Source: an uncultured Candidatus Saccharibacteria bacterium
GTDB lineage: Bacteria > Patescibacteriota > Minisyncoccia > Phycocordibacterales > PCTT01
Assembly (NCBI GenBank): GCA_964566505.1
Contig: CAZMIM010000002.1
Span: forward strand, 46,529 to 110,528
Length of the DNA stretch: 64,000 bases
Direction: 5' to 3'
Shown: positions 1 through 64,000 of the stretch, piece after piece
Numbering within the stretch: position 1 is the first letter of the stretch
Layout of the letters: every line of letters starts with the position of its first letter
The notes under the pieces: generated by a model
What the model was told of the DNA's origin: nothing
Seen by the model: the letters and a program-made list of their open reading frames with translations, nothing else
The model's database searches: none
Position numbers and translations under genes: made by a program

Positions 1-44
1 TAGATTTGTGTCATTTCTTCTTTTGTTCCTAGTAGAAACTTCAT
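1..44 (-). CDS. rplC: 50S ribosomal protein L3, first 14 codons only (gene runs off the window start)
   Basis: The minus-strand ATG at 44 reads MKFLLGTKEEMTQI, like the conserved L3 N-terminus (M-x-G-L-L-G-x-K-x-G-M-T-Q-I). It lies downstream of rpsJ as in S10 operons. Confidence 0.45.
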   Translation of the reverse strand, partial: MKFLLGTKEEMTQI

Positions 45-45
45 T

Positions 46-78
46 GAAAATAAAAATATCACAGCCAAGCACTGTGAT
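46..78 (-). terminator. Hairpin plus U-run immediately upstream of the rplC start (candidate attenuator)
   Basis: The minus strand reads ATCACAG-TGCTTGG-CTGTGAT followed by ATTTTTATTTTCA and then the ATG. Confidence 0.4.
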
Positions 79-171
79 ACACGATAGTGTGTCCAGTGGT
101 CCGAAATGAGTAATTTCGTACATGGCGTATTTGTAGGAGGTACTATACACTATTCCTTTTTTTATGCAAGC

Positions 172-195
172 AAAAACCGCCCGAAGGCGGTTTTT
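172..195. terminator. Bidirectional intrinsic terminator hairpin
   Basis: AAAAA-CCGCC-CGAA-GGCGG-TTTTT; A-run and T-run flank a GC stem. Confidence 0.6.
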
Positions 196-307
196 GTTAA
201 TCAATAGATTATTATTGATTATATTCTAGTGAAGCGAGCGTACACAAGTTTACTTGTGATACCGAGCGAACGACGAATATATAAATCGTTATAATTGCTA
301 AGCAACA

Positions 308-331
308 TAAAAACCCCTTTAAGGGGTTTTT
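308..331. terminator. Bidirectional intrinsic terminator just downstream of rpsJ
   Basis: AAAAAA-CCCC-TTTAA-GGGG-TTTTT, about 30 nt after the rpsJ stop. Confidence 0.6.
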
Positions 332-361
332 ATGAAAAGCTATTGCTTTTTATAACGATTT

Positions 362-700
362 CTACATCATCTTCACATCGATGTTAACACCTGATGGAAG
401 TGATAGGTTTGTAAGTGCATCGATAATCTTTGCACCTGGGTTCACGATATCAATGAGTCGCTTGTGTGTTCGCATCTCAAATTGCTCTCGCGCATCTTTG
501 TGCACAAACGTTGAGCGATTCACTGTGTGCTTTTTGATTTCAGTTGGAAGCGGAACAGGACCTCGCACATGAGCATTAAGCTTCATAGCTGTATCCATAA
601 TCTGCTTCACTGAAGCATCGAGAATCTTGCTGTCGTATGCGCGTACACGCATTCGTAGCAATTGGGTTACTTCTTCTTTTTTCTTAGTAGCTGCGGTCAT
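362..700 (-). CDS. rpsJ: 30S ribosomal protein S10
   Basis: 112-aa ORF with the S10 core (VRGPVPLPT...HKDAREQFEMRTHKRLIDI). It follows tuf as in str/S10 clusters. Confidence 0.95.
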   Translation of the reverse strand: MTAATKKKEEVTQLLRMRVRAYDSKILDASVKQIMDTAMKLNAHVRGPVPLPTEIKKHTVNRSTFVHKDAREQFEMRTHKRLIDIVNPGAKIIDALTNLSLPSGVNIDVKMM

Positions 701-728
701 AAATAATTCTTCGAGTGAAACGAGTTAG

Positions 729-783
729 AGATTATTTATCCGCCTTAGTTTTATCTTTGATAAAAGTATGTGCGGATTCTCTA
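729..783 (-). promoter_or_regulatory. rpsJ 5'-UTR hairpin, member of a motif shared with the rplJ leader
   Basis: The minus strand reads AATCCGCACA..(inner hairpin TTTTATC-AAA-GATAAAA)..TAAGGCGGATAAATAATCTCTAA. It is preceded by TTGTGA-17-TATTAT. The same outer helix and 3' tail occur at 5104-5157. Confidence 0.5.
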
Positions 784-873
784 TAATATTTTACCATTGT
801 TGCCCTCACAAATTTTCGCTCCGCGAAACTTAGGAGGGCCTGTAAATTATGGTCGTTTCAACTCCCTAATTTA

Positions 874-2073
874 CTAGGCAACAACCTTTGTTACTACTCC
901 AGCCCCTACAGTCTTACCACCCTCTCGGATAGCAAACCGTTGCTTCTCTTCAAGCGCAACTGGTGCGATAAGTTTTACTTTGAAAGTAATAGTATCACCA
1001 GGCATAACCATCTCTGTTCCATCTGGAAGGGTTACGTCTCCTGTTACGTCTGTTGTTCGAATGTAGAACTGTGGCTTATATCCAGAGAAGAATGGTGTGT
1101 GTCGTCCTCCTTCTTCTTTAGAAAGAATATACACCTCTGCTTCAAACTCTGTGTGAGGATTTACTGAGCCAGTCTTTGCAAGAACCTGTCCTCGTGTAAC
1201 GTCCTCTTTCTTGAGACCTCGTAGAAGAATTCCTGCGTTGTCTCCTGCCATACCTTCTTGAAGTTGTTTGTTGAACATCTCCACTCCAGTAACAGTTGTT
1301 TTCATTGTGTCCTTGATTCCAACAATCTCAATCTCTTCTCCTACCTTTACGATTCCTCGCTCGATACGACCAGTTACTACTGTTCCTCGTCCTTCGATTG
1401 AGAATACGTCCTCGATAGGCATCAAGAATGGCTTATCAGTCTCTCGTTCTGGTGTTGGAATGTACTCGTCGATTGCCTTTGCAAGGTCAAGTACTTTCTG
1501 TGCCCACTCATCGTTGATGTCAGTTGCCTCAAGAGCCTTGAGTGCTGAACCTTTGATGATTGGTGCGTTCTCACCATCGAACTCGTACTTAGAAAGAAGT
1601 TCTCGAATCTCTTCTTCCACCAAGTCTACAAGCTCAGGGTCATCAACCATATCTACCTTGTTGATGAATACAATAATTTTTGGCACACCTACTTGTCGTG
1701 CAAGAAGGATGTGTTCTCGGGTTTGTGGCATCAAACCGTCTGTAGCAGCCACCACAAGTACGGCACCGTCCATCTGCGCGGCACCAGTAATCATGTTTTT
1801 AATGTAGTCTGCGTGACCTGGCGCATCAACGTGCGCGTAGTGTCGTGAAGGTGTTTGGTACTCTACGTGCGCAAGCGCAATAGTAATACCTCGAGCTTTC
1901 TCTTCAGGAGCGTTGTCGATTGCGTCAACACCCTTTCCTTGTGAAGAGTACCCGTCTCCAGCTATGTTAAGTACATTAAGAATAGCTGCAGTAAGTGTGG
2001 TCTTTCCATGGTCAACGTGGCCGATTGTACCTACGTTCACGTGTGGCTTTGACCGATCAAATGCATCTGCCAT
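874..2073 (-). CDS. tuf: Translation elongation factor Tu
   Basis: 399-aa ORF with GTPase motifs [14 protein letters not shown] and NKVD, and full-length EF-Tu similarity. Confidence 0.98.
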
Positions 2074-2222
2074 AACTAAACAATTAATTTAATAAAACTG
2101 CCACATAGCAACACGAGAGCGCGCGAGATGCCTCTCGCGTTGCTGTGTGTAATGTGTACCTCGCCTTCTATGAAGGTGTACGCCTAGATTAAAAAGACGC
2201 ACAATCTCGTGTACGTGTCCGT

Positions 2223-2250
2223 ATCATAACAAATATCTTAGGTGCGTCAA
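2223..2250 (-). promoter_or_regulatory. Candidate sigma70-type promoter for tuf
   Basis: Minus strand TTGACG-16 nt-TATGAT, about 150 nt upstream of the tuf ATG and just downstream of the terminator at 2265-2293. Confidence 0.45.
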
Positions 2251-2264
2251 CACTTTTTATGAAC

Positions 2265-2293
2265 AAAAACCGCCCTATAAAGAGGCGGTTTTT
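2265..2293. terminator. Bidirectional intrinsic terminator
   Basis: AAAAA-CCGCCCT-ATAAAG-AGGCGG-TTTTT. Confidence 0.6.
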
Positions 2294-2317
2294 GAAATCA
2301 AAGGATTTTTGAGTTCC

Positions 2318-3004
2318 TTATCGGTGTGAAATCTCTTTTCGAAGATTTTCAACATAGTCTGCAGCAGCTTTTTGACCACCAAGACCAAATGAAAGTCCGA
2401 ATGCAAGTGCAAGTGCAATTATCACTCCTGTGAATAGAGTTTGGATAAATGCAGCTGCAACACCAAGTTGGAATAGTGCAGCAAGAGCAGCAAATATCCA
2501 AATCGCCCATCGTGTGAGCGCTCCTAGGAAGTTTGCTGACCGCATGTGTGCGGCACGTGCTGAACCAACTACAACATTCTCCATTGCCTCAGCAATAACT
2601 GCGGCAACAAGCATGATAAGTACTGCAACGATTACCTTAGGAAGGAATAGAAGCACTACTTGTTGTAGGAATACATTGACTTGGCTGAGTCCAAGAACAT
2701 CCAATGAAGCAACGAGAAATACTACAATTACGAACCATTTTACGAGTGCTCCTAGGAATGCTCCAGAATCAAGCTTCATACCTGCTCGTGAAACTGCAGA
2801 TTCAAAACCTGCGCTTCGTAGTGCATTATCAAGCTTCAATGAGTGAATGATTTGAGCTACCGCTCGTCCAAGAACAGCACCAATTACCCATCCAAGGATG
2901 AAGATAATGATTGCTACTACTAGAGCTGGAATAAATTCAACTACTCCTACCCATAGATCTTGAAATGAACGTGTCAGAACGTCACTCCATGTATTAATAA
3001 GCAT
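2318..3004 (-). CDS. Polytopic membrane protein with repeated conserved-TM-helix pattern (MscS-associated type); function unknown
   Basis: 228-aa ORF with about five hydrophobic helices in a repeating pattern. No catalytic motif recognised. Confidence 0.45.
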   Translation of the reverse strand: MLINTWSDVLTRSFQDLWVGVVEFIPALVVAIIIFILGWVIGAVLGRAVAQIIHSLKLDNALRSAGFESAVSRAGMKLDSGAFLGALVKWFVIVVFLVASLDVLGLSQVNVFLQQVVLLFLPKVIVAVLIMLVAAVIAEAMENVVVGSARAAHMRSANFLGALTRWAIWIFAALAALFQLGVAAAFIQTLFTGVIIALALAFGLSFGLGGQKAAADYVENLRKEISHR

Positions 3005-3139
3005 AATATCTAGACATTATTAGTAATGATTTAAAATTACGACCTATTTTGACTATATCGTAATGATATGGGGATATAATAGCACTCTAGAGCAATCTCT
3101 ACACAACACAAAATGTGGATAATCATTAGTCTTGGACTG

Positions 3140-3165
3140 AAAAAGCCCTATTACAAGGGCTTTTT
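3140..3165. terminator. Bidirectional intrinsic terminator
   Basis: AAAAA-GCCCT-ATTACA-AGGGC-TTTTT. Confidence 0.6.
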
Positions 3166-3170
3166 GACAT

Positions 3171-3788
3171 CTAAATACCTATCTTATTTAGTACTTTCTC
3201 ATGTGGAAACTCAAGAACATCTCGCACAAGCTTGTCATATACATTCATACGATACTGAAACTCATCAGTAGAAAATACTGCATACCTTAGCTCCTTCCCT
3301 ATCTCTGATTCTATCTTTCGAACGACCCTATCGAGAGCACCCTTCTTTATTTTGTCTCCCACAATAAGAAGGTCTACTCGTGAATCTGGAATCTGAAGAA
3401 ATACTCCTGAGATAATAACAAGCTTTGGAGCACCTGCTGGCTTAATACGGTCCAAAACCTCGAGTCTTTCATTTCGTCTTCCTTGTATAAGAAGCTTATG
3501 AAGCCCTGAAAGATACGGAAATGTTTTATCAAGCATGAAGCCATTTGTCTTTTGCTTCTTTGTTACCACTTCTTTTCCTTTCTTTTTCTTTACCTCTTTA
3601 TAAAATACCTTTGGTTTTATAAGACCAACCGATTTAAGCATGTTTACAACACGGCGTACCATATCAGTCTTCACCTGAGTTTTCTTTGAAATCATTTTGA
3701 TGTCATATGCTGTGCCCGGGTTAGACATAAAAAGTCGCATTATCTTCACTCGCGATACTCCACCAAATAGTTTTGCTAGTATTTCCAT
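3171..3788 (-). CDS. Hypothetical DNA-binding protein (winged-helix-like N-terminus, nucleotidyltransferase-like C-terminus)
   Basis: 205-aa ORF. The N-terminal segment VSRVKIMRLF...YDIKMISKKTQV looks wHTH-like, followed by a basic linker and a C-terminal DLLIVGDKI segment. This is a family-level guess only. Confidence 0.4.
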   Translation of the reverse strand: MEILAKLFGGVSRVKIMRLFMSNPGTAYDIKMISKKTQVKTDMVRRVVNMLKSVGLIKPKVFYKEVKKKKGKEVVTKKQKTNGFMLDKTFPYLSGLHKLLIQGRRNERLEVLDRIKPAGAPKLVIISGVFLQIPDSRVDLLIVGDKIKKGALDRVVRKIESEIGKELRYAVFSTDEFQYRMNVYDKLVRDVLEFPHEKVLNKIGI

Positions 3789-3912
3789 CCCGATAGTGAT
3801 AGGAACCGCTTATTAAGCGTTTCCGAAAATTAGTTTGTAAATTAAGTTTTTCATAAGACTTTAACTTATCCCGATATTTTGAGTATTCAAAAATAACTCA
3901 ATCACTATCGGG
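3789..3912 (-). promoter_or_regulatory. Structured 5' element X1: a 12-bp long-range helix whose 3' strand abuts the start codon
   Basis: CCCGATAGTGAT (3789-3800) pairs perfectly with ATCACTATCGGG (3901-3912). It encloses two hairpins and an internal near-copy, ATCCCGATA. The gene's ATG (3788) is directly adjacent. It is homologous in layout to 32930-33071. Confidence 0.45.
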
Positions 3913-3986
3913 ACCATATGTTTTGAGTATACACACGAGCACAGTGCTCTAAAAGTAGACAGCGTGTCTATATCAGTTTTTAATTC

Positions 3987-4012
3987 AAAAACCGCCCATT
4001 TGGGCGGTTTTT
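3987..4012. terminator. Bidirectional intrinsic terminator downstream of rplL
   Basis: AAAAA-CCGCCC-ATTT-GGGCGG-TTTTT. Confidence 0.65.
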
Positions 4013-4059
4013 GTCTGGTCGGTGTGTAGTGTAGTTCTCAAATTACCCAACCTACAGGA

Positions 4060-4581
4060 TTATTTAAGATTTACTGTACCTCCTGCTTCCTCAACAGCTG
4101 ACTTAATAGCCTCTGCGTCATCCTTTGATGCTCCTTCCTTGAGTGCAACAGGTGCTCCTTCTACAAGGTCTTTTGCCTCCTTGAGACCAAGACCAAGTGC
4201 AGCCTTAACGGCTTTGATAACACCAATCTTTGAATCACCAAATGATGCAAGCTCTACAGTGAATGAGTCTTTCTCTTCCCCTGCGTCACCTCCTGCACCT
4301 GGTGCAGCTACTGCAACAGCGGCAGCTGATACTCCAAACTTCTTCTCAAGTACTTTTACAAGTGAGTGAAGCTCGAGCACTGACATTGCTTCAATTTTTG
4401 AAACAATCTCTTCAAATTCTTTTGGAATCTCTACCTCTTCCTCTGCCTCTTCTGCAGGAGAGTCATCTGAAGATGTCTCTTCTGTAGCCTCAGCTGGAGC
4501 GGCTTCTTCTTCCTTTGTTTCTTCTGCAGTCTCGGGAGTAGTCTCCTCTACTGCTTCAGTGTTTGTGTTTTCTTCAGTCAT
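4060..4581 (-). CDS. rplL: 50S ribosomal protein L7/L12 with ~52-aa acidic N-terminal extension
   Basis: The C-terminal ~120 aa are canonical L7/L12 ([25 protein letters not shown]...[15 protein letters not shown]). The ATG lies 3 nt after the rplJ stop. Confidence 0.9.
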
Positions 4582-4584
4582 AAT

Positions 4585-5073
4585 TTATGCCTTACTCTCA
4601 GCGATTGCATTGATTACTCGTGCAAAACCGCTAATTGGTGAATTAATAATCTGTACAAATTGTCCTCGTAGAACATCAAGACCTGGAATCTGTGCAATCT
4701 CTGTGATTTCCTCTTTTGAAAGAAGTTTCTTTTCAAATACTCCACCGACTAGTGCAATATTTTCCTTGTACTTCTTTTGGAACTCATAGATTTCGCGAGC
4801 AGAACCAGTTTCATCATCTGAGTATGCAATAGCAATCTCTCCATCAAGTGCTGGTGCCTCTCCTTCAAATGAAGTGTCAGCGAGCGCTCGGTGAATCAAA
4901 CTCTTCTTTGCAACATAGTATGATACTCCGCTATCTCGAAGCGCACCTCGCATAGCAGTTGTGTCATCTACATTAAGTCCGTGAAAGTTCACAAACGCAA
5001 TAGAAGTAGCATTCTCAAATATATCTTTGAGTTTTGAAACAATCTGTTCTTTTTTCTCTTTTGTAATTGCCAT
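4585..5073 (-). CDS. rplJ: 50S ribosomal protein L10
   Basis: 162-aa ORF with L10 similarity (VNFHGLNVDDTTAMRGALRDSGVSYYVAKKSL). It directly precedes rplL. Confidence 0.9.
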   Translation of the reverse strand: MAITKEKKEQIVSKLKDIFENATSIAFVNFHGLNVDDTTAMRGALRDSGVSYYVAKKSLIHRALADTSFEGEAPALDGEIAIAYSDDETGSAREIYEFQKKYKENIALVGGVFEKKLLSKEEITEIAQIPGLDVLRGQFVQIINSPISGFARVINAIAESKA

Positions 5074-5103
5074 AAATAATTTCTTAATGAGCGAAGTGAA
5101 TTT

Positions 5104-5157
5104 AGAAATTATTTATCCGCCTAAGTTTCCGAAGGAAAATTTGTGCGGATTTTCTAA
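5104..5157 (-). promoter_or_regulatory. rplJ 5'-UTR hairpin, second member of the motif shared with the rpsJ leader
   Basis: The minus strand reads AATCCGCACA..(inner hairpin TTTCC-TTCG-GGAAA)..TTAGGCGGATAAATAATTTCTAA. The outer helix and tail are conserved; the inner hairpin differs in sequence but still pairs. Confidence 0.5.
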
Positions 5158-5177
5158 AACACCTTTCACTCGAAATT

Positions 5178-5199
5178 AAAAAACCTCTCGCAAGAGAGG
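5178..5199 (-). terminator. Intrinsic terminator inside the rplJ upstream region (candidate attenuator)
   Basis: Minus strand CCTCTC-TTGC-GAGAGG followed by TTTTTT, about 100 nt upstream of the rplJ ATG. Confidence 0.55.
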
Positions 5200-5295
5200 G
5201 TCAAAGCCATAATATGCAAAAAGCATAGTAGTTCGACCTAACACAGGATTTATATGTCCCGAGGGGTAACCTATGATCTCCGGCTTATGGGACAT

Positions 5296-5324
5296 ACAAT
5301 ACACAAAAGACATGTATAAGTCAA
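5296..5324 (-). promoter_or_regulatory. Candidate promoter for the rplJ leader transcript
   Basis: Minus strand TTGACT-17 nt-TATTGT, the same TTGAC-N17-TATTGT pattern seen at 24352 and 24729. Confidence 0.45.
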
Positions 5325-5341
5325 CGACTTCTCTTTAAAAC

Positions 5342-5378
5342 AAAAAAAAAAGCGCGGTTCTCGAGTCGAGAACCGCGC
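5342..5378 (-). terminator. Strong intrinsic terminator
   Basis: Minus strand GCGCGGTTCTCGA-C-TCGAGAACCGCGC followed by ten T. Confidence 0.75.
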
Positions 5379-5392
5379 CGGCTAGCGCAGGG

Positions 5393-5503
5393 CTAGATTT
5401 TAACCCCAGGAAGCTGAGGCCGACCATCTTGCTTCATCTCTGGGGAGATGGTCATAAGGTGTTGTGAAAAGAATATCAAACATTTGTAGTTCCTGTACCC
5501 CAT
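5393..5503 (-). CDS. Candidate 36-codon small ORF (or small RNA) in a self-contained transcription unit
   Basis: AGGAGG lies 9 nt upstream of the ATG. The ORF reads MGYRNYKCLIFFSQHLMTISPEMKQDGRPQLPGVKI. It has its own promoter (5581-5608) and terminator (5342-5378). No homology recognised. Confidence 0.3.
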   Translation of the reverse strand: MGYRNYKCLIFFSQHLMTISPEMKQDGRPQLPGVKI

Positions 5504-5580
5504 AGGGTGCTACCTCCTGTTCGATACGCTGACCTGTCTGGTCAGTCTTTCCAGCTCTTTTAATGTACGAATCTATAAAT

Positions 5581-5608
5581 AGTATAGCGCATACAAGATA
5601 TTTGTCAA
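5581..5608 (-). promoter_or_regulatory. Near-consensus sigma70-type promoter of the small transcription unit
   Basis: Minus strand TTGACA-16 nt-TATACT. Confidence 0.5.
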
Positions 5609-5664
5609 GCGATTTTATCTTTTCTTTTTTAAAAAACTAAAAAACAGCTTTGTTGAGCCATCAA

Positions 5665-5691
5665 AACGGCTCACTTTTAAAGTGAGCCGTT
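5665..5691. terminator. Hairpin terminator; near-identical copy at 63718-63748
   Basis: AACGGCTCACTT-TTA-AAGTGAGCCGTT. Confidence 0.55.
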
Positions 5692-5747
5692 GAATATACT
5701 TAGTCTTTACCCACGAGCTCCAAGTTCTGAGCTCTGAGCACCAATAC

Positions 5748-6554
5748 TTAACGAATTTGGTATGTAATTGTTACTGTTGAACGAATTGTATTCTCTCCAA
5801 CAGGGATATTTGCTGTCGGATAAGAAACCGCACCGTCCATCATCGCATCTCCTCCATATGCTCGTGATTCTGCATACATCACACCTGGATACCCCCTATC
5901 TTCATAAAAGCTAGCTACTCTTACAATCCTTACACCAAGATCTTTTGCAAGTCGCTTTGCTTTTTCTTCCGCATCTTCAATCGCCTGCTCTCTTGCATCC
6001 GCTTTTAGTGTGTCCTCGTCATCAATTGAGAAATTGATTCCTGAAACATTATCAGCCCCTTCATTTCCTACAAGTGATAGCAAATTACCAACCGCTTCAG
6101 TGTCTCGAACTTTTACTTGTACAGCATGATTTACCTCATATCCGCGAAGCTCTTCTCGTCCTGGCTCACATGGATATGTAATACACTGAATTCTAATGTA
6201 GTCGTATTGTGGGTAAATGTTGTAGCTAAGAGTTTTGATGTCTTTTTCTTCTACATCATTCTCTTTAAGCAAATCAAGAATTGCATTCATTTCTCTTGTA
6301 ACAACCTCTTGTGCTGAAGCAACATCCTTTGCCTCTTCTCGCACAGTGAATGTAAATGTTGCTACATCTGGAATAGCCACCACTTCCCCTTCTCCTGTAA
6401 CACTAATAGTGTTTTGATACGCAAACTCAGAACCGATAAATCGAGTCTCTTTTGCTTCATTAATAAACTTAAATAGCACAAACAACGAAAGAACAGTTAG
6501 GAGCAAAAGTCCCATGTTTACAAGCTGTTTTGTTTTATTCTCTGGAATAATCAT
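5748..6554 (-). CDS. SIMPL/DUF541-family secreted protein
   Basis: 268-aa ORF with an N-terminal TM/signal anchor and the pattern ISVTGEGEV..IPDVA.F.F.V...A.....A similar to 26-kDa periplasmic immunogenic protein-type SIMPL domains. Confidence 0.7.
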   Translation of the reverse strand: MIIPENKTKQLVNMGLLLLTVLSLFVLFKFINEAKETRFIGSEFAYQNTISVTGEGEVVAIPDVATFTFTVREEAKDVASAQEVVTREMNAILDLLKENDVEEKDIKTLSYNIYPQYDYIRIQCITYPCEPGREELRGYEVNHAVQVKVRDTEAVGNLLSLVGNEGADNVSGINFSIDDEDTLKADAREQAIEDAEEKAKRLAKDLGVRIVRVASFYEDRGYPGVMYAESRAYGGDAMMDGAVSYPTANIPVGENTIRSTVTITYQIR

Positions 6555-6644
6555 ATGTATATATGGTTATTATCTTTATAATCACCCGTAGTATAACACC
6601 CTTATATAAATAAGAAACTCTTTTGTATAAAAGGCATCTAATTG

Positions 6645-6673
6645 TTGACCATAGTGTATTTTTATGGTATCTT
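6645..6673 (+). promoter_or_regulatory. Candidate promoter of the GC-rich OmpA-like gene
   Basis: TTGACC-17 nt-TATCTT; a GAGG Shine-Dalgarno lies 8 nt before the ATG at 6722. Confidence 0.4.
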
Positions 6674-6721
6674 CCCGACGGAATTGAAACTAAACAACCA
6701 ACCATCTTTTGAGGTAATTCA

Positions 6722-7852
6722 ATGAAAAAGATTCTTTGGTGGATTGCACTCTTGGCACTCGTGCCGATGTTTGCAACCGCCCAGCAGATGGAGTACACCA
6801 GCACGGAAAAATTTCCTGTCGGTGAACACGAAGCTCCTGTAAGCCTCAGGACAGAACTGCGCGACGCTGTGTGCGGAGAAATCCGTGGCGAAGCGCACGT
6901 TATTGTACGAGGACACTACGACAGTCGTGAATACCCACTGGACAACCATGATCAGCAGTTCTTTTTAGGGCTCAGACGTGGTGCTGATGTAGCTCAATAC
7001 ATGGAACGCGTGTGCGCAATGCACAGAAGCAACTTCTCAGTACAGAGCTCATTTGCGCCCGGTGATCCGGACGACCCTCAAGGGAACGAGTCCAGAACAG
7101 TCACAATCATTTGGGGATTCTCAGATACTTCAGACTTCCAAACGGCTCAAGACTCCTACAACATGGACCTGGAGGACTTCTTCAACGAATTCCTCAATCC
7201 TTGGAAGGAGCTTGATCTTGCAAACCAGGCAGAAATGCTTGAGATTATGCGTTCTGTTGATGAGAAAATGATTGCATCGCAACTACAGCTTGCAAACATC
7301 TCTCGTCAAATCGATGAGCTTGCAGCCATGTCATGGAAACTCCCTCGCTGGAGCTTCCAGACCGGCATGCAGTTCTCGAGCAAATTTGGAACTGGCTTCA
7401 CCTTCTCGCTTTGTCGTAACTACTTTGACCAGAACATCGACTTCTGCCTCAAAGCATTTGCGGAAAACGAAAGCCACGAAGCACAAGCACTGCACCGCCC
7501 CTACCCTAATCAAGAAGTTCTTCATTGGGGAAAGTGGTACAGTGCCTCACTCATCATCAGGCCGTACCTGAAGAGCTTGGGCGAAAGTGCTCGAATCTTC
7601 ATGGACCTCGGTATCGGAGTAGCTCACGTGAACTACAATGGACCTCCGGACAAAAGCATCGGATACAACACTACCGGCATCATGCCCTCGATCGGATTTG
7701 GTCTCAAAACCAGATGGCGTTCGTGGGGGCTGGAGTTCGTAGGTACCGAGGAAGTCTGGATGTTCCCACAAGGCGTGGTGCTCCCGTCTTTCGAAGATGG
7801 TGACTACCATGTGAGCCTAGCTGGCTCTTTTGCTCTTTCGTATCATTTCTAG
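6722..7852 (+). CDS. Secreted OmpA-like (peptidoglycan-binding) protein with beta-barrel-like C-terminus; compositionally foreign
   Basis: Signal peptide MKKILWWIALLALVPMFATAQQ. OmpA_C-like pattern VRGHYDS...LGLRRGADVAQYM...NESRTVTIIW. The C-terminus ends ...SFALSYHF (terminal Phe, as in the OMP beta-signal). G+C is visibly higher than in the flanks. Confidence 0.6.
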   Translation: MKKILWWIALLALVPMFATAQQMEYTSTEKFPVGEHEAPVSLRTELRDAVCGEIRGEAHVIVRGHYDSREYPLDNHDQQFFLGLRRGADVAQYMERVCAMHRSNFSVQSSFAPGDPDDPQGNESRTVTIIWGFSDTSDFQTAQDSYNMDLEDFFNEFLNPWKELDLANQAEMLEIMRSVDEKMIASQLQLANISRQIDELAAMSWKLPRWSFQTGMQFSSKFGTGFTFSLCRNYFDQNIDFCLKAFAENESHEAQALHRPYPNQEVLHWGKWYSASLIIRPYLKSLGESARIFMDLGIGVAHVNYNGPPDKSIGYNTTGIMPSIGFGLKTRWRSWGLEFVGTEEVWMFPQGVVLPSFEDGDYHVSLAGSFALSYHF

Positions 7853-7874
7853 GAAGTACCGCTTCCTATACAAA

Positions 7875-7907
7875 ACGCCCCGTTGCAGAATGCAACGGGG
7901 CGTCTTT
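7875..7907. terminator. Bidirectional terminator between convergent genes
   Basis: ACGCCCCGTTGC-AGAA-TGCAACGGGGCGT followed by CTTT. Confidence 0.6.
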
Positions 7908-7917
7908 CGTTTAATCT

Positions 7918-8409
7918 CTATTCGAAAAGTGGAAACTTTCTTACAAATGCAGTCTTTCTCCATTTCTTTGCACAACCAAATGTATACCCTGAATCAGAAA
8001 GTGCAAACACAAACATCAAAAACGCATATATAAGGTGGTCATCCATAAACGGATTGTGCTCTGGTGGCATAAACCCAGCTACATACATAAGTAGAAGTAT
8101 AAAAGCTCCAACATAACTTGATAGCTTTACTGCAATACCGAAAAGAAGACCTACACCTACCCCAAGTAACCCAAGCATAAAGAGCCAATCAACAAATGGA
8201 CTTCCAGCAAGTGATTGGAAAAAATCCATAAACGGTCCTGTTGTTGCGTGTGTTAAGAACCCTGATGTTGGTGAACCTCCACTGAGCCACGCCGCCTCTT
8301 TTGGAGTAGCAAATCCAAGTCCGCACAACTTATCAAAGAATGCCCATAGGAATATCCAACCCATAGAAATTCTAAGAAGTGCGACTATTTTTTTAAGTGA
8401 TGCATTCAT
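7918..8409 (-). CDS. DoxX/DoxD-like membrane protein
   Basis: 163-aa ORF with 4 TM helices and the N-terminal pattern LRISMGWIFLWAFFDK typical of the DoxX family. Confidence 0.55.
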   Translation of the reverse strand: MNASLKKIVALLRISMGWIFLWAFFDKLCGLGFATPKEAAWLSGGSPTSGFLTHATTGPFMDFFQSLAGSPFVDWLFMLGLLGVGVGLLFGIAVKLSSYVGAFILLLMYVAGFMPPEHNPFMDDHLIYAFLMFVFALSDSGYTFGCAKKWRKTAFVRKFPLFE

Positions 8410-8427
8410 TTTTAATTAATTTAACCA

Positions 8428-8820
8428 TTAAACAATCGCAAATCCTGACAGAAGCATATATGCTCCAAGAATTAAAATGATTGCTGCCCATGGTGTAATA
8501 AATGAGCCCTCCATAAACTTTCTTGCGATAGATGCCACCGCCTTGCTTGGAAACAAAAGATATCCAACACCTTTCACAAGTGAGAGCCAACCAAGAATAG
8601 TTACAATCACAACATCAAATCCCCCGCTCCAAACATTGTGGTATGACACCACAAGCATTCCGATAATGAGAGCAAAAATACCTGCAAGAAATGTGAAATG
8701 CTTATTACTTGAAAGCTCGCTCACAAAAGATTTCCATGTTGATTTATTGATAAGTACTGAAAGCCCCATCAAAAATAGATAGAATCCCCAGAATTTCAAC
8801 AAAAGTATTGTTAGTTCCAT
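8428..8820 (-). CDS. Hypothetical 4-TM membrane protein
   Basis: 130-aa hydrophobic ORF, co-directional with and 18 nt upstream of the DoxX-like gene. Confidence 0.5.
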   Translation of the reverse strand: MELTILLLKFWGFYLFLMGLSVLINKSTWKSFVSELSSNKHFTFLAGIFALIIGMLVVSYHNVWSGGFDVVIVTILGWLSLVKGVGYLLFPSKAVASIARKFMEGSFITPWAAIILILGAYMLLSGFAIV

Positions 8821-8878
8821 ATATTTATAATTAGTGCATTAATAATGTTCAACCATTATTATACGCCTCAAAAAATAC

Positions 8879-8909
8879 AAAAAGCAGAAGTTATTCACTT
8901 CTGCTTTTT
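8879..8909. terminator. Bidirectional intrinsic terminator
   Basis: AAAAA-GCAGAAG-TTATTCA-CTTCTGC-TTTTT. Confidence 0.6.
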
Positions 8910-8924
8910 GTGTTTATATATCGC

Positions 8925-9058
8925 TGGGCGACCACCGGGACGCTGCGCTATCTCACTCGCTCTAAAACGCTCTTTAAGAACCCACGGTTCTCAACGCTTC
9001 GCTGCTCTCCTCCACGGGAAAACTAGAGTTTTCCCGACCCCTTTCCTGTTCGATTCCC
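8925..9058 (-). repeat. tRNA-linked conserved element, copy A (downstream of tRNA-His)
   Basis: In the tRNA sense it starts GGGAATCGAAC (the reverse complement of the tRNA T-loop GTTCGATTCCC). It ends TCCCGGTGGTCGCCCA, identical to the last 16 nt of the tRNA-His gene region. The ~100-nt core is shared with 14746-14876 and 21635-21751. Confidence 0.8.
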
Positions 9059-9110
9059 TTAAATATTTACCCATAAAAGAAAGAGCGCAATAATGCGCTC
9101 TTTCTTTTCT

Positions 9111-9185
9111 TGGGCGACCACCGGGAATCGAACCCGAATTCCAGGTTCCACAAACCTGTGTAATAACCGTTATACCATGGTCGCC
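9111..9185 (-). tRNA. tRNA-His (anticodon GTG)
   Basis: Cloverleaf read by eye: extra 5' G(-1), anticodon arm CAGGT-TTGTGGA-ACCTG, T-arm CGGG-TTCGATT-CCCG. Own hairpin terminator at 9075-9108. Confidence 0.85.
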
Positions 9186-9195
9186 ATATATGCCC

Positions 9196-9750
9196 CTACT
9201 TATAGTCTGGAGCAGACTCCTTTATACCAGATTTATAGTTAGAATGTCGAGCTAAAGCATACAAAAGAGACGAAAGCCTATTGAGATACCCGAGCGTGTG
9301 CTCGCCCATTCCAACACCCTGATTTACCACTGATACCACTCTCCTCTCCGCCCTTCGTGAAACTGAGCGTGCAATATCAAAATGTGCACCAAGCTCTGTT
9401 CCCCCTGACACTAAAAAGCTTTTGATTGGAGGAAGCTGTTTTTCAATAGCATCAGTTACCCTCTCAAGATCTTTTATTTTTTCTTCACTGATTGTTTTAT
9501 CTGCTCCCGCAAGCTCTGCTTGAACTATAAATAGATTTTTCTGAACCTCTTCTGTTATAGATGCTACGCCCTCTTTCTCATCACCAATCATTACAACATC
9601 TCTACCTGCATGTACTTTACATAGGCCAAGAACAGAGTTCAGCTCATCTACTGTTCCAAGAGCTTCAGTAAGAGCTGAGTCTTTTGAAATGCGCGCATCA
9701 CCACGAAGTGTTTTTGTTGTTCCCTTGTCTCCTTTTCGAGTATATAACAT
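9196..9750 (-). CDS. PduO-type ATP:cob(I)alamin adenosyltransferase-family protein
   Basis: MLYTRKGDKGTT...TVDELNSVLG... matches the PduO/MMAB N-terminus. The start is placed at the internal Met (9750) because the upstream part of the ORF overlaps the terminator hairpin. Confidence 0.8.
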   Translation of the reverse strand: MLYTRKGDKGTTKTLRGDARISKDSALTEALGTVDELNSVLGLCKVHAGRDVVMIGDEKEGVASITEEVQKNLFIVQAELAGADKTISEEKIKDLERVTDAIEKQLPPIKSFLVSGGTELGAHFDIARSVSRRAERRVVSVVNQGVGMGEHTLGYLNRLSSLLYALARHSNYKSGIKESAPDYK

Positions 9751-9771
9751 AGTGCTAAAACAATAACAAAA

Positions 9772-9803
9772 CCCCGTCTGTGTGTCTACACAGACGGGGT
9801 TTT
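9772..9803 (-). terminator. Terminator hairpin; identical 28-nt hairpin at 11864-11891
   Basis: CCCCGTCTGTGT-GTCT-ACACAGACGGGG followed by TTTTG on the minus strand. Confidence 0.65.
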
Positions 9804-9808
9804 GGACT

Positions 9809-11788
9809 TTATCTACCAAACAATGACTTTACTACTACTTTGAAAGCATTTTCAATTGCATATACTGCTGTAGCAAATTGAGATTTCTTTTGTGTTTCTT
9901 CAACAAAACCAAAACTGCTACGAAGACCTATTGAATACTCAAGAATTTTCTCTGCATCTATTGAGTTAATCTCACCACTATCATCTACGTCTGCAACAAG
10001 TTGAGCTTTTGCCGAAAGAAGCTCTGTGCCGTTTATATGCTGTGATACAAGAGCTGCATCATGTGATGTAACGCTTCCATCAAAGTTTACATCTCCATAA
10101 ATAAGATCTCGTGCTGGTATTTGCTCCACAATACCTATTGCATGCGCATTTACAATACGTGCATCAAGCATGGTAATTCGTGTATCACGATTTACATCTG
10201 AAAGCTCTTGTTGATAATCAGTTAGTGTTGAATTACCACTGACAAAACCTGCAATAAGACCTGCGTCATACGAAGTAATTTTTCCATCAAGAGAAACATC
10301 ACCCCTAAAACTTGTTGTAACATCTCTCACAACAACATTAAGTGAGTGTCCCTTGCCTCTTACAAAAGAGTTGTCACCATAAGTTGCTTCTACAACTACA
10401 GTGTATGTGTCTTCTGGTAGATTTTCTGGAAGTTTATAAATGTACTCTCCATCATTAATAGTACCTCTAACAACTGTATATTTATTAGCTCCCCAAAGTT
10501 CAATATCAATAGAGGCATCTAGGGGAACATTGAAAGAATTCCATGCAAAACTTACCGTATGTCCAGGATAACGCTCACCCTGATGTCCACTCACCGTTAT
10601 TGAAGGTTCTCCTACCTCAGGATTAACAACATTGAGTGAATGTCCCTTACCTCTTACAAAAGAGTTGTCGCCATAAGTTGCTTCTACAACTACAGTGTAT
10701 GTATCTTCTGGTAGATTTTCTGGAATTGTGTAGTTGTATAGACCTTCATTTTTAATACCCCTAACAACCGTGTATTTATTAGCTCCCCATAGTTCAATAT
10801 CAATAGAGGCATCTGTTGGAATATTTTCTGAAGTCCACACAATACTTACATCATCTCCTGGATGTCGGTATCCCCACGCTCCGCTCACATTAATTAATGG
10901 ATCTCCTGCCTCGGGATTAACTATTTTAAGTGGATACCCACTACCCTCTACAAGAGGCTCTGTATCATATGAACCAACAAATATTGTATAGTCACCTTCT
11001 GGAATATTTTCTGGAATTGTGTAGTTATACAATCCATCATTTTCCGTGTCGCTTACTACAACAAAACCTTTTTCTTTTGAAATATAAATATCAATAGGGT
11101 TGTTTTTCGGCACACCAACTGAATCCCAAGTAATACTTACTGTATCTCCTGGATGATACTCTCCCCAAACTCCATCAACCTTTATTGATGGAGTTGATAC
11201 TGAATTATTCTTAGGATTATTTGATGTATCTGAATTATCGTAATTTCCATAGCCAATACTTCCATCTATATCATCTTTAACAATAGAAACTCCCCCTATG
11301 GTGTCACACACTCGCATCGCACCCACAACCGCACACGTTTTTATTGCGTAGGTCCCTTCCGGAACAAATACTCCAGAAGCTGTGTACCCACCGTTGTCCC
11401 ACACATAAAAGCCAGAATTTTGCATTTGTGCAATTCTGTATTGTAAAGCCCCATTTATAAGGGTTATGTCCACAAGACTATTTGCTGCTATGTCTTCTGT
11501 CTCCCATTCAAAAACTATATTCTCCCCTAGGGTAAACACATCGTTTGAACTAGGTTCTGTTAACAAAATGTCATAATCAACTCCATAGGAATTATTAGTA
11601 CTAATGTTATTTGAACCAGAATCATCTCCTAAGAGAACATTTCGTATTTGTGTAACTACTGTGGTATCTGCACCAAATGCATTAAGTAAACTTGTAATTG
11701 CATTCACCTGCGCATCAGATAATGCATATGACACTGCTGGGACAGCAAAAAATGCAATAAGCATTATTGTAAGAAAAATCTTTTTCAT
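9809..11788 (-). CDS. Secreted surface protein with three tandem ~98-aa domains and two C-terminal dockerin-type repeat pairs
   Basis: Signal peptide MKKIFLTIMLIAFFAVPAVSYA. The domain repeats contain YTVVVEATYGDNSFVRGKGHSLNVV. Dockerin-like Ca-binding loops: GDVSLDGKITSYD, DVNRDTRITMLD, GDVNFDGSVTSHD, DVDDSGEINSID. Confidence 0.75.
   Translation of the reverse strand: MKKIFLTIMLIAFFAVPAVSYALSDAQVNAITSLLNAFGADTTVVTQIRNVLLGDDSGSNNISTNNSYGVDYDILLTEPSSNDVFTLGENIVFEWETEDIAANSLVDITLINGALQYRIAQMQNSGFYVWDNGGYTASGVFVPEGTYAIKTCAVVGAMRVCDTIGGVSIVKDDIDGSIGYGNYDNSDTSNNPKNNSVSTPSIKVDGVWGEYHPGDTVSITWDSVGVPKNNPIDIYISKEKGFVVVSDTENDGLYNYTIPENIPEGDYTIFVGSYDTEPLVEGSGYPLKIVNPEAGDPLINVSGAWGYRHPGDDVSIVWTSENIPTDASIDIELWGANKYTVVRGIKNEGLYNYTIPENLPEDTYTVVVEATYGDNSFVRGKGHSLNVVNPEVGEPSITVSGHQGERYPGHTVSFAWNSFNVPLDASIDIELWGANKYTVVRGTINDGEYIYKLPENLPEDTYTVVVEATYGDNSFVRGKGHSLNVVVRDVTTSFRGDVSLDGKITSYDAGLIAGFVSGNSTLTDYQQELSDVNRDTRITMLDARIVNAHAIGIVEQIPARDLIYGDVNFDGSVTSHDAALVSQHINGTELLSAKAQLVADVDDSGEINSIDAEKILEYSIGLRSSFGFVEETQKKSQFATAVYAIENAFKVVVKSLFGR
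10331..11210 (-). repeat. Intragenic tandem repeats, period ~294 nt (three copies)
   Basis: 10331-10431 and 10625-10725 differ at only 5 positions in ~100 nt. The rest of each unit and the third unit are much more diverged. Confidence 0.75.
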
Positions 11789-11863
11789 GAAAATATAGTT
11801 ATTTATATATAAAAGAATTATAGCAAATCAAACATGTGTATTATTTAGATATGCACAACAAAG

Positions 11864-11891
11864 CCCCGTCTGTGTGTCTACACAGACGGGG
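11864..11891 (-). terminator. Second copy of the 28-nt hairpin
   Basis: CCCCGTCTGTGTGTCTACACAGACGGGG, identical to 9772-9799, just after the stop of the 11898-12338 gene. Confidence 0.55.
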
Positions 11892-11897
11892 TTGAGG

Positions 11898-12338
11898 TTA
11901 TTCCTGAGGATTATTTGATTCGTATATATCAATAAAGCCATCTGATGCTTTATATCTTTCTTCGAAATGTTTTACATTATATCTTTCTTTATACATCTCC
12001 ATTTCCCTGTCGAAAAACCCTAAACCACTTACAAACAAAACCCTATCAGAAAAAGATAAAGGAAATAATTTTAAAATACCCTTCATCCATTCATCACATG
12101 CTCCGAAGTTGTTTCCAATTACAACCACGTCAGGGTCGAAATGTTCAATGGCATCACAAACTTGATCAAAAAACCCATCCTCAAACTGTTTAGCATGCCG
12201 GTTGGGCAAATCGACACGATTTTCAAGCCAGCAGGGAATGAGTTCATAGCCAAACTGCTTTAGTTTATACTCAAACATTTCGAGCAATCTATCCCACACC
12301 CCAGACTGTTCAGTGAAGAGAACTTTAATAGTTGTCAT
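11898..12338 (-). CDS. Hypothetical protein
   Basis: ORF with its start placed at MTTIKVLF. It has an alpha/beta-looking pattern (IKVLF...DPDVVVIGNNFG). No family recognised. Confidence 0.45.
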   Translation of the reverse strand: MTTIKVLFTEQSGVWDRLLEMFEYKLKQFGYELIPCWLENRVDLPNRHAKQFEDGFFDQVCDAIEHFDPDVVVIGNNFGACDEWMKGILKLFPLSFSDRVLFVSGLGFFDREMEMYKERYNVKHFEERYKASDGFIDIYESNNPQE

Positions 12339-12428
12339 GACGAATAACCTTGTGTTTATGAATGTTCTATTTCGGGTGCACAATACAATAAAAAATATCC
12401 AATAGCAAGTATTGGGATTTATTCATTT

Positions 12429-12516
12429 TGGTGCCCAGGACAGGAGTCGAACCTGCACATCCGTAATGGACATATCCCCCTCAAGGATACGCGTCTACCA
12501 GTTCCGCCACCTGGGC
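12429..12516 (-). tRNA. tRNA-Leu (anticodon GAG), class II with long variable arm, CCA encoded
   Basis: Acceptor GCCCAGG/CCTGGGC, anticodon arm TATCC-TTGAGGG-GGATA, 3' end ...GGGCACCA. Confidence 0.85.
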
Positions 12517-12576
12517 ATGTAGATGTATTATGCAGAAAAAAGTAACTATTTCAATCCAAATTTACTTTTAGTCTAT

Positions 12577-12596
12577 ATGTACAGTTAACTGTACAT
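12577..12596. promoter_or_regulatory. 20-bp perfect palindrome, TrpR-operator-like (downstream copy)
   Basis: ATGTACAGTTAACTGTACAT; compare the E. coli trp operator core GTACTAGTTAACTAGTAC. Confidence 0.55.
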
Positions 12597-12634
12597 GTAT
12601 GATAACTCTCCTGAAAATCAAAAGTAGTTTTTGA

Positions 12635-13051
12635 TTATCGTTTACCGGTATGATCGTTCAACCAATTCCACCTTCCACGACCTCTGGGTGGCATCCCCAC
12701 ACTTATTACCTTTCCTAGAAATGTTGTAAAATTTTCTACGTCTTTTTTCTTTTCTATTGTTTTTATTATGTTATCAAAACTCCCTTTTTCATACTCATCT
12801 TGTATTTTCCCAATAGTAACCCTACTGACTTTTAATGTTTCTTGAATGACTGAAGTGGGTATATTGTCATGAACTAATAGAATTATAGCGAGTCGTTTTT
12901 GGAACATTATAGTTTCTGAATATGTGAAAAAATCATAAAAAAATCCATCTATTTGTTTTTTGGTGGAAATATATCCAAGCACGCTAGTAAAGTAGTTTTT
13001 GAGCGCTTCTTTTATTTTAGGAGATACATCTATTTTTGATACATTTGTCAT
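12635..13051 (-). CDS. TrpR-related YerC/YecD-like DNA-binding protein
   Basis: 138-aa ORF. The pattern FQKRLAIILLVHDNIPTSVIQETLKVSRVTIGKI resembles the YerC/YecD (Trp-repressor-like) HTH. It is flanked by identical palindromes. Confidence 0.6.
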   Translation of the reverse strand: MTNVSKIDVSPKIKEALKNYFTSVLGYISTKKQIDGFFYDFFTYSETIMFQKRLAIILLVHDNIPTSVIQETLKVSRVTIGKIQDEYEKGSFDNIIKTIEKKKDVENFTTFLGKVISVGMPPRGRGRWNWLNDHTGKR

Positions 13052-13079
13052 GAATATATTCTAATATTTAAATTGTGAT

Positions 13080-13099
13080 ATGTACAGTTAACTGTACAT
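13080..13099. promoter_or_regulatory. 20-bp perfect palindrome, TrpR-operator-like (upstream copy)
   Basis: ATGTACAGTTAACTGTACAT, 28 nt upstream of the regulator's ATG. Confidence 0.6.
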
Positions 13100-13174
13100 A
13101 TAGGAACATTGTTATTTTAAGTTTTTTAAAACACCTCGGTTAAATAAGTGTTTCTTTCAACAAAAAAGAGGAGA

Positions 13175-13798
13175 TTATTTCTCCTCTGTTTCTGTTTGTT
13201 CCCCGCCTGAATGATCTTCAGATCGGGCAGGTTCTGTTGAAACTTCTTCTGTAGTTTCTGTTGTTGGTTCCTCTGCTGGAGTCTCTGGTGTGCCCTCGTC
13301 CTGAGGAGTCTCTGTTGTGCTCTCGTCCTGCGTAGCCTCTGGCGTAGCAGTAGCTTCTTGAGCCTTAGCTTCAGCTTCTTGTGCCTCTTGCTCAGCTCGT
13401 GCCTTTGATTCAATATCAGACTCAGTTGAAAGATCCATAAATCGTGAGCGTCGCATTTGTCGTCGAATCTGTTTCGCAGCCTTCTCTCGAATGTAGTAAA
13501 GCTTTGATCGTCGAACTTTAGCTCGTTTTACAATCTCAATCTTATCAATCATTGGAGAATATAGTGGGTAGATTTTCTCTACACCAACACCACCAGACAC
13601 ACGACGAACAGTAAATGTTCCTCCTGCCTCTTTCCCATGTTTTCGAGCAAGCACTACTCCCTCGAATACCTGAAGTCGAGTTTTTCCTTTATCTTCGATT
13701 TTTTGGTGTACGCGAACAGTATCTCCAGTTCGGATATCCAAATTACGCCGTTCTTCAACGTTTACTGGTGAAATAATGTTGTGCAAAATCTGACTCAT
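13175..13798 (-). CDS. rplS: 50S ribosomal protein L19 with ~80-aa acidic C-terminal extension
   Basis: The N-terminal ~120 aa are canonical L19 ([31 protein letters not shown]...[20 protein letters not shown]). The tail is rich in E/T/A/P/Q. Confidence 0.9.
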
Positions 13799-13834
13799 AT
13801 AAATAATTATGTAGGCGCTAGAATAACACGGTAG

Positions 13835-21787: not shown

Positions 21788-22549
21788 TTATTGATGTAAT
21801 TTTTTTAACTCCACCTCATTCATTCCTAGTTGGGTAATCATATACTTACTTCCATTAAAGTGTAAGTGGGCGTTATCGTGTACTAGTCTATGTAGTGTTC
21901 GTCTAAGATTTTTTTTCATAGATGGCTTGATCCATTTTTCTATCTCTTCATAAGTTGCGCCTAAATCGCCTCGTTCATATAACAACAACAAAATATATTG
22001 GCTAGCTTTAAGATTAGGTTTTAAGATTTTTAAAAACCCATCAAAATTTTGAATTGCCGGAATACGTCTTATCACTAAACTATTAATGATTTTCTGAGCT
22101 TCGTCAGCAGCACATCCATGATATAAACGCACAAATTCAGCAAGAGTCCAATCAATTCCAGAGACGACAATTGTTGCGTCTTGCATACTTGGATCTATGT
22201 CATCAGAGAGATGTGCCGCATCTCTATTATTGCGTATATCATAAATTACTCTTAATGTACGAGGAATATGTAAGCGGATTGAATCAGAATGTAAATGCTT
22301 TGGGGTGTTTGAAAGATTAATTGCCAATTTCTCAACGTCTAATTGTCTTCCCAGCGGCGTAAAACTACCAGTCGTTATTTGTTCTAGTAAACGAAAGGCA
22401 GCTTCACAAAATCGTCCACCCTCCACAGCATTCAATCTCAGACCACCAACTTGAAATTCTTGCTTTGCCTCTATATAGGATTCCAAAAGCTCATCAACTA
22501 ATGAGTGGTCAAAATGAGCGTAAAGGCTGGATTGAATAACGGTAAACAT
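21788..22549 (-). CDS. HEPN (Abi_C-like) domain protein with C-terminal winged-helix domain
   Basis: 253-aa ORF. The motif IYDIRNNRDAAHLSDD fits the HEPN R-x4-6-H / Abi_C RN..DAHG pattern. The C-terminus LLLLYERGDLGATYEEIEKWI...LHRLV looks wHTH-like. Confidence 0.5.
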   Translation of the reverse strand: MFTVIQSSLYAHFDHSLVDELLESYIEAKQEFQVGGLRLNAVEGGRFCEAAFRLLEQITTGSFTPLGRQLDVEKLAINLSNTPKHLHSDSIRLHIPRTLRVIYDIRNNRDAAHLSDDIDPSMQDATIVVSGIDWTLAEFVRLYHGCAADEAQKIINSLVIRRIPAIQNFDGFLKILKPNLKASQYILLLLYERGDLGATYEEIEKWIKPSMKKNLRRTLHRLVHDNAHLHFNGSKYMITQLGMNEVELKKLHQ

Positions 22550-22569
22550 AAGCCTGTATTCATTATTTG

Positions 22570-23112
22570 TTACTTGCTAGTTTTCTTTTTTCTTTTAGCC
22601 GAATATTTCTTTCGCTTAACTTTATTCTTTTCTATGGCTTTTTTTACCTCTTCTCGGTCAGGGAGTGCTTCTACCACAGCTTCTCCTAAAACTGACATTT
22701 GTTTATTACCTGCTCCAGCTTTGGCAAAATATCCATCTCTTTCTGCATTTCGAACAAATACGGCAGTGTTTGAGAAATCTGGTTGTGCGGCATCCCGATT
22801 TAGCTTTGTAATATTTTTAGTTTTAAAATGTGGGGTATCAGCATAGTGAGATAGATAATATCCAAGACATGTCACCCTCTCAACCTCAGAAGAAGGCTTT
22901 TTAAGAGACATGAAATCCTTAGGCGTCAAAGGCTGACCATTTTTAGTATTTGGATTATCATTACCAAGCAAATCTGAGCTTGCTTTTAACCCTCCGCCCA
23001 TAATCAACAAGATGACTTCTCGTGCAACTTTCTCTGTAATACTTTTGTCTTTTATTGTTATATCTCCTCCTGATAAATTTAATTTATATAATGGTTGTTT
23101 TTCGTTTTCCAT
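22570..23112 (-). CDS. Hypothetical protein, upstream partner of the HEPN gene; lysine-rich tail
   Basis: 180-aa ORF, 20 nt upstream of the HEPN gene on the same strand. No family recognised. It ends KNKVKRKKYSAKRKKKTSK. Confidence 0.45.
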   Translation of the reverse strand: MENEKQPLYKLNLSGGDITIKDKSITEKVAREVILLIMGGGLKASSDLLGNDNPNTKNGQPLTPKDFMSLKKPSSEVERVTCLGYYLSHYADTPHFKTKNITKLNRDAAQPDFSNTAVFVRNAERDGYFAKAGAGNKQMSVLGEAVVEALPDREEVKKAIEKNKVKRKKYSAKRKKKTSK

Positions 23113-23122
23113 ATATGCTAAA

Positions 23123-23174
23123 TTAGTCTAATAAATCATAAAGTTAGTCTACATATGACTTTTATGACTGTCAA
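23123..23174 (-). promoter_or_regulatory. Promoter with two direct 8-nt repeats (candidate operator) for the two-gene cassette
   Basis: Minus strand TTGACA-17 nt-TAGACT. TAGACTAA occurs twice, 21 bp apart (23123-23130 and 23144-23151). One copy overlaps the -10 box; the other sits just before the ATG. Confidence 0.45.
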
Positions 23175-23298
23175 GTATAAAAATTTATGAAATTTACCAT
23201 TTAACACGAACACTTCAAATCTTTTCTAGAAAAAAATTTCCCCATAAAACCTTCTGTTGTTTTGTATTACTTAGCGCTTAACCCGAAGTGGTTCGCAT

Positions 23299-23327
23299 TA
23301 AAACAACCCGAATTATCGGGTTGTTTT
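23299..23327. terminator. Bidirectional terminator
   Basis: AAAACAACCCGA-ATTA-TCGGGTTGTTTTT. Confidence 0.6.
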
Positions 23328-23366
23328 TATTCCCATAAATATTGTTTTTACAAATCTCTGGGATGT

Positions 23367-23372
23367 TACAAT
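23367..23372 (+). promoter_or_regulatory. -10 box (TACAAT) 8 nt upstream of the pilin ATG, implying a leaderless or near-leaderless mRNA
   Basis: GTTACAATAacaatatATG; the same GTTACAATA box and spacing occur upstream of pilB at 33717. Confidence 0.4.
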
Positions 23373-23380
23373 AACAATAT

Positions 23381-23788
23381 ATGAAAAGAGGTTTTACGCT
23401 CATAGAACTCCTTGTTGTAATAGCAATTATCGCAGTGCTCACATCTGTTGCACTTGCTTCATTTGAGCAAGCAAAAATAAAAGCACGAGACGCACGAAGA
23501 ATGTCTGATCTTGGTGAAATCGAAAACGCACTCAACCTATATTTCACAGAACACAATCTATTCCCTATTGAACCTTCGGTTGTCACAATCACAGGAGAAG
23601 ATGATTTCTCAACAACCCTCGAAACAGGAGGACACATCAGCGAAACTCCAATAGATCCATTTTCTCCAACATACGACTATACATATGTATCAAACTCTTC
23701 AGGAACGACATATACAATTACATTTTGTCTTGAGGGAACATCTATCGCGAGTTATGCTCAAGGATGTAGTAACACACTCACACCATAA
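23381..23788 (+). CDS. Type IV pilin / pseudopilin with prepilin N-terminal methylation motif
   Basis: MKRGFTLIELLVVIAIIAVLTSVAL is the class III signal (G/FTLIE). Confidence 0.85.
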   Translation: MKRGFTLIELLVVIAIIAVLTSVALASFEQAKIKARDARRMSDLGEIENALNLYFTEHNLFPIEPSVVTITGEDDFSTTLETGGHISETPIDPFSPTYDYTYVSNSSGTTYTITFCLEGTSIASYAQGCSNTLTP

Positions 23789-23790
23789 TT

Positions 23791-24234
23791 ATGTTTCAAT
23801 GGCGCACAGCAGAATATGACCTTATAGAAAAAGGAGTTGATTGGTTTATTGCCGTGTTTGTGATTGCGATTTCTATCGCAGTTAGCGCATTTATGTTTGG
23901 AAATATTTTGTTTGGAGTGTTTGTAATTGTTGCAGCCATTGCGCTATCGCTCCAAGGTGCTAGAGATCCAGATATTCTCGATGTTGAAGTAAATGAACGA
24001 GGTATTTCTATAAATGAGAAGTTTCTTGCATATAAAGATCTAAATGCTTTTTGGGTAGAATATGACTCGCAGCTACTTCTAATTCGAACACAAAAATTAT
24101 TTCATCCACATATAGTTCTCCCTGTCACAGATGTAGATAGCGACGAACTCGCCGAGTATTTGTCTAACTTTCTAGAAGAGGAAGAAATGGAAGAATCTCT
24201 CTTTCATAAGATTTTGGAATACTTGGGATTTTAA
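23791..24234 (+). CDS. Hypothetical two-TM membrane protein
   Basis: 147-aa ORF starting 3 nt after the pilin stop. Two adjacent TM helices are followed by a soluble acidic C-terminus. Confidence 0.5.
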   Translation: MFQWRTAEYDLIEKGVDWFIAVFVIAISIAVSAFMFGNILFGVFVIVAAIALSLQGARDPDILDVEVNERGISINEKFLAYKDLNAFWVEYDSQLLLIRTQKLFHPHIVLPVTDVDSDELAEYLSNFLEEEEMEESLFHKILEYLGF

Positions 24235-24236
24235 TT

Positions 24237-24310
24237 TGTGCTCTCGCCAAGAATCGAACTTGGATCACAGGTTCCGCAAACCTGTATTCTATCCATTAAA
24301 CTACGAGAGC
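24237..24310 (-). tRNA. tRNA-Arg (anticodon GCG)
   Basis: Acceptor GCTCTCG/CGAGAGC, anticodon arm CAGGT-TTGCGGA-ACCTG, T-arm CCAAG-TTCGATT-CTTGG. Confidence 0.8.
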
Positions 24311-24351
24311 GTGTGTTGAGTATATCTAAAAAAAACACATTGTTAAACACG

Positions 24352-24380
24352 TTGACCCAAAATACATATAACTGTATTGT
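24352..24380 (+). promoter_or_regulatory. Candidate promoter
   Basis: TTGACC-17 nt-TATTGT; the AGAGG Shine-Dalgarno of the 87-aa ORF follows. Confidence 0.45.
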
Positions 24381-24416
24381 CTTAAATAGAAACTCAAACA
24401 AAACAAGAGGTTTATA

Positions 24417-24680
24417 ATGCACCAACTAAAAGCGCTCGAGGAAAAAGTTTTAGCTGAATTCCCAGAAGCCACCACAGAACTCGACCTTGCAGATAATCCA
24501 AATGGACGTTCTTTTCTTGATATTAATTGGAAAGAAAATTTTGCAACGGTCGGATGGCAGCAAGAACACGGCTTTGCTGTCTGGGAAGAACTAAATACGG
24601 TTTTCGGACAAGGTCCTGACAAGAAAGTTACAAGCCTGGAAGAAGCGTTTGACGAAGTGAAGCGCCTTTTCTCCAGCTAG
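24417..24680 (+). CDS. Hypothetical small protein (87 aa)
   Basis: ORF with its own promoter, Shine-Dalgarno and terminator. No family recognised. Confidence 0.5.
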   Translation: MHQLKALEEKVLAEFPEATTELDLADNPNGRSFLDINWKENFATVGWQQEHGFAVWEELNTVFGQGPDKKVTSLEEAFDEVKRLFSS

Positions 24681-24695
24681 TATCTTAGCCCACTT

Positions 24696-24727
24696 AAAGC
24701 CCCTTCTCACGAAGGGGTTTTGTTTTT
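24696..24727 (+). terminator. Intrinsic terminator
   Basis: AAAG-CCCCTTC-TCAC-GAAGGGG-TTTTGTTTTT. Confidence 0.65.
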
Positions 24728-24728
24728 A

Positions 24729-24757
24729 TTGACTCAAAACCACTAGGGCTGTATTGT
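24729..24757 (+). promoter_or_regulatory. Candidate promoter
   Basis: TTGACT-17 nt-TATTGT; the GAGGAG Shine-Dalgarno of the 110-aa ORF follows. Confidence 0.45.
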
Positions 24758-24788
24758 CTAGAAGGAAACACACAAACAAAGAGGAGTC

Positions 24789-25121
24789 ATGAATACAGAA
24801 CTTCAATATTCTCCTGAATTGGAAAAAGCTATTGAATCAGGCTCGATGCCGATGGAAACCCTTGAATTGGTACAGGAATTCATAAGGAGCGTACATGCGC
24901 AAAAGAGCGGTTTTGACTGCTTTGACAAGGTTGATCTTGAAAAAATTACTCGTATCTATTCACTGATTGGTTTCGAGGATGAAACCAAAACAGTTGTGGC
25001 GCTACGTGTTGAAATTTTCAATGGAGACATTGCTCATCCGCTTAGTATAGTGACCGTTGGTTTCAATGCCGACATGTCAGGCGTAAACGGATTCTCGCTC
25101 ACAAACAAAGAACTTGTGTAG
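24789..25121 (+). CDS. Hypothetical small protein (110 aa)
   Basis: ORF with its own promoter, Shine-Dalgarno and a long convergent terminator hairpin (25126-25170). Confidence 0.5.
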   Translation: MNTELQYSPELEKAIESGSMPMETLELVQEFIRSVHAQKSGFDCFDKVDLEKITRIYSLIGFEDETKTVVALRVEIFNGDIAHPLSIVTVGFNADMSGVNGFSLTNKELV

Positions 25122-25172
25122 CAACAAAAAGCCCGCCAAAGTTTTGTTTTACAAAATTTAGGCGGGCTTTTC

Positions 25173-25436
25173 TTATTGATTGTTTTTGATGAATGCTGAG
25201 AGTCGTGATTTCTTTCGTGCTGCTGTGTTTTTCTTAATGATTCCTCGTTTTGCAGCCTTATCAATTGCTTTGTATGCTTCGTTTAGCTTTTCGTTTGCTT
25301 CCTTTGTCTTTTTGTCTGTTGCAAGAGTCTTTACTTCCTTAACCACGCTATTCATTGCTCGCTTTCTTCGCAGGTTAAAAACGCGCTTCCGATCTGCGCT
25401 TCTGATTGCTTTTTTTGCTCCTTTTGTAATAGCCAT
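25173..25436 (-). CDS. rpsT: 30S ribosomal protein S20
   Basis: MAITKGAKKAIRSADRKRVFNLRRK...AIDKAAKRGIIKKNTAARKKSRL shows canonical S20 composition and motifs. Confidence 0.9.
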   Translation of the reverse strand: MAITKGAKKAIRSADRKRVFNLRRKRAMNSVVKEVKTLATDKKTKEANEKLNEAYKAIDKAAKRGIIKKNTAARKKSRLSAFIKNNQ

Positions 25437-25557
25437 AATTAATTTGTGTGTTGTCGGAAATATATCCGACTACTGAGTGAGCATAATACCATGAAATCAC
25501 CCATGTGCAAGAGAAATATCGTTAATCTCTTGTCAATAAAGGGGTATACTATAGATA

Positions 25558-26133
25558 ATGATAAGGAAAATTAAGGGTACAGTAGAAGAAGTTACTGACA
25601 AACTCGCAATTATAGCCACACAATCAGGGCTTTCATACGGGGTGTATTGCTCTCCAGCAACTCTATCTTCCCTTTCTGTTTCGGAAAAAGAAGTTTCATT
25701 GTGGACAGATTTGGCGGTTCGAGAGAATTCACACGAACTATACGGATTCAACACACACGAAGAACTTTCTTTCTTTGAACTTTTGATTGGAATCTCTGGG
25801 ATTGGCCCAAAAGGCGCTGTGGGAATTCTGTCTGTTGCAGACATAAAGACACTGCGAACTGCTATTGCTTCTGGCGACACATCATATCTCACAAAAGTAT
25901 CAGGTATTGGAAAGAAAAGCGCAGATAAAATAGTGCTAGAGCTTCGGGACAAGATTGGATTGATTGAATCAGACTATACAGATACACTCAAAGAAGACAC
26001 CGAGGCAATAGAGGCACTAAAATCTCTTGGATACACACACATACAAGCACGAGATGCGCTAAAAGAGATTTCTGAAGAAACAAGCGGCGTGTCTGAGCGT
26101 GTGCGCGAAGCGCTAAAATATTTAGGATCATAA
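25558..26133 (+). CDS. ruvA: Holliday junction DNA helicase subunit RuvA
   Basis: MIRKIKGTV...YGF....E...F..LI.ISGIGPK.A..IL is the RuvA OB + HhH pattern. 191 aa. Confidence 0.9.
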   Translation: MIRKIKGTVEEVTDKLAIIATQSGLSYGVYCSPATLSSLSVSEKEVSLWTDLAVRENSHELYGFNTHEELSFFELLIGISGIGPKGAVGILSVADIKTLRTAIASGDTSYLTKVSGIGKKSADKIVLELRDKIGLIESDYTDTLKEDTEAIEALKSLGYTHIQARDALKEISEETSGVSERVREALKYLGS

Positions 26134-26134
26134 T

Positions 26135-27406
26135 ATGGAAAAAATTCTCCGAACAATAAAAAACATAGTCCCAGAGTGGATTCTTAATATTGTATTGCCT
26201 ACATACCATTTTGTTTTGGCGTTTATAAGTGCACTTGTGTATTGGTTCCCTTCTCGGAGGGTCACAGTAATTGGAATCACCGGAACAAAAGGAAAAACAA
26301 GTACCACAGAGATACTCAGTGCAATACTCGAAGAAGCTGGTTACAAAACAGCCGTTGCCGGTACGCTTCGTTTTAAAATCGGAAATGAGGTAACAGAAAA
26401 TAAATACAAAATGACAATGCCTGGTCGCTTCTTTTTACAGCGCTTTATGAGAAAGGCACAAAAAGCAGAATGTCAGTTTGTGATACTTGAAATGACTTCA
26501 CAAGGAGTGCTCCAGTCTCGTCATCGTTTTATTTCTCTTGATGCGCTTATATTCACAAACCTTGCGCCAGAACACATCGAAGCACATGGTTCATATGAAA
26601 ATTATAGAGATGCAAAACTAAAACTCGCCAAACTTCTTGAGCGCTCAAGAAAAAAGAGTCGTGCAATGATTTCAAATGTGGATGATAAAGAAGGAGAGAG
26701 GTTTCTTTCTGTGCGTGTGCCATACAAATACCCCTATTCACTAAAAGACGCAGAACCATACACTCTTCTAAAAGACGGTTCAGAAATGACTGTTGATGAA
26801 ACGCCTATTCATACACACCTTGCGGGAGCGTTTAATATATACAACATGCTCGCAGCTATAAGATGTGCACAACACTTTGGTGTAACAATACAATCTGCAA
26901 AAGACGCGCTTGAAAACTTTAAAGGCATCCGCGGTCGCCTTGAATATATCGATGAGGGACAAGACTTTAATGTGATTGTTGACTATGCACACACACCAGA
27001 CTCTCTTGAGAAGGTATATGAAGTGTTCCAAACCTCAAAAAAGATCTGCGTTCTTGGAAACACTGGAGGAGGGCGTGATAAATGGAAACGAAAAGAGATG
27101 GCCAAAATAGCAGAAAAGCACTGCTCTACAATAATCCTTACCAATGAAGACCCTTACGATGAAAACCCTCAGGACATTGTGGATGAAATGGCTCGAGCAA
27201 TTTCAATACCAAAATACAGAATCATTATGGACAGAAGAGAAGCTATAAAAGAGGCTATAAATATTGCAGAAACTGGAGATACTGTTTTGATTACCGGAAA
27301 AGGTACTGACCCATACATCATGGGACCAAATGGGACGAAAATGGACTGGGATGATGCAATGGTGGCACGAGAAGAGCTTGGGGCTCGCGGTGGTGAGAAT
27401 AAATAA
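26135..27406 (+). CDS. murE: Mur ligase, MurE-like, with short hydrophobic N-terminus in place of domain 1
   Basis: P-loop GITGTKGKTST, the DYAHTPDSLEKVY motif, and C-terminal ITGKG. Only ~45 aa (one hydrophobic helix) precede the P-loop. Confidence 0.75.
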   Translation: MEKILRTIKNIVPEWILNIVLPTYHFVLAFISALVYWFPSRRVTVIGITGTKGKTSTTEILSAILEEAGYKTAVAGTLRFKIGNEVTENKYKMTMPGRFFLQRFMRKAQKAECQFVILEMTSQGVLQSRHRFISLDALIFTNLAPEHIEAHGSYENYRDAKLKLAKLLERSRKKSRAMISNVDDKEGERFLSVRVPYKYPYSLKDAEPYTLLKDGSEMTVDETPIHTHLAGAFNIYNMLAAIRCAQHFGVTIQSAKDALENFKGIRGRLEYIDEGQDFNVIVDYAHTPDSLEKVYEVFQTSKKICVLGNTGGGRDKWKRKEMAKIAEKHCSTIILTNEDPYDENPQDIVDEMARAISIPKYRIIMDRREAIKEAINIAETGDTVLITGKGTDPYIMGPNGTKMDWDDAMVAREELGARGGENK

Positions 27407-27425
27407 TTATTAGTAATATTAGGTT

Positions 27426-28358
27426 ATGAAAGATTTAAAGTGGTTTATCGGAGTACTTATAGCACTTGGTGTCGTCTGGTTTATCACAGGCGGTCCTGAG
27501 CGTGCGTCTTCTCGCGACCCTTTTATTCATCAACCAAACCCAATTGGAGAAGGTGGAACATACAATCATGGTGGTCTCTTCCGAAACTTCTCTATCTTCC
27601 CTTCTTCTGGTTTAAATGTTCCCCAAGACAACAATGAGCTCGAGGATATTATTGAAGATTCAAATGTAAATACTGTATCTCCTTATAGCAATGGAGTAAC
27701 CATGTCTACATCGGGCGCACGAGCCGATGAAGCAGATGATGAATACATAACACTACGAATTGCACAAAATATATCAGAGCCAGTACTTCTAGATGGCTGG
27801 AGACTACGAAGCACCGTAACTGGAACAGATGTTTTGATTAGCGGTGCATCATATCTACCTAGACTTGGTGGAAACAATCAAGAATATACAATCAGAGCAA
27901 ACCCTGGCGACGAGATTATTATCACTACAGGTCGTTCGCCTATTGGAGTTTCATTCAGAACAAATGAGTGTATTGGATACTTAGAGCAGTTCCAAGATTT
28001 TTATCCAAGACTTCCACAACAATGTCCGTATGCAGAAGATGAAATACCGGCTCAATATGAATTTGGCTCAGGCCCGAATGCATTCAACGAGGAGTGTATG
28101 GATATTGTAGAGCGAATTGGACGATGTGAAATAAATACACAAACACTTCCTATTGATATTCAACCTCAATGTAGAGAATTTATAAATAAATCACTCAACT
28201 ACAACGGGTGTGTGGACCTTCATAGTAATGATTCTGATTTTTATGGAGACGAATGGCGAGTATATCTAGGGCGCACACAAGAGCTGTGGAAAGAGCGTCG
28301 AGAAGTTATTGAGCTTGTAGACGCAAACAACCGCGTTATTGACTCTGTTTCATATTAG
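27426..28358 (+). CDS. Secreted protein with lamin-tail-domain (LTD)-like segment
   Basis: N-terminal TM/signal. The segment DEYITLRIAQNISEPVLLDGWRLRS...GDEIIITTG fits the LTD pattern (EY[VI]xL.N....v.L.GW.L). Confidence 0.55.
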   Translation: MKDLKWFIGVLIALGVVWFITGGPERASSRDPFIHQPNPIGEGGTYNHGGLFRNFSIFPSSGLNVPQDNNELEDIIEDSNVNTVSPYSNGVTMSTSGARADEADDEYITLRIAQNISEPVLLDGWRLRSTVTGTDVLISGASYLPRLGGNNQEYTIRANPGDEIIITTGRSPIGVSFRTNECIGYLEQFQDFYPRLPQQCPYAEDEIPAQYEFGSGPNAFNEECMDIVERIGRCEINTQTLPIDIQPQCREFINKSLNYNGCVDLHSNDSDFYGDEWRVYLGRTQELWKERREVIELVDANNRVIDSVSY

Positions 28359-28806
28359 AGAATAAAACTATTCCCGCCGTCACTGAGACGTTGAGTGACT
28401 CTTTTTCTCCAAACATTGGTATTTCAAGTATTGCGTCTGAATTTTTGAGGATTTCATCACTTACACCATCTACTTCATTACCTAAAACATAAAGTTGGTT
28501 CTTTTTTTGAGGTTTAAAATCATACAAAGACACAGAGTTCTTGTCCTGCTCAACAGAAATCACCTCACAATCTTTCTCTAACAACCCCAAGACTTCTTTT
28601 GAATCTTTTAAATATTCCCACTCCACAGACTCTTCTGCGCCGAGGGCTACTTTATGAAAATCTTTTCTCTTGTTCCCAAACCTGTCTAACGGACATGGAG
28701 TATTGCCACAAAGATATATCTTTTTTACACCACGAGCGTCTGCTGTTCTGAAAATCGAACCTACATTATGAACGCTCCTAATGTTTTCAAGTAGAATAAA
28801 AATCAT
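28336..28806 (-). CDS. SpoU/TrmH-family RNA 2'-O-methyltransferase
   Basis: LENIRSVHNVGSIFRTADA...LGNEVDGVS...IPMFGEKESLNVSVTAGIVL are the three SpoU motifs. Confidence 0.8.
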   Translation of the reverse strand: MIFILLENIRSVHNVGSIFRTADARGVKKIYLCGNTPCPLDRFGNKRKDFHKVALGAEESVEWEYLKDSKEVLGLLEKDCEVISVEQDKNSVSLYDFKPQKKNQLYVLGNEVDGVSDEILKNSDAILEIPMFGEKESLNVSVTAGIVLFSNMKQSQ

Positions 28807-28845
28807 ACAAAGTGAATATACATACTCCGTGATACAATTACAACC

Positions 28846-29250
28846 ATGTTAGCACTCTTTCCTTCCCTTCTTGATTTCTCAATACTTGCACCAGTACTAC
28901 TTCGATTAGTTGTAGGGCTTTTGTTTGTGCGATATGGGGTACACAAACTAAATTCAAAAAGACATTCTTTTTATAGAAAAGGTATTGATAAAGAAAAGCA
29001 GGTTTCATCTATGGCTCTTCGCATCATTGGAATGCTCGAGGTGCTCGGTGGAGTATTTTTGGTTCTTGGTCTGTACACACAGCTTGTTTCTCTTGTCCTT
29101 ATTGTGATTGTGTTTATGGCGCTTATTTCAAAACGCTCTGGCAAGATTTCAACAACATTTCCTCAAGAACACTATATTCTTCTTATCGCCGTCCTATTGT
29201 CATTAATGTTTTTAGGTGCGGGAATATTCGCATTTGATATCCCTCTCTAG
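28846..29250 (+). CDS. DoxX-family membrane protein
   Basis: 134-aa, 4-TM ORF with LLRLVVGLLFVRYGVHKL as the DoxX N-terminal pattern. Confidence 0.6.
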   Translation: MLALFPSLLDFSILAPVLLRLVVGLLFVRYGVHKLNSKRHSFYRKGIDKEKQVSSMALRIIGMLEVLGGVFLVLGLYTQLVSLVLIVIVFMALISKRSGKISTTFPQEHYILLIAVLLSLMFLGAGIFAFDIPL

Positions 29251-29291
29251 TAGACTTAAAGCCATATTTGCGATATATTTTTGACTACTAT

Positions 29292-29366
29292 CCGCCCGTA
29301 GCTCAGCTGGTAGAGCAGCAGCCTTTTAAGCTGACGGTCGAAGGTTCGAGTCCTTCCGGGCGGACA
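29292..29366 (+). tRNA. tRNA-Lys (anticodon TTT)
   Basis: Acceptor CCGCCCG/CGGGCGG, D-arm GCTCAGCTGGTAGAGC, anticodon loop CTTTTAA, T-arm GAAGG-TTCGAGT-CCTTC. Confidence 0.8.
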
Positions 29367-29396
29367 TTGATAATAAAAACTCCCTTTTGGGAGTTT

Positions 29397-30110
29397 TTAT
29401 ATTGAAAGAATCACCTCTTCTATTCCCTCTTCAAGATTTAATAATCGTCTTCTGGCTTCGTGGTAAGTGTTACTTAAATCTGTATATACACTCTGTATAG
29501 ACTCCTCACCAAATTTACCCAAAGCACGTTTTGATTTGTTATATACAAAAGGTTTTAGACCTGCCCCATTAGGAGTTTGTGCTTTTCCTGATTGAATCAT
29601 GCTCTTTATCTGCCACAACAACATTGAATGTATCTCTTCTGGTGACACACCTCTACTTAAAGCTTTTTGATACTCAACCCATGCGCCTTGTGCATCTTTT
29701 TGTGCAAAAGCGTCAGTCAAAGGAAAGAGTGTGGGTGCTTTTTTCTTCTCTATTTGTTTTGAATATTCTTTTATCTTAAGAGCGTGTTTTTCAAGCTTTT
29801 TTAGAACCGCTTTAGTTAGAGACTCTTCTTCTAAAACAAAAATATTTTCTGACGAAGCAATGTCTGCGATATTATCAATAAATATTTCTCTTGTGTTTTT
29901 ATCACTGCACACAGAATCAAGCACAATAATATATCGCTTCTCAAAAAGTCCCTGACCAGATATTTTATCTTTTAAAACATCCTCACTAATTGTCTCTGGA
30001 GTAACACGAAACATATTAGAGTCTGGCTTTTTCTCTAAAAGAGCGTCAACAAGTAGCCTTGTCTGCTCCCTAACCTTGTCTATGTCTGTGCCATACATTA
30101 CATACAACAT
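29397..30110 (-). CDS. holA: DNA polymerase III delta subunit-like (HolA-like), short form
   Basis: 237-aa ORF with a weak but collinear HolA pattern (LFEKRYIIVLD..., F.LTDAF..KD...A......L...G..PEEI..ML.WQI). It lies immediately downstream of polA. Confidence 0.5.
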   Translation of the reverse strand: MLYVMYGTDIDKVREQTRLLVDALLEKKPDSNMFRVTPETISEDVLKDKISGQGLFEKRYIIVLDSVCSDKNTREIFIDNIADIASSENIFVLEEESLTKAVLKKLEKHALKIKEYSKQIEKKKAPTLFPLTDAFAQKDAQGAWVEYQKALSRGVSPEEIHSMLLWQIKSMIQSGKAQTPNGAGLKPFVYNKSKRALGKFGEESIQSVYTDLSNTYHEARRRLLNLEEGIEEVILSI

Positions 30111-30114
30111 ATAT

Positions 30115-32499
30115 CTACTCTATTTCTTTTAAGTCACCCCAGTGTGGCCCCACGCCAGCATTTGCAATAAATGTAATGCCCTCTGTGTCTTCTGTTGGAA
30201 TCACGTCCTCCATTATTTCTTTTAGTGCCTTTGCGTGCTTTTCTGCCTTTTCTGTTGGAATCTCAAAAACAAGCTCATCGTGCACCTGAAGAAGCATTTT
30301 TATTTCACCAGAAAGATCTTCTTTTTGAATATGCTCATCAATTTTTATCATTGCCCGCTTTATAATGTCTGCTTGCGTACCCTGAATTGGTGCATTTATT
30401 GCCATTCTTTCTGCTTGTGCACGCACAAATGGAAGTTTTGAATCAATTCCTTCAAAATATCTTCGTCTACCAAACAATGTTTCTGTGTATCCATTTTTAT
30501 GAGCAAATGCTTTTTGCTCATCTATAAATTTTGAAATACCAGTAAAAGTCTTGAAGTATCTGTCGTAGAAATCCCGTGCTTCTTTTTGTGTACTTCCAAT
30601 ATTTTTCTTCAAAGCATTTACACCCATCCCATAAAGAATTCCAAAGTTAATTGTTTTTGCTTTAGCACGCATTCCTTTATCAACCTCTTCAGGCGACACT
30701 CCAAACACCTCTGCAGCTACTTGTGAGTGAATATCCTCGTTGTTTTTAAATATCTCAAGAAGCTTCTCGTCTTTTGAAAGAACCGCTGCAATACGAAGCT
30801 CTATTTGAGAGTAGTCTATAGCCACCAAGCTAGATCCTTTGGGTGCAGTAAATGCATTTCTGATAATTCTTCCTTTCTCTGTACGAATTGGAATATTTTG
30901 TACATTTGGATTTTGTGATGAGAGCCTTCCTGTAGATGTTCCTGTTTGAACAAATGTAGCGTGGAGTCTGTCTTCTTCATCAAGTTGCTCGGGAAGGGTG
31001 TCTATATATGTAGAAAGTAGTTTTTGAAGCTCTCTATACTCAAGTATTTCTTTAATTATAGTGTGTTTATCAGATAGTTTTTGGAGCTCTGATTCACGTG
31101 TAGAATACGAGCCTGTAGAGGTCTTTTTTATCTTTGCATCTCCTTGTATCTGCATTTTCCCAAACAAGATTTCTCCAAGTTGTTTAGGAGAATTGAGGTT
31201 AAAAGTCTCACCTGCTTGTTTGAAAATGCTTGTTTGTATCTCGGCAAGCTCCTCATGATATTTCTTTGATATGTTTTTCAAAAAATCTTTGTCTATAAGT
31301 ACACCTTCTTTTGTCATCTTCTTTAAGATAGGTATGAGTGGCAACTCTATCTTTTCATACACATACATAAGTTGCTTTTCATGAAGCTCTTGGAGAATCT
31401 GCTCTTTTGCCTTTTTAAAGTCTCGAGTCGATGCGTAGCGTAATATGTCATCAAGTGTTGGGTTTGAGATTGTAGAATCCAAAAGCCAGAGAGCTATACC
31501 AACACGCTCAATCTCACCATCGTCTACCTTTTCTTTTATTTCGTTTAGACTTTGTTGCCTGGCTTTTCCTCTGTCCTCAAGAGAAAACATCTCCTCTACA
31601 CGAGCTCCGAGAGTTCTAAAAGTGAGCTCGTCAAAAAGGTTGAGAATATTTTCTGGAGATACTTCTTCTTTCCATTCTTTTTCTGGTAGAGAAAAATCAA
31701 CTGGTGCATCGAGACGAATTGTTGCAAGTGTTTTAGAAAAACGAGCGTCTTCTTCTCCTTCTTTTAGAAGGTTTATAATCCGTGGAGTAAGCCCCGCGCT
31801 CTTAAACGCTTCTTCGTCTTTAGCTAATTTTTTGTATATATCTTCAACAGAACCAAAAGAAGTAATAAGAGTTGTTGCTGTTTTTTCTCCAATCCCTTTA
31901 ATTCCTTTTATATTGTCTGATGGGTCACCCCGAAGACCTTTATAGTCAGGAAGAAGTTCAGGCCCAAAAGAAAATCTCTCTTCTACCGCATCTTCGTTGT
32001 ATATGATTGTGTCTTTTATGCCTCGTTTGAGAGTGTAAACACGCACCCTATCCCCTTTTACAAGCTGTAGTGTGTCCATATCACCTGAAGCAATCACCAC
32101 ATCGTGTTCTGTGTTGTTATGCAAATCATTTGCAATCGTCCCTAAAACATCATCTGCTTCAAAACCTTCTGCTTCATATATAGGAATAGAAAATGCCTCG
32201 AAAAGGTCTCTAGAACGATCTATTTGTGTCACCAAGGCGTCGTCTGTTTCTTTTCTGCCCGCTTTATATTCTTCATAAACTTCGTGCCTGTGTGTTGGAC
32301 CTTTTAGATCAAAGGTTGCAATAATATAGTCAGGCTTTAGCTCACCAATAATTTTAATAAGCATTGTTGAAAGCCCAAAAAGCGCACCTGTTGGCTCTCC
32401 TGTGTTTGAAACAAAGTCAGGAAGTGCGTGGTATGCACGATGAATGATTGCGTGTGTGTCTAAAATAACTATTGTTTTTTTCTCTTTCTTTTTAGCCAT
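30115..32499 (-). CDS. polA: DNA polymerase I (5' nuclease plus family A polymerase domain)
   Basis: 5'-nuclease motifs (ILDTHAIIHRAYHAL, GIKGIGEKTA) and Pol A motifs (DYSQIELRI, RAKAKTINFGILYGMG, QVHDELVFE). The start is placed at MAKKKEKK. Confidence 0.92.
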   Translation of the reverse strand: MAKKKEKKTIVILDTHAIIHRAYHALPDFVSNTGEPTGALFGLSTMLIKIIGELKPDYIIATFDLKGPTHRHEVYEEYKAGRKETDDALVTQIDRSRDLFEAFSIPIYEAEGFEADDVLGTIANDLHNNTEHDVVIASGDMDTLQLVKGDRVRVYTLKRGIKDTIIYNEDAVEERFSFGPELLPDYKGLRGDPSDNIKGIKGIGEKTATTLITSFGSVEDIYKKLAKDEEAFKSAGLTPRIINLLKEGEEDARFSKTLATIRLDAPVDFSLPEKEWKEEVSPENILNLFDELTFRTLGARVEEMFSLEDRGKARQQSLNEIKEKVDDGEIERVGIALWLLDSTISNPTLDDILRYASTRDFKKAKEQILQELHEKQLMYVYEKIELPLIPILKKMTKEGVLIDKDFLKNISKKYHEELAEIQTSIFKQAGETFNLNSPKQLGEILFGKMQIQGDAKIKKTSTGSYSTRESELQKLSDKHTIIKEILEYRELQKLLSTYIDTLPEQLDEEDRLHATFVQTGTSTGRLSSQNPNVQNIPIRTEKGRIIRNAFTAPKGSSLVAIDYSQIELRIAAVLSKDEKLLEIFKNNEDIHSQVAAEVFGVSPEEVDKGMRAKAKTINFGILYGMGVNALKKNIGSTQKEARDFYDRYFKTFTGISKFIDEQKAFAHKNGYTETLFGRRRYFEGIDSKLPFVRAQAERMAINAPIQGTQADIIKRAMIKIDEHIQKEDLSGEIKMLLQVHDELVFEIPTEKAEKHAKALKEIMEDVIPTEDTEGITFIANAGVGPHWGDLKEIE

Positions 32500-32929
32500 T
32501 GTGTGTATATGTAATTTCGCGTGCTGTTTCATTTAAATGAGCAAAAGAAAGACAGTGCGCATTCTCTGGTATTGCATCTTTTATCTTTTCTGGCCATTCA
32601 ATAAATATAATTGTTTTGGAATCTAGTAATAATTTATCCCAACCAAGACTTTTGATGTCTTCTGAGTCCTCAAGACGATAAGCGTCTATGTGAACAAGCT
32701 TGTCAAAAGGCTTGTTTGTGAGAGGGTATGTTTTTTGTATTACAAATGTGGGGCTTGTTATAGGTTCTTTGATACCAAAATATGTTCCCACGGATTGAGT
32801 AAAAGTAGTTTTTCCTGAGCCTAAATCACCTGAAAGCGCTACAACAGTTGCACCCTCTTTTGGCTGTAGTTTTTCACAAAAATCTTGTGCAAATTCTTCT
32901 ATATCCTCTCGTTCTATCACCTTTTTCAT
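32492..32929 (-). CDS. tsaE: tRNA t6A biosynthesis ATPase TsaE (YjeE)
   Basis: GDLGSGKTTFTQ P-loop, SPTF, and HIDAYRL. 145 aa. Confidence 0.85.
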   Translation of the reverse strand: MKKVIEREDIEEFAQDFCEKLQPKEGATVVALSGDLGSGKTTFTQSVGTYFGIKEPITSPTFVIQKTYPLTNKPFDKLVHIDAYRLEDSEDIKSLGWDKLLLDSKTIIFIEWPEKIKDAIPENAHCLSFAHLNETAREITYTHNG

Positions 32930-33071
32930 CCCGTAGTAAAAAATTAGTTTGATTAATTAGACAAGTTGGTTTCGACACAACCAAGTCTATCTCTCATTTC
33001 CCGTAAGTATGTCTAATTAATCTCTGTTGAAGTAGTTAGCACTACTTCAACGAACTAATTTATACTACGGG
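32930..33071 (-). promoter_or_regulatory. Structured 5' element X2: three-way junction whose outer helix abuts the tsaE start codon
   Basis: P1 is CCCGTAGTA..AAATTAGTT (32930-32949) with AACTAATTT.TACTACGGG (33053-33071). P2 is a perfect 13 bp, GATTAATTAGACA/TGTCTAATTAATC. P3 is a perfect 10 bp, GTTGAAGTAG/CTACTTCAAC. There is an internal near-copy, CCCGTAAGTA. Confidence 0.5.
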
Positions 33072-33099
33072 ATTCATACATAAATAGTACCACGAAAAG

Positions 33100-33135
33100 A
33101 AAAAAGGCCGACGAAATTGGATTTCGTCGGCCTTT
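33100..33135 (-). terminator. Intrinsic terminator of the lipoprotein gene
   Basis: Minus strand AAAGGCCGACGAAAT-CCAA-TTTCGTCGGCC followed by TTTTTTC. Confidence 0.7.
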
Positions 33136-33152
33136 CATGGTTTCTTCTACTA

Positions 33153-33587
33153 CTAGTAAGGCGTGACCTTAACTCCCAGCAGACCGTTGTAGTGGCGATA
33201 AACGCTCACATCAACCATTGCGCACCCTGAATTTCTGTCGAAGCGGCTTGCTTTAACAGATACAGGATCGGCGCGGACAGTTCGATTTTCCGAATCAATG
33301 AGATTCACATAGACATTCACTCGCGCGTCTGCTATGTACCTCCCATATTCATCAGAGAGCCTGTCTCTGTCGATGGTATGGCGTGAGTAACCAAGATACG
33401 GCACATTGACAAAATTGTCCTCCTGGCCGGTCTTGGCACGAACTGTCATCCCTTCCTCGGTTGAGTTGAAGACTTCTACGCACCCAGCGTAATGGGCGTC
33501 GAAATATCCCCCTTCTTCAGTGAGAGAGTCAACGACACCGCACCCTGTCAAAAACACAACAGAGCAGATCAAGAAAATACGTTTCAT
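33153..33587 (-). CDS. Lipoprotein of unknown function; compositionally GC-rich
   Basis: MKRIFLICSVVFLTGC is a lipobox (L-T-G-C). The start is placed at this Met. A TTGACA-18-TATAAT promoter lies upstream. G+C is visibly higher than in the neighbours. Confidence 0.6.
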   Translation of the reverse strand: MKRIFLICSVVFLTGCGVVDSLTEEGGYFDAHYAGCVEVFNSTEEGMTVRAKTGQEDNFVNVPYLGYSRHTIDRDRLSDEYGRYIADARVNVYVNLIDSENRTVRADPVSVKASRFDRNSGCAMVDVSVYRHYNGLLGVKVTPY

Positions 33588-33716
33588 CGTATTATGCTCT
33601 AAAGAGCGGTTGGTGATACTTCTATATATATTATACCATTTTATATACCTATTTGTCAAGAACGACTATATAGCTTCTATCCCCTATTTAAGCCACATAA
33701 TCCACTTGGCTAATGT

Positions 33717-33722
33717 TACAAT
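33717..33722 (+). promoter_or_regulatory. -10 box (TACAAT) 8 nt upstream of the pilB ATG
   Basis: GTTACAATAggcttatATG; same box and spacing as the pilin gene. Confidence 0.4.
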
Positions 33723-33730
33723 AGGCTTAT

Positions 33731-35410
33731 ATGGTTGAGTTCAACGAAGAAGAACATATTAAAAAACTACAACAAATACGCTCTCAAGAGGAAGAGGATT
33801 TGGCGCGGGTGCTTTCAGAGAAATATGGAGTTTCATACGCAGACCTTTCTGGTATAGGAATCGATACAGACGCTCTTAAAATGGTTCCGGAAGAAACTTC
33901 TAGGGAAAATGAAGTTGCTCTTTTTGATATTGTAGGAAAAAAGCTGGCGCTTGCCGCTCGCTCACCCCAAAAGGAATCTACTAAGAAAATGATCTCTGAA
34001 CTACAGTCAAAAGGATACGAAGTGACTGTATATATGGTGTCTCAAAAAAGTCTTGAGAAAGCGTGGGGGCGATACAAAGACATAAACTTTACCACAGAAA
34101 CCTCTGTAGGTCTTTTGGATATATCAAATGAAGAAATTGAGTCGTTTGTAGAAAAACACAAAACACCAGACGAGGTTCGAACGCTTATACAAGAAGTTCT
34201 TTCTCTAAAAAAGGGTCAGAGAGTTACAAGAATAGTTGAGACTATTGTTGCAGGAGGAATCGCACTCTCAGCATCAGATGTTCATATTGAACCACAAGAT
34301 GATGAGGTTGAAATAAGAATGCGTCTTGATGGTATCTTGGTGCCATTTATTTCTTTTGACTATGACACCTACAAACTTCTTCTATCTAGAGTAAAACTTC
34401 TTTCAGGTCTAAAGCTAAATATTACCGAGAATGCACAAGACGGAAGATTTAGTATCCATATAGCAGATACAGAGATCGAAATCCGAACATCAATACTTCC
34501 AGGAAACTATGGTGAGTCTATTGTGCTTCGTATCCTAAACCCAGACACAATATCACTTGAGCTATCTGACTTGGGAATGAGTGATGTTCTGCAAGAGCAA
34601 GTTAAAAAAGATCTTGCTCGACCAAATGGAATGATCTTAAACACAGGACCAACGGGCTCAGGAAAGACAACCACACTTTACGCATTCCTCAAACACATAT
34701 ACAAACCGGGTATTAAAATCATAACCATTGAGGACCCTATCGAATATCACCTTGAAGGGATCACACAAACACAAGTTGATCGCTCAAAAGGCTACACATT
34801 CCTAGAGGGCTTGCGAAGCGCTCTTCGACAAGACCCTGATGTAATCATGGTTGGTGAGATTAGAGATGAGGAAACCGCAAAAACTGCTGTGAATGCCGCC
34901 CTCACAGGACACCTCGTGCTATCAACCCTTCACACAAACAACGCATCGGGCACTTTCCCACGCCTTGTAGACCTTGGGGTAAATCCTCACACACTTGGCT
35001 CTGCTCTTCAGTTAGTAATTGCCCAACGACTTGTAAGAAAAATTCGGCCTGAGTGCAAAACATCTGTTCCAACAAATGAATCTGATCGTGAATTAATACA
35101 AAAAACACTCAATTCACTTTCTGCAAAAGACCAGAGCACACAAACACTCGATCCTCTGACTGTTTCTGATATAAAAAATGAGTGTGCCTCTCGTGATGAT
35201 GGTGGGTACAGTGGTCGTGTCGGTATCTTTGAAGCAATACACATGGATACAGGGCTTGAAGAACTTCTTAAAAACTCTCCTGGCGAACGAGAGGTGGCAC
35301 AATCCCCTTCTGTTTCAAAAAATATAACACTCCAAGAAGACGGAGTTCGAAAGGTTCTCGAAGGAGTTACAACACTCGAGGAACTTCGTCGTGTTGTGGA
35401 CGTATCATAA
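33731..35410 (+). CDS. pilB: Type IV pilus assembly ATPase PilB (GspE family)
   Basis: 559-aa ORF. Walker A GPTGSGKTTT, the Asp and His boxes (IITIEDPIEY, MVGEIRD, GHLVLSTLHTN), and an N-terminal GSPII_E_N-like region. Confidence 0.9.
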   Translation: MVEFNEEEHIKKLQQIRSQEEEDLARVLSEKYGVSYADLSGIGIDTDALKMVPEETSRENEVALFDIVGKKLALAARSPQKESTKKMISELQSKGYEVTVYMVSQKSLEKAWGRYKDINFTTETSVGLLDISNEEIESFVEKHKTPDEVRTLIQEVLSLKKGQRVTRIVETIVAGGIALSASDVHIEPQDDEVEIRMRLDGILVPFISFDYDTYKLLLSRVKLLSGLKLNITENAQDGRFSIHIADTEIEIRTSILPGNYGESIVLRILNPDTISLELSDLGMSDVLQEQVKKDLARPNGMILNTGPTGSGKTTTLYAFLKHIYKPGIKIITIEDPIEYHLEGITQTQVDRSKGYTFLEGLRSALRQDPDVIMVGEIRDEETAKTAVNAALTGHLVLSTLHTNNASGTFPRLVDLGVNPHTLGSALQLVIAQRLVRKIRPECKTSVPTNESDRELIQKTLNSLSAKDQSTQTLDPLTVSDIKNECASRDDGGYSGRVGIFEAIHMDTGLEELLKNSPGEREVAQSPSVSKNITLQEDGVRKVLEGVTTLEELRRVVDVS

Positions 35411-35543
35411 GGCTTGTTTGACATAGCCGAGTCACAATTTTGTGCTGGTTGTTTGTCGTGGTCTTTCAATTACTTGTGTGTATAATCGAATACAGAGAAA
35501 CAAAACAAAAAACACCCGCGTTAACGGATGTTTGTTCCTTCAA

Positions 35544-35686
35544 TCGAACACATAAACCTCTAAGTAATGCTAGATGCAAGAAATAGCCCTATGTTTTCTA
35601 AGGATAGAGTCAGTTTATATATAAAAAATATACATACCCAATTCGTCCTCGAAAGCCATAAATTACTTAGAGGTTTATATGTTTGA
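35544..35686. repeat. 143-nt element closed by a 25-bp inverted repeat (structured RNA or miniature inverted-repeat element)
   Basis: TCGAACACATAAACCTCTAAGTAAT (35544-35568) pairs with ATTACTTAGAGGTTTATATGTTTGA (35662-35686). There are 23 Watson-Crick pairs, including an uninterrupted 15 bp. Confidence 0.4.
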
Positions 35687-35773
35687 TTTTCAAAATATCT
35701 CTCAACAAAAGCGTTTTATTGCTGTTGCAGATCTCACAAGAAATCGGGTAAAGTTTAGCATAAAATAGATATC

Positions 35774-36808
35774 ATGTCAATACCCTCAAACAACCCGTCT
35801 CAAGAGCCCAAAAACGACACTGTTTCAATGTCTTTGGACTCAACATTGCGCCCACACACATGGGATGACTATGTAGGACAAGAAACAATCAAGAAAAACC
35901 TAAAAATACTATTAAAGGCAGCCCAAGAACGTGGTCACGTGCCCGAACACCTGCTGTTTTATGGGCCCCCTGGACTTGGCAAAACCACTCTTGCTCATCT
36001 TATTGCAAAAGAGTTTGGTGCACAGATGAAAATCACCTCAGGACCTGCGATTGAAAAGGTTGGAGACCTTGCTTCTATACTTACAAACCTCTCGCCAGGA
36101 GACATTTTATTTATAGATGAGATACACAGACTTAATAAATCTATTGAGGAGGTACTCTACCCCGCTATGGAGTCACGGGTTCTCGATATTATTATTGGCA
36201 AAGGCCCATCTGCACGAACAATCCAGCTTGAGCTTCCTCCTTTTACACTTATTGCAGCAACAACACAGATAGCACTTCTCTCTTCCCCCCTTCGTTCTCG
36301 ATTTTCTGGTGGTGTATTTCGACTTGAGTTTTATACAGAAGAAGAAATAGCACGAATACTCTCACGGTCTTCTAATTTACTTAATATAGAGACAGACAAA
36401 GAAGCACTTTCTGAAATTTCTAAACGAAGCAGGTTCACTCCACGAACGGCAAACTACTTTTTGAAGAGATGTCGTGACTTTGCTCAAGTTCACAAAGAAT
36501 CAATGTCTCCTGATGTTGTTGTAAAAGCGCTTTCACTTCTTGAGATTGACGAGAAAGGTCTTAATGCGTACGACAGAAAGATACTTGAAATGATTATAGA
36601 TACTTTTGGGGGCGGGCCTGTAGGTCTTGGGACACTAGCAGCAGCAATCTCTGAAGAACGCTCTACTCTTGAAGAGGTTCATGAACCTTATTTAATGAGA
36701 CTTGGTTTTATAGAACGAACACCAAGGGGTCGTGTAGCAACACCACGTGGCTATGAGCATTTAGGATATACAATACCTCAAGATTCCCAGAAATCTCTTG
36801 ATTTGTAA
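35774..36808 (+). CDS. ruvB: Holliday junction DNA helicase RuvB
   Basis: Walker A GPPGLGKTT, Walker B FIDEIHRL, and full-length RuvB similarity. Confidence 0.95.
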   Translation: MSIPSNNPSQEPKNDTVSMSLDSTLRPHTWDDYVGQETIKKNLKILLKAAQERGHVPEHLLFYGPPGLGKTTLAHLIAKEFGAQMKITSGPAIEKVGDLASILTNLSPGDILFIDEIHRLNKSIEEVLYPAMESRVLDIIIGKGPSARTIQLELPPFTLIAATTQIALLSSPLRSRFSGGVFRLEFYTEEEIARILSRSSNLLNIETDKEALSEISKRSRFTPRTANYFLKRCRDFAQVHKESMSPDVVVKALSLLEIDEKGLNAYDRKILEMIIDTFGGGPVGLGTLAAAISEERSTLEEVHEPYLMRLGFIERTPRGRVATPRGYEHLGYTIPQDSQKSLDL

Positions 36809-36848
36809 GCTTGTTTTCTATAATCTATTTTTAAATAACAAATAAAAA

Positions 36849-37379
36849 ATGGCAGGACATAATAAATGGTCAAAAATTAAACATAAAAAAGCGGCAACCG
36901 ACGCACAAAAGAGCAAGATTTTTTCAAAACTTGTTCGTCTTATTCAGGTTGAGTCAAAAAGATGTGGTGGAGATGAGAACGATCCAGGACTAAGAGCAGT
37001 AATTGATAAAGCAAAGAAAGAAAACATGCCTAAAGACAACATCGAGCGCGCAATTAAAAAGGGCGCTGGTGGTGATTCAAGCGATTTAGAAAAGATTACA
37101 TACGAAAGCTATGGCCCAGGAGGTGTTGCTATGATTATTGAAGTTCTTACTGACAGCAGAAACCGAGCTGCCGCAGAAATACGACATATTCTTTCAAAAA
37201 ACAACCTAGAACTTGCAAGTCCTGGATCTGCAACATGGGCGTTTGAAAGATCTGGAACAGACTGGGTTCCTCACACAAACACACCACTCTCAGATGAAGA
37301 TATTGAAAAGCTGTCTGTTGTTGTAGAGGCGCTTGAAGAACACGACGACGTCCAAGAAGTCTTCACTAACGCAGAATAA
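36849..37379 (+). CDS. yebC: YebC/PmpR-family protein (short, 176 aa)
   Basis: MAGHNKWSKIKHKKAATDAQKSKIFSKL... is the canonical YebC N-terminus. It lies between ruvB and ruvC. Confidence 0.85.
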   Translation: MAGHNKWSKIKHKKAATDAQKSKIFSKLVRLIQVESKRCGGDENDPGLRAVIDKAKKENMPKDNIERAIKKGAGGDSSDLEKITYESYGPGGVAMIIEVLTDSRNRAAAEIRHILSKNNLELASPGSATWAFERSGTDWVPHTNTPLSDEDIEKLSVVVEALEEHDDVQEVFTNAE

Positions 37380-37855
37380 TGCGCGTTATTGCTTTTGACC
37401 CTGGATACGATAGATGTGGGGTCGCTATTTTAGAGAAACAAAAAGGAAAAGAGGTTGTTTTGTTTTCAGGTTGTATAGAAACAAACAGAAAGGATTCTTT
37501 AGATGTTCGTGTTTCTGATATAGGAAAAGAGGTCGAGGAGCTTATTTTAAAACATAAACCCTCTCACCTTGCTCTTGAAACACTCTTTTTTAATATAAAC
37601 AAAAAGACGGCAATTGATGTTGCCCAAGCACGAGGTGTTTTGCTTTACCTTGGTGGCAAACATAGTCTTCGTGTTTGTGAATACACACCTTCTGCAATAA
37701 AAGTTGCTGTTACAGGACACGGTAGAAGCGATAAAAAGCAGATTATTTCAATGATTCCTCGCTTAGTTTCAATAGAAAAGAAAATACAACACGACGACGA
37801 ATGGGATGCCATCGCGGTGGGTATTACATGTATTGCGAGTGAAAAAGAGTATTAA
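37379..37855 (+). CDS. ruvC: Crossover junction endodeoxyribonuclease RuvC
   Basis: MRVIAFDPGYDRCGVAIL...LALETLFFN...AIKVAVTGHGRSDK.Q...M are the RuvC catalytic segments. Confidence 0.9.
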   Translation: MRVIAFDPGYDRCGVAILEKQKGKEVVLFSGCIETNRKDSLDVRVSDIGKEVEELILKHKPSHLALETLFFNINKKTAIDVAQARGVLLYLGGKHSLRVCEYTPSAIKVAVTGHGRSDKKQIISMIPRLVSIEKKIQHDDEWDAIAVGITCIASEKEY

Positions 37856-39042
37856 GAAATAACAACTTTAATAAAGCGTGTTTTCCCTATTTTGTATACA
37901 CCACTTTCTTGAATGGTGTATTTTTTGTTTGTTATTTTTTCGTTATTGTCTGTATTTTTTACAGCCCCTTGATCAACCAGTCTATTGAATTCTGATTTTG
38001 ATGAAACAAGTTCTTTCTTAAGAGCAACATCACAAAGCATAGCCCCTTTTTCTACACTTACTTCTTCTATGTCTTCTGGTACACCACCTTGAGCAAATGT
38101 ATTCTCAAAATCGTCTCGTGCATTATCAGCATCTTTTGAAGAGTGATAAAAAGAAACAATTTCGTGAGCTAGTCTAACTTTTAGGTCTTTTGGGTTTACT
38201 CCGCTTTCAAGGTCTTTTTTGACCTCCTCAACCTCTTGTATAGACACAAAAGTTAACAGCTCAAAACCAGACACAATCATGTCATCACTCCAGCTCATTA
38301 TTTTTCCAAACATTTCTTGTGGGGAGTCTTGGAACGTAACCATGTTACCTGTTGTCTTCCCCATTTTTTTACCTTCTTTATCCGCAAAGAGTTTTGTGGT
38401 TATCACAAACTTCTCTTTATCACTCATTTGCTTCATAAGCGTTCGCCCTGCAAGCATATTAAATGTTTGATCATTGCCTCCAATTTCTCCATCAACATCC
38501 ATATGTACGCTGTCATACCCTTGCATAAGAGGATACATAAACTCATGAATATATAGAGGTGTTCCAGAGTCAATTCTTCGCTTAAACAGGTCTCGTTTAA
38601 TCATTTGCTCAACAGTAAAGTGAGATGCAATGTTTATAACATCAGAAAAAGATAGTTTCGAAAGCCATTTATTGTTGTTTTTTAGTATTGCTTTATTTCT
38701 ACCAGAAAAAGATAGAAATTTTGACGCTTGTTTTTTGTATAGTCGAGCATTTTCTTTTACCAACTTAGGAGTAAGTCGTTCTCGAACCTCTGTTTTATCA
38801 GGATCTCCTGAGAGCGCTGTAAAATCTCCAATAAGAAGGATAATCTCATGTCCCATGTCTTGAAGTTCTTTTAGTTTTTTCAAAACAATCGCGTGTCCGA
38901 AATGAAGCGTTGGACCTGTTGGATCAATGCCGAGATACACCTTCAACCTCTTACCTGAAGTAAGCTCTTTTTCTACAAACTCTTTGTTTGGATATACATT
39001 CTCGACTCCTCGAGAAAGAAACTCTTCTATATTGGTCTTCAT
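37852..39042 (-). CDS. tyrS: Tyrosyl-tRNA synthetase
   Basis: HIGH-type motif (TLHFGH), KMSKS-type motif (KMGKT), and a C-terminal S4-like domain. The start is placed at MKTNIEEF. Confidence 0.9.
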   Translation of the reverse strand: MKTNIEEFLSRGVENVYPNKEFVEKELTSGKRLKVYLGIDPTGPTLHFGHAIVLKKLKELQDMGHEIILLIGDFTALSGDPDKTEVRERLTPKLVKENARLYKKQASKFLSFSGRNKAILKNNNKWLSKLSFSDVINIASHFTVEQMIKRDLFKRRIDSGTPLYIHEFMYPLMQGYDSVHMDVDGEIGGNDQTFNMLAGRTLMKQMSDKEKFVITTKLFADKEGKKMGKTTGNMVTFQDSPQEMFGKIMSWSDDMIVSGFELLTFVSIQEVEEVKKDLESGVNPKDLKVRLAHEIVSFYHSSKDADNARDDFENTFAQGGVPEDIEEVSVEKGAMLCDVALKKELVSSKSEFNRLVDQGAVKNTDNNEKITNKKYTIQESGVYKIGKTRFIKVVIS

Positions 39043-39142
39043 AATTGTTATTTTAGAATATATATGTATCATACCAAACCACAGAAAATCGTGTATCTTG
39101 TACTGAAATATCATTCATTGCGATGTATACTTAACACTACAT

Positions 39143-41650
39143 ATGTCTAAATACAAACGTAAAAATCGAAAAACTCGTGCACTGACTGATTTGTTTAAAA
39201 TTGTTCTTATTTTTGGTCTTTTTTGTTTTGGTGTTGTTGTTTTTTGGATAACAACATTTGATGTTCCAGACCTTAAATCTTTCGAAGAACGAAAGGTTCT
39301 ACAATCTACAAAAATTTATGATAATACTGGGGAAATTCTTCTCTATGAGTTCAATAACAACGATATAAAGCGCTCTATTGTTGAGTTTGATGAAATCTCT
39401 CGACATATAAAAAATGCAACAATAGCGATTGAGGATGCCGAATTTTATGACCATCACGGAATCAAGCCAAGAGCTATTATTCGTGCGGTGTTTGTAAACC
39501 TTACTTCACTTGAATTCTCACAAGGAGGTTCAACAATTACACAACAGGCTATTAAGAACTCTGTTCTAATACAAGACAAAAAGATCTCAAGAAAGCTAAA
39601 AGAATGGGTCCTTGCTTTAAGGTTAGAACAAATCATTTCAAAAGAAGCTATTTTGACACTTTATCTTAACGAAGTTCCATATGGAGGAAGTGTTTATGGT
39701 GTACGAGAAGCAACACAACTATTCTTTGGAAAAGAGCCAAATGAAGTAACACTAGCAGAGTCTGCATACATAGCAGCAATTCCACAAGCTCCTACTTTTT
39801 ACTCTCCATACGGAAGCAACACAGACAGGCTTGAGGTACGAAAAAACCTTGTTCTCGAGAAAATGCTTGAAAATGGATTTATTACAGAAGAACAATACGA
39901 AGAAGCTAAAGATGAGGATGTTGAATTCAAACCTCGCGCAACACTGGGTATTCGAGCCCCCCATTTTGTTTTCTTTATAAGTGAATACCTTGAAAACAAA
40001 TATGGTTCGAGAGTTCTGGAAGAAGGAGGTTTGAGCGTTACAACAACTCTTGATTATTCTCTTCAAGAAAAAGCTGAAGAAATTGTAAAACGATATGCTC
40101 TTTCAAATGAAGAAAACTTTAATGCAAGCAACGCTTCATTGGTTGCAGTAGAACCTGAAACCGGTCACATAAAAGTAATGGTTGGTTCTCGTGATTATTT
40201 TGATGAAGAAATAGATGGAAACTTTAATGTTGCAGTAAGTCACAGACAACCAGGTTCTGCTTTTAAGCCTTTTGTTTATGCAACCGCATTCAAGAAAGGA
40301 TATACCCCTGAGACAGCCGTATTTGACGTAGAAACAGAGTTTTCAACCGAATGTAGTCCTGACAGCAAACCACTTCGTTCTGACGCTGTATGTTATCGCC
40401 CAGGAAACTATGACGGAAACTTCCAAGGTCCTATAACTCTTCGAAATGCCCTAGCTCAATCAGTAAACATCCCCGCTATTAAAGCCCTTTATTTGGCTGG
40501 ATTAAATAGCTCCCTGAGAACAGCTCGTGATATGGGAATTGAAAGTCTTACAAACGTTGATCAATATGGTCTTACTCTTGTTCTTGGAGGTGGTGAAGTT
40601 TCTCCTCTTGAAATATCGTCTGCATATTCTGTTTTTGCAAATGACGGAATACGAAATGAACCAACTGGTGTAATAAGAATCGAAGATAGTAATGGAAATG
40701 TTCTTGAAGAGTATAAAAAACGATCAACAAGAGCTCTTGATGAAAATGTTGCACGTCTTATCTCAGACGTACTTTCAGACAACGAAGCGCGTACACCTGC
40801 TTTTGGAGCAAACTCCCCTCTTTATTTCCCTAATAGAGATGTTGCTGCTAAAACAGGTACCACAAACGATTACCGAGACGCTTGGACTGTTGGATACACA
40901 CCAAACCTAGCTGTTGCTGCTTGGGCAGGAAACAACGACAACTCTTCTATGGATAAAAAGGTAGCTGGTTTTATTATCACACCACTATGGAGAGAATTTA
41001 TGGATGTGGCACTATCTCAAATAGAAGATAAAAGATTTAAAATTCCTGAAACAGTTAAAAAAGAATCTCTTCCTCCACAACTTCGTGGTGTTTGGCAAGG
41101 TGGGCTAGTTTATACAGTAGACCAACTATCAGGTGGTCTTGCTACAGAATTCACTCCAGAAGAAACAAAACAAGAGAAAGTTGTTTTTGATCCGCATACA
41201 ATTCTTCATTGGGTAGACAAAGATAATCCGCAAAGTGGAGATATTCCAAATAATCCAAGTGATAAATATTCTCAATATGATTTGTGGGAATACGCTGTTT
41301 CTAAGTGGGTAGCAGACACAAACCTTACTAGAGAAGATGAGTCTGTTATTCCAAATTTCTCAGATAACCTTCATACAAAAAACTCACAACCTCGTTTGGT
41401 TGTAAGTGGACTTTCTACTACATATTCGCCAGGTTCAAGAATCTCATTCTCTGTAACAAATCAAAACTCATATCCACTACGTAAAATAGAAGTATTCTTT
41501 AACAACAAATACATCGGAGAAGATACAACCGCTCCGTTCTCGTTTTCATTCACTCCAGATAATCCTCAAGAAAATAATACACTTATGATTATTGGAACTG
41601 ATTCAATATACAACCAAGAAGAGTTTGAATATCAAATTCCTCTACAATAA
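39143..41650 (+). CDS. Bifunctional class A penicillin-binding protein (glycosyltransferase + transpeptidase)
   Basis: N-terminal TM, GT51 motifs (EDAEFYDHHGI, GGSTITQQ, RKLKEW), and transpeptidase motifs SAFK, SVN, KTGTT. Confidence 0.9.
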   Translation: MSKYKRKNRKTRALTDLFKIVLIFGLFCFGVVVFWITTFDVPDLKSFEERKVLQSTKIYDNTGEILLYEFNNNDIKRSIVEFDEISRHIKNATIAIEDAEFYDHHGIKPRAIIRAVFVNLTSLEFSQGGSTITQQAIKNSVLIQDKKISRKLKEWVLALRLEQIISKEAILTLYLNEVPYGGSVYGVREATQLFFGKEPNEVTLAESAYIAAIPQAPTFYSPYGSNTDRLEVRKNLVLEKMLENGFITEEQYEEAKDEDVEFKPRATLGIRAPHFVFFISEYLENKYGSRVLEEGGLSVTTTLDYSLQEKAEEIVKRYALSNEENFNASNASLVAVEPETGHIKVMVGSRDYFDEEIDGNFNVAVSHRQPGSAFKPFVYATAFKKGYTPETAVFDVETEFSTECSPDSKPLRSDAVCYRPGNYDGNFQGPITLRNALAQSVNIPAIKALYLAGLNSSLRTARDMGIESLTNVDQYGLTLVLGGGEVSPLEISSAYSVFANDGIRNEPTGVIRIEDSNGNVLEEYKKRSTRALDENVARLISDVLSDNEARTPAFGANSPLYFPNRDVAAKTGTTNDYRDAWTVGYTPNLAVAAWAGNNDNSSMDKKVAGFIITPLWREFMDVALSQIEDKRFKIPETVKKESLPPQLRGVWQGGLVYTVDQLSGGLATEFTPEETKQEKVVFDPHTILHWVDKDNPQSGDIPNNPSDKYSQYDLWEYAVSKWVADTNLTREDESVIPNFSDNLHTKNSQPRLVVSGLSTTYSPGSRISFSVTNQNSYPLRKIEVFFNNKYIGEDTTAPFSFSFTPDNPQENNTLMIIGTDSIYNQEEFEYQIPLQ

Positions 41651-42748
41651 CTATTTGTTCATCGGCATTGCGATGTAGATAAAACTAGAATCCCCTACCC
41701 CTTGAACATAAATAGGTTTTCCAGGCCCTATTTTAAAAACCAAACTGTCTGTCGTTATTGATTGAAAACAATCAAAGACATTACGATAACTAAAACTAAC
41801 TGTCTGCGGGTCTCCTGAGAGCGCTGCAGAGACATTAATTGAGCTTTCTCCAAGCTCTTTATTGCTTGTTTTTATAATAAACTTTTTCTCTTTTGGTTTT
41901 ACCTCGAATGTAATTCTATTGAATTTGTCTGAGAAAATATTTGCCTGCTTCATAACATCAATAACATCTTGTTTTAGAACCACACACTCTGTTTCATACT
42001 CTTTTGGAATAATCTGCCTATAATCAGGAAATACTCCATCAACAACTCTTGATGTTACATACAAATCACCAATAGAAAATCCTATTTGATTTTGAGTAAT
42101 ACTTATCTCAACTTCACCTTTAATATCATCAAAAACCTTAATAACATCTGAAACATTTTTGAATGGAATCAAAATTGATTCAAAATCATCAAGTGATTTA
42201 AATGAAACACTCTTTTCTGCAAGTCTAAATGAATCTGTTGCAGCAAACACAACAGAACCTGACTCGTTATATATATAAACACTCGCAAGCTCTGGTTTCA
42301 TACTTTGCGGTGAAGCACTGTACCAAACAGATTTTAGACCATGAATAAATTTATCAATAGGAAGTTTTAGTGTTTTATCAGACACAACACGAGGAATAGA
42401 AGGAAATTCTTCATGAGGATATGTTTTTACTTTTGTTTGTGAATTATTTGTAGTTACAAGAAGAGTATTATCTTTTGTTTCGAGAGTAATTTTTGAATCT
42501 TGAGTTATGTTCCCAATAAAACTCTTGAGAAGCTCGGCAGGAACAGCTACTGTGCCCTCTTCTTCAACTTTTACAGGTATTTTTATCTCAACTCCCAGAT
42601 CAAGATTTGTTGCTCGAATAGTGAGAGTGTTATTTTTTGCTACAAGCAAAATATATTTCAATACAGGTAACGTAACATTTTTACTTGTTACCTTATCTGC
42701 TTTTGAAATTGCATTCTCTATTTTTTCTTTTAAACATTCTAACTTCAT
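41651..42748 (-). CDS. dnaN: DNA polymerase III beta sliding clamp
   Basis: 365-aa ORF immediately downstream of dnaA with a collinear DnaN pattern (PVLKYILLVAKNNTLTIRATNLDLG...). Confidence 0.9.
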   Translation of the reverse strand: MKLECLKEKIENAISKADKVTSKNVTLPVLKYILLVAKNNTLTIRATNLDLGVEIKIPVKVEEEGTVAVPAELLKSFIGNITQDSKITLETKDNTLLVTTNNSQTKVKTYPHEEFPSIPRVVSDKTLKLPIDKFIHGLKSVWYSASPQSMKPELASVYIYNESGSVVFAATDSFRLAEKSVSFKSLDDFESILIPFKNVSDVIKVFDDIKGEVEISITQNQIGFSIGDLYVTSRVVDGVFPDYRQIIPKEYETECVVLKQDVIDVMKQANIFSDKFNRITFEVKPKEKKFIIKTSNKELGESSINVSAALSGDPQTVSFSYRNVFDCFQSITTDSLVFKIGPGKPIYVQGVGDSSFIYIAMPMNK

Positions 42749-43012
42749 GGTTGTGTATTATTTTCTTTTTTAAATATATTATTACTATTATTAGGGCTGT
42801 TGATATGTGGGAAAGTTGTAAATATAAATCTATATAAGGATGTATTTGAAAATATTTTTTGTGAAAAACACTGCTTATATGAGGATTAATGGTGATAATT
42901 TGGTTAATAACTTTGACTGATTGATACTTATTAAATACTTTCAACATTTACTTTCTTTTTTATACCTAAGTTATTCATATTTGAAATCACCACCTATGCA
43001 CATATTTATCCC
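42749..43012. other. Very AT-rich dnaA-dnaN spacer, candidate part of oriC (DNA-unwinding region)
   Basis: 264 nt, strongly AT-rich by eye. Only weak DnaA-box-like sites are present (TGTGGGAAA at 42806-42814). Confidence 0.4.
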
Positions 43013-44359
43013 CTATAACATATTTCTTATCTGGTGGATTTCTTGAGATAACACACTGTCTGTCTCTAACTCTTTCTTTATCTTTTCATACGAGTGAATT
43101 ACTGTTGTATGGTCCCTACCCCCAAGTTTCTGGCCAATTGTTGGGTATGCGATGTTATAGTCTTCACGAAGTATATACATAATAATTTGCCGAGGTTTTA
43201 CCACTTCTTTCTTTCTAGTCTTTTTATAAACATTCTCCTCTTCTATATTGTAAAAATCAGTAATGATTCGAATAATATCCTCAATAGGAGCTGTTCTTTT
43301 TGATTTAATACTGTTTCGTACAAGATGTTTTACCTCATTTAAAGAAAGTTCTCTATCTTTTAGTTGTGATTGAACAACAACAACATTAAATACCCCCTCA
43401 AGTTCTCGGATGTTGCTCCCAATCATAGATGCAAGATAATCAAGAACCTCTGGGTTTAGAGTTATGTTGTGTTGTTTTGATTTTGCTTGAAGAATCGCAA
43501 CTCTAGATTCGTGGTCTGGTGGAGAAATATCAACTACCATACCTGCGCTAAATCGAGATTTAAGTCTATCTTCCATATTTTGAAGATAGTTTGGGTGCAT
43601 GTCAGACGAGAAAATAATCTGCTTGTTGTTGTCGTATAGAGTATTGAATAGATGAAACAGCTCTTCTTGGCTCTTCTCTTTCTTAGAAAGAAACTGAATA
43701 TCATCCATAATCAAAACATCGTATTTTCTATACTTTTCTTTAAAGAGGTTCATTTTATTTTGACGAATTGCATTTGTTACATCAACAACAAACTTCTCAG
43801 ATGTCATATAAAACACTTTTATATTCGAATATGACTTCTTTAGGTGGTTTCCTACAGACTGAATAAGGTGTGTTTTACCACAACCAGTGCGTCCATATAC
43901 AAAAAGAGGGTTATATACCACACCAGGACTCTTTATGATTGCCTGAGAGGCTGCATATGCAAGCTCATTGAATGGTCCAACAATAAAAGAATCAAAAGTA
44001 TATCGAGGGTTAAGGTTGTCTTCCCTGTTTATGTATACATCACTTAGTGGTAGAGCTCCTTTTGTGAGATCAAGGTCACTTGAGTGTTCTGCTATTTCTT
44101 TTGCTTCAGGTTTTTCTCTTGTTACAACGTACTCAACACTTCGCACATGCTCTACAAGTTCTCTAAGGGTTTTGAGAATAAACTTATGATATTTCTCAGA
44201 TAGCCATGTTTTTACAAATTCATTTGGTACTCCTATATATACAACTCCATCTTCTTCCTTTAAAATATATGTCTCGCTAAACCATGTGTTAAATGTTGCT
44301 TTTGTTACATTTAGTTCTGCTTCTACGAGTACGTTTTCCCAAAGTTGTTTTGTATCCAT
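43013..44359 (-). CDS. dnaA: Chromosomal replication initiator protein DnaA
   Basis: Walker A GRTGCGKTHL, Walker B LIMDDIQFL, sensor motifs, and a C-terminal DnaA-box-binding domain (IGQKLGGRDHTTVIHSYEKI). The start is placed at MDTKQLWENV. Confidence 0.92.
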   Translation of the reverse strand: MDTKQLWENVLVEAELNVTKATFNTWFSETYILKEEDGVVYIGVPNEFVKTWLSEKYHKFILKTLRELVEHVRSVEYVVTREKPEAKEIAEHSSDLDLTKGALPLSDVYINREDNLNPRYTFDSFIVGPFNELAYAASQAIIKSPGVVYNPLFVYGRTGCGKTHLIQSVGNHLKKSYSNIKVFYMTSEKFVVDVTNAIRQNKMNLFKEKYRKYDVLIMDDIQFLSKKEKSQEELFHLFNTLYDNNKQIIFSSDMHPNYLQNMEDRLKSRFSAGMVVDISPPDHESRVAILQAKSKQHNITLNPEVLDYLASMIGSNIRELEGVFNVVVVQSQLKDRELSLNEVKHLVRNSIKSKRTAPIEDIIRIITDFYNIEEENVYKKTRKKEVVKPRQIIMYILREDYNIAYPTIGQKLGGRDHTTVIHSYEKIKKELETDSVLSQEIHQIRNML

Positions 44360-44581
44360 GTCTAAAAAGTTAGTGTGTCTATTATATAATGATGGGGAAA
44401 ACGCTATAACTTGTGGAAAGTATGTAAATATGTTAATAATGTGTGGATACAATACCAGGATTAGTATATAAAAGTATGTCAACAACCCCATACCAGAGCA
44501 AAGCACGGTACAGGGCGAGAAATAGACAAAAACATACTCCTAGTATATAGTCTTAAGGTAAAAACTTGTAAATAATACGTT
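44360..44581. other. dnaA-rpmH intergenic region with DnaA-box-like sites (candidate oriC / dnaA autoregulation)
   Basis: TGTGGATAC at 44443-44451 is the reverse complement of GTATCCACA, 8/9 to TTATCCACA. TGTGGAAAG at 44412-44420 is 7/9. Confidence 0.45.
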
Positions 44582-44716
44582 ATGTCAACAACATATCAGC
44601 CCAAAAAAAGAAAAAGAAGTAAAACACACGGGTTTTTAACTCGTTCAAAAACAACTTCTGGGAAAAATATTCTCAAAAGTCGTCGAAGAAAAGGCCGAAA
44701 GAAGCTTTCAGTGTAA
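44582..44716 (+). CDS. rpmH: 50S ribosomal protein L34 (not in the ORF track; 44 aa)
   Basis: ATG at 44582 reads [44 protein letters not shown], the canonical L34 pattern. It is followed by rnpA. Confidence 0.85.
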
Positions 44717-44721
44717 ATACT

Positions 44722-45057
44722 ATGTCAACACACAAGCACAGAGTTTCATCAAAAGACTTCTCTGTAGTTGTTTCAACTGGAAAAACAGTTAGAAACGGTG
44801 TGTGTACTCTTAAATATATAGAAAATGAGACACCACAATCCCCTACTTTGGTGTCTTTTTCTATACCAAAATCAGTTGAAAAAGGTGTAGTAAAAAGAAA
44901 TAAGCTAAAAAGAGTGGGTCGAGAAGTCCTTCGTTCTGTATATAAAGATATAAAACCAGGTTTTGTTTGTGTGGTTTTTTGTTATAGCAACAACAAAGAA
45001 GACATAACAATAGACATGGTTAGAGAGCTTTTTGAAAAAGCAGAGCTTCTAAATTGA
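44722..45057 (+). CDS. rnpA: Ribonuclease P protein component
   Basis: 111-aa basic ORF between rpmH and yidC with the RNR-like motif KRNKLKRVGRE. Confidence 0.8.
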   Translation: MSTHKHRVSSKDFSVVVSTGKTVRNGVCTLKYIENETPQSPTLVSFSIPKSVEKGVVKRNKLKRVGREVLRSVYKDIKPGFVCVVFCYSNNKEDITIDMVRELFEKAELLN

Positions 45058-45087
45058 AAAGAAGCTTAAATCAGGTACAATAACACA

Positions 45088-45858
45088 ATGATTGGATCAA
45101 TTTGGAACACTATTATATATAATCCGTTGTACAACGGATTCATTTTTTTAGCGGACATTCTACCATGGGCAGACCTTGGTGTGATTATTATCCTATTTAC
45201 TCTTGTTATTAAGCTTATTCTCTTCCCTCTTTCAATTCGCGCAACAAAAACACAACAAGCGGTGCGAACTATTGAACCAGAGATTAAAAAGCTCCGAGAA
45301 AAATATAAAAATGATAAACAAACACAAGCTCTCGAGGTTATGGAGCTCTATAAAGAGCACAATATAAAGCCTTTTTCTGGATTTCTTACTATTTTGATAC
45401 AAATTCCTATTATTTTTGGATTGTATTTTATTTTCCTACGAGGTGGACTACCAATGGTTAACGCAGACATATTATATTCCTTTGTTAAAGTTCCAGAGAT
45501 GATAAATACCACATTTCTCGGAGTGATGAATGTTACAGGAAAGAGCATTATATTGGCCCTGTTGACAGGTATAACTCAATTTTTCCATACAAAAATATCA
45601 TTTAAGAATCAAGACGATTTAAATGATAAAAAACTCGGAGAAGGTTCTTTGAAGGATGATTTTGTAAAGACAATGAAACTACAAATGAAATACGTGCTAC
45701 CTGTTTTTGTAGCGGTTATTTCATACACACTTTCAGCTGCAATCGCACTGTATTGGACAACAAGTAATATTTTTCATATAGTACAAGAGCTATATGTGGA
45801 GCGGATGGTACGTAATCCTAAGAAAAAGGATGAGTCCCCTGCCCCACAAAGCTCTTAG
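45088..45858 (+). CDS. yidC: Membrane protein insertase YidC
   Basis: Short Gram-positive-type YidC (LIKLILFPLSIRATKTQ...M..L.PE.KKL.EKYK.D.Q....E.M.LYKEH..NP..G). Confidence 0.9.
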   Translation: MIGSIWNTIIYNPLYNGFIFLADILPWADLGVIIILFTLVIKLILFPLSIRATKTQQAVRTIEPEIKKLREKYKNDKQTQALEVMELYKEHNIKPFSGFLTILIQIPIIFGLYFIFLRGGLPMVNADILYSFVKVPEMINTTFLGVMNVTGKSIILALLTGITQFFHTKISFKNQDDLNDKKLGEGSLKDDFVKTMKLQMKYVLPVFVAVISYTLSAAIALYWTTSNIFHIVQELYVERMVRNPKKKDESPAPQSS

Positions 45859-45859
45859 T

Positions 45860-46339
45860 ATGAATGAAATCCAACAAATAAAACAACTTATAGAGGAAAC
45901 ACTAAATAAGATGGGTATTTCATACACATCAGTATCTGTTGTTGATACAGAGCTTCCTGACTACACTAAGTTTGATATTGAAACACAAGAGAGTGGAATG
46001 CTTATAGGAAAAGATGGAGAACACCTGTCAGCGCTATCTTTTGTTTTGAGAAAGATGCTTGAGAAGCAGTTTGATACCCAAGAAACACCACGATTTTATA
46101 TTGATATTGGAGGATACCAAAAAACAAAAATTGAGAAGATTCAAAAAGTTGCAAAGATTATGGCAGAAAGAGCAACTTCGTTTAAGCGAGATATAGAACT
46201 CCCACCAATGACAGCGTACGAGAGAATGGTTATACATTCTACTCTCAAAGAAATGCCAAACATTGAGACAGAATCACAAGGAAAAGGAAGAGATAGAAGG
46301 ATTTATGTTCGCTTCAAAGAAGAAACACCCATTATTTAA
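45860..46339 (+). CDS. jag: Jag/KhpB-type RNA-binding protein (KH + R3H domains)
   Basis: LIGKDGEHLSALSFVL (KH-like) and LPPMTAYERMVIHSTL (R3H). The start is placed at MNEIQQIK, right after the yidC stop. Confidence 0.8.
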   Translation: MNEIQQIKQLIEETLNKMGISYTSVSVVDTELPDYTKFDIETQESGMLIGKDGEHLSALSFVLRKMLEKQFDTQETPRFYIDIGGYQKTKIEKIQKVAKIMAERATSFKRDIELPPMTAYERMVIHSTLKEMPNIETESQGKGRDRRIYVRFKEETPII

Positions 46340-46362
46340 AAAACCGCCAGAGGCGGTTTTTT
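46338..46362. terminator. Bidirectional terminator between jag and the convergent T4SS-like operon
   Basis: AAAAAA-CCGCC-AGA-GGCGG-TTTTTT. Confidence 0.65.
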
Positions 46363-47575
46363 AGAGCTCTATTCCCCACGCACTTAAGTCTCTTTTGTTT
46401 ATGAAGTAAAGATAATTTTCATCTTCATTGATAATAAGATTTGTTCCATCTATAAATTGAGAAACATCTTCTTGTGGGGTCATGATTTTGTCTGTAGCAA
46501 AACTGTTTATATCAACTTTCCAAAATACGTCATTAAAGAAAAACTCTCCTTTGTACCAATCATCAGGATAGAGTGCTTGTTGTATAAACTCAGGGACAGC
46601 ACAGTATAGTGATTCTTCTTCGAACCACGTACATTTCTCAGGAAGTGTTGTTATTGGAAGCTCCTGTGAGGTGTCTTCTGAGACATTGTACAGATATGTA
46701 TCGAAGCCACCAAAGATGTTTGTTCGTGCATACAAAACAAAAGAGCCTTCTGGTGATACGAGTGTTGTAAGGCCATCTGCAGACAGGATTTTATTAAATG
46801 AGCGGGATGAAACAGAGAAAAAATATAGTGAACCGTGTGTGTTTGCGGTTGGCGCGCTTGTGAATGCTATTTGGTTTGGGCTAAACCACTGCAGGTTCCA
46901 GTTTTTGTAAGAAGAGTTAAAGATATTTCGAGTGTTTCCGGTTGTTTGTGTGTAGTCTATACCAACAACATCCAAAACACGATCTATTAAGTAGAAATAT
47001 TTATTCCCTGCTGGTGATACAGCCACAGAAGAAATGTTGTTTGGTAAAAATTCTGTTTCAACACCGTTCTCATTAAGCACTCCCCACACACTCTCGATAC
47101 TTTCATAATCTGTATTTATATATTGATACAACACAGAGCCATTTTCACCTACAAGCGCTCTTTGAGAGCTTGGTACGGTTGTGTTCGAAACACGTTCTGT
47201 TTGTTTTGAGCTTGTGTCGTGCTCATATATATGACCGGTTGCCCTATTTACTATATATACACCATTTTCAGAAAGTCCAATTCCAGATGATGGTTGGTTG
47301 TGGGCTTTAAATACATTTTTAGCACTTCCACCGCTTACCCCAACAGAAGAAACAGCGCCTGAGTTTGTGCTCTCAAAAGGATCTTGTGTGGACTGGCCAC
47401 CTCCTCTATCGGTGTTCTCAGTTGGTTCTCCAAAAGGAAACAAGTCTACAGAGTCGTCTTGTCCCATTAAATCAATATTGTTATTTCCACCAATTCCACG
47501 AATTACAAAGAACCCCACAAGAGCAAGGATGAGAATGACAAGTATTAGAATTATAAAAAATCGCTTTTGGAACAT
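46361..47575 (-). CDS. Membrane-anchored protein, beta-propeller-like (last gene of the T4SS-like operon)
   Basis: N-terminal TM (FFIILILVILILALVGFFVI). It has repetitive beta-strand-rich composition reminiscent of TolB/PD40-type propellers. Its ATG lies 1 nt after the upstream stop. Confidence 0.45.
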   Translation of the reverse strand: MFQKRFFIILILVILILALVGFFVIRGIGGNNNIDLMGQDDSVDLFPFGEPTENTDRGGGQSTQDPFESTNSGAVSSVGVSGGSAKNVFKAHNQPSSGIGLSENGVYIVNRATGHIYEHDTSSKQTERVSNTTVPSSQRALVGENGSVLYQYINTDYESIESVWGVLNENGVETEFLPNNISSVAVSPAGNKYFYLIDRVLDVVGIDYTQTTGNTRNIFNSSYKNWNLQWFSPNQIAFTSAPTANTHGSLYFFSVSSRSFNKILSADGLTTLVSPEGSFVLYARTNIFGGFDTYLYNVSEDTSQELPITTLPEKCTWFEEESLYCAVPEFIQQALYPDDWYKGEFFFNDVFWKVDINSFATDKIMTPQEDVSQFIDGTNLIINEDENYLYFINKRDLSAWGIEL

Positions 47576-47576
47576 A

Positions 47577-48824
47577 TTAATCGTTATATACGGAAAAGTG
47601 GTCTGCAGAAATATGTGTCCCAAAGAACTTTATTTCTCCACCGCCGGGTATTGATATCCCCTCAAATGCTTCTAGTATTTTATCTGCTCTATTTCTTTCT
47701 CTTATTTCATACACAGCTCTTAACCCAGAATCGCTTGCAGCTTTAAAGAAAGACATCAGATATGCAACTTGTGTGTTTAAATCTGCAGTTTGAACCAGAA
47801 CAGCAGACTGGCCTGTGAAGTTCGCATCAAAACATGTTCCGTTGTAGTGACACTGACTCGCATGATTCCACTCTGGCGGGAAAGCCTCGGTTATTTGCCA
47901 CTGGATTTGCTGCTGACTCAGTGTTGTGTGTAAATTTTTAAGTTTTGGAATAAGATCTTTGTGGATACCCGTGTTCGAATCAGATTTTATAGGAAAATTA
48001 GCGTCTATTTCTTTAAAAATATCCAAACAATTATCTTCTCCTCCTAAGCACATTGCCCCAGAATCACTTGGCGACACAGCTTCATTTCCATCATCATCAA
48101 AATATATACAATCATCATAAACCTGAAAAAAGTTTTCTAGGTCAAGGTTTATAAAATTATTTGCCATAAGCGCGTATTGAGCGGTTTTACATTCTCCTTT
48201 GCTTTCAAAAGGTCCATATAAATCGTTTGTTAAGTGTACTCGAAAGTAAAAACCAGGGCCTCTGAATTGATTTTTGACCAGCGTTCCAAAGTTTGTTGTA
48301 GATGCTGTAGCCGGGCTGATACCCTTAAGTGAAGTGAGGTCTGGGTTTATTGTGTTTAGCAGCAGCACTGAAAGAAGAGCAATACCCAACCCCCAAAGAG
48401 CACGACGAACATCCGAAAGAGCATTGCTCTTCCCAGTAACAGAGCCTTGTGTCATATACTTTGCACCAGCAATAACAATCATAAGCACAGCAAAAGCAGA
48501 CGCGAGCCCGATTGATAGTTTGAGAATACTGTTTACAAAATCAGCAAATGAACGCTCGTCTCCGATTGGTAAAACAGAAACATATCTATTATTTTCTGCG
48601 TCAAAACGAAGTTCCTGGCCTTCTATATTTATAGGGGCTAGTAAAACATAATCAGATGTTCCATTTGGTGTTGTTCCATATATATATGCTTCACATTCAC
48701 TTTGAGAAAGACCCTGGTATAGCATACATTCTTCTATAACCGTTCTTTGTGCGAAAACAAAAAATGGGGTTAGTAGAAAATAAAATACAATAAAACTAAA
48801 TAAGATTTTTTTCATAATATTCAT
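47577..48824 (-). CDS. VirB2/TrbC-like pilin-type protein fused to a ~230-aa C-terminal domain
   Basis: Signal peptide, then the two-helix hairpin FADFVNSILKLSIGLASAFAVLMIVIAGAKYMTQG...RRALWGLGIALLSVLLLNTINPDL, typical of TrbC/VirB2. The C-terminal domain carries SQCHYNGTCFDANF ... SADHFSVY. Confidence 0.55.
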   Translation of the reverse strand: MNIMKKILFSFIVFYFLLTPFFVFAQRTVIEECMLYQGLSQSECEAYIYGTTPNGTSDYVLLAPINIEGQELRFDAENNRYVSVLPIGDERSFADFVNSILKLSIGLASAFAVLMIVIAGAKYMTQGSVTGKSNALSDVRRALWGLGIALLSVLLLNTINPDLTSLKGISPATASTTNFGTLVKNQFRGPGFYFRVHLTNDLYGPFESKGECKTAQYALMANNFINLDLENFFQVYDDCIYFDDDGNEAVSPSDSGAMCLGGEDNCLDIFKEIDANFPIKSDSNTGIHKDLIPKLKNLHTTLSQQQIQWQITEAFPPEWNHASQCHYNGTCFDANFTGQSAVLVQTADLNTQVAYLMSFFKAASDSGLRAVYEIRERNRADKILEAFEGISIPGGGEIKFFGTHISADHFSVYND

Positions 48825-49516
48825 TATATATCACCAAATATTAGACGTAATTGCTGAGAAGCTCTAGAGAAAAGGTTGTTTTTATCACGAGCGGACAAAC
48901 TAATAGAAACAGAGCCTCCTACCCCACCATCTCGCAGAGTTATTTTTGGAGAATTATTATTTATTAAGTTTCTATTGATTTTCCACTCATAATCAACAAA
49001 ATAAGAATCTCTTTCTGAGGCAAAGAAGAACGGATACGCCTCGAGCGTAATTTCTGTGTCTGTTGTGTTTATCTCATCACCCCATGATTGTCCAAAAAGA
49101 GTTCCAAGAGCGGGGTTGTTTTTGTAAATATATATTTCTGGGTCTGATACTTGGAGAGAAATACTTTTATTTGAAATTACAGCGCCGTTCTCATCCACTA
49201 GCTCAAGCGTTACTGTATTATTTCTAGGAGAGCTTGTGAACACAAAAGTATCTTTACCAACACCAGATTGCTCAGCAATACCGTAGTTGTTAAATCTCCA
49301 TCGATAATTTAGTGATTGAGGATTTACCACATCAACAATCGCAACAACACGAACACTAGCGCCTACAGTAATAAGGGGTCGGCCTGTATAAAATGGCGGT
49401 GTATATGTTTCTGCTTCCCAAAGCAGATCAATATCATCTGCGGTCTGTGCACTTACTACATTAGAAAAAGAAAGAAAAACAAAAAGTATTATTGTTATGT
49501 AGAGTATTTTTTTCAT
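48824..49516 (-). CDS. Secreted hypothetical protein (T4SS-like operon)
   Basis: Signal peptide MKKILYITIILFVFLSFSNVVSAQ, beta-rich. The start and stop codons overlap the neighbouring genes by 1 nt. Confidence 0.5.
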   Translation of the reverse strand: MKKILYITIILFVFLSFSNVVSAQTADDIDLLWEAETYTPPFYTGRPLITVGASVRVVAIVDVVNPQSLNYRWRFNNYGIAEQSGVGKDTFVFTSSPRNNTVTLELVDENGAVISNKSISLQVSDPEIYIYKNNPALGTLFGQSWGDEINTTDTEITLEAYPFFFASERDSYFVDYEWKINRNLINNNSPKITLRDGGVGGSVSISLSARDKNNLFSRASQQLRLIFGDI

Positions 49517-49920
49517 TATGCTGCTCTATTTATAAGTCGCTCTTTTCTAGCAACTCGCTCTTGTTGGACACGAGAAAGTGTTTGGTTTGTTTTTTGTGCA
49601 CTTTGTTTCTCAGTATCCTCTTCTCGAGTTGCTTTGATGTTTAGAAATACTACTGTCGTAAGCTCAGGCAAAGCATTCACGATTGGTATAAGACCAACAA
49701 TCATTCCAACAACAGCTCCTTGCGCCATCTTTTTGTTTTGTGTGTATGGTGCGCCATTTATAATGAACCACACAGGAAATATTATCCAGCTCGCGAGCCA
49801 TGTTGCCCAGTTTGCAACAGTCCCTACCGCAAGGGCGGTAAGCAAAAGCTCTAGCAAGTCAATAAAGAGTGCTGTTCCGAGCATAAGCCATTTTGTGATG
49901 TCGCTGATTCGGTAGTCCAT
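49516..49920 (-). CDS. Small 3-TM membrane protein (T4SS-like operon)
   Basis: 134-aa ORF with three hydrophobic helices and a basic C-terminal tail. It has 1-nt overlaps on both sides. Confidence 0.5.
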   Translation of the reverse strand: MDYRISDITKWLMLGTALFIDLLELLLTALAVGTVANWATWLASWIIFPVWFIINGAPYTQNKKMAQGAVVGMIVGLIPIVNALPELTTVVFLNIKATREEDTEKQSAQKTNQTLSRVQQERVARKERLINRAA

Positions 49921-51737
49921 TATTGTTGTGGGTTAACTGCGTCTTTTTGGTTCTTTATAGCCAAAAGCTGAGACGGGTCAGATGTAATTATTTGATCTTC
50001 TGTGTAAGAAGCAATAATCTTTATAGCCACATGCTTTAGACCTGCAAAGAATATTCCTTCCCCTACCCCAGATTCAAGGAGCAGATACTTTTCTTCGTCA
50101 GTTAGGTTGAAAGTTTTTTGCACTTCTTCAATGGCAGATGGACTTTGTTTTAGTAGTAGCTGTATAGAAGAGTTTGAGATAATAGGCATGCCGTATGGAG
50201 ATTTCAAAAAGTCGCCAACATCTTGTGTAATAGTTGAAAGCCCGAGGTAGTATTTTCGTCCTCGCTTTGCCATTCCAAACAGGAATGATGCAGTATCTTC
50301 TGAGCGCATCATCCACCACGCCTCATCAATTACCAAAAGCCGTTTCTTGAGCTCTTTTCGTACGGCGTTCCATATATAGTGGGTTACGATATGCATCGCT
50401 ACAGGCTTTAGCTCGTCTTCCATATCTCGTACTGAGAACACTACAAATTTCTTATCAATATCTACATTTGAAGCTTTATTAAGGAAGCCCGCCCATGTTC
50501 CTCGAGTGTATTTTGAAAGACGCTGTACAAGCGAGTCTGTTCCCTCTATTCCCGCAAGCACAAGCTCAAAATCAGATAGAAGCGGTGGCGAAATGTCTTT
50601 TAGGTCAGAGTCAGGGGTAATGTCTTTCAGCGCGTATGTTTCAGTTATAGCTTTGTCGATAATAGAATCCTCTTCTGGTGTAAGTCCACCGAGCATGATT
50701 CGCATAAGTCCCACAAGAGACACGATATGTGAACGAAGTACGTCTGCAGGAGACTCATCTTCTCGTGGTTTTGGAAGATCAAATGGGTTTATGTGGTGCT
50801 CTGATGTGAGTGAGATGTTGAAGTACCTACCGCCAGTAGATTCTGCTAGATATTCGTATTCTCTTTCTGGGTCAATAACAATTACATCAGTTCCAAACAT
50901 AAGTGAACGCAAAATCTCAAGCTTGGTAGCGTATGATTTTCCAGAACCAGCTTGCGCAAATGTTACAGAGTTATAGTTTTCCATTGAAAAACGGTCGAAG
51001 AGTATCAGGCTTGAGTTGTGTCGGTTGATTCCATAAAGTATTCCCCTATTTGATGTCAGGTCAAAAGAAATAAATGGGAACAAGCTAGATAGTGGTGATG
51101 AGTTTAGCTTTGAGTGCACTTTTAATGCATCGCTTGATATAGGAAGAACGCTTTTAAAGCCTTGCTCTTGCTGGAAGAGTGCTGGTTTTAGGTAGATAAG
51201 TTTTGATTCCAATACTGACTTAAGCTCTGACTCAATTTTATCGAGCTCATCTGAAGAGTCTCCATAAATAGTTATATAGAGCCCAACATCAAAGATGCGC
51301 TCTCGTGCTTGTTGTAGGTCATCTCGGAGCTGTTCAAGGTCTTGATAAGCTGTATCAAGCATTGGGTCTCGCACGAGTCCTTTTTCGTATCGTGTATTGA
51401 TTTGGCTTTCTACTTCAGCAACTTTTTTCTGGAACTTTTTTAGTATTTGGGCTGTGTCTATTGGGTTTACCACAATAGATACATCAAATTCCCTATCCAT
51501 GTTTACCACAGGAGAAAACCAACTATCAGAAAGAAACCGAGGGTACGAGATTACGAAAAATGTTCGAGCAACCTTGTCCCCCAGACCAAGCTCTTTTGAA
51601 GAAACTTTTAGTGCAGAAGGTGCAATAACATCTTGAAGCTCCAAAACCCCAGCCTCGTATATTTGCTGCGGAAGCACTGGTGTAATAGAAGGGTTTGCAG
51701 ACTCTTTATTCTTTTTTAGAAAATCAAATATGCCCAT
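49920..51737 (-). CDS. virB4: VirB4/TrsE-family type IV secretion ATPase
   Basis: Walker A AQAGSGKSYATK, DPEREYEYL, Walker B LLVIDEAWWMM, and the N-terminal pattern ARTFFVISYPRFL typical of VirB4-like proteins. Confidence 0.85.
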   Translation of the reverse strand: MGIFDFLKKNKESANPSITPVLPQQIYEAGVLELQDVIAPSALKVSSKELGLGDKVARTFFVISYPRFLSDSWFSPVVNMDREFDVSIVVNPIDTAQILKKFQKKVAEVESQINTRYEKGLVRDPMLDTAYQDLEQLRDDLQQARERIFDVGLYITIYGDSSDELDKIESELKSVLESKLIYLKPALFQQEQGFKSVLPISSDALKVHSKLNSSPLSSLFPFISFDLTSNRGILYGINRHNSSLILFDRFSMENYNSVTFAQAGSGKSYATKLEILRSLMFGTDVIVIDPEREYEYLAESTGGRYFNISLTSEHHINPFDLPKPREDESPADVLRSHIVSLVGLMRIMLGGLTPEEDSIIDKAITETYALKDITPDSDLKDISPPLLSDFELVLAGIEGTDSLVQRLSKYTRGTWAGFLNKASNVDIDKKFVVFSVRDMEDELKPVAMHIVTHYIWNAVRKELKKRLLVIDEAWWMMRSEDTASFLFGMAKRGRKYYLGLSTITQDVGDFLKSPYGMPIISNSSIQLLLKQSPSAIEEVQKTFNLTDEEKYLLLESGVGEGIFFAGLKHVAIKIIASYTEDQIITSDPSQLLAIKNQKDAVNPQQ

Positions 51738-51738
51738 A

Positions 51739-52383
51739 TTATTTTAGTGGAATTGGTTTTTCTAGATCTCCAGGGTTGAATATTTTGTAATAAAGTTCGA
51801 TAAGCTCTTCTGTGCCAAGTCGTGCCACTTGTACTCCAGTACGAGAAAGACCTTGCTCTACTATTCCCACCCTTTGCTCAAGCTGTGAAAGGTATTCTTG
51901 GAATGTCTGATCATCATTTTGTGTGCTCTGACCCCCTTTTTTCTTTCCTGGAAGTAGTGATGTGATACCTCCCTTTTGTTTTATAACAGGAGGAGTATAA
52001 GGAACCACAACAAAGAAAGATTTTGACATAATATCTGACCCTTCAGTGAACTTTTTGATGAAGTTTATATATTCCTGGGTCTGAATCTTCATCAAATCAT
52101 TACTTTGTTTTGTTTGGAGCTCTTCTAGAAGCGCTATATACGGTCTGATATCAAGCTCTCGAGATTGGATGAAGAACTGCACAGAGAAATCTAGCGAGTT
52201 TAGGAAGTTTTGAAACTGGAACAATACAGACTCCTGCTCATCACGAGATTTAAGTGCAAGGTTTATAGACGAAGCCATCAAAACAGCCCTAAGCGACTTG
52301 TCTTTAAGTACCACAACGCCGCCTCGAATCTCCTCGATAGGTACAAAATTTTGTGCTGATTGTGCGTTTTGTGTAGTAGCCAT
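51739..52383 (-). CDS. Hypothetical protein resembling a free-standing VirB4 N-terminal-type region
   Basis: FVPIEEIRGGVVVLKDKSLRAVLMASSINLALKSRDEQESVLFQFQNFLNSL parallels the N-terminal pattern of VirB4 proteins. The stop is followed by T-ATG of virB4. Confidence 0.4.
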   Translation of the reverse strand: MATTQNAQSAQNFVPIEEIRGGVVVLKDKSLRAVLMASSINLALKSRDEQESVLFQFQNFLNSLDFSVQFFIQSRELDIRPYIALLEELQTKQSNDLMKIQTQEYINFIKKFTEGSDIMSKSFFVVVPYTPPVIKQKGGITSLLPGKKKGGQSTQNDDQTFQEYLSQLEQRVGIVEQGLSRTGVQVARLGTEELIELYYKIFNPGDLEKPIPLK

Positions 52384-52385
52384 AG

Positions 52386-52829
52386 TTATCTAATGGTATC
52401 AGGTTTTTTATTTTGTGCTTCTTGTGAATACATGCTGTCTTTTACCCCCAAACTCCATGCAATATCTTTTAGCTTGCTATCAGATAGACGAGGAACAGTG
52501 ACCTGTTCTATTGCTGTTTTTGCAGAAGCGCTTTTTTGTGTCGGTTTTTTCTGATTTTTCTTCCAAATATAGAGCTTCCCCCCAAACGAATACTTTATAG
52601 CTGACTCCATAATCTCAATAAATGGTTTTCCATTGATTTTGTAGAAAGCGAGCGCAAGCGCCAAGCCAACAATGGGAACAATAAGAAGTATTGCAATGAT
52701 TGTTGGCAGGACTTGCCAGATAACAAACGCAATACCTCCCCCACCAGCAACATACACAAATTGTTTGAATGTGAGTGGGCCAAAGATTTTGTCTTCAACC
52801 TCGATAAATTGTGGTACTTGGAATTGCAT
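52386..52829 (-). CDS. PrgI/VirB3-like small membrane protein
   Basis: MQFQVPQFIEVEDKIFGPLTFKQFVYV followed by two TM helices, the pattern of PrgI-family proteins of Gram-positive-type T4SS. Confidence 0.6.
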   Translation of the reverse strand: MQFQVPQFIEVEDKIFGPLTFKQFVYVAGGGGIAFVIWQVLPTIIAILLIVPIVGLALALAFYKINGKPFIEIMESAIKYSFGGKLYIWKKNQKKPTQKSASAKTAIEQVTVPRLSDSKLKDIAWSLGVKDSMYSQEAQNKKPDTIR

Positions 52830-52834
52830 AATAA

Positions 52835-53413
52835 TTATTCTACTGATTCTCGATATGGATCCGATGATTTTTGTGGGACATTTTGTTTCGGCTGAGGTGC
52901 TTTCTTTGTCTGGTTCTTAATCACAACAGGCTCATTTAGTTTTGAGCCAACAACAGCGTTTGTTTTCTGTGGTTTCTCTATTTCTTTTAGAAGCTCATCT
53001 GACACAGATGGTCTTGGCGCTTGGGTTTTCAGCTCTTGTGCGCTCGGGTGTTCTACTGGTTTTATTTTTTCTGCCGGCATAGGCTCGCTAACAGCTTGTC
53101 TTTTTGGTGCTATTAGGTGCTGTCTTATTGGTTGGAATATTTGTGAATCCACATCAGAGATTATTTGATTAATTTTTTCTTCAGGAAGTTGTAAGGCACT
53201 TTTTAGGTTTTTAGGAAAATCATTTGGTTGTGTAAACCCAAGGATAACCAAACTAATTTGGTCTGCCAAAAGCCCTGATTGCTCAATGTTTAGGCCGTGT
53301 TTTTCTTGAATTCCAGAGAGCGTTTCAATGGCGATATCTGTTGTGAGCGAGTCTTTAAGCTCTTGTGGAAGCTCTCCAAATCGCTCTATTCTTTTGTCTT
53401 TAGGAACACTCAT
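52835..53413 (-). CDS. Hypothetical soluble protein (T4SS-like operon)
   Basis: 192-aa ORF with no TM helix and a proline/charged C-terminal half. Confidence 0.45.
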   Translation of the reverse strand: MSVPKDKRIERFGELPQELKDSLTTDIAIETLSGIQEKHGLNIEQSGLLADQISLVILGFTQPNDFPKNLKSALQLPEEKINQIISDVDSQIFQPIRQHLIAPKRQAVSEPMPAEKIKPVEHPSAQELKTQAPRPSVSDELLKEIEKPQKTNAVVGSKLNEPVVIKNQTKKAPQPKQNVPQKSSDPYRESVE

Positions 53414-53416
53414 TTT

Positions 53417-56014
53417 TTAGAAGTTATATTGACCGTACCCTTTTGTCAGCCAGTCGTTAACATTTATTTGTGCCTCAGTAGCAACTTTCCTATCAACAAG
53501 GTCTTTGAATAGTTGACGAATCTCAGCTTTATCTTTCGCATCAAGCTTCTTTGCCAAAGCTATAAATCTAGTTGAATCGAGCTGTTTTTGGAATTCTTTG
53601 TCAGTAAGAATGTCTCTCTCTAGCTTTGCAAGGTCCTCAGGGTCTCCGATATCCCTTATTGCGTCTCTTATTACATCACCAAAACCTGATTTAAGGGCTT
53701 TTCTTAAGGGCTTAACTCTAGACTCTTTTATTTGTTTTTTTAGCGCCCCATCAACATCTTTCCTATCAAGAAGTGTTTTGTATTGTCCCCCACTCATGTT
53801 TGCCACCATTACATCAACTAGTTTTGGATCACCAAGAATTTCATTGCCAATATTTTCAACATCCTTACTTGTAAGTGTGTTTAAGGCGTCTTTAACATCT
53901 TTTTTTGCACCACTTTTTAGGGCAGTAGATAGTGTATTTAGATAGGTTTCTCTTACTTTTGATTTATCTTTTTCAGATTTTTTATCCAAACTTAGGAATT
54001 TGTTGAAATGCGACGAATTCATAAAAGGCGTTATTTTTTCTAGTAGTTCGTCACCAATTTTATCGAAGTTTCCGCTGTGTCTTCCATCTAGAAGATTTCT
54101 AATATCAGTTTGTGGTGTATTTGTTTCTCCTTTTCCATCTAGGGCATCCTTTAGATCACTAAAGAAAGCTGTTCTAAGAGATTTCTTTTCATTTGAATTA
54201 AGGTCTCCTTTTTCAGCTGCCTCAAGTTGTCCACCATTCATATACGGGGCAAGTTTTTCTAGTTGCTCTAGTGACATGTTCTCAAAGTCTTTGTTTGAGA
54301 AAGTTTTAAGAACATTTTTAAGTTCTTCGATTGCACCCTTAACATTATTTGAGATGTCTTCGAGAGGTTTATTAACTCTCTCCATGTATGCTTTTTGAAT
54401 CTTTTTCTTCTCACCCTCTGATTTGTCGCTCTTATCAATCGCTTCCATTTGCTTGGCATTAAGAAGTGGTGCAATTTTTGATAGAGCTCCAGTACTTAGA
54501 TCGGAAACTTCTTTATTTGTCATACTGCCAATAATACTCTTTATGTCTTTATGAATTTGATCCTTACGCGCGTCATATTCTGGCTGAGTAAATAAACCTC
54601 CAGAAAACTGTTCGTTGAGCTTGTCGAGTTTTTTTGCAAGAGCCGTAAGCTCAGAAGCCCTTGCGCTTTTTGTTCGTGATGCGTCTTCTGCTCTTTTTCG
54701 CTTATCTTGCTCTTTTAGGTTCATTGAGCCACCAAATTTTGAGTCTTCAACAGACTGAATTCCTCGTCTTACAGCTCTGCTTCCGGCATCTGTTACGGCT
54801 GCAATTCCAGTATATTTTGTGAGTGGTTTGTATATTTTTCCAAGAGGGTGAGTCGATGGTTTTGCGGTTCTAAATCGCTCGTCATATCTGTCATAAACTT
54901 TTCCAGCACGTTTTGCTAGCCTGCCCGCCACATTTCTTCCAACCCAACTTCGTGTGCTGTTTCCCCAACCTATTACTGTTTGGGCTCCAGTGGCGCCAAC
55001 CTGCTTTGAGATAACAAGTGCACCAATCATGAAGCCGCTAATTATTGTAAATACCAATATTAAGTCTAATCCGCCAGCTGGGTTTTTTAGAGTTTCGGCA
55101 AAAGTTTGTGAGTTTCCCAGAAAACGCAGTTGGAATGTCGGGTGTGTAACAATTTTTGCAGTTAGCCATATCATTGCAAAGTATATAGGCGCAAAGAACG
55201 CTTGTTCTAATAAGACTTTCTTCCACTTGTTCCAATATGATTTTGTGTTCGGAAGTATCATGGCCACGAACGCAAGCGGTGAGAGAATCATCAGAAATAC
55301 AAGCACCACAAATCTCGTAATCAAAAGGGCGGCGCCCGCAAAGAAAATAAACCCTGTTATAAGAAGGAATATTGAACCAAACACTCCAATGATAATTATC
55401 TCTGTGTGCCCTAGAGCTGGGTCGTCTGTAACACTGCTTCCATCTGGTTTATATATACTTTGGATTTTCATTGCATTTGCGAAAACACCAGCAATTCCTC
55501 CTTCTCTAACCCCACTTGTAGGGTCTATTGTTTCTCCGGTTATGCCATCTTGTACCTCGACTGCATTATAGAACTGTAGAGAAACTATATTTGCAACATC
55601 TATAACTACTTTTGTGAAAAATAAGCTGAAGTTTATTAAAAGACCTACTATCACTACATTTAGAATTATTTTCTTTGCATTGAAGCTTGGAATATTTAAT
55701 ACGGTCGCAATAGATGCATAGATTAAAAAGAAAATAAATAACACATTTGCAAAGTCGCGGAATGTCTCCCACCCTATTGTCACAGCCCCAAGGCTATCTA
55801 CGGTCGGTGCCATATTTACTACAAGACGCTCAATTGCAATGTTAAACAAAAGGCCTCCAATACCCATAATCCAACCGCTTATGGTTAGGAAAACGTTTGC
55901 AACAGTGGCCATAACTCCCTCACCAAGAGCAAAGGCAAACTCAGAACCCACAGGAGAGAATGCTCCTGCGAGTACAAAGAATATGAAGATTATGAATATA
56001 TATTTTCTCTTCAC
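53417..56014 (-). CDS. VirB6/TrbL-like polytopic membrane protein with long repeat-containing cytoplasmic tail
   Basis: The N-terminal ~370 aa contain about 8 TM helices of TrbL/VirB6-like organisation. The C-terminal ~480 aa hold about five degenerate ~55-aa helical repeats (..L..L.P.[LM]N..Q..A..K.D...EKK..). Confidence 0.55.
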   Translation of the reverse strand: MKRKYIFIIFIFFVLAGAFSPVGSEFAFALGEGVMATVANVFLTISGWIMGIGGLLFNIAIERLVVNMAPTVDSLGAVTIGWETFRDFANVLFIFFLIYASIATVLNIPSFNAKKIILNVVIVGLLINFSLFFTKVVIDVANIVSLQFYNAVEVQDGITGETIDPTSGVREGGIAGVFANAMKIQSIYKPDGSSVTDDPALGHTEIIIIGVFGSIFLLITGFIFFAGAALLITRFVVLVFLMILSPLAFVAMILPNTKSYWNKWKKVLLEQAFFAPIYFAMIWLTAKIVTHPTFQLRFLGNSQTFAETLKNPAGGLDLILVFTIISGFMIGALVISKQVGATGAQTVIGWGNSTRSWVGRNVAGRLAKRAGKVYDRYDERFRTAKPSTHPLGKIYKPLTKYTGIAAVTDAGSRAVRRGIQSVEDSKFGGSMNLKEQDKRKRAEDASRTKSARASELTALAKKLDKLNEQFSGGLFTQPEYDARKDQIHKDIKSIIGSMTNKEVSDLSTGALSKIAPLLNAKQMEAIDKSDKSEGEKKKIQKAYMERVNKPLEDISNNVKGAIEELKNVLKTFSNKDFENMSLEQLEKLAPYMNGGQLEAAEKGDLNSNEKKSLRTAFFSDLKDALDGKGETNTPQTDIRNLLDGRHSGNFDKIGDELLEKITPFMNSSHFNKFLSLDKKSEKDKSKVRETYLNTLSTALKSGAKKDVKDALNTLTSKDVENIGNEILGDPKLVDVMVANMSGGQYKTLLDRKDVDGALKKQIKESRVKPLRKALKSGFGDVIRDAIRDIGDPEDLAKLERDILTDKEFQKQLDSTRFIALAKKLDAKDKAEIRQLFKDLVDRKVATEAQINVNDWLTKGYGQYNF

Positions 56015-56028
56015 GAATTAATTAATGA

Positions 56029-58476
56029 TTATTGGCCACCTGTTCCCTCATCACCCCCGCTTTTGTCTGGGTCGTCCGATCCACCACGAGAACCAAAGAA
56101 GTCTCTGCTTCCTGTTACTGGCCCACCGCCAGAGCCTGGCTGTGATGGACATGTGATAGTGAGCCGGTAATCTCCATCATGATATAGAACCACTCCGTAT
56201 GCACTGCTTTGTACCGCGCTTCTAATATCTGCCCCTCCATATGAGCTTCTGTCACTTCTATATACTATTTGATATCTTTCTCCACCAAGCCCCTCAAATG
56301 TTGCTGGTTGCCCAGAGCTTTTGTTTATAAACTCACCTGTACATGTGCCCGTGCTTTGTATTTCTGTGTATGACCAGTCTACATAAGATGCATATCGTGG
56401 TGATGCTCCTTCTCCAAGGTCTGTGTACTCAACATCACTTATTTGAATTGTTGGTCGAAGAACAGAACAACTTCCTGTGATACTTGAACGGAAGTGTGAG
56501 ATTTGTTGTACGAGTTGTAGCATTCTCACCGCCTCACCAGCAAGATCGCCAACATTTGGCACGCTATTTATTAGTGCGCGATGTCGTGTATCAATATCAT
56601 TTATCTCTTCTTCGTCTGCACCAGAAATTTCATCAAGTTCATCAAGTAGTGCTCCAGCGTCTTCAATACTCTCTTCTACTACAGATATTAGATTTAAGTA
56701 TGTGTAGTAGTCTGCTCCGTCTCTAACAAGACTTCGTGTGTTGTATGAGTCTCGGAGCTCTTCATAGCTTGCTCTTGCAATTGTACTTTGTTGAGTTGTA
56801 CCACACGCATTTAGGTCAAGATATATATCGCTGAGATTTATTTCATCATTTTGGAAAGCTCCAATATCTAGTGTGTATGGCTCACAAACATCACCCCTGT
56901 CATCATCTGGATCGCCAGTGTACTCACCCGCATCATATGTCTCACACGCTTGAACTGGCGAAAGCGCGCTTCCAAATTCATTAAACAGATCCTGAACATC
57001 ATCCATTGTGAAATAATAGGCAGATATTGGTATACCAATATTTCCTTTTGTTCTATTGAATTGCGCTACAGCAAGTAGATCCCTCAAGTTAGTAATTGTT
57101 TCTACCAAAGAAGCTCTGATTTGTGCAATTCGAAGTGAGTTTGCTGAGCTTGGTGGAGTGCTTCCACTCCCTGCATATCGTAGACCTCTTTCTGGGTCTT
57201 GTATTTTGCCAAAGAGTGAATCTGCAAAGCCAGAAACAATCTCATTCATTTCATCAGCATATATAGCTCTTTCATAATCACCTATTGCAACCTTTTCTAC
57301 AATTGCTCCTACAAGGTTTCCAGGGGTAATTACTTCTGGGTATCGTCCGTCAGCACATCTTCCTATGGAGCTTGGCTGAGAACCATCTTCACATCGAAGT
57401 TCTGGCAAGTATCCGTTGCCGTATCGGAGCTGTTCAAGCTCATAGTCGCGTGACTCATCGATAAACTGAGAAAGTTTTTCTGTTTGATCTATATATGCTG
57501 TATATGGGTTGCTTCCAGGATCTTCAAGTAGTGCAAACCATGCATTCCAACCACCCCTTTGGAAGTTCTCACTTAGGAAAACATCTGTATTTCCTCGTCC
57601 TAGTACATCCTCAAGCGCACATGTTTGTTGTCCGTACCCCCAAATACCTCGAGGCGCTATATATCCAGAGTATCCGCTTGGTCGGTAGTACGAACGATAG
57701 TAGTCGTTATATAGCGATGCTGAAATTCCATCACGATATGTTGTACAAATAGTGTTAAATGTCTCGCTGTCACCCATGAAGTCAGCAAATGCTTGGTCGG
57801 CTCTAAGTCTTAGCTGTGCTCCAAGGTTTGTAACGAAACGAGGGTTTCCAGCACGCGCGATTCCTTGTACCCATTTTCGTGTTTCGTCAGACATTGTTGC
57901 AAGTATTCTGTCTGCTGCTTCTCGTGCAAGCGCGTCATAACACTGCTCTTTTTTGTATGCGGCCTCCATTGCCTGTCTTAGTCCTGGCTCATACACTTCC
58001 TGTGGTCCTTTTTTCTTTCCTCCAAAAAATCCAGACACCAACCCCCCTACTATTCCACCTACTCCAGGAATATCTTCTATAAACTCTGCAGCCTGACCAA
58101 TTTTTTCTACCAAAGATGTGTCCTCAAGCAGGTCAACAACTCCGTTTACCGCAATTTCAAGACCTTGATCTACTCCTTCTGACACAGCGTCAGTGATAAC
58201 GCTTCCACTACATGCGTCTAGTATATAAATTCCTTCTCTAATTCTATTTACCCTATCTCCACCACCGAAAGGCACTCCAGGATTGAGTATTATGTTTGTG
58301 AAAATGTCAGAGATATTGTCATTTACATCAATATCAGACCCTCTATTGTTTGAATCACAAAGACCTGGGTCTAGGTCACAAATATCGCTTTGCGCCAATG
58401 CGTTGTTTGGCGTTATAAAAAATAAAGCAAAAACTGAAAGAAGAAATATAGCAAAATAGAGTGGTGTTTTTTTCAT
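56029..58476 (-). CDS. Large secreted protein of unknown function (T4SS-like operon)
   Basis: 815-aa ORF with a signal peptide (...ITPNNALAQ), many Cys residues, and a Gly-rich C-terminus (GSGGGPVTGS...GGDEGTGGQ). Confidence 0.5.
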   Translation of the reverse strand: MKKTPLYFAIFLLSVFALFFITPNNALAQSDICDLDPGLCDSNNRGSDIDVNDNISDIFTNIILNPGVPFGGGDRVNRIREGIYILDACSGSVITDAVSEGVDQGLEIAVNGVVDLLEDTSLVEKIGQAAEFIEDIPGVGGIVGGLVSGFFGGKKKGPQEVYEPGLRQAMEAAYKKEQCYDALAREAADRILATMSDETRKWVQGIARAGNPRFVTNLGAQLRLRADQAFADFMGDSETFNTICTTYRDGISASLYNDYYRSYYRPSGYSGYIAPRGIWGYGQQTCALEDVLGRGNTDVFLSENFQRGGWNAWFALLEDPGSNPYTAYIDQTEKLSQFIDESRDYELEQLRYGNGYLPELRCEDGSQPSSIGRCADGRYPEVITPGNLVGAIVEKVAIGDYERAIYADEMNEIVSGFADSLFGKIQDPERGLRYAGSGSTPPSSANSLRIAQIRASLVETITNLRDLLAVAQFNRTKGNIGIPISAYYFTMDDVQDLFNEFGSALSPVQACETYDAGEYTGDPDDDRGDVCEPYTLDIGAFQNDEINLSDIYLDLNACGTTQQSTIARASYEELRDSYNTRSLVRDGADYYTYLNLISVVEESIEDAGALLDELDEISGADEEEINDIDTRHRALINSVPNVGDLAGEAVRMLQLVQQISHFRSSITGSCSVLRPTIQISDVEYTDLGEGASPRYASYVDWSYTEIQSTGTCTGEFINKSSGQPATFEGLGGERYQIVYRSDRSSYGGADIRSAVQSSAYGVVLYHDGDYRLTITCPSQPGSGGGPVTGSRDFFGSRGGSDDPDKSGGDEGTGGQ

Positions 58477-58479
58477 AAA

Positions 58480-59430
58480 TTAGTTTGATAATTCTGCCAG
58501 GATTTCTCCGAGCTGTTGATAAATGTCAAAGTTTGAGTTACTTAGTGTTTTAAACCGCTCAATACCAGCAAGGCCTACAAGAGGGTCATCAAAAATTTTC
58601 TGCATCTCTTCTATTGCAAGAGCCAAATTGGCGTAGTTGTTTATGAGCGTTACGTGCTCTTGACTGAATTCTGATGGCGCAGGCAAAAGTAATAGTCTTG
58701 ATTTAACTGCATTATAAAAAGTTATATTGTCTTCCAGCCGTTCAAGCATTAGTGGGTTCTGGTCTGTTATAACTTCCGCAAGAAGTTGTGTTTCGTTTGC
58801 TACTGCATTTAATTTCTCGGCCTCAATAGTAATAATATCGAGAATTGATCTAATATATTCGAACTGCTTTTCCGATGTATTGGTTGTGGTCTTAATATCT
58901 TGTGATGTATATTCTGGAACTCCTGTGCTTAGTGACTCTGCAACAGATGAAGAAAGTGAGTCTAGGTCATATGAGCTATCTTGGAGAGCTTCTCCAGTAA
59001 TATTTGCATCTGATTGCACCAAAATACTTGGGAGTGCTTGCTCAAAAACACTTTGTGTTTGATTTATTGAAAGTGAGTCTTGGATTTGGAGTTGTGTATG
59101 GATACGCCCGAGGTGGCTTTCTGTAATCGCGTCATTTGGACCAGGTATCGCAGGGTGTGTACCTTGTGTTATCTCTTCCCCATCATCAACACCGTCTCCA
59201 TCTGTGTCAGGATTTCGAATATCGCTGTCCCATAGTATTTCTTCCCAATCAAAAAGCCCGTCACCATCGGTGTCGTCTTGGTTTTTTTCATAGAAATCGC
59301 TTTGAAGGACAGTAACTCCCTCTTCTTGCGTTTGATCGTTCGTTCGTGGTGTTGTATCGAGGACAATAACTGCAATAAGGACAATAGCGATACCTATAAA
59401 AATAGAGACTGTGATTTTCTTATTCAACAT
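58480..59430 (-). CDS. Membrane-anchored protein with thrombospondin-type-3-like Ca-binding repeats (first gene of the operon)
   Basis: N-terminal TM, DTDGDGLFDWEE and DTDGDGVDDGEE repeats, and a GAGGGGAG Shine-Dalgarno upstream. Confidence 0.5.
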   Translation of the reverse strand: MLNKKITVSIFIGIAIVLIAVIVLDTTPRTNDQTQEEGVTVLQSDFYEKNQDDTDGDGLFDWEEILWDSDIRNPDTDGDGVDDGEEITQGTHPAIPGPNDAITESHLGRIHTQLQIQDSLSINQTQSVFEQALPSILVQSDANITGEALQDSSYDLDSLSSSVAESLSTGVPEYTSQDIKTTTNTSEKQFEYIRSILDIITIEAEKLNAVANETQLLAEVITDQNPLMLERLEDNITFYNAVKSRLLLLPAPSEFSQEHVTLINNYANLALAIEEMQKIFDDPLVGLAGIERFKTLSNSNFDIYQQLGEILAELSN

Positions 59431-59502
59431 ACACTTCTCCCCTCAATATATAGAAATTATAACAAACAAAGCGCCCCATGAGCGCTTACTGACCTGCTTT
59501 CT

Positions 59503-59511
59503 TGTGGATAA
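59503..59511 (-). promoter_or_regulatory. Perfect consensus DnaA box between rsmA and the T4SS-like operon
   Basis: The plus strand TGTGGATAA is the reverse complement of TTATCCACA. It lies about 45 nt upstream of a TATAAT box (59456-59461). Confidence 0.4.
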
Positions 59512-59556
59512 AAAAGGGCTTATTTTCAATATATCTCGGGAAAATCAACCTCTATA

Positions 59557-60339
59557 CTAAAGGCATAAATTGTCGTATAGCGATAGCCACTGCTCTACTG
59601 AAAGATCTTCTGCGCGCACTGTTTCTGGCACCCCTATTCTCTCAATGGCTTTACTGAGCTGTGCTTTGTCAAATACATCAGAAAGATTCCCTTTCAACTG
59701 CTTTCTTTTATGAGCAAATCCAAGCTTCACAAGCTCAAAGAATTGCTCGATATTTCTGCCCTCAAAGTTCTTGTGCGAAATATCTTTTATAGACAAAACA
59801 ACAGAATCTACATTGGGTACAGGTGAAAAAAGATTTCTTGAGACATTTCTTTCTATTTTTGGAGTGCCAAATACATGAACAGAAACAGACAAGATGCTGT
59901 GTTTCCCATCTTTTAAAATTACTCGCTCACCTACCTCTTTTTGCACCATCAGTATCATTGAGTTGGGCGGAGTTTCTGATTCTAGAAAGCGTTTTATTAT
60001 GGCGCCGGTGATGTTGTAGGGGATATTCGCAACTACTTTGTAGTCGTCTGCCACAAGTGTCGAGATTGGAAGCTCCAAAATGTCTCCATGTATTAGTGTG
60101 AACTGCCCACTTACAATTTCTTGTTCAAATCGCTCTGTTAAGCCCTTATATAGCTCATCATCTTTCTCGACAGCAACCACATCGACATCTGTTTTTAGTA
60201 GTGCGTGAGTGAGTTTTCCCTTTCCTGGTCCAATCTCAAGCACGGTATCAGAGTCTTTTATGTCTGAGGCTCTAATGATGTCTTTTACTACATCTGATGA
60301 GGTGAGAAAGTTTTGTCCAAGTGAGCGTTTTGCGCGCAT
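59557..60339 (-). CDS. rsmA: 16S rRNA (adenine1518/1519-N6)-dimethyltransferase
   Basis: KRSLGQNFL, VLEIGPGKGKLT, and NIPYNIT are the KsgA/RsmA motifs. Confidence 0.9.
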   Translation of the reverse strand: MRAKRSLGQNFLTSSDVVKDIIRASDIKDSDTVLEIGPGKGKLTHALLKTDVDVVAVEKDDELYKGLTERFEQEIVSGQFTLIHGDILELPISTLVADDYKVVANIPYNITGAIIKRFLESETPPNSMILMVQKEVGERVILKDGKHSILSVSVHVFGTPKIERNVSRNLFSPVPNVDSVVLSIKDISHKNFEGRNIEQFFELVKLGFAHKRKQLKGNLSDVFDKAQLSKAIERIGVPETVRAEDLSVEQWLSLYDNLCL

Positions 60340-60341
60340 AG

Positions 60342-62282
60342 CTAGTCGAGATAAATAGTTTTAATTGGGCGGTGTGCATTTACATCTTCATTTTCAATCA
60401 ACTCTTCATCGAGTTCAAGTAAAAATTCTGATGGAACGGTAAAGTTTCGTGAACCAAAAATAATTCGCGACGAGGCGTGTGAGAGGAATACCTTTTTCCT
60501 TGCTCGTGTGAGTGCTACATAGAAAAGTCGTCTCTCCTCTTCTCGCTCTTCCAGAGTCGCATCGTCTCTTTCTTGTGGGAAGAGACCGTCTTCTAGTCCG
60601 GTGATGAACACATAGTCAAACTCGAGTCCTTTGGATGCATGAACGGTCATGAGACGCACACCACCTTTTTCATTATTGAGTGTATCTTGATCAGACACGA
60701 GAGCGATTTCTTCCATCATTTTCTCCACTCCACTTTCTCCATAATCATCAAAACGAGTAGCGTATGAAACAAGCTCTTTTAGGTTGTCTATACGTTCTTT
60801 GTCATCCTCGTTTTTACTATTATAGCTCTCAACAAGGCCAGATTTTTCAAGGACTGTTTTCATTATAGTACTTGGCTTTTCGCTCTCTATTGCTTGCTGT
60901 ATCTCCTCTATTATTTGCCAAAATGTATCAACTTTTTTCTGAGTCGCGGGAGTAAGTGATGGTCCGTTTTCAAGGACAATTTTTGCTAATGTTGCTTTCC
61001 CGATTCCACGTCTTGGTGTGTTTATGACACGAGTGAGATCGGTAATACTTTTTGGATTTAGCGCGAGTCTGATGTATGAGAGAGCATCTTTCACTTCCTT
61101 TCTGTCGAAAAATCTCGTCCCCAAAAGTTCATATGGAATATTGTTTCGAAGCATCGCGTCTTCAAGTACGCGCGACTGAAAATTGGTTCGATATAAAATC
61201 GCAATCTCCTGAGGAGACACATCTTTGTCTAAAAGATTTTGTATGTGACCCGCGATTATCTCTCCCTCATGCGCTTCATCGATTGCTACAAGTGCTGAGA
61301 GCTTCTCACCCTCGTGGTTGTTGGTGAAAAGAGTCTTTTCTTTTCGCAGTGTATTTTTTTGGATAATATCTTGGGCTGCTCTAATGATGTTTTGGGTAGA
61401 ACGGTAGTTTTCCTCGAGCAAAACTGTTCTCGCGTTTGGAAAATCGTTCTCAAAGTCTAAAATGTTTTGAATATTTGCTCCCCGCCATGTGTAAATTGAC
61501 TGGTCTGCATCTCCTACAACACAAATATTGTTCGCTGGTCCCAAAAGGAGCTGTCCAAATGTGTATTGGATGGTGTTGGTGTCCTGATACTCATCGATGT
61601 GAAGGTATTTCCAACGATTTTGATACGAGCGCTTTATTTCAGGGTTTTTTTGGAGTATTGAAACTGCTTTTACCAAAAGATCATCGAAATCCAGCGCACC
61701 CTCTTTGTTTTTTATCTTCTCATATTCATTCCACACAGGCTTTACGACACTTCGAACGAATGAAAACTCATTACTGTTTCCATATTCATGTGCATGTACT
61801 CCTTTCCCCTTCTCTTTTGAGATTATAGAGATTATTTTTCTAGGTTCCCACTGTTTTGGGTCTATGTCGTGTACCTTCATTGCCCTTTTGATGATAGATA
61901 TTGAGTCGCTTCTATCAAGAATAGTGAAATATTTGGGTAGCCCTAGCGTGTGAGCGTGCTCTTTGAGTATATGTACGCCAAGTGAGTGGAATGTGCTCAC
62001 AAAAGGAGTAGCTTGTGTGCTTTGAAACACTGGTCTGTTTACATTTGTGTTTTTTGAAAGGGCTTGCTCCACACGCTCTTTCATTTCTTTTGCTGCTTTG
62101 TTGGTAAATGTAATAGCAAGTACCTCATTAGGTGACACTCCTTCATGAATAAGGTGAATAATACGAGATACAATTACTCGTGTTTTCCCTGCTCCAGCAC
62201 CAGCAAGTACCAAAAGAGGTCCTTGTGTATGCAATACAGCTTCTTTTTGTTGGGGATTGAGTCCTTCTAGGTGTTCACTCAT
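60342..62282 (-). CDS. pcrA: UvrD/PcrA-family ATP-dependent DNA helicase
   Basis: LNPQQKEAV, AGAGAGKTRV, DEYQDTN, VGDADQSIYTWRGA, TVHASKGLEFD, YVALTRARK. The start is placed at MSEHLEG. Confidence 0.9.
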   Translation of the reverse strand: MSEHLEGLNPQQKEAVLHTQGPLLVLAGAGAGKTRVIVSRIIHLIHEGVSPNEVLAITFTNKAAKEMKERVEQALSKNTNVNRPVFQSTQATPFVSTFHSLGVHILKEHAHTLGLPKYFTILDRSDSISIIKRAMKVHDIDPKQWEPRKIISIISKEKGKGVHAHEYGNSNEFSFVRSVVKPVWNEYEKIKNKEGALDFDDLLVKAVSILQKNPEIKRSYQNRWKYLHIDEYQDTNTIQYTFGQLLLGPANNICVVGDADQSIYTWRGANIQNILDFENDFPNARTVLLEENYRSTQNIIRAAQDIIQKNTLRKEKTLFTNNHEGEKLSALVAIDEAHEGEIIAGHIQNLLDKDVSPQEIAILYRTNFQSRVLEDAMLRNNIPYELLGTRFFDRKEVKDALSYIRLALNPKSITDLTRVINTPRRGIGKATLAKIVLENGPSLTPATQKKVDTFWQIIEEIQQAIESEKPSTIMKTVLEKSGLVESYNSKNEDDKERIDNLKELVSYATRFDDYGESGVEKMMEEIALVSDQDTLNNEKGGVRLMTVHASKGLEFDYVFITGLEDGLFPQERDDATLEEREEERRLFYVALTRARKKVFLSHASSRIIFGSRNFTVPSEFLLELDEELIENEDVNAHRPIKTIYLD

Positions 62283-62375
62283 ATAAATAGTGTACCTCAG
62301 CACGAGATATGTGAATATAAACTATACCACATTTGCTATTTTAGGAATTTTTATTGGTGATAGTGTAATATCTCG

Positions 62376-62401
62376 TTTTAGGGCTAAAAATAGCCCTAAA
62401 A
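62376..62401. terminator. Bidirectional terminator
   Basis: TTTTAGGGCTA-AAAA-TAGCCCTAAAA. Confidence 0.55.
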
Positions 62402-62406
62402 TACTA

Positions 62407-62435
62407 TTGACATAAATATATTAAATTAGTATAAT
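62407..62435 (+). promoter_or_regulatory. Consensus sigma70-type promoter P1
   Basis: TTGACA-17 nt-TATAAT, a perfect match to both hexamers. Confidence 0.6.
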
Positions 62436-62464
62436 TGGGTATCCACAATCAATTATTTAATCCA

Positions 62465-62493
62465 TTGACAGTATATATGCTTTGGATTATAGT
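62465..62493 (+). promoter_or_regulatory. Near-consensus promoter P2, 58 nt downstream of P1
   Basis: TTGACA-17 nt-TATAGT. Confidence 0.55.
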
Positions 62494-62585
62494 CGATTGT
62501 ACATAGCTTGATATAACGATTTGTACGGAATATGTGGCTCAACAAAGCCACATTGATATTTGACCGCTCAACATAGGAACGATTA

Positions 62586-63701
62586 TTGGCTAATCATTGG
62601 CTTATACCATTTAGAAAAACGAATACCAACTTACAGTCAGATTCTGATGACGGAGGTAATAAACAGGGTTGGTTCTCAATAAACACACATTCAAGGCTCG
62701 TAATCGAGCTTGTTCTTCTATTTTTTGTGTTGGTATTCCCTGCCGCAGCTCATGCAGGTGTTTTTTCATTTCTAGGAGCAATCTTTGCTGATACTCAAAC
62801 GGTAATAAACCAAACACTCGACACAACTCAAAACTCACAAAATATGGCACTTCTTCGTGCTGCTGTGAACCCAAACCCAGATCCAGCCAAAGGAGGCGGT
62901 GATATTACTATTGTTGGTGATATGGCGCTTCTTTCAGAGGCAGGACCATCAGGAACAATCGCTGATATTGATGAATATAAGCAGTCTTCAGGACAGATTT
63001 CTCTTTATGTAGTACGTGAGGGCGATACTCTTTCACAAATTGCGACCATGTTTGGTGTTTCTGTAAACACAATTATGTGGGCAAATGGCACAGAGCGCGC
63101 TTCTCTTATTGCACCAGGAGAGACACTTATTATTCTGCCTGTTTCAGGTATACGACACACAGTTAAATCAGGAGAGACACTTGCAGGTATTGTAAAGAAA
63201 TACAAAGGACACTTTGAAGAGGTTCTAGAGTATAACGGCCTAAAAGCAAACGCGAAGCTTGCTGTTGGTGATGTGGTGGTGATTCCAGATGGAGAAATTG
63301 CTGCACCAAAGATAACAACATCATCTGTTGCTCGAGGCACAAGTGGTCCTTCATATGATGGATACTATATGCGACCAGTTTCTGGTGGTACAAAGACTCA
63401 AGGAATTCACGGATATAACGCTATCGATATTGGTGCACCATTTGGAACTCCTATTCTTGCATCTGCATCAGGTACTGTGATTATTTCACGAGACTGGGGA
63501 TGGAACGGAGGTTATGGTAATTATGTTGTTATAAAGCACAACAACGGTACGCAAACTCTTTACGCCCACAACTCACGAAACATTGTTTCTTCAGGGCAAA
63601 GCGTGGTTCAAGGACAAGTAATTGGATACGTTGGTTCAACTGGTAAGTCTACTGGTAACCACCTTCACTTTGAGATTCGAGGTGCGAAAAACCCATTTTA
63701 A
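62586..63701 (+). CDS. LysM-domain M23-family peptidoglycan metallopeptidase
   Basis: Signal-anchor helix, two LysM repeats (YVVREGDTLSQIATMFGVSVNTIMWAN; HTVKSGETLAGIVKKY), and M23 motifs (HGYNAIDIGAP, GNYVVIKH, GSTGKSTGNHLHFE). The start (TTG per the ORF track) is uncertain. Confidence 0.85.
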   Translation: MANHWLIPFRKTNTNLQSDSDDGGNKQGWFSINTHSRLVIELVLLFFVLVFPAAAHAGVFSFLGAIFADTQTVINQTLDTTQNSQNMALLRAAVNPNPDPAKGGGDITIVGDMALLSEAGPSGTIADIDEYKQSSGQISLYVVREGDTLSQIATMFGVSVNTIMWANGTERASLIAPGETLIILPVSGIRHTVKSGETLAGIVKKYKGHFEEVLEYNGLKANAKLAVGDVVVIPDGEIAAPKITTSSVARGTSGPSYDGYYMRPVSGGTKTQGIHGYNAIDIGAPFGTPILASASGTVIISRDWGWNGGYGNYVVIKHNNGTQTLYAHNSRNIVSSGQSVVQGQVIGYVGSTGKSTGNHLHFEIRGAKNPF

Positions 63702-63717
63702 TAAGAATTCAGTAAAA

Positions 63718-63748
63718 GCAACGGCTCACTTTGAAAGTGAGCCGTTGC
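63718..63748. terminator. Bidirectional terminator; near-identical to the hairpin at 5665-5691
   Basis: GCAACGGCTCACTT-TGA-AAGTGAGCCGTTGC flanked by A-run and T-run. Confidence 0.6.
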
Positions 63749-63774
63749 TTTTTGGCTATACAGAGCCGTTGAAA

Positions 63775-64000
63775 TTAAACCGCTTCTTTAAACCTATATT
63801 GGAGTGCTTCGTGTATGTGTGGCACACCAAGCTCCTCGCTTCCCTCAAGGTCTGCAATGGTGCGTGCAAGTTTTATAATACGATGATACGAGCGAGCAGA
63901 GAGACTGTGTGCACTTCCTGCTTTTTCTAAAACATCTTTCACCTCTTTTGAGAGTTCTACAAGTTCCAATAGTTCTCTGGAATTCATGTCGCTGTTCTTT
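63775..64000 (-). CDS. YifB/ComM-family Mg-chelatase-like ATPase, C-terminal fragment (gene continues beyond the window)
   Basis: SARSYHRIIKLARTIADLEGSEELGVPHIHEALQYR is the conserved C-terminal domain. The reading frame stays open to position 64000. Confidence 0.7.
   Translation of the reverse strand, partial: KNSDMNSRELLELVELSKEVKDVLEKAGSAHSLSARSYHRIIKLARTIADLEGSEELGVPHIHEALQYRFKEAV

Follow-up and report, generated by a model that had tools for sequence, protein, structure and literature searches.

Introduction

Transcriptional regulation in Parcubacteria and other bacteria of the candidate phyla radiation is poorly characterized. Proteins of the TrpR family are dimers, and to our knowledge DNA looping is not known among them; for LacI and lambda CI, tetramer or octamer interfaces are known. 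The operators of the TrpR family are 20-bp palindromes whose consensus is lineage specific (PMC9413887). HisR, the protein also called YerC/YecD, frequently regulates its own gene and likewise has 20-bp palindromic motifs with a lineage-specific consensus (PMC9413887). LacI controls its own expression through a roadblock formed at O3, which lies at the 3' end of lacI (PMC3711431). A literature search returned no published description of two matched operators hugging the leaderless gene of a TrpR-fold regulator. Here we describe a candidate for such an arrangement in a 64-kb stretch of DNA (64,000 nucleotides), referred to as the window.

Results

Two identical palindromes bracket a small regulator gene

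The locus comprises the following features.

12635..13051, minus strand: gene for a TrpR-like HTH protein of 138 aa (ORF; Pfam, family profile, PDB profile, AF2/Foldseek)
13080..13099, no strand: upstream operator-like palindrome ATGTACAGTTAACTGTACAT, centered at about -38.5 from the ATG and overlapping the predicted -35 hexamer
12577..12596, no strand: downstream operator-like palindrome, the identical 20-mer, followed after 22 nt by the -35 of the predicted tRNA-Leu promoter
13058..13086, minus strand: predicted sigma-70-type promoter of the regulator, TGTACA (13086-13081), 17-nt spacer, TAGAAT (13063-13058)
13167..13187, minus strand (context): canonical intrinsic terminator of rplS, which lies upstream of the regulator; AGAGGAGA-AATAA-TCTCCTCT, then TTTTTTG
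12527..12554, minus strand (context): predicted tRNA-Leu promoter, TTGAAA-16-CATAAT, separate from the downstream palindrome
12429..12516, minus strand (context): tRNA-Leu(gag), downstream neighbor of the regulator gene

The sequence-only reading of this DNA had placed two identical 20-bp palindromes 28 nt upstream of the regulator's ATG and 38 nt after its stop codon, and both positions (13080-13099 and 12577-12596) and both spacings (13052-13079 and 12597-12634) proved exact. It had also raised the possibility of a generic repeat. Within the 64-kb window, ATGTACAGTTAACTGTACAT occurs in exactly these two copies, with no further match at up to three mismatches (shuffles expect 0.00), and the 10-bp core CAGTTAACTG is found with up to one mismatch at no place besides the same two sites. 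Together, the copies form a 24-nt perfect inverted repeat (CTAT plus the 20-mer at 12573-12596, the 20-mer plus ATAG at 13080-13103), while the perfect palindrome at the upstream copy spans 24 bp by itself (13078-13101). Their centers lie 503 bp apart. Apart from these, the window has just four perfect palindromes whose arms reach 8 nt or more, none of them related to ATGTACAGTTAACTGTACAT.

Upstream of the regulator, which is single copy in the window, are the genes for L19 and RluA, and downstream is an ORF without a family match. The rplS terminator insulates the regulator promoter against rplS read-through. Rfam detected only tRNAs in the window. As the sequence-only reading had observed, tryptophan genes are lacking: families of tryptophan biosynthesis were absent among the approximately 60 ORFs of the window, and histidine pathway genes were not found there either. 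A class-I W/Y tRNA synthetase is encoded at 37852-39114 and carries no palindrome site. An origin or terminus element was rejected, since the GC skew does not switch at the locus and dnaA/dnaN are about 30 kb off, as was a defense or phage element, with zero PADLOC or PHROG matches.

The protein belongs to a distinct TrpR/YerC-like family

The 138-aa protein narrowly passes Pfam PF01371 (Trp_repressor; 30.1 bits against a cutoff of 27, E 5e-7) and falls below the cutoff of NCBIfam TIGR02531 (YerC/YecD; 19.4 against 42.2 bits). A word-indexed search with the single protein recovered only itself and one relative, and exhaustive and profile searches were needed to reach the family. Family profile searches delineated a distinct family of proteins of about 135 aa with 624 cluster representatives; every named member comes from the Parcubacteria group, and precomputed PF01371 matches are recorded for most homologues. 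The consensus reads MTNVSK...E.IMLAKRLA...LKVS.STV...G[LM]PP.G.GRWKWL, and a C-terminal extension carrying the G[LM]PP.G.GRW motif is conserved.

Compared with the PDB, the family profile matched the YerC/HisR-type structures 3KOR, 3G1C and 3FRW at E values of about 1e-7 and E. coli TrpR at 0.07 to 0.2. By hhalign, the alignment with TrpR reached an E value of 9e-6 over residues 14 to 85, with the equivalents of T44, E47, R54 and T81 conserved. Of the residues of the L-tryptophan co-repressor pocket of TrpR, the equivalents of T44, R54 and T81 are kept, R84 is a lysine in the window protein and apparently variable in the family, G85 corresponds to isoleucine in the window protein, and S88 falls outside the aligned block. 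The AF2 monomer model (pLDDT 83.8, and above 90 for residues 11 to 100) predicts an all-helical TrpR-like fold with an HTH. Its best Foldseek matches were 3KOR, 3FRW and 3G1C (probability 1.0), followed by E. coli TrpR, with TM scores of 0.7 to 0.8, normalized to the target, against the YerC/HisR-type structures. The Pfam match, the PDB profile matches, Foldseek and hhalign agree and support the assignment of the gene to a TrpR/YerC-like HTH protein, as proposed earlier. The family-specific C-terminal helices (residues 93 to 135) were modeled at a pLDDT of 54 to 72, and we infer from them only a candidate oligomer interface.

The upstream palindrome overlaps a predicted leaderless promoter

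Only 6 nt separate the predicted -10 of the regulator (TAGAAT) from the ATG, a spacing that implies a leaderless mRNA with its 5' end at 13051, and no Shine-Dalgarno motif precedes the ATG. This layout is family-wide. Among 41 distinct upstream regions, TANNNT precedes the start codon by exactly 6 nt in 21 and by 5 to 7 nt in 34, and none of the 41 has a Shine-Dalgarno-like motif. Leaderlessness was rejected as a feature special to the regulator gene, given that Shine-Dalgarno motifs are rare in the genome (8 of 63 genes) and that 17 of 63 genes have a -10 at 5 to 7 nt. The upstream palindrome overlaps the -35 in the window and the -35, the spacer or the -10 in relatives. We also considered the long upstream palindromes as back-to-back leaderless promoters having a start codon in common with the divergent tatD gene, and rejected this, since tatD starts 84 to 108 nt away.

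The bracket recurs across the family and changes in concert

The search for related loci was built on a nine-sequence family alignment, and the sample comprised 62 metagenomic homologue loci, in roughly 58 of which both flanks could be examined. A palindrome was present at both gene ends in about 55 of these 58, 0 to 60 nt ahead of the ATG and -18 to about +80 nt relative to the stop codon. The upstream centers lie at -8 to -58, most commonly at -18. In 30 loci the two sites are 434 to 564 bp apart, center to center (median, 471); these spacings show no helical phasing, and none is expected at such length. Counting perfect palindromes whose arms measure 10 nt or more, we found 92 at the gene ends and 6 elsewhere in 249 kb. 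No lineage core turned up in 146 kb of more distant flanking DNA, nor in the full 400 kb examined, except at loci that the pattern scan itself had retrieved and at further loci of the family.

Within one locus, the 14-nt cores differ by at most 2 nt. Over 30 distinct loci, the mean Hamming distance between 20-mers was 1.4 within a locus (identical in 12) versus 9.7 between loci. The syntenic homologue L016 (49% identity, with rplS upstream and tRNA-Leu downstream) carries AA(C/T)TTCAGTTAACTGAAGTT at both gene ends in place of ATGTACAGTTAACTGTACAT, and in two comparisons of close relatives (L039 versus L062, and L059/L065 versus L073), the same base change is found in both arms of both sites. 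The family site motif is C-R-R-T-W-W-A-Y-Y-G-centered, and the centers vary across the family (GATTAATC, GATATATC, GGTTAACC and others). As read from these comparisons, the paired palindromes evolved vertically and in concert between lineages. Some 30 distinct homologue loci have such a pair on either side of the gene, and the two members of the pair vary jointly from lineage to lineage; the palindromes are therefore very probably the regulator's own operators. The autoregulatory operators suggested by the sequence-only reading are thus supported by a recurring, concertedly changing bracket as well as by the overlap of the upstream copy with the predicted promoter.

A general covariation of residues with bases was rejected, one pattern alone being suggestive: Asp77 and Arg81, at the positions of TrpR Ile79 and Thr83, occur only where half-site position 6 is G. 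This is suggestive of direct readout and is confounded by phylogeny.

The downstream site follows the regulator's stop codon

Alternatively, the protein could sense a metabolite and regulate other genes in the conventional manner of TrpR or HisR; the downstream copy would then be the operator at the promoter of the neighboring gene (tRNA-Leu in the window), and the bracket would merely reflect gene order. Autoregulated regulator genes do belong to the TrpR and HisR regulons (PMC9413887), the R54, T44 and T81 pocket equivalents are conserved, and a small regulon could escape notice in flanks as short as those examined. Moreover, Kaiserbacteria PFBH01 has the same 18-mer 28 nt ahead of a gene read from its N-terminal sequence as a ROK-type sugar kinase and about 97 nt ahead of one read likewise as TrpRS. 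However, the downstream copy keeps its place near the regulator's stop codon, its center lying at -2 to +72 nt regardless of the gene that follows, and that gene is convergent in many loci (for example, metG or gyrB). Tryptophan and histidine pathway genes are missing from the window, and the same test applied to E. coli trpR revealed no comparable bracket. We therefore regard this reading as quite improbable.

The sequence-only reading had offered a particular form of it, in which the downstream site controls tRNA-Leu. This did not hold as a general explanation, since a tRNA comes next only in the window and in L016, whereas elsewhere the site stays with the stop codon even ahead of convergent neighbors. 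L016 is instructive, as its tRNA promoter (TTGAAG-17-CATAAT, read from the alignment) is similar to that of the window: the site-to-stop distance is 34 nt there and 38 nt in the window, but the distance to the tRNA promoter is not kept, the site being about 30 nt farther from it. The predicted tRNA-Leu promoter of the window is probably independent of the downstream palindrome.

Symmetry extends beyond the shared core

The palindromes could also act mainly as DNA cruciforms or RNA hairpins (terminator, insulator or stabilizer) rather than as duplex operators, with the protein binding the structure or being irrelevant to it. The arms exceed what a 20-bp operator needs, with a median of 14 nt and a longest case of 25/25, a 50-bp palindrome; L054 (50 bp) and L017 (42 bp) are among the long ones. 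Self-complementarity runs on for a mean of 4.2 pairs past the point at which the two copies diverge, versus about 0.35 expected, and close relatives show compensatory double substitutions in the parts of the arms beyond the shared core. A+T-rich centers (TTAA, ATAT, TATA) favor cruciform extrusion, some downstream copies look like bidirectional terminators (for example, L054 and L074), and as RNA the window copies are predicted to form 8- to 10-bp hairpins.

Against this stands, first, the upstream copy, which sits in the nontranscribed promoter DNA of a leaderless gene, where an RNA role explains nothing. A terminator scan of the window called neither palindrome, and the A+T-rich stems are unlike the G+C-rich stems of intrinsic terminators. 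At least six T residues within the next 10 nt follow only 7 of 34 downstream copies, and ordinary terminators with a GC stem and a T-tract exist in the same genome. Sense-strand mismatches show no G.U bias (14 G.T versus 14 A.C). The RNA-hairpin reading was rejected on these three grounds, the untranscribed upstream copy, the lack of T-tract enrichment and the lack of a G.U excess. Furthermore, palindromy continues through the center in every lineage, as a two-fold symmetric protein needs and a hairpin loop does not, and structure alone leaves both the lineage-specific shared core and the constant flanking of one gene unexplained. The window palindromes, at 20 to 24 bp, are short for extrusion, and template-switch "palindrome perfecting" could produce symmetry without selection. 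Overall, a mainly structural role appears distinctly unlikely.

The symmetry beyond the shared core is nevertheless not accounted for by a dimer that reads two half-sites independently. Since self-complementarity is kept well past the shared core, even in nontranscribed promoter DNA, intrastrand pairing by cruciform extrusion may itself be selected, the protein and its sites forming a self-contained module or a chromosomal architectural element. We consider this unlikely, though not negligibly so. If true, a cruciform module would bracket the gene and sense supercoiling or insulate the gene; alternatively, the module would be an architectural element of the chromosome, directed mainly at its own flanks.

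A mobile cassette is disfavored

A small HTH gene flanked by identical symmetric sites also resembles a mobile or invertible cassette, with the palindromes serving as recombination sites or terminal repeats instead of operators; hix sites around hin and REP sequences around RAYT genes are the cases for comparison. The protein has weak matches to HTH_23, IS630-type HTH and resolvase HTH, and the gene neighborhood differs from lineage to lineage. In addition, the same 18-mer occurs four times in Kaiserbacteria PFBH01, away from detectable homologues, and three of these copies lie inside a longer, three-copy repeat, for which Rfam returned nothing. By contrast, the flanked protein contains no recombinase or transposase domain and has an all-helical, TrpR-like predicted fold, PADLOC and PHROG give no matches, and the gene is not repeated in the window. 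Synteny is kept within sublineages over large protein divergence (rplS with tRNA-Leu, thrS with gyrB, tatD with metG), every clustered conserved flanking gene points the same way with respect to the regulator in all contigs compared within a species or between related ones, and neither empty sites nor solo copies were found in 400 kb of related DNA. The cassette reading is already disfavored and seems to us highly improbable. A dispersed repeat of the REP or MITE type was likewise rejected, with two copies in 64 kb and none in the farther flanks of relatives, the three-copy repeat of PFBH01 being a caveat.

Single matches to the 18-mer in Calothrix, Pedobacter, Clostridia MAGs and Pseudomonas adelgestsugas fit the approximately nine chance matches estimated for 596 Gb.

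Discussion

A probable TrpR-fold autorepressor with two operators

Taken together, these data point to a TrpR-fold autorepressor whose cognate operators are the flanking palindromes, one at the promoter and one at the 3' end, a reading to which we assign a probability of roughly 0.7. The 138-aa protein would be a dimeric TrpR-fold HTH repressor with the two palindromes as its binding sites. Since the upstream site overlaps the promoter, covering the -35 of the gene's own leaderless promoter, bound protein would block RNA polymerase and give negative autoregulation. The second, identical site past the stop codon would be bound by the same protein. It could serve as an auxiliary operator, a loop of about 470 to 500 bp around the whole gene raising promoter occupancy, or as a protein roadblock that ends transcription at the 3' end, or as both. 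The roadblock option arises because the regulator gene itself lacks an intrinsic terminator, and looping by the two sites is plausible. The sequences directly show the two sites and their uniqueness in the window, the fold family of the protein, the conservation of the bracket over the family, the joint change of both copies between lineages, the promoter overlap and the leaderless layout; binding, repression, a bridging oligomer and roadblock activity are inferred, as are any ligand and any further targets. As detectable sites lie only at the protein's own gene, the circuit has no obvious output; thus, other targets must exist, or the function differs. The symmetry past the shared core and the four PFBH01 copies of the 18-mer away from detectable homologues also speak against this reading.

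The regulator family is widespread in Parcubacteria-group genomes, and no function has been described for it. Candidate cognate sites can be read straight from each genome, so that binding and ligand screens are designable at once. About 30 lineage-specific pairs of protein and palindrome, among them those of two paralogues that share a contig but differ in their arms, make up a natural record of the co-evolution of specificity. Whichever mechanism applies, these are dozens of natural, mutually orthogonal, co-evolved putative repressor-operator pairs, which could supply orthogonal parts. The symmetry past the shared core also bears on the upkeep of long perfect palindromes in small genomes.

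Comparison with known systems

With E. coli TrpR, the window protein shares the small all-helical HTH repressor fold and the T44, E47, R54 and T81 equivalents, and with trpR an approximately 20-bp palindromic operator that overlaps its own promoter. The sequence-only reading had seen a close likeness to the E. coli operator. The central AGTTAACT is indeed common to both, but in register ATGTACAGTTAACTGTACAT agrees with the E. coli operator core GTACTAGTTAACTAGTAC at 8 of 18 positions and with the published TrpR consensus TGTAcTnGTnnACnAgTACA at 4 of 16 specified positions, as its GTAC arms are shifted 1 bp toward the center. The likeness is thus superficial, and the variation of the center across the family indicates no specific link to tryptophan. 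Besides the site being out of register, with no trp genes nearby, the window protein differs from TrpR in its weak sequence scores (E 0.07 to 0.2) and in being 30 aa longer, with the conserved C-terminal G[LM]PP.G.GRW. At E. coli trpR, a single operator lies upstream and the same test finds no downstream twin, whereas the window gene has both.

YerC/YecD, that is, HisR, is the closest solved relative by profile and by fold. HisR is reported to have a tyrosine at the position of TrpR Arg69 (PMC9413887), and the family consensus has the same residue there by our own mapping from alignments; 20-bp palindromic sites with a lineage-specific consensus are common to the two. In contrast, members of the family are about 135 aa long, versus under 105 aa for HisR, and miss the TIGR02531 cutoff. 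Their C-R-R-T-W-W-A-Y-Y-G-centered motif differs from the HisR-type cacTTTAnnnnnnTAAAgtg, no his genes are present in the window, and matched sites at both ends of the gene have not been described for HisR.

In layout, the locus comes closest to looping repressors, which share two operators, here candidates, hundreds of base pairs apart (503 bp in the window). In lambda CI OL/OR and LacI O1/O3 (PMC3711431), too, the repressor gene lies between or ends at its own operators, and a distal site hundreds of base pairs off can raise occupancy or truncate transcripts. Higher-order interfaces are known for those proteins; here the family-specific C-terminal helices are a candidate. Unlike in LacI and lambda CI, identical perfect palindromes hug both ends of a single 0.4-kb gene, and this layout is conserved over a whole protein family rather than at one locus.

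A palindrome pair brackets the regulator gene

The sequence-only reading had placed two identical palindromes around a TrpR-like gene, and both coordinates and distances proved correct: 28 nt separate the upstream copy from the ATG, and 38 nt the stop codon from the downstream copy.

12429-12516, tRNA-Leu(gag), downstream of the regulator
12577-12596, downstream copy of ATGTACAGTTAACTGTACAT
12635..13051, minus strand, regulator ORF, 138 aa, between both copies
13080-13099, upstream copy of ATGTACAGTTAACTGTACAT
13167-13187, canonical terminator of rplS (minus strand), upstream of the regulator

At the upstream copy, perfect palindromy extends over 24 bp, and the two copies are perfect inverted repeats of each other over 24 nt. 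With up to 3 mismatches tolerated, we found the 20-mer only in these two places of the 64-kb window (shuffles expect 0), and a search for its 10-bp core that tolerated 1 mismatch gave the same two places; the many unrelated copies that would have marked a generic repeat were thus not seen in the window. The regulator gene is single copy in the window, where no intrinsic terminator for it was found. The ribosomal protein L19 encoded at 13175-13798 (minus strand) carries an acidic, Thr/Glu/Ala-rich C-terminal tail of ~90 aa, whose coding DNA consists of imperfect tandem repeats of 21 to 27 nt each.

The regulator family

The regulator narrowly passed the Pfam Trp_repressor model (30.1 bits; cut-off, 27) and failed the NCBIfam YerC/YecD model (19.4 bits; cut-off, 42.2). 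In an exhaustive HMMER search, 624 cluster representatives fell below an E value of 1e-3 and 117 of these below 1e-10; almost every one is 130 to 145 aa long and aligns end to end. Judged by sequence, these homologues form a distinct family, with the N terminus M[TP][NH][VI]SK and invariant E46, K52, R53, and T79. Every named member is from a lineage in the Parcubacteria group (candidate phyla radiation), namely Kaiser-, Niyogi-, Zambryski-, Giovannoni-, and Sungiibacteria. Their annotations read hypothetical protein, YerC, or Trp-family regulator. The family profile matched the YerC/HisR-type structures 3KOR, 3G1C, and 3FRW at E of about 1e-7 and E. coli TrpR at only 0.07 to 0.2. Using a TrpR query verified against MG1655, hhalign placed regulator residues 14-85 on TrpR 15-87 (E, 9e-6), with the equivalents of TrpR T44, E47, R54, and T81 retained. 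The AF2 model (pLDDT, 83.8 overall and >90 at residues 11-100) had the same three structures as its best matches, and the designation TrpR/YerC-like was thus borne out by the Pfam score and by the profile and model matches. One protein from the homologue search (P0072, 730 aa) aligned with the regulator query (138 aa) over 11 distinct segments, as would fit TrpR-like HTH units arrayed in tandem.

Both palindromes are conserved with the gene

The sole relative from the first search (locus L002; 33% identity) has RecJ before it and an RNase H-like gene after it, neighbors different from those in the window, and likewise lies between palindromes with the same centre, ACCAGCAGTTAACT(A/G)CTGGT. A third copy of this locus-specific palindrome occupies codons 6-12 of the homologue (5017-5036). 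Among 62 homologue loci from a metagenome scan, many carried two identical 20-bp palindromes with the centre AGTTAACT and different arms; a general palindrome scan showed that the remaining loci are also flanked, with centres GATTAATC, GATATATC, GGTTAACC, AGTATACT, GATCGATC, or AATGCATT. The 14-nt cores of the two copies were at most 2 nt apart in ~55 of the ~58 loci with both flanks examined, and across 30 distinct loci the two 20-mers of a locus differed at 1.4 positions on average (identical in 12), versus 9.7 between loci. Of perfect palindromes whose arms reach 10 nt or more, 92 stood at the ends of this gene versus 6 elsewhere in 249 kb. No lineage-specific core was found in 146 kb of farther flanks, and in the 400 kb examined such cores occurred only at loci retrieved by the pattern scan and at other loci of the family. 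E. coli trpR, taken as a control and examined in the same way, showed no such bracket. The genome-sized contig Ga0208375_1000003 (706 kb) holds two family paralogues (L042 and L053), each within its own palindrome pair; the centre CGATATATCG is common to them, and the arms are GATACG...CGTATC versus GCTTCG...CGAAGC.

The neighbors of the homologues, read from N-terminal sequences, are housekeeping genes (metG, gyrB, thrS, tatD, recJ, and pgk) and are kept within sub-lineages. Locus L016 (49% identity) has rplS and tRNA-Leu as neighbors, as in the window, and the arms of both its palindromes have changed together relative to the window; L039 and L062, and likewise L059/L065 and L073, differ by a base change that recurs in all four arms of the two sites. 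Recombinase, transposase, defence, and phage families gave no match, and in the loci compared the regulator gene kept one orientation toward conserved flanking genes. This pattern points to vertical descent of regulator and palindromes, not mobility.

The downstream palindrome is centred -2 to +72 nt relative to the stop codon, which it often overlaps irrespective of the next gene, and that gene is frequently convergent. It had been proposed that this site might control tRNA-Leu. However, a tRNA follows it only in the window and at L016, where the distance to the stop codon is kept and the site lies ~30 nt farther from the tRNA promoter. Given this anchoring to the stop codon, the varied next genes, and the L016 spacing, the downstream site is tied to the regulator gene and not to its neighbor.

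The upstream palindrome lies in a predicted leaderless promoter

A promoter scan of the window predicted TGTACA, within the operator arm, and TAGAAT, separated by a 17-nt spacer, the -10 element ending 6 nt before the ATG. Of 41 distinct upstream regions, 21 had TANNNT at precisely 6 nt from the start codon and 34 had it at 5 to 7 nt, and none of the 41 had an SD-like motif there; the family mRNAs are therefore probably leaderless. Upstream palindromes are centred at -8 to -58 (most commonly -18; window, -38.5), and the -10 spacing and absent SD imply that they would be nontranscribed promoter DNA. Across the window, SD-like motifs precede only 8 of 63 ORFs and TANNNT hexamers stand 5 to 7 nt before the start in 17, which suggests that leaderless translation is widespread in this organism.

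Duplex recognition or nucleic acid structure

TrpR-family motifs are 20-bp palindromes with a lineage-specific consensus (PMC9413887). Here, palindromy was continuous across the centre in every lineage, and both copies of a locus had a lineage-specific core in common; the 20-bp format, the symmetry across the centre, and the common core argue for duplex recognition by a symmetric protein. Were the palindromes RNA hairpins or terminators instead, the upstream copy would be expected within a transcript, but the predicted leaderless mRNA leaves it outside. Mismatches, moreover, showed no G.U bias (14 G.T versus 14 A.C), no T-tract enrichment followed the sites, and elsewhere this genome has conventional terminators, in which a T-tract follows a GC stem.

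Duplex recognition leaves part of the pattern aside. The arms have a median of 14 nt and reach 25 nt (a 50-bp palindrome), self-complementarity extends past the divergence of the two copies by a mean of 4.2 pairs versus about 0.35 expected, and the outer arms show compensatory double changes among close relatives (L017 versus L018 and L052 versus L058 at position 11; L059 versus L065 at position 15). These features go beyond a simple operator and may reflect either selection on the ability to pair within a strand (cruciform) or a neutral process in which template switching homogenises the arms.

Copies elsewhere and other window features

Kaiserbacteria PFBH01 also contained the same 18-mer, in four copies, and another MAG had two, with no homologue detected nearby, so other targets or derived elements may exist. 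Three of the four PFBH01 copies lie in a longer intergenic repeat of ~110 to 400 bp (L004, ~1980-2300; L005, ~4640-5050; L009, ~2000-2460) that contains ATTTGTACAGTTAACTGTACAAAT between CCTAA/CTAAC-rich stretches and had neither an Rfam match nor a family homologue nearby; one repeat copy lies ~97 nt upstream of a gene read as TrpRS. The fourth 18-mer (L010) precedes, by 28 nt, what was read as a ROK-type kinase gene. In MAG CAXSFI01 (bin.10), the two copies (L008, 1879-1896; L011, 4583-4600) have ~45 nt of similar flank and an extra TTGTACATAT half-site 6 nt off, and lie between genes read as rpmB/DHPS-like and prfA/prmC, respectively.

Other features of the window were as follows:

9015-9036, 14831-14852, and 21658-21681, second palindrome family, CTAG at the centre (CGGGAAAACTAGAGTTTTCCCG, CGGGGAAACTAGAGTTTCCCCG, and CGGGAGAAACTCTAGTTTCTCCCG)
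9767-9804 and 11864-11891, G+C-rich hairpin CCCCGTCTGTGTGTCTACACAGACGGGG, 28 nt, identical twice
41651-46339, replication-origin neighborhood (dnaN, dnaA, rnpA, yidC, Jag-like KH/R3H protein)
46361-59430, cluster of large ORFs, most without a Pfam match
49920-51737, TraG/VirB4-like P-loop ATPase, within this cluster
52386-52829, PrgI-family protein, within this cluster

The CTAG-centre palindromes each adjoin a tRNA gene (His, Val/Arg, and Ser). Hairpin CCCCGTCTGTGTGTCTACACAGACGGGG stands after a dockerin/Ig-repeat gene (9809..11788, minus strand; 659 aa) and again after the minus-strand ORF that precedes this gene, 11898..12383, so that identical terminator-like hairpins bracket the dockerin/Ig-repeat gene. 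The origin neighborhood lies ~30 kb from the regulator locus, and the lowest G+C of the window (0.33) is at 42-46 kb. The large-ORF cluster is similar to a type IV secretion system of the conjugation type that has been reported for Patescibacteria.

Proposed mechanism and comparison with known systems

In our model, a TrpR-fold dimer would bind both palindromes, and the upstream complex would occlude the leaderless promoter, leading to autorepression; we give this operator and autorepression reading a probability of about 0.7. The downstream complex might cooperate with it through a loop of ~470 to 500 bp around the gene, or might serve as a roadblock at the 3' end, for which LacI at O3 offers a precedent (PMC3711431), and we hold the two options roughly even. 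The family-specific C-terminal helices would be a candidate bridging interface.

A link to tryptophan is not supported. The window contains no tryptophan biosynthesis genes, as already noted from the sequence, but the close resemblance to the E. coli trp operator claimed there did not hold: in register, the window site agrees at 8 of 18 positions with that operator and at 4 of 16 with the TrpR consensus. Literature searches returned nothing on the family or on its architecture, in which a Parcubacteria-wide subfamily of putative TrpR-family autorepressors is encoded between paired perfect palindromes that co-evolve and whose layout is conserved. Only AGTTAACT is common to the E. coli operator and the window site, and relatives of the regulator use other centres; the family differs from both TrpR and YerC in its conserved C-terminal motif, G[LM]PP.G.GRW.

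Follow-up and report, generated by a model that had tools for sequence, protein, structure and literature searches.

A two-gene cassette beside a tRNA-Ser gene, predicted to encode a HEPN-type ribonuclease and a winged-helix partner

Two adjacent open reading frames, here named geneA and geneB, lie beside a tRNA-Ser gene in a 64-kb window (the window being the whole stretch of DNA that was analysed), and the only source name given for the window protein is "hypothetical protein". An initial annotation had described them as a cassette of a HEPN (Abi_C-like) and winged-helix type, and as a candidate defence or toxin-antitoxin module. The locus raises the question whether the two genes form one unit, what their products may do, and how such a unit is related to the neighbouring tRNA gene.

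Layout and promoter of the cassette

The cassette and its immediate surroundings contain the following features, given by position in the window.

21013-21468: HNH protein, neighbour of the cassette
21496-21581, plus strand: tRNA-Ser(TGA), convergent with geneB
21597-21613: hairpin between tRNA-Ser and geneB, common to both convergent transcripts
21733-21751, plus strand: direct repeat of the tRNA-Ser 3' end, matching 21564-21582 at 18/19 positions, 36 nt from the geneB stop
21788-22549, minus strand: geneB, 253-aa ORF, proposed RNase toxin (HEPN plus winged helix)
22570-23112, minus strand: geneA, 180-aa ORF, proposed antitoxin and repressor
23123-23151, minus strand: operator-like region, with TAGACTAA at 23144-23151, TTATGATT at 23134-23141 and TAGACTAA at 23123-23130
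23146-23174, minus strand: sigma-70-like promoter TTGACA-17-TAGACT, 10/12 consensus matches
23300-23327: bidirectional terminator-type hairpin with a 12-bp stem, upstream of the cassette promoter

Both ORFs of the two-gene cassette claimed initially were found, reading in the same direction on the minus strand with a gap of 20 nt between geneA and geneB, and the tRNA-Ser(TGA) and HNH nuclease named as neighbours are indeed beside it. Since more than 1,400 homologues exist, the ORFs are real genes, far beyond chance. The surroundings of the cassette in the window are housekeeping genes and tRNAs; no RNA family except tRNA was found within 20500-24500, and no reverse-transcriptase-sized ORF occurs near the cassette in the window. 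The hairpin at 21597-21613 likely terminates both convergent transcripts, that of tRNA-Ser and that of geneB. The cassette had also been said to be bounded by a bidirectional terminator, and a hairpin is present at 23300-23327 (dG -16.5 and -17.6 kcal/mol, z -4.6 and -4.9 on the two strands); however, because it is located upstream of the cassette promoter, it insulates the cassette and does not end its transcript, the hairpin on the geneB side being that at 21597-21613.

The -35 context of the promoter, TTGACAGTCATAA, is common to the window and to the cassette of a Rhodospirillaceae locus (L008). The promoter and the two 8-mer copies described earlier are all present, the copies of TAGACTAA being 21 nt apart with a single further occurrence in the 64 kb, but such a repeat is not unusual: an 8-mer direct repeat within 45 nt is present in 5-8% of the 70-nt stretches of this window, and on this background frequency the repeat alone was rejected as evidence of an operator. 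A geometry of autorepression had been read from this repeat at the -10 box; the conserved operator-like element is not the direct 8-mer but a dyad, which covers the -10 box in the three closest relatives, namely ATCCTAA-tt-TTAGGAT in L007, CCCTAA-ag-TTAGG in L006 and GTTAATCATAA-ag-TTATGATTAAC in L008; the operator of the window is degenerate, having kept the right half-site of this dyad and not the left. Conservation of the -10 dyad in close relatives lends support to a possible autoregulation of the cassette.

The two encoded proteins

AlphaFold modelling placed the following elements in the two proteins (E, strand; H, helix), all of them encoded on the minus strand.

22070-22549: geneB residues 1-160, HEPN-type helical bundle, helices 15-33, 44-60, 89-113 and 122-145, insert 61-88
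22391-22405: codons of the Ex3[KR] motif, E49-A-A-F-R53, in helix 2 (44-60) of geneB
22211-22234: codons of the putative Rx6H catalytic motif, R106-N-N-R-D-A-A-H113, of geneB, assigned by conservation and position at the end of helix 3
21800-22057: geneB residues 165-250, winged helix-turn-helix domain, E166-175, H182-196, H200-206, H209-225, E229-238
22996-23091: geneA residues 8-39, head of a beta-hairpin and a helix, E8-15, E18-26, H27-39
22624-22929: geneA residues 62-163, winged helix-turn-helix domain, pLDDT about 97
22573-22629: geneA residues 162-180, Lys/Arg-rich disordered tail, low pLDDT

The geneB model (pLDDT 85.8) has an N-terminal HEPN-type helical bundle followed by a C-terminal winged helix; the bundle shows the four-helix up-and-down layout of the HEPN superfamily, and its helices 2 and 3 are separated by an insert. 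The hallmarks of HEPN domains are an Rx4-6H motif at the end of helix 3, an Ex3[KR] motif in helix 2 and, commonly, an insert between these helices (PMC3710099). The segment IYDIRNNRDAAHLSDD, residues 102-117 of the 253-aa protein, contains R106-N107-x5-H113, which has a spacer of 6 residues and a polar N directly after R106, and which is located at the C-terminal end of the modelled helix 89-113, continuing into a low-confidence loop. With an Rx6H ending helix 3, an Ex3R in helix 2 and an insert between helices 2 and 3, the motif is at the HEPN catalytic position, so the early assignment of RNNRDAAH to the HEPN R-x4-6-H agrees with the structure model. R109 and H113 are invariant, with R106 almost so, including relatives of 26-52% identity; E49, R109, H113, D124, W134 and R141 are invariant in relatives down to 26% identity, E49 in both geneB alignments, and R53 is invariant in alignment A1. 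It is probable from the model that geneB is a HEPN ribonuclease.

The winged-helix-like domain expected at the C-terminus of geneB was modelled at residues 165-250 and is of the MarR/PadR type; in profile comparison it matches TubR (E 0.022). No significant hit came from a Foldseek search of the PDB, in which the bundle matched 2hsb (TM 0.63, target-normalised; probability 0.84, but E 1.3), and a PDB sequence-profile search with geneB returned winged-helix matches only and no HEPN.

The model of geneA (pLDDT 85) begins with a small head, from which a disordered linker leads to a winged helix modelled with confidence; a Lys/Arg tail follows. Its N-terminal part corresponds to the variable region of the partner family, most relatives having a helical version. 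The winged helix, with conserved residues F67, K71, P73, R79, C82, N115, G143 and P151, is of the MarR/PadR kind like that of geneB; a shared origin of the two is not supported (hhalign probability 1.6%). The C-terminus reads KNKVKRKKYSAKRKKKTSK, and a basic tail is retained across the whole type-A partner family. A profile search yielded 146 geneA homologues. The Lys-rich tail noted for this protein was thus found; no family had been recognised for it, but its fold is recognisable as a winged helix.

No at-threshold match for geneA or geneB was found in Pfam, NCBIfam, PADLOC or PHROGs, and the window geneB had none there at E up to 1; for geneA the sole match below E 1, pPIWI_RE_X (E 0.01), is well under the cut-off and was disregarded. 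The label Abi_C-like had been given to geneB. Matches to Abi_C (PF14355) are weak, occurring in 6 of 49 geneB relatives (best E 0.02) and not in the window geneB itself, and the family consensus aligns residues 101-136, the motif region, with profile positions 40-77 at 12.6-13.7 bits, below the Pfam gathering cut-off of 24 bits. By Pfam's rule geneB is not a member of Abi_C, which is a weak sub-threshold neighbour, and only the resemblance in the motif region is left of that label. Of the checks proposed in the initial annotation, structure prediction yielded a HEPN-type bundle and winged helices, but the HMM searches gave no significant match to a curated model of HEPN, toxin-antitoxin or defence type. 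No description of the pair was found in the literature; geneB and its winged-helix partner are a gene pair absent from the databases searched.

Distribution, pairing and tRNA association

The 1,426 geneB homologues, forming 1,114 clusters at 50% identity, are carried by CPR bacteria, Proteobacteria, Acidobacteriota, Actinomycetota and Thaumarchaeota, with patchy spread among phyla and unrelated neighbourhoods; cultured carriers are Bradyrhizobium ganzhouense JCM19881, Bradyrhizobium sp. LMTR 3, Streptomyces doudnae DSM 41981 and Amycolatopsis rifamycinica DSM 46095. Identity across phyla, CPR bacteria and archaea included, is about 56-60%, which is unusually high for a toxin because toxins usually evolve fast, and this conservation hints at extra constraints. 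The family was not found in 50,697 phage records or 2.9 million viral contigs (IMG/VR), and 72,556 plasmid records contained only one distant match, on a Natronomonas plasmid; absence from phage, viral and nearly all plasmid records is unusual for addiction modules.

Co-occurrence of the two genes in other genomes had also been proposed as a check, and it was observed. In about 60 of the 80 genome loci, the gene directly upstream of the geneB homologue and co-directional with it belongs to the partner family; most of the remaining loci have partners of types B or C that are homologous by profile comparison (hhalign 97.8% and 90.7%), and the rule of an upstream partner was true in 61 of the 64 evaluable metagenome loci. 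By these sequence comparisons, the partners of geneB appear to form one divergent winged-helix superfamily, encoded upstream almost always. The gaps are mostly -4 to +30 nt, the pairwise-identity matrices of geneB and partner are correlated (r 0.56, Mantel p 0.001), with the partner evolving faster (mean identity 34.5% vs 56%), and no conserved third gene was found near the pair. The two genes are strictly paired and inherited together. Two tight, adjacent, co-directional genes with strict co-occurrence have the layout of a type II-like toxin-antitoxin pair.

In the window, the repeat pair 21564-21582/21733-21751 encloses a 150-bp spacer and the cassette is just outside; no third copy of the tRNA repeat was found on its promoter side, and the 3' 44 nt of the tRNA-Ser had no match in metagenomes that could represent an empty site or near relatives. 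A convergent tRNA just downstream is also present in L007, L008, L028, L051, L052, L071, L093 and L162, and tRNAs are enriched within 500 bp of the cassette (10 observed vs 3.2 expected, p 0.0006). Direct repeats of tRNA or lepA pieces bracket the cassette in about 12 of the 80 genome loci and in 2 metagenome loci. The brackets are tight in L028 (60 nt of tRNA-Leu, span 1.9 kb), L067 (19 nt of tRNA-Asp, 1.5 kb), L024 (231 nt, 2.1 kb), L074, L007 and L138, and slightly larger in span in L013, L014, L048, L051, L027 and L029; the bracketing repeats are from tRNAs in L028, L013, L014, L051 and L067, and from other targets in L024, L027, L029, L048, L074 and L138. Overall, the repeat targets comprise tRNAs for Leu, Arg, Ser, Met, Asp and Gln, and lepA.

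The repeats enclose just the two cassette genes, in some loci together with small winged-helix ORFs. Direct repeats of at least 18 nt occurred at 10 of 64 real loci vs 8 of 252 shifted controls (p 0.0007); for neither the repeats nor the tRNAs was the replication in metagenome loci, which was underpowered, significant by itself (1/37 vs 3/63). The orientation of the cassette relative to the tRNA is variable, and the majority of copies are without a flanking repeat. An integrase-like ORF adjoins the cassette in one of about 80 loci, as judged by a motif filter of limited sensitivity, and this sole locus (L019) has no bracketing repeats; in the window no integrase-like ORF was found by phmmer, also of limited sensitivity.

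Predicted function and relation to known systems

We consider it moderately probable that the cassette is a bicistronic toxin-antitoxin-like or abortive-infection-like RNase module, predicted here, of a family outside current databases. The RNase activity, toxicity, neutralisation, repression and trigger that we infer for the pair would combine as follows. As a metal-independent RNase, geneB would have its active site at R106/N107/H113 and E49, probably formed between the subunits of a dimer, like that of other HEPN enzymes. The geneA protein, translated ahead of geneB from one promoter, would bind the operator overlapping the -10 box, by which the operon would be repressed, and would also bind geneB directly, keeping the RNase inactive. 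Upon loss or displacement of the partner, through phage infection, element loss or stress, the RNase would be freed to cleave essential RNAs, and growth would stop. Carrying its own promoter, the module would move as one unit, and a minority of genomes have it beside tRNA genes as an islet of 1.5-3 kb.

It is possible, although we hold this more doubtful, that the pair is mainly an anti-phage abortive-infection or sensor-effector system in which the winged helix of geneA, of geneB or of both detects a phage protein or foreign nucleic acid, upon which the RNase halts translation. This overlaps the toxin-antitoxin reading, and tentatively the two would differ in the trigger and in the role of the partner, a sensor instead of a labile antitoxin. 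HEPN effectors are common among abortive-infection and defence systems (PMC3710099), Abi_C is the closest weak profile neighbour of geneB, and retron type IX employs a HEPN and winged-helix pair for defence. In addition, one cassette (L089) has a type I restriction-modification system on one side and an Mrr-type nuclease on the other, another (L006) adjoins an EcoRI restriction-modification pair, and a few genes directly next to cassettes have hits to methyltransferase, specificity-subunit or 'mads' defence models; however, most of the 150 immediate neighbour genes are housekeeping genes, as in the window, and PADLOC matched neither protein. The repeats raise another explanation, namely that the two proteins serve a minimal integrative element as its mobility machinery, or recruit host recombination, with insertion at tRNA genes and at the 3' ends of conserved genes. 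We regard this as improbable, and as equally improbable that the 'HEPN' domain acts on nucleic acid in insertion or excision instead of as a toxin. The six tight brackets around little beyond two genes, the enrichment of repeats and tRNAs near cassettes and the near-absence of recombinases would fit such an element, and so high a conservation of geneB points to a macromolecular target that is universal. Yet HEPN catalysis relies on the 2'-OH of RNA, so that DNA cannot be cleaved, and the diverse geneB alignment has no invariant Ser or Tyr nucleophile; moreover, the unfixed orientation, the repeat-free majority of loci, the non-significant metagenome replication and a window repeat pair that fails to bracket the cassette all speak against it. 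The repeats are equally explicable if resident integrases mobilise the cassette in trans, if homologous insertion of the Campbell type takes place, or if larger islands have decayed and kept an addictive module.

A low probability attaches to the wider proposal that the cassette is a self-sufficient, recombinase-free mobile element whose HEPN-fold protein and winged-helix partner direct or exploit insertion at tRNA genes and such 3' ends; one route would be excision via the flanking repeats and Campbell-type re-insertion at the conserved target of a new host, where the RNase would enforce retention. Very unlikely is a transcription-regulator unit in which the geneB bundle is a non-catalytic, ligand- or nucleic-acid-binding HEPN and the winged helices regulate host genes. 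Both proteins have winged helices of the MarR/PadR kind and some HEPN domains are non-catalytic binding domains, but inactive HEPN domains lose the set of R106, N107, H113 and E49, which here is invariant or nearly so (PMC3710099). Also against it, no conserved target operon was found nearby, and the patchy, horizontally spread distribution is unlike that of a host regulator.

HEPN RNases have a central place among the effectors of toxin-antitoxin systems, abortive infection, CRISPR accessory nucleases and retrons. If the predicted RNase module is true, it would add a large, highly conserved and taxonomically broad HEPN family, unrecognised by the annotation and defence-finding resources searched, and well over a thousand clusters now called 'hypothetical protein' could be named and assigned a function open to experiment; to our knowledge, the winged-helix class of neutraliser has so far been seen only in retron type IX. 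The tRNA link and the recombinase-free repeat brackets raise the question of how such tiny modules cross phyla, and were the improbable mobile-element proposal true, the cassette would be a new kind of recombinase-free selfish islet spreading through bacteria and archaea.

Among known systems, HepT/MntA (type VII) is likewise a small two-gene operon with a HEPN RNase toxin carrying Rx4-6H, widespread, mobile and patchy. Its antitoxin, however, belongs to the minimal nucleotidyltransferases and acts by AMPylating the toxin, whereas the partner here is a winged-helix protein without a nucleotidyltransferase match; geneB has an extra C-terminal winged helix relative to the HepT toxin, and there is no sequence-level match to HepT/MntA. 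The HEPN domains of Abi_C (PF14355)/AbiJ type have an RN...AH-type motif in common with geneB and weak profile similarity over it, but AbiJ is a single protein whose HEPN domain stands at the C-terminus, after a sensor domain, whereas in geneB it is N-terminal, followed by the winged helix, and has a separate obligatory partner. In RnlA/RnlB and LsoA/LsoB, which have an anti-phage role, a HEPN RNase toxin is neutralised by a directly bound small protein antitoxin; they differ in that the toxin is an unrelated multi-domain protein, the antitoxin is not a winged helix and the gene order is another. In AbiE (AbiEi/AbiEii) and other systems with winged-helix/HTH antitoxins, the upstream winged-helix gene represses its own promoter via core-promoter repeats, but the AbiE toxin is a nucleotidyltransferase and not a HEPN RNase, and no sequence relationship to this pair was detected. 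Integrase-less tRNA-linked islets and cis-mobilisable elements are likewise adjacent to tRNAs and flanked by direct repeats of partial tRNAs; unlike tRNA-linked islets generally, the only constant cargo across phyla here is the two-gene cassette, with varying targets and orientation and most copies repeat-free.

Retron type IX requires a reverse transcriptase and msDNA, neither of which is at this cassette; its HEPN protein is without Rx4-6H and uses H64/R122, whereas geneB has Rx6H, and its winged-helix protein has 245 aa and three domains, compared with the 180 aa of geneA. Homology to its effectors was rejected, there being no sequence signal (PADLOC none) and the described architecture being different. 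In Retron-Kva2, of this type, the HEPN RNase is toxic alone and a separate winged-helix protein alone mitigates the toxicity, covering the HEPN active site while its C-terminal end contacts nucleic acid (bioRxiv 10.64898/2026.07.14.738597). By analogy, retron type IX may be regarded as a functional analogue of the pair.

Cassette layout and the two products

In the window, geneB and its upstream partner, geneA, are co-directional ORFs separated by 20 nt, beside which the initial annotation had correctly placed a tRNA-Ser and an HNH nuclease.

Features of the cassette region in the window
21013-21468, plus: gene for a free-standing 151-aa HNH endonuclease, directly upstream of tRNA-Ser
21496-21581: tRNA-Ser(TGA), convergent with geneB
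21597-21613: hairpin between tRNA-Ser and the cassette
21733-21751: copy of the tRNA-Ser 3' end, exact over 16 nt and 18/19 when extended, 36 nt from the geneB stop
21788-22549, minus: geneB, 253 aa
22211-22234, minus: RNNRDAAH codons of geneB
22570-23112, minus: geneA, 180 aa
23151-23144 and 23130-23123, minus: two copies of TAGACTAA
23174-23146, minus: promoter match TTGACA-17-TAGACT, upstream of geneA
23300-23327, both strands: hairpin, strong on each
23381-23788, plus: gene diverging from the cassette, product N-terminus type IV pilin-like (KRGFTLIELLVVIAIIAVL)

The N-terminal half of the HNH protein has several CxxC motifs resembling zinc ribbons. The protein matched Pfam HNH (E 6.7e-5) and, at E about 1e-8, the PADLOC models for homing endonucleases and for ZorE-type HNH proteins; its gene was not conserved beside the cassette in other genomes. 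The hairpin earlier taken to bound the cassette (23299-23327) is strong on both strands but lies upstream of the promoter, and is therefore not the terminator of the cassette transcript; that at 21597-21613 is likely a terminator common to tRNA-Ser and the cassette.

The AlphaFold model of geneB (mean pLDDT 85.8) comprises helices 15-33 and 44-60, an insert (61-88), helices 89-113 and 122-145, and, as anticipated for its C-terminus, a winged helix at about 165-250. The protein includes IYDIRNNRDAAHLSDD, and when RNNRDAAH was checked against HEPN catalytic helices, R106-N107-x5-H113 was found to close helix 89-113 and to extend into the sole low-confidence loop (110-118), while E49-x3-R53 lay within helix 44-60. 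In HEPN domains the motif often falls in a flexible stretch outside the helices, with R followed by a polar residue; an acidic residue (Ex3[KR]) is conserved in helix 2, and helices 2 and 3 are typically separated by an insert (PMC3710099). As modelled, geneB shows each of these features, in its motif placement, Ex3[KR] and insert 61-88. Invariant residues among close relatives include E43-G-G-R46, C48, E49, R53, R92, P96, R97, R100, Y103, D104, R106, N107, R109, D110, H113, D116, D119, Q123, D124, W134, E138, R141 and H144; down to 26% identity, E49, R109, H113, D124, W134 and R141 remained invariant, and R92, P96, R106 and E138 nearly so. Abi_C, the motif type originally suggested, matched 6 of 49 relatives weakly (best E 0.02), and the family consensus reached 12.6-13.7 bits (residues 101-136 on profile positions 40-77 of 83), below the cut-off of 24 bits. 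Since this was the only signal at the sequence level, the assignment relies on fold and motif placement together, from which geneB is very probably a HEPN protein.

For geneA (model pLDDT 85), residues 8-39 were predicted to form a beta-hairpin and helix, followed by a disordered linker at 40-60 and, at 62-163, a winged helix of very high confidence (pLDDT about 97); the basic C-terminal tail, noticed initially as Lys-rich, proved to be Lys/Arg-rich. The partner had been regarded as belonging to no recognisable family; the family is indeed undescribed, but the fold is recognisable as that of a winged-helix protein.

Pairing and distribution of the family

Co-occurrence of the two genes elsewhere, which had been proposed as a check, was found: of 80 genome loci, about 60 had a same-strand ORF immediately upstream of geneB that matched a profile of geneA relatives (type A), and a partner was present in 61/64 evaluable copies among independent metagenome loci. 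Most remaining genome loci had another 175-200-aa protein at this position, of type B or C, both homologous to type A in profile-profile comparison (97.8%, E 1e-12 and 90.7%, E 1e-6, respectively), and in two loci (L012 and L017) the position was taken by two small winged-helix ORFs. Partner and geneB were in most cases separated by -4 to +30 nt. Pairwise-identity matrices for partner and geneB were correlated (r 0.56, Mantel p 0.001), with the partner evolving faster (mean identity 34.5% vs 56% for geneB). Clustering of all ORFs revealed no other widely conserved gene within 5 kb of the cassettes. From this gene order and covariation, the geneA-geneB pair appears to be obligatory. No partner-like ORF was found upstream of two identical geneB copies (L039 and L040) lying about 280 kb apart on one Longimicrobiales contig; these are N-terminally shortened (match from residue 21), and may be pseudogenes or parts of a duplicated or transposed segment.

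The only recurrent extra within 5 kb was a small winged-helix ORF (113-127 aa), present at 12 loci. It combines a beta-hairpin/helix head as in geneA with a short segment resembling a winged helix (...GFF..PK....V...LEE.GH.YP.TTLS..L.RLV....LRR.K). These ORFs lie upstream of the partner gene, so that cassettes of three or four genes also occur.

Extra small ORFs upstream of the partner gene
L027: 5035-5397
L029: 5035-5397
L070: 5036-5419
L012: 295-989
L017: 5244-5988

A 90%-clustered collection contained 1,426 geneB homologues; clustering at 50% gave 1,114 representatives (193 below 1e-30), nearly all about 255 aa with unchanged architecture. The one-genome-per-species scan located geneB in 127 places, all matches being 48-65% identical to the window protein, in hosts such as Peribacteria, Paceibacterota, Zambryskibacteria, Bradyrhizobium and other Alphaproteobacteria, Acidobacteriota, Verrucomicrobiota, Planctomycetota, Gemmatimonadota and Actinomycetota (Streptomyces, Amycolatopsis), as well as one uncultured archaeon and Nitrososphaera. 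The closest relatives, in Peribacteria and Paceibacterota, together with low G+C and a compact housekeeping context, suggest that the source of the window is a CPR-type bacterium. No member of the family was found in phage records or IMG/VR, and plasmids were nearly devoid of it: of 72,556 plasmid records one alone matched, NC_007427.1 (Natronomonas pharaonis PL131) 2165-2566, whose archaeal product, annotated as hypothetical, is distantly related to the HEPN part of geneB (residues 18-154, 33% identity). The source annotation of the geneB homologues was only 'hypothetical protein', neither protein matched Pfam, NCBIfam, PADLOC or PHROGs, and no description of the pair was found in these databases or the literature searched. 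The geneA-geneB pair adds both a new family and a new combination of proposed toxin and partner to the known HEPN RNase conflict modules.

Immediate neighbours at 75 loci were heterogeneous and mostly housekeeping genes (e.g. PEPCK, LepA, HisRS and aminotransferases), a few being methyltransferase, specificity-subunit or relaxase genes. On two inspected contigs the cassette has restriction-modification genes around it: one (L006) adjoins EcoRI and its methylase, and the other (L089) lies between a type I restriction-modification system and an Mrr-type nuclease.

Promoter, tRNA association and mobility

The predicted promoter was matched at the position listed, and its layout is common to the four most similar cassettes, those of the window, L006, L007 (Peribacteria) and L008 (Rhodospirillaceae). 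The last three each carry a dyad over the -10 box (CCCTAA-ag-TTAGG in L006, ATCCTAA-tt-TTAGGAT in L007 and GTTAATCATAA-ag-TTATGATTAAC in L008); the window retains the right half, TTATGATT, at 23134-23141, and has TAGACTAA at the left-half position, recurring 21 nt downstream. This 8-mer repeat, previously seen as suggesting autorepression, is present as described but is unremarkable alone: of the window's 70-nt stretches, 5-8% contain an 8-mer directly repeated within 45 nt. The comparison supports a putative operator at the -10 box, where we infer binding. L008:322-433 and window 23101-23200 (minus), both upstream of cassettes, have in common a non-coding core, TTGACAGTCATAA at the -35 box and the half-site TTATGATT. 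A promoter core common to a CPR-type and a Rhodospirillaceae genome shows that the promoter travels with the genes across phyla, and that the cassette moves together with its own promoter.

tRNA genes are enriched beside the cassette: of 17 tRNAs in the genome loci, 7 lay within 500 bp of it vs 1.75 expected (p 0.001), and 10 vs 3.2 expected with the metagenome set included (p 0.0006). Most often the arrangement matches that of the window, with a convergent tRNA just downstream (L007, L008, L028, L051, L052, L071, L093 and L162), and the cassette varies among loci in its orientation to the tRNA. In a minority of loci, direct repeats bracket the cassette, with nothing else, or small ORFs only, in between.

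Direct repeats bracketing the cassette
L028: 60 nt of tRNA-Leu; span 1.9 kb
L067: 19 nt, tRNA-Asp 3' end; span 1.5 kb
L024: 231 nt, tRNA-Ser 5' half and flank
L013: 145 nt, tRNA-Arg 3' half and flank; 133 identical, tRNA part exact, flank diverged
L051: 43 nt of tRNA-Met
L014: 29 nt of tRNA-Ser
L048: 48 nt
L027 (Bradyrhizobium): lepA 3' end, 90 nt; 4024-4113 and 6823-6905
L029 (Bradyrhizobium): lepA 3' end, 213 nt, 212/213 identical; 3801-4013 and 6773-6985
L074, L070, L007, L138 and L145: additional cases

Exact repeats of at least 18 nt occurred in 10/64 loci vs 8/252 shifted same-locus controls (p 0.0007), and mismatched-flank controls had none (0/240); enrichment was not significant in metagenome loci alone (1/37 vs 3/63), and reached p 0.008 with both sets combined. 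In the two Bradyrhizobium loci, the cassette and an extra small winged-helix gene are inserted at the lepA 3' end, with the last 213 nt (L029) or 90 nt (L027) of lepA duplicated; this resembles the replacement of a target gene's 3' end by some prophages. No integrase-like ORF was found in the window, and only one beside about 80 cassettes: a P4-type tyrosine-integrase-like ORF (L019:3734-5071, minus, 445 aa, ...HDLRRS...) in Bradyrhizobium ganzhouense JCM19881 (complete genome), where no bracketing repeats were found in the 12.7 kb of sequence covered. Our reading is that the cassette rides on very small islets at hot spots of integration, or persists as such an islet.

The repeat pair of the window encloses a 150-bp spacer (21583-21732), not the cassette, on whose other side no third copy of the tRNA-Ser repeat was found. 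The spacer, in which a 12-mer of the tRNA T-arm recurs in inverted orientation (GTTCGAATCCCA, 21634-21645) and which also holds a hairpin (GGGAGAAAC...GTTTCTCCC, about 21659-21680), looks like a scar of earlier integration or excision at tRNA-Ser. Similarly, L008 has two partial tRNA-Gln copies between cassette and tRNA.

Proposed mechanism and comparison with retron type IX

In the best-supported model, which as a whole we consider slightly favoured, geneB would be a HEPN RNase toxin, and the winged-helix partner geneA would repress the cassette promoter and bind the RNase, keeping it neutralised; released RNase would stop growth, serving addiction, abortive infection or both. A simple toxin reading is counted against by the conservation of geneB, which is unusually high for a toxin, and by the family's absence from phages and near-absence from plasmids.

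The nearest functional precedent for the model of a HEPN toxin restrained by geneA is retron type IX, in which a separate winged-helix protein is on its own enough to mitigate the HEPN toxin, whose active site it encloses (bioRxiv 10.64898/2026.07.14.738597). Retron type IX, however, has a reverse transcriptase and msDNA, its HEPN protein is without Rx4-6H, whereas geneB has R106-N107-x5-H113, and its winged-helix protein is of 245 aa and three domains, compared with 180 aa for geneA. As a relative of the cassette it was rejected: PADLOC gave no retron type IX signal in geneA or geneB and the components differ, and retron type IX is therefore an analogue of the cassette.

Follow-up and report, generated by a model that had tools for sequence, protein, structure and literature searches.

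Here we describe two short inverted-repeat elements, e1 and e2, that stand directly against the start codons of tsaE and of p205, a gene without known function, in a 64-kb window (the whole stretch of DNA analysed) of a bacterium that the source taxonomy of p205 homologues places among the Patescibacteria/Paceibacteria. We conclude that they are probably MITE-like non-coding insertions at start codons, transcribed as a two-state structured leader. Comparison of the known copies also makes selection at the RNA level possible.

The tsaE locus comprises the following features, with structural elements placed by the computed fold.
32492..32929, minus strand: tsaE (Pfam TsaE, 1e-33)
32925..32929, minus strand: direct repeat copy 1, ATGAA, the working tsaE start
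32930..33071, minus strand: element e1, 142 nt, CCCGTAGTA...TACTACGGG, in mRNA sense directly 5' of the tsaE ATG
32930..32949, minus strand: 3' strand of helix P1, its last base adjoining the tsaE AUG
32940..32959, minus strand: block common with e2, plus strand AAAATTAGTTTG..AATTA, in mRNA sense UAAUU..CAAACUAAUUUU
32951..33022, minus strand: helix P2, a perfect 13 bp (32951-32963 with 33010-33022)
33000..33009, minus strand: decoy within the element (CCCGTAAGTA; mRNA sense UACUUACGGG) that nearly repeats the 3' strand of P1
33026..33051, minus strand: hairpin P3, 11 bp with a 4-nt loop
33053..33071, minus strand: 5' strand of P1 in mRNA sense
33073..33077, minus strand: direct repeat copy 2, ATGAA, 6 nt past TACTAT, opening the mini-ORF MNPVV*
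33084..33089, minus strand: -10-like box TACTAT, the presumed leaderless tsaE promoter (from sequence, the boxes of relatives and a positional peak)
33102..33136, minus strand: intrinsic terminator of the upstream lipoprotein-like gene (terminator scan)

The first-pass annotation had described e1 as three helices, the outermost ending at the tsaE AUG, and folding recovers P1 and P2 with the lengths it gave and the end of P1 at the AUG; P3, put there at 10 bp, has 11. P1 is made up of 9 bp (32930-32938 with 33063-33071) and a further 9 bp (32941-32949 with 33053-33061), and it reaches 2 bp into the tsaE AUG, whose A and U pair with the AU of the upstream ATGAAT, bringing it to about 21 bp when this extension is counted. 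The terminal inverted repeats (CCCGTAGTA / TACTACGGG) are perfect over 9 nt, P2 encloses a further 6-bp hairpin (32966-32984), and a self-palindrome spans 33000-33072. The mRNA-sense (minus) strand of e1 folds at -53.4 kcal/mol, compared with -24.4 +/- 3.2 kcal/mol for 200 shuffles (z -9.0; none as good), and the plus strand is about equally stable. The start codon itself (ATG, 32929-32927) aligns with Met1 in eight homologues, the closest TsaE proteins being only 53-55% identical to that of the window.

Several observations concern the neighbouring genes. The tsaE and polA reading frames overlap by 41 nt (window 32492-32532), the 805-aa PolA has no 3'-5' exonuclease domain by Pfam, and the holA-like gene matches the C-terminal delta-subunit domain only, just under the Pfam cut-off. 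Upstream of e1, the ORF at 33153-33659, listed with a TTG start, more likely starts at MKRIFLICSVVFLTGC, which encodes a lipoprotein signal with lipobox; the gene in this position is a different one in each relative.

The p205 locus is laid out in the same manner.
3171..3788, minus strand: p205, 205 aa, a Paceibacteria protein without known function, with a possible N-terminal winged helix
3785..3788, minus strand: direct repeat copy 1, ATGG, the working p205 start
3789..3912, minus strand: element e2, 124 nt, CCCGATAGTGAT...ATCACTATCGGG, directly 5' of the p205 ATG
3802..3824, minus strand: hairpin GGAAACGCUUAAUAAGCGGUUCC, just ahead of the 3' arm
3826..3844, minus strand: block common with e1, the shared AAAATTAGTTTG block
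3870..3876, minus strand: internal decoy, UAUCGGG in mRNA sense, closing a 43-nt 5' hairpin with the 5' arm
3914..3917, minus strand: direct repeat copy 2, ATGG, 8 nt past TATACT, opening an 18-codon mini-ORF
3926..3931, minus strand: -10 box TATACT of the p205 promoter (TTTAGA-16-TATACT)

The arms of e2 are perfect over 12 nt and its fold lies at z -4.8 relative to shuffles, with a closing helix around several small hairpins, a diffuse ensemble and no clean three-way junction. A second element of the same layout as e1 had been proposed at 3789-3912 in the first-pass annotation; the shared 12-mer block is indeed present, the junction is not, and the contact of e2 with a start codon had gone unmentioned. 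The p205 family is conserved in Paceibacteria and Campbellbacteria, with homologues mostly of 205 aa and 100% query coverage.

The ends of e1 and e2 are near-identical, reading CCCG(A)TAGT... and ...ACTA(T)CGGG. The 12-mer AAAATTAGTTTG occurs exactly twice in the window, once in each element, and a common 12-mer is rarely expected (8 of 5000 shuffles, p about 0.002). The two elements face the same way relative to their genes, and each contains a decoy. Global alignment of e1 with e2 and with the two copies found in relatives (at L064 and L068, below) yields no significant similarity, and the link between e1 and e2 consists only of the near-identical ends, the exact 12-mer, the orientation and the overall design. 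A scan of the 64-kb window for CCCG...CGGG pairs with extended arms returns e1 and e2 only, making two copies in 64 kb and four known in all.

The evidence for insertion comes from promoters, direct repeats and empty sites. The order at tsaE is TACTAT, 6 nt, ATGAA, T, e1 and ATGAA (the tsaE start), and at p205 it is TATACT, 8 nt, ATGG, T, e2 and ATGG (the p205 start), with inserted lengths of 143 nt and 125 nt, respectively, each including one extra T. Removing the element with one repeat leaves TACTAT-N6-ATG in the first case and TATACT-N8-ATGG in the second. Orthologous loci, obtained via homologous proteins, include empty versions of both sites. The tsaE site is empty in L019, L020 and L022, where the order ruvB-pilB-x-tsaE-polA-holA is kept and tsaE is preceded by a terminator, a -10-like box (TATACT, TAGCAT or TATGCT) and 6-11 nt before the ATG; the p205 site is empty in L071 (TATACT-N8-ATGG) and L067 (TATACT-N9-ATGG). 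Since what is left after such a removal has exactly the arrangement of the empty sites, we take e1 and e2, from sequence, to have inserted at the start codons of leaderless-type genes; the direct repeats on either side measure 4-5 bp and contain the ATG.

Judging by the -10-like boxes 6-11 nt upstream at the empty sites, both tsaE and p205 look leaderless, and the TATACT box of p205 is also present in L064, L065, L067, L068 and L071. A promoter scan found no full sigma-70 consensus at e1. Across the window, -10-like hexamers peak 6-8 nt ahead of the start codon (10 of 63 genes, ~16%), and Shine-Dalgarno-like motifs are rare upstream of the 63 ORFs; the organism appears to use leaderless and Shine-Dalgarno-independent initiation.

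A separate motif, (TTTT)TGTCTACT, lies 22-25 nt upstream of the p205 TATACT box in six of six genomes, at the following positions.
(TTTT)TGTCTACT motif: window about 3954-3961; L064 54-65; L067 7214-7225; L068 9712-9723; L071 685-696; L065 9750-9761
Too distant for a standard -35, it may instead serve as an operator or as a promoter element of unusual kind.

Two further copies occupy the p205 site in distant relatives.
L064 110-231: element at the p205 site; p205 68% identical
L068 9824-9940: element at the p205 site; the same in L069 and L070
The L064 locus reads TATACT-N10-ATGAAT-CCCGTACG...GTAGCGGG-ATGGAA, and L068, L069 and L070 read ...ACGGAT-CTCGTTAGAAG...CTATTTCTAAACGGG-ATGGAT, with a p205 58-60% identical to that of the window. 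The latter three are independent assemblies that are identical across the leader and show no polymorphism there. The similarity of e2 to the L064 element is significant (z 4.2 overall, 5.8 for the 3' half) and to that of L068 marginal (z 2.6); the four copies align poorly in the interior, and neither interior nor junction is conserved among them. The arms at L064 and L068 are imperfect, and in e2 as in these two copies the closing helix measures 14-20 bp and is interrupted by bulges. The direct repeats differ at L064 (ATGAA upstream vs ATGGA downstream) and at L068 (ACGGA vs ATGGA). Since e1 and L064 have ATGAATCCCGTA in common and the L064 repeats mismatch, the upstream ATG (ATGAAT) may belong to the element and not to a duplication.

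Presence of the element in the window, L064 and L068 is compatible with one old gain followed by vertical descent and equally with repeated insertion; identities of p205 group the loci as (L067, L071) and (L065, L068). At L065 the p205 site holds, in place of the CCCG-type element, a different inverted-repeat insert of 230 nt with TAGGG-type arms. The relatives, but not the window, have several hairpins with arms of the form TAGGG(N1-2)TAGGG, one of which lies between the p205 promoter and the AUG.
TAGGG(N1-2)TAGGG-arm hairpins: L064 3-14; L065 7273-7284 and 9797-9807; L068 9755-9766
The gap between the p205 promoter and the AUG seems to be an insertion hot spot.

Public gene calls place the start of p205 differently between genomes. 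In the window genome and in L068 (p205 at 9941-10558), both with the element against the true ATG, p205 is called from Met21 (185 aa; P0122, P0132). In L064, which has the element, and in all element-free genomes the call begins with Met1 of the full-length protein or a few codons before it. The element misleads annotation: p205 is miscalled at Met21 in two of the three element-bearing genomes.

Folding of growing transcripts points to a leader with two states. An internal near-copy in e1 (CCCGTAAGTA, 33000-33009) had been proposed to compete for the same partner as the arm it resembles, and prefix folds agree: the 5' arm pairs there first, forming a 72-nt 5' hairpin of -31.7 kcal/mol. The 5' arm of e2 likewise pairs first with 3870-3876 (-17.9 kcal/mol), and that of L064 lies first in a small hairpin (-5.5 kcal/mol). 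Once the last 10-20 nt are made, the minimum-energy fold flips to the closing helix, at -57.5 (e1), -38.7 (e2) and -34.8 kcal/mol (L064), and in the full-length fold the A and the U of the start codon lie paired within this helix. A decoy of the 3' arm is found in three of the four copies (e1, e2 and L064). By equilibrium pairedness of the start region, p205 ranks first and tsaE seventh among 63 genes. Three of the four copies also have a mini-ORF that overlaps the 5' arm and opens on a predicted 5'-terminal AUG (MNPVV in e1, 18 codons in e2, 20 codons in L064), with peptides and frames that are not conserved among copies.

From these folds we infer a leader with two states: one open and favoured kinetically, which would leave the AUG and the AU-rich block free, and one closed and stable. 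The native promoter would now start the transcript at or near the upstream ATG copy, and the whole element would therefore form the 5' leader of the mRNA. While the RNA is being made, its 5' arm would first be caught by the internal decoy in a local hairpin, and the real AUG, behind the AU-rich stretch CAAACUAAUUUU, would emerge unpaired and be usable in a largely Shine-Dalgarno-free organism. At equilibrium the RNA would refold to the far stabler closing helix, with the A and U of the AUG paired and initiation off. A ribosome on the 5' AUG mini-ORF would cover the 5' arm, and the helix might be held open in this way too.

Small inverted-repeat mobile elements had been offered in the first-pass annotation as an alternative to a regulatory RNA, and it is this alternative that fits best. 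The elements are 142 and 124 nt long and encode no transposase, holding only non-conserved mini-ORFs (5, 18 and 20 codons, counting L064); they have terminal inverted repeats (9 nt in e1, 12 nt in e2) and direct repeats, and both the tsaE and the p205 site exist in filled and empty form. As regards a parent insertion sequence or transposase, the ends of e1 and e2 were not found again in the 64-kb window apart from a solo 12-nt match at 6585. The random position and orientation expected of a MITE are at odds with the known copies, all four of which lie at a start codon in the same orientation. Such uniformity is not expected of a random transposon, unless ATGR is what it targets or insertions elsewhere are lost to selection.

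Prokaryotic MITEs lie between genes, are AT-rich, have direct repeats on either side and yield transcripts with stable stem-loops (PMC10969869), and the nearest known kind is, by analogy, the bacterial MITE, especially the Correia elements (CREE) of Neisseria. Correia elements are transcribed together with the adjacent gene; they fold, are bound by RNase III and change expression (PMC2649163; reviews PMC10969869, PMC3184786). Like e1 and e2, they are intergenic, about 100-155 bp long and bounded by terminal inverted repeats. They duplicate a short target, as e1 and e2 may have done, and their co-transcription, which e1 and e2 would share, gives a long-hairpin transcript that affects expression (PMC2649163, PMC10969869). 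The target duplicated by CREE, however, is TA; their repeats measure 26 bp, their copies number in the hundreds and promoters can arise at their ends, whereas e1 and e2 have a repeat, ATGR(A), that is the start codon, arms of 9-12 nt and no evident outward promoter, and only four copies are known, all abutting an AUG in one orientation. Compared with MITEs generally, the elements stand apart in their leaderless-type targets, their built-in decoy and their persistence at one site across deep divergence. The Rickettsia palindromic elements (RPE) are similar in being small palindromic mobile inserts at highly constrained positions (PMC10969869). They are inserted in frame inside genes and translated, whereas e1 and e2 lie immediately outside the reading frame, whose start codon they regenerate; in both cases the insert would be tolerated because of its placement relative to the reading frame.

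Parallels for the proposed switch come from RNAs of other kinds. In hok mRNA, of the hok/sok system of plasmid R1, long-range pairing between the 5' and 3' ends locks translation off, and a local co-transcriptional hairpin competes for the same strand, giving kinetic and thermodynamic states. The elements are likewise predicted to have a kinetic and a thermodynamic fold and a long-range lock; in hok, however, the partner is the mRNA 3' end, activation requires 3' trimming, and the metastable hairpins keep translation off, whereas those of the elements would keep it on, and no toxin gene is present at the elements. Bypassing elements (T4 gene 60, and the 'byps' of Magnusiomyces mitochondria) are compact structured inserts between identical codons, and byps are mobile; bypassing occurs in elongation, with peptidyl-tRNA and a take-off stop codon. 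The helix of e1 or e2 would similarly bring AUG and AUG side by side, but the matching codon here is the initiator and there is no evidence for hopping.

The strongest competing explanation, which we regard as a tentative second to MITE-like insertion, is that the elements are, whatever their origin, selected cis-regulatory leaders, with the closing helix acting as a start-codon clamp that selection maintains. In its more explicit version, translation from the real AUG would be tied to leaderless initiation at the 5' AUG mini-ORF or to how long the decoy hairpin lasts, and output would track the translation state of the cell. Several points from the comparison between copies are in keeping with this. 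The element is present at the same p205 site although the p205 proteins are only 58-68% identical, in a pattern that fits one ancient gain and vertical descent, and closing helices of differing sequence (those of L064 and L068 included) all stop at CGGG|AUG. The hairpin at 3802-3824 retains its outer stem in L064 (GGAAAC/GGUUCC), with the inner stem altered compensatorily (CACC/GGUG). The mRNA strand folds ~6 kcal/mol better than its complement at L064 (-33.7 vs -27.6) and L068 (-23.5 vs -17.5), and the helices there carry G.U pairs and no A.C, a pairing that works in the mRNA strand only. The recurrence of the decoy and of the 5' AUG, each in three of the four copies, points the same way. Against this, there are four sequences only, the arms of transposons covary between subfamilies too, and e1 and e2 have no strand asymmetry in folding; L068 has ACG in place of the 5' AUG and an extra hairpin upstream, the mini-ORFs lack conservation in peptide and frame, the close relatives L067 and L071 do without the element, and tsaE and p205 have no obvious functional link.

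Doubtful, though worth stating, is the idea of a mobile structured leader specialised for leaderless genes and under RNA-level selection across Paceibacteria. Such an element would insert at +1/ATG and bring or duplicate a 5'-terminal AUG, by which 70S leaderless initiation would be kept; its helix would clamp the real AUG, and unmasking would be coupled to translation of the mini-ORF or to the co-transcriptional decoy.

It is improbable that the closing helix is instead a processing site, cut for example by RNase III in the manner of Correia elements, with the leader trimmed to a near-leaderless mRNA. The length of P1 in e1 (about 21 bp with its 2-bp extension), the exact end of the helix at the AUG in four of four copies, the retention of RNase III by CPR bacteria (PMC12641178) and the binding of RNase III by CREE, which it cleaves or protects (PMC2649163), would all suit it. 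RNase III cuts within helices and not at their foot, however, and the closing helices of e2, L064 and L068 reach only 14-20 bp and are bulged.

The first-pass annotation had also raised a riboswitch- or thermosensor-like alternative pairing, and a metabolite riboswitch or RNA thermometer controlling tsaE-polA now seems very unlikely. Like the leaders of that kind, e1 is a structured 5' leader, here a three-way junction, with alternative pairings that touch a partly paired start codon. Yet no Rfam match for the elements was obtained at the gathering score or at E <= 10, a conserved ligand pocket is lacking, and junction and interior are unconserved between e1, e2, L064 and L068. In addition, e2 and L068 are not three-way junctions, tsaE does without the element in three relatives, and for a thermometer there is no Shine-Dalgarno sequence to mask and the perfect helices (9-13 bp), at -53 to -57 kcal/mol, are far above the thermometer range and too stable to melt at physiological temperature. 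Least credible of all is a DNA-level palindrome for protein binding or recombination, neither mobile nor acting as RNA (for instance an operator for the winged-helix-like p205), for which the perfect palindromic arms adjoining promoters and the weak ArsR/CzrA-like match of the p205 N-terminus (E 0.34, not significant) could be cited, but the arms lie 100-130 bp apart and downstream of the -10 box, the diverged copies pair through G.U, meaningless in duplex DNA, and the insertion with its direct repeats goes unexplained.

Wider searches bear on the number of copies. Sensitive blastn returned no further copies of e1 or e2 in the window or in relatives, and a relaxed CYCG...CGRG helix scan of 243 kb gave noise only apart from the four copies. 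The pattern CCCGN{5,35}AAAATTAGTTTGN{2,3}AATTA, run against 185,579 species genomes, JGI metagenomes and IMG/VR, none of which includes the source genome, matched 18 times in genome_contigs, 41 times in metagenome_contigs and twice in viral_contigs; these numbers are close to the chance prediction, and no match has a terminal repeat. Two Patescibacteria genome hits (L002 and L009) were inspected and lie in apparently ordinary coding sequence; given this and the lack of a terminal repeat, all matches to the pattern are taken as chance. Matches to ATGAATCCCGTAN{90,120}CGGGATG in viral contigs are GC-rich, unlike the AT-rich elements, and were set aside as chance, and no p205 relatives were found in IMG/VR.

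Other candidate identities were considered and rejected. A hammerhead or other self-cleaving ribozyme and a tRNA-like element have no Rfam match and their core motifs are absent. An element-borne outward promoter, which would bring back a leaderless start, should show as a TAnnnT conserved in its spacing to the AUG, and the four copies have none, and an IHF site in the shared block comes down to an off-register near-match in e1. The terminator scan finds only the terminator at 33102-33136 and none within e1 or e2, which argues against an intrinsic terminator or attenuator. An IS200/IS605-derived PATE was rejected as the ends are true inverted repeats and the 5' and 3' subterminal hairpins are unrelated. 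Related elements occur in independent assemblies from Logan, ENA and JGI, which speaks against an assembly artefact.

The window and its relatives contain other repeats of interest. At 6585-6596, in a divergent intergenic region, the left end of e1 in mRNA sense (CCCGTAGTATAA) recurs on its own as an exact 12-nt match, and the minus strand there reads TATACTACGGG, a -10-like box ~35 nt ahead of the gene at 5748-6554. The match could be left over from a lost copy or be due to chance (BLAST E 16). A different inverted-repeat element of 147 nt, at 35542-35688 between the end of pilB and the ruvB promoter, has 27-nt arms of 93% complementarity (AATCGAACACATAAACCTCTAAGTAAT / ATTACTTAGAGGTTTATATGTTTGATT) and looks like a second MITE-like family. 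At L068 450-700 there are GC-rich intergenic nested palindromes, one of them 79 nt long with perfect 14-nt arms (CCCGCAAAAAATGT...ACATTTTTTGCGGG).

Gene expression in CPR/Patescibacteria is almost unstudied, and the window suggests few Shine-Dalgarno sites and many leaderless genes. MITE-like insertion of the kind proposed here would have taken place on the very start codon of essential-pathway genes (tsaE-polA-holA), regenerating the codon and adding a 125-145-nt bistable leader. This raises the question of how leaderless genes tolerate or use such structures, and whether small mobile elements can seed new translational control.

What the first reader, a model, noticed from the sequence alone, without database searches (positions are those of the whole stretch)
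46361..59430. 13-kb, 12-gene translationally coupled T4SS-like operon without any DNA-transfer module
Twelve same-strand genes are packed with 1-nt overlaps or gaps of 1-14 nt. They include:
- a VirB4-family ATPase (Walker A, Walker B and DPEREY motifs);
- a PrgI/VirB3-like protein;
- a VirB6/TrbL-like polytopic protein;
- a VirB2/TrbC-like pilin-type protein.

The remaining eight are secreted or membrane proteins that I cannot assign to any family:
- a TSP3-repeat protein;
- an 815-aa Cys-rich secreted protein;
- a 192-aa soluble protein;
- a 214-aa VirB4-N-like protein;
- a 3-TM protein;
- a 230-aa secreted protein;
- a propeller-like protein.

The window contains no relaxase, VirD4-type coupling protein, integrase or flanking repeats. 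The operon sits about 2 kb from the dnaA/rpmH origin neighbourhood, among core genes.

This argues for a chromosomal, non-conjugative secretion or uptake machine rather than an integrated conjugative element. In an organism with CPR-like features, it is a plausible candidate for host interaction or DNA uptake.

Most of its components are uncharacterised.
Basis: partly seen in the sequence, partly recalled or inferred. Interest (0 to 1): 0.78.

Follow-up and report, generated by a model that had tools for sequence, protein, structure and literature searches.

The report
Patescibacterial chromosomal type IV secretion operon
An 11-gene operon beside the replication-origin genes of a Paceibacteria-type (CPR) genome encodes the relaxase-less, Gram-positive-style type IV secretion system already described as near-universal in this phylum, so the finding is real but not new.

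Summary
Window 46361-59430 (minus strand) carries 11 tightly packed genes, not 12. Junctions run from a 1-nt overlap to a 14-nt gap, and the span is 99.8% coding.

Component assignments:
- VirB4 is firm, and it is split into a TrsD-like N-domain gene plus the ATPase gene.
- PrgI/VirB3 is firm.
- VirB6 has remote support: the ortholog profile hits TrwI (E 3.6e-4) and 8 of 60 orthologs hit Pfam TrbL.
- The "pilin" is a 415-aa protein. It joins a VirB2-like two-helix module to a C-terminal LAS-fold (VanX/VanY/MepA-like) peptidase domain.
- The remaining products are a TolB-like propeller, a tandem-Ig protein, a Ca-binding anchored protein and a large secreted family with only inconclusive VirB5-like similarity.

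No relaxase, VirD4, integrase or flanking repeats occur in the window. The block UvrD-KsgA-[operon]-Jag-YidC-RnpA-DnaA-DnaN is syntenic in the related Paceibacteria genomes compared here (the best 80 loci).

It was published in 2023 and 2025, including the origin proximity and the missing relaxase. The function remains unknown. Novelty is low. The modest additions concern individual components.

The parts
59436..59464 (-). Putative operon promoter and ribosome-binding site: extended -10 TGTTATAAT (59464-59456) and Shine-Dalgarno GAGGGGAG (59443-59436) ahead of ATG 59430
   Evidence: Read directly from the sequence. The consensus scanner did not score it. Inferred, not shown.
58480..59430 (-). 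G1, 316 aa: N-terminal membrane anchor, Ca-binding TSP3-type repeats (about residues 50-95), and a conserved helical C-terminal domain of unknown fold
   Evidence: Pfam TSP3_bac E 2.7e-5. The ortholog profile hits the Bap Ca-binding region of 7c7r_B at E 1.2e-7. One hydrophobic segment at residues 1-30. Detected in 27 of 80 loci.
56029..58476 (-). G2, 815 aa: secreted, 14 Cys. Conserved all-alpha core (about residues 165-450) plus a lineage-variable C-terminus. Candidate surface or tip protein.
53417..56014 (-). G3, 865 aa: extended VirB6/TrbL-like polytopic membrane protein (about 7 TM, residues 1-340) with a roughly 500-aa K/D/E-rich hydrophilic C-terminal region
   Evidence: A profile of 60 orthologs has its top PDB hit in TrwI (VirB6 of R388, 7o3v_F), E 3.6e-4. 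8 of 60 orthologs hit Pfam TrbL, best E 9.2e-5. Hydropathy. The window protein has no direct Pfam hit.
52835..53413 (-). G4, 192 aa: soluble cytoplasmic protein. Conserved roughly 105-aa N-domain, disordered linker, and an invariant C-terminal DPYRE motif. Unknown family.
   Evidence: Alignment of 21 orthologs. No TM segment. No Pfam, NCBIfam or PDB hit.
52386..52829 (-). G5, 147 aa: PrgI family (VirB3-like) membrane protein with a two-helix hairpin
   Evidence: Pfam PrgI E 6.6e-11, 43 bits against a cut-off of 27. Detected in 76 of 80 loci at a median 52% identity.
51739..52383 (-). G6, 214 aa: TrsD-like protein, equivalent to the detached N-terminal domain of VirB4
   Evidence: NCBIfam VirB4_plasma positions 99-233, E 4.2e-12. 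TrsD E 6.1e-7. CD1110 positions 2-118. Pfam TraC_F_IV N-part. Detected in 77 of 80 loci at a median 60% identity.
49920..51737 (-). G7, 605 aa: VirB4 ATPase (middle and C-terminal ATPase domains)
   Evidence: NCBIfam conju_CD1110 E 1.7e-110, 370 bits against a cut-off of 325, model positions 185-733. Walker A GSGKS at residue 264, DPEREY at 289, Walker B VIDEAW at 469. 74-81% identical to homologs in the best 80 Paceibacteria loci.
49516..49920 (-). G8, 134 aa: small membrane protein with 2-3 TM segments, unknown family
   Evidence: Hydropathy. A small 2-5 TM ORF occupies the same position in about 45 of 74 related loci. No family or PDB hit.
48824..49516 (-). G9, 230 aa: signal peptide plus two tandem Ig-like domains
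   Evidence: A profile of 75 orthologs hits the Ig-like domains of phage T4 Hoc (3shs_A), E 8.8e-6, in two stretches. Detected in 76 of 80 loci.
47577..48824 (-). G10, 415 aa: signal peptide, VirB2-like T4SS pilin two-helix module (residues 92-160), a low-confidence linker, and a C-terminal LAS-fold (VanX/VanY/MepA/Hedgehog-type) metallopeptidase domain (residues 270-415). Putative Zn ligands are H326, D333 and H409.
46361..47575 (-). G11, 404 aa: N-terminal membrane anchor plus a TolB-like beta-propeller
   Evidence: A profile of 65 orthologs hits 12 TolB structures, best 7mx5_A at E 1e-5. TM segment at residues 1-32. Start codon ATG at 47575.
46338..46356 (-). Intrinsic terminator-like hairpin (CCGCC-TCT-GGCGG) followed by T6, 5 nt after the G11 stop. 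It is shared with the convergent jag gene.
   Evidence: Read directly from the sequence. The scanner did not list it.

Best explanation
This is the chromosomal, vertically inherited type IV secretion system of the Patescibacteria clade, in its Paceibacteria form. It derives from monoderm MPF_FATA systems.

Shown by homology:
- a split VirB4 ATPase (G6 TrsD-like N-domain plus G7);
- a PrgI/VirB3-like protein (G5);
- an extended VirB6-like polytopic protein (G3);
- a protein with a VirB2-like pilin module (G10).

Inferred mechanism:
- The VirB4 hexamer docks through PrgI onto the VirB6 translocon in the single membrane. It powers extraction and assembly of the G10 pilin module into a short pilus or conduit.
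- G10's LAS-fold peptidase domain cuts peptidoglycan peptide links. The target could be the cell's own wall during assembly, the host's wall at the contact site, or both.
- The anchored or secreted wall-zone proteins G1 (Ca-binding), G9 (tandem Ig) and G11 (TolB-like propeller) substitute for the missing VirB8/9/10 scaffold.
- Secreted G2, with a conserved helical core and a variable C-terminus, acts as a distal or tip host-contact protein.

The machine mediates contact-dependent exchange with a host cell, not conjugation. My split on the substrate:
- protein or effector export, about 0.45;
- import of host macromolecules such as nucleic acids, about 0.25;
- adhesion or pilus only, about 0.15.
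For: The closest VirB4 models are Firmicutes and Mycoplasma ICE types, that is MPF_FATA.

Conservation:
- 559 confirmed relatives, the best 80 at 74-81% VirB4 identity, all titled as Patescibacteria/CPR or unnamed bacterial MAGs (the lineage-specific titles are Kaiser-, Campbell-, Taylor-, Zambryski-, Nomura- and Adlerbacteria, i.e. Paceibacteria).
- The same 11-gene order and the same core-gene flanks across loci.

No mobile-element features:
- no relaxase, T4CP or integrase in the window;
- no flanking repeats;
- GC content like the surroundings.

Component evidence:
- 8 of 11 products are membrane or secreted.
- G10's C-domain has the LAS fold, and its relatives swap in other wall hydrolases.

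Literature:
- PMC12102498 describes the same component set, relaxase absence and origin proximity.
- PMC10633639 shows the Saccharibacteria T4SS, including its pilins, is essential for epibiotic growth, with no recognisable relaxase or T4CP.
- PMC10936435 reports T4SS pilins among the most highly expressed genes of unknown function in cultured Paceibacterales.
- bioRxiv 10.64898/2026.06.21.733656 reports tubular structures, possibly T4SS pili, at a parasite-host interface.
Against: - No experiment bears on this organism or on any Paceibacteria T4SS. Transport direction and substrate are unknown; PMC11665869 calls the role in Saccharibacteria "completely unknown".
- VirB6 support is remote, and the window protein itself hits no model.
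- The pilin domain of G10 scores below Pfam's gathering cut-off. It sits in a 415-aa protein, so polymerisation into a pilus is unproven.
- 15 of 65 related loci have no gene at the G10 position.
- The roles proposed for G1, G2, G4, G8, G9 and G11 rest on fold or topology only.
- A VirD4-like gene may exist elsewhere in the genome.
Confidence: 0.85

Rival explanations
1. An integrated conjugative element, or a decayed remnant of one, that happens to sit near the origin.
For: VirB4, PrgI and TrsD are closest to conjugative MPF_FATA models. The system's ancestors were conjugative (PMC12102498).
Against: The same site and gene order recur across the best 80 species-level loci, with only core genes as flanks. 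The window has no relaxase, T4CP, integrase or repeats. All 11 ORFs are intact and 99.8% of the span is coding. Composition shows no anomaly.
Confidence: 0.03
2. A dedicated nucleic-acid import machine, analogous to ComB or Ced, that feeds a nucleotide-auxotrophic cell from its host.
For: Patescibacteria lack nucleotide synthesis. The T4SS is essential in S. epibionticum whereas comEC is dispensable (PMC12857230, PMC11665869). A 2026 preprint links host-RNA feeding with a monophyletic VirB4 (10.64898/2026.06.21.733656). There is a weak partial match of G7 to CedB (E 4e-7).
Against: No DNA- or RNA-binding component was recognised among the 11 products. The CedB match covers only about 70 residues around the Walker B region. 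There is no experimental evidence for import by any Patescibacteria T4SS.
Confidence: 0.25
3. A pilus and adhesion apparatus only: VirB4 assembles a VirB2-type fibre for host attachment, with no substrate translocation.
For: The operon encodes a pilin module plus several adhesin-like products: Ig domains, Ca-binding repeats and the variable C-termini of G2 relatives, which include discoidin, PKD and surface-Ig domains. No coupling protein is present.
Against: The window also encodes type IV pilus genes, the known adhesion and motility system in this phylum (PMC12857230). 15 of 65 related loci keep the operon but have no gene at the pilin position. The VirB6 translocon component is conserved.
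Confidence: 0.15

Closest known systems
Patescibacteria-clade T4SS (Quinonero-Coronel et al. 2025, PMC12102498; S. epibionticum SEML1_0006-0019, Wang et al. 2023, PMC10633639)
   Same: Same component set: VirB4, TrsD, PrgI/VirB3, VirB6 and a VirB2-like pilin next to virB4. No relaxase or T4CP nearby. Chromosomal, and adjacent to dnaA, dnaN, rnpA, ksgA and rpmH. Monoderm-type, with no VirB7/9/10.
   Different: This Paceibacteria form has a single pilin-module gene, fused to a LAS-fold peptidase, rather than the arrays of 2-11 small pilins reported for Saccharimonadia and Microgenomatia. No separate lysozyme or peptidase genes lie downstream of virB4. The accessory genes G1, G2, G4, G8, G9 and G11 are not named in the sections of those papers read here.
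MPF_FATA conjugative T4SSs of Firmicutes (pGO1 Trs, pCF10 Prg, C. difficile CTn CD1110 family)
   Same: The VirB4 is of the CD1110 type (370 bits). There is a separate TrsD-like protein as in pGO1, a PrgI, a VirB6-like protein and a membrane-anchored wall hydrolase function (compare PrgK and TrsG).
   Different: No relaxase, T4CP, oriT or PrgB-type adhesin. A VirB2-like pilin module is present, which Gram-positive systems lack. The operon is chromosomal and syntenic across a whole class rather than mobile.
T4SSs that work without a coupling protein or that import DNA (Bordetella Ptl, Brucella VirB, H. pylori ComB, Sulfolobales Ced)
   Same: They show that a VirB4-based machine can act without VirD4 or a relaxase, and can export proteins or import DNA.
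   Different: Those are diderm or archaeal systems with different accessory sets. Sequence similarity beyond VirB4 is negligible here; CedB and CedD give only fragmentary matches.
LAS-family peptidoglycan peptidases (VanX, VanY, MepA, LdcB; Hedgehog N-domain fold)
   Different: No Pfam model recognises the domain. It is fused to a T4SS pilin-like membrane hairpin. Activity and specificity are untested.

Membership tests
Type IV secretion system (any class) | VirB4-family ATPase with intact Walker A and B motifs | tested here: met
   NCBIfam CD1110 family E 1.7e-110, above its cut-off. GSGKS, DPEREY and VIDEAW motifs are present.
MPF_FATA (monoderm) class | VirB4 closest to Firmicutes/Tenericutes-type models | tested here: met
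   The best models are conju_CD1110 (370 bits) and Mycoplasma ICE VirB4 (279 bits), against TraC-F 194 and VirB4_CagE 132. No phylogeny was run.
MPF_FATA (monoderm) class | PrgI/TrsC-type VirB3 homologue next to virB4 | tested here: met
   Pfam PrgI E 6.6e-11, above the gathering score. The gene lies two positions upstream of virB4.
MPF_FATA (monoderm) class | Separate TrsD-like protein (pGO1 subclass) | tested here: met
   G6 matches NCBIfam TrsD at E 6.1e-7, below the family cut-off, and the N-terminal part of VirB4 models at E 4.2e-12.
MPF_FATA (monoderm) class | No outer-membrane core (VirB7/VirB9/VirB10) | tested here: met
   No such family was hit by any of the 11 products in Pfam or NCBIfam.
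Patescibacteria-clade T4SS | VirB6-like polytopic protein near virB4 | tested here: inconclusive
   The window protein has no direct hit. The ortholog profile hits TrwI at E 3.6e-4, and 8 of 60 orthologs hit TrbL at up to 9.2e-5. Support is remote but consistent.
Patescibacteria-clade T4SS | VirB2-like pilin (PF18895/PF04956) near virB4 | tested here: met
   G10 residues 92-158 hit PF18895 at E 3e-4, below the gathering score. 42 of 56 positional orthologs hit PF18895 (best 2.4e-10) and 2 hit TrbC.
Patescibacteria-clade T4SS | No relaxase or coupling protein in the virB4 neighbourhood | tested here: met
   The window ORFs of at least 120 aa, excluding antisense overlaps of longer ORFs, were scanned with Pfam and none matched. 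Genome-wide absence is not testable from 64 kb.
Patescibacteria-clade T4SS | Chromosomal site next to dnaA, dnaN, rnpA, rpmH and ksgA | tested here: met
   All five genes are identified within 5 kb of the operon. The same neighbours appear in related loci.
Patescibacteria-clade T4SS | VirB4 falls inside the monophyletic Patescibacteria VirB4 clade | not tested
   No tree was built. Indirect support: 74-81% identity to VirB4 of the best 80 related loci, all from Patescibacteria/CPR or unnamed bacterial MAGs.
Integrative conjugative element | Relaxase, T4CP, integrase, and att or direct repeats at the borders | tested here: not met
   None was found. The borders are conserved core genes across the related loci.
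VirB5/TraC family (candidate for G2) | Three-helix-bundle fold with an appended globular part, plus sequence-family membership | tested here: inconclusive
LAS metallopeptidases (candidate for the G10 C-domain) | Hedgehog/DD-peptidase fold with a His-Asp-His zinc site | tested here: met
VirB8-like (NTF2-fold) component | N-terminal TM helix plus an NTF2-like domain near virB4 | tested here: not met
   G9 is Ig-like and G11 is a propeller. The folds of G1's C-domain and of G8 were not determined. This agrees with the reported scarcity of VirB8 in Patescibacteria (PMC12102498).

The most novel reading that the evidence does not exclude
The Paceibacteria form may be a distinct T4SS architecture with three features:
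- The VirB2-like module serves as a membrane or pilus tether for interchangeable cell-wall hydrolases. Here the hydrolase is a LAS peptidase; relatives carry VanY, NlpC/P60, M23, YkuD or SLT domains.
- A large, previously unnamed secreted family (the G2 core, at least 1586 cluster representatives) is a VirB5-like tip protein whose hypervariable C-termini set host specificity.
- An Ig, propeller and Ca-binding trio replaces VirB8/9/10.

Together these would form a wall-breaching conduit through which host macromolecules are imported.
Probability: 0.15. Interest if true: 0.7.

Novelty: already known. Interest (0 to 1): 0.3.

Why it matters
The Patescibacteria T4SS is near-universal in a phylum that makes up a large share of bacterial diversity. 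It is essential in the only genetically tractable member, and its function is still unknown.

This window adds no new kind of system. It does give a clean, complete Paceibacteria example and some hypotheses about individual components:
- the pilin and wall-hydrolase fusion;
- the large G2 family with a possible VirB5-like core;
- the DPYRE-tailed cytoplasmic protein G4;
- the conserved 11-gene set.

These could guide structural or genetic work once a Paceibacteria co-culture becomes tractable.

Tried and rejected
- **Twelfth gene.** I looked for one and found none. Every junction is 14 nt or shorter.
- **Homologue searches for G2.** The word-indexed search returned only G2 itself and one relative, both with the single sequence and with a 34-sequence profile. 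The exhaustive HMMER search was needed to find the family.
- **Source contig.** An exact-match look-up for the G2 protein found nothing.
- **Structure prediction.** As a result G1, G3, G4, G8, G9 and G11 have no models.
- **PDB sequence or profile searches.** G2, G4, G8 and the G10 C-domain gave nothing.
- **G3 internal repeats.** BLAST self-comparison of the C-terminal region found none. Only one imperfect 51-nt DNA repeat was seen.
- **DnaA boxes.** They are not enriched in the window: 25 against 18.5 expected. oriC was therefore not located.
- **G9 as the missing VirB8.** Rejected, because G9 is Ig-like.
- **ICE reading.** Rejected on synteny and the lack of mobility genes.
Full report
**What is there.** Window 46361-59430 carries eleven consecutive ORFs on the minus strand. 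I call them G1 to G11 in order of transcription:

| Gene | Coordinates | Length |
|---|---|---|
| G1 | 58480-59430 | 316 aa |
| G2 | 56029-58476 | 815 aa |
| G3 | 53417-56014 | 865 aa, GTG start |
| G4 | 52835-53413 | 192 aa |
| G5 | 52386-52829 | 147 aa |
| G6 | 51739-52383 | 214 aa |
| G7 | 49920-51737 | 605 aa |
| G8 | 49516-49920 | 134 aa |
| G9 | 48824-49516 | 230 aa |
| G10 | 47577-48824 | 415 aa |
| G11 | 46361-47575 | 404 aa |

- G11 starts at the ATG one base after the G10 stop, not at the upstream TTG.
- The junctions are gaps of 3, 14, 3, 5, 2 and 1 nt, then three 1-nt overlaps, then a 1-nt gap. 99.8% of the span is coding.
There is no room for a twelfth.
- Only G1 is preceded by a clear Shine-Dalgarno (GAGGGGAG) and an extended -10 (TGTTATAAT). 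The internal starts have neither. This fits translational coupling but does not prove it.
- A GC hairpin with a T6 tail follows the G11 stop.

**Core components.**
- G7 is a VirB4 ATPase. It matches the NCBIfam CD1110 family at E 1.7e-110 (370 bits, cut-off 325) over model positions 185-733. Walker A (GSGKS), DPEREY and Walker B (VIDEAW) are intact.
- G6 matches the first roughly 120-230 positions of VirB4 models (E 4.2e-12) and TrsD (E 6.1e-7). VirB4 is therefore split into two genes, as in the pGO1-type TrsD arrangement.
- G5 is a PrgI-family (VirB3-like) protein, E 6.6e-11, above Pfam's threshold.
- G3 itself hits nothing in Pfam. A profile of its first 420 residues with 59 orthologs has TrwI, the VirB6 of plasmid R388, as the best of 177,635 PDB sequences (E 3.6e-4). 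Eight of the 60 proteins hit Pfam TrbL individually (best 9.2e-5). The VirB6 call is thus supported only remotely. G3 is an "extended" VirB6 with a hydrophilic C-terminal region of about 500 aa.
- G10 carries a T4SS_pilin (PF18895) match at residues 92-158. In the window protein this is sub-threshold (E 3e-4). However, 42 of 56 genes at the same position in relatives hit PF18895 (best 2.4e-10) and two hit TrbC/VirB2.

**The other products.** Eight of the eleven products have a signal peptide or membrane segments.
- **G10 is not a simple pilin.**
  - Its AlphaFold model has a confident C-terminal domain (residues 270-415, pLDDT 87-97).
  - The pattern H326-x6-D333...H409 is conserved in relatives.
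  - Relatives of the pilin module carry other wall-active domains instead: VanY, NlpC/P60, M23, M15_4, YkuD and SLT.
  - The position therefore behaves as a pilin-like membrane module fused to interchangeable peptidoglycan hydrolases. This is the likely functional counterpart of VirB1, PrgK or TrsG.
- **G11** is a membrane-anchored TolB-like beta-propeller. Its profile hits 12 TolB structures, best E 1e-5.
- **G9** is a secreted protein with two Ig-like domains. Its profile hits phage T4 Hoc at E 8.8e-6.
- **G1** is membrane-anchored with Ca-binding TSP3-type repeats and an unassigned helical domain.
- **G2** is secreted and has 14 cysteines.
  - Its core (about residues 165-450) defines a large family of 1586 cluster representatives at E<=1e-3. 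Their lengths range from 243 to 1633 aa.
  - The C-termini vary and include discoidin, surface-Ig, PKD, beta-helix and GH5 domains.
  - The core is confidently all-alpha.
- **G4** is a soluble protein with a conserved N-domain and an invariant C-terminal DPYRE motif. **G8** is a small 2-3 TM protein. Neither matches anything known.
- I found no VirB8-like protein.

**Context.**
- To the left lie jag/khpB, yidC, rnpA, rpmH (44582-44716), dnaA and dnaN. To the right lie ksgA, a UvrD/PcrA helicase and a divergent LysM-M23 peptidase.
- The other window ORFs of at least 120 aa that are not antisense overlaps of longer ORFs were scanned. They are core functions or unassigned. None is a relaxase, coupling protein or integrase.
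- There are no att-like repeats, and GC content matches the flanks.

**Comparative evidence.**
- A scan of one genome per species found 559 loci encoding relatives of G7. The best 80 share 74-81% identity, and all are titled as Patescibacteria/CPR or unnamed bacterial MAGs; the lineage-specific titles name Kaiser-, Campbell-, Taylor-, Zambryski-, Nomura- and Adlerbacteria, that is Paceibacteria.
- tblastn of all window proteins against these loci shows the order UvrD-KsgA-G1...G11-Jag-YidC-(RnpA)-DnaA-DnaN in nearly every locus long enough to show it.
- Median identity is 77% for VirB4, 60% for TrsD and 52% for PrgI. It is only 24-34% for the envelope proteins. The cytoplasmic motor is conserved and the surface parts evolve fast.
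- Variations:
  - About 45 of 74 loci have a G8-like small membrane ORF.
  - 15 of 65 loci have no gene between G9 and G11.

**What it is.** This is the Paceibacteria form of the Patescibacteria T4SS.
- Quinonero-Coronel et al. 2025 (PMC12102498) found VirB4 in 2417 of 3035 genomes, forming a monophyletic clade inside MPF_FATA. TrsD, PrgI, VirB6 and VirB2-like pilins lie nearby, relaxases are almost always absent, and T4CP genes are rarely near virB4. In Paceibacteria and Microgenomatia the system sits beside dnaA, dnaN, rnpA, ksgA and rpmH.
- Wang et al. 2023 (PMC10633639) showed by Tn-seq that the Saccharibacteria T4SS and its pilins are essential for epibiotic growth.
- A 2025 review (PMC12857230) lists these systems as notable newcomers to the T4SS superfamily.
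- The function is described as "completely unknown" (PMC11665869).
- In cultured Paceibacterales, T4SS pilins are among the most highly expressed unknown genes (PMC10936435).
- A 2026 preprint reports tubes at a parasite-host interface that may be T4SS pili.

**How it probably works.** Everything below is inferred unless marked as shown.
- The split VirB4 (shown) docks via PrgI (shown) on the VirB6-like translocon (remote homology).
- VirB4 energises assembly of the G10 pilin module.
- G10's LAS domain (fold shown, activity untested) opens peptidoglycan.
- G1, G9 and G11 form the wall-zone scaffold.
- G2 is the distal host-contact protein.
- The machine is not conjugative.
- Whether it exports proteins, imports host macromolecules or only attaches cannot be decided from sequence. 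I weight these about 0.45, 0.25 and 0.15.

**Verdict.** Some points are not stated in the sections and passages of the papers I read:
- the pilin and LAS-peptidase fusion with swappable hydrolase modules;
- the size of the G2 family and its possible VirB5-like fold;
- the fold assignments for G9 and G11;
- the G4 DPYRE motif.

These are component-level additions, and they are modest and partly tentative.

Noticed in passing
window 59503-59511 (-): A perfect DnaA box (TTATCCACA) lies between the ksgA stop and the putative G1 promoter. It is one of only two perfect boxes in the window. Boxes with up to 1 mismatch are not enriched overall (25 against 18.5 expected).
   Followed up: partly
window 60000-62600: The cumulative GC-skew minimum lies at about 60-62 kb. 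That is the divergent uvrD / LysM-M23 intergenic region (62304-62585), which holds two near-consensus sigma-70 promoter matches; it is not at dnaA (44.5 kb). Either the skew simply follows gene strand, or oriC is not beside dnaA. If oriC is at dnaA/rpmH, the operon is transcribed head-on to replication.
   Followed up: no
window 46361-59430, all 11 products: Cysteines occur only in extracytoplasmic products (G2 14, G10 8, G11 2). The other eight proteins have none.
   Followed up: no
window 52835-53413 (-), G4: This soluble protein has an invariant C-terminal DPYRE motif and a conserved ILxEIENP segment after a disordered Pro-rich linker. It looks like a short docking motif for another component.
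   Followed up: partly
loci L028, L036, L040, L043, L051, L056, L059, L061, L062, L065, L069, L080 and others: 15 of 65 related loci have no gene between the G9 and G11 orthologs, so no pilin-module gene sits there. Most of them have a longer VirB4 ORF (about 640-710 aa by a longest-ORF call).
   Followed up: partly
window 62586-63701 (+): A LysM + peptidase M23 protein is divergently placed 3 kb upstream of the operon. It is found at the same relative position in 9 of 80 related loci. It may be an additional wall hydrolase, but more likely it is a general cell-division enzyme.
   Followed up: partly
window 53463-53513 and 53736-53786: An imperfect 51-nt direct repeat (73% identity, 273-nt spacing) lies inside the region encoding the hydrophilic C-terminal part of G3. 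This hints at an internal protein repeat. Protein self-BLAST did not confirm it.
   Followed up: partly
window 9809-11788, 15049-15930, 23381-23788, 33731-35410: The window also encodes type IV pilus parts (PilM-like protein, an N-methyl pilin, PilB ATPase) and a 659-aa dockerin/Ig-like surface protein. These are further host-interaction candidates in the same 64 kb.
   Followed up: no
window 21013-21468 (+): A small HNH endonuclease ORF (151 aa) lies immediately upstream of tRNA-Ser (21496-21581). It is the only nuclease-like or possibly mobile gene seen in the window.
   Followed up: no
loci L041:4779-6359 and L033:4681-6264: Two G2 orthologs have sub-threshold Pfam DUF4141 matches (E 1.3e-5 and 0.022) at the start of the mature protein. 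The window's G2 lacks this match. I could not check the significance of DUF4141 here.
   Followed up: partly
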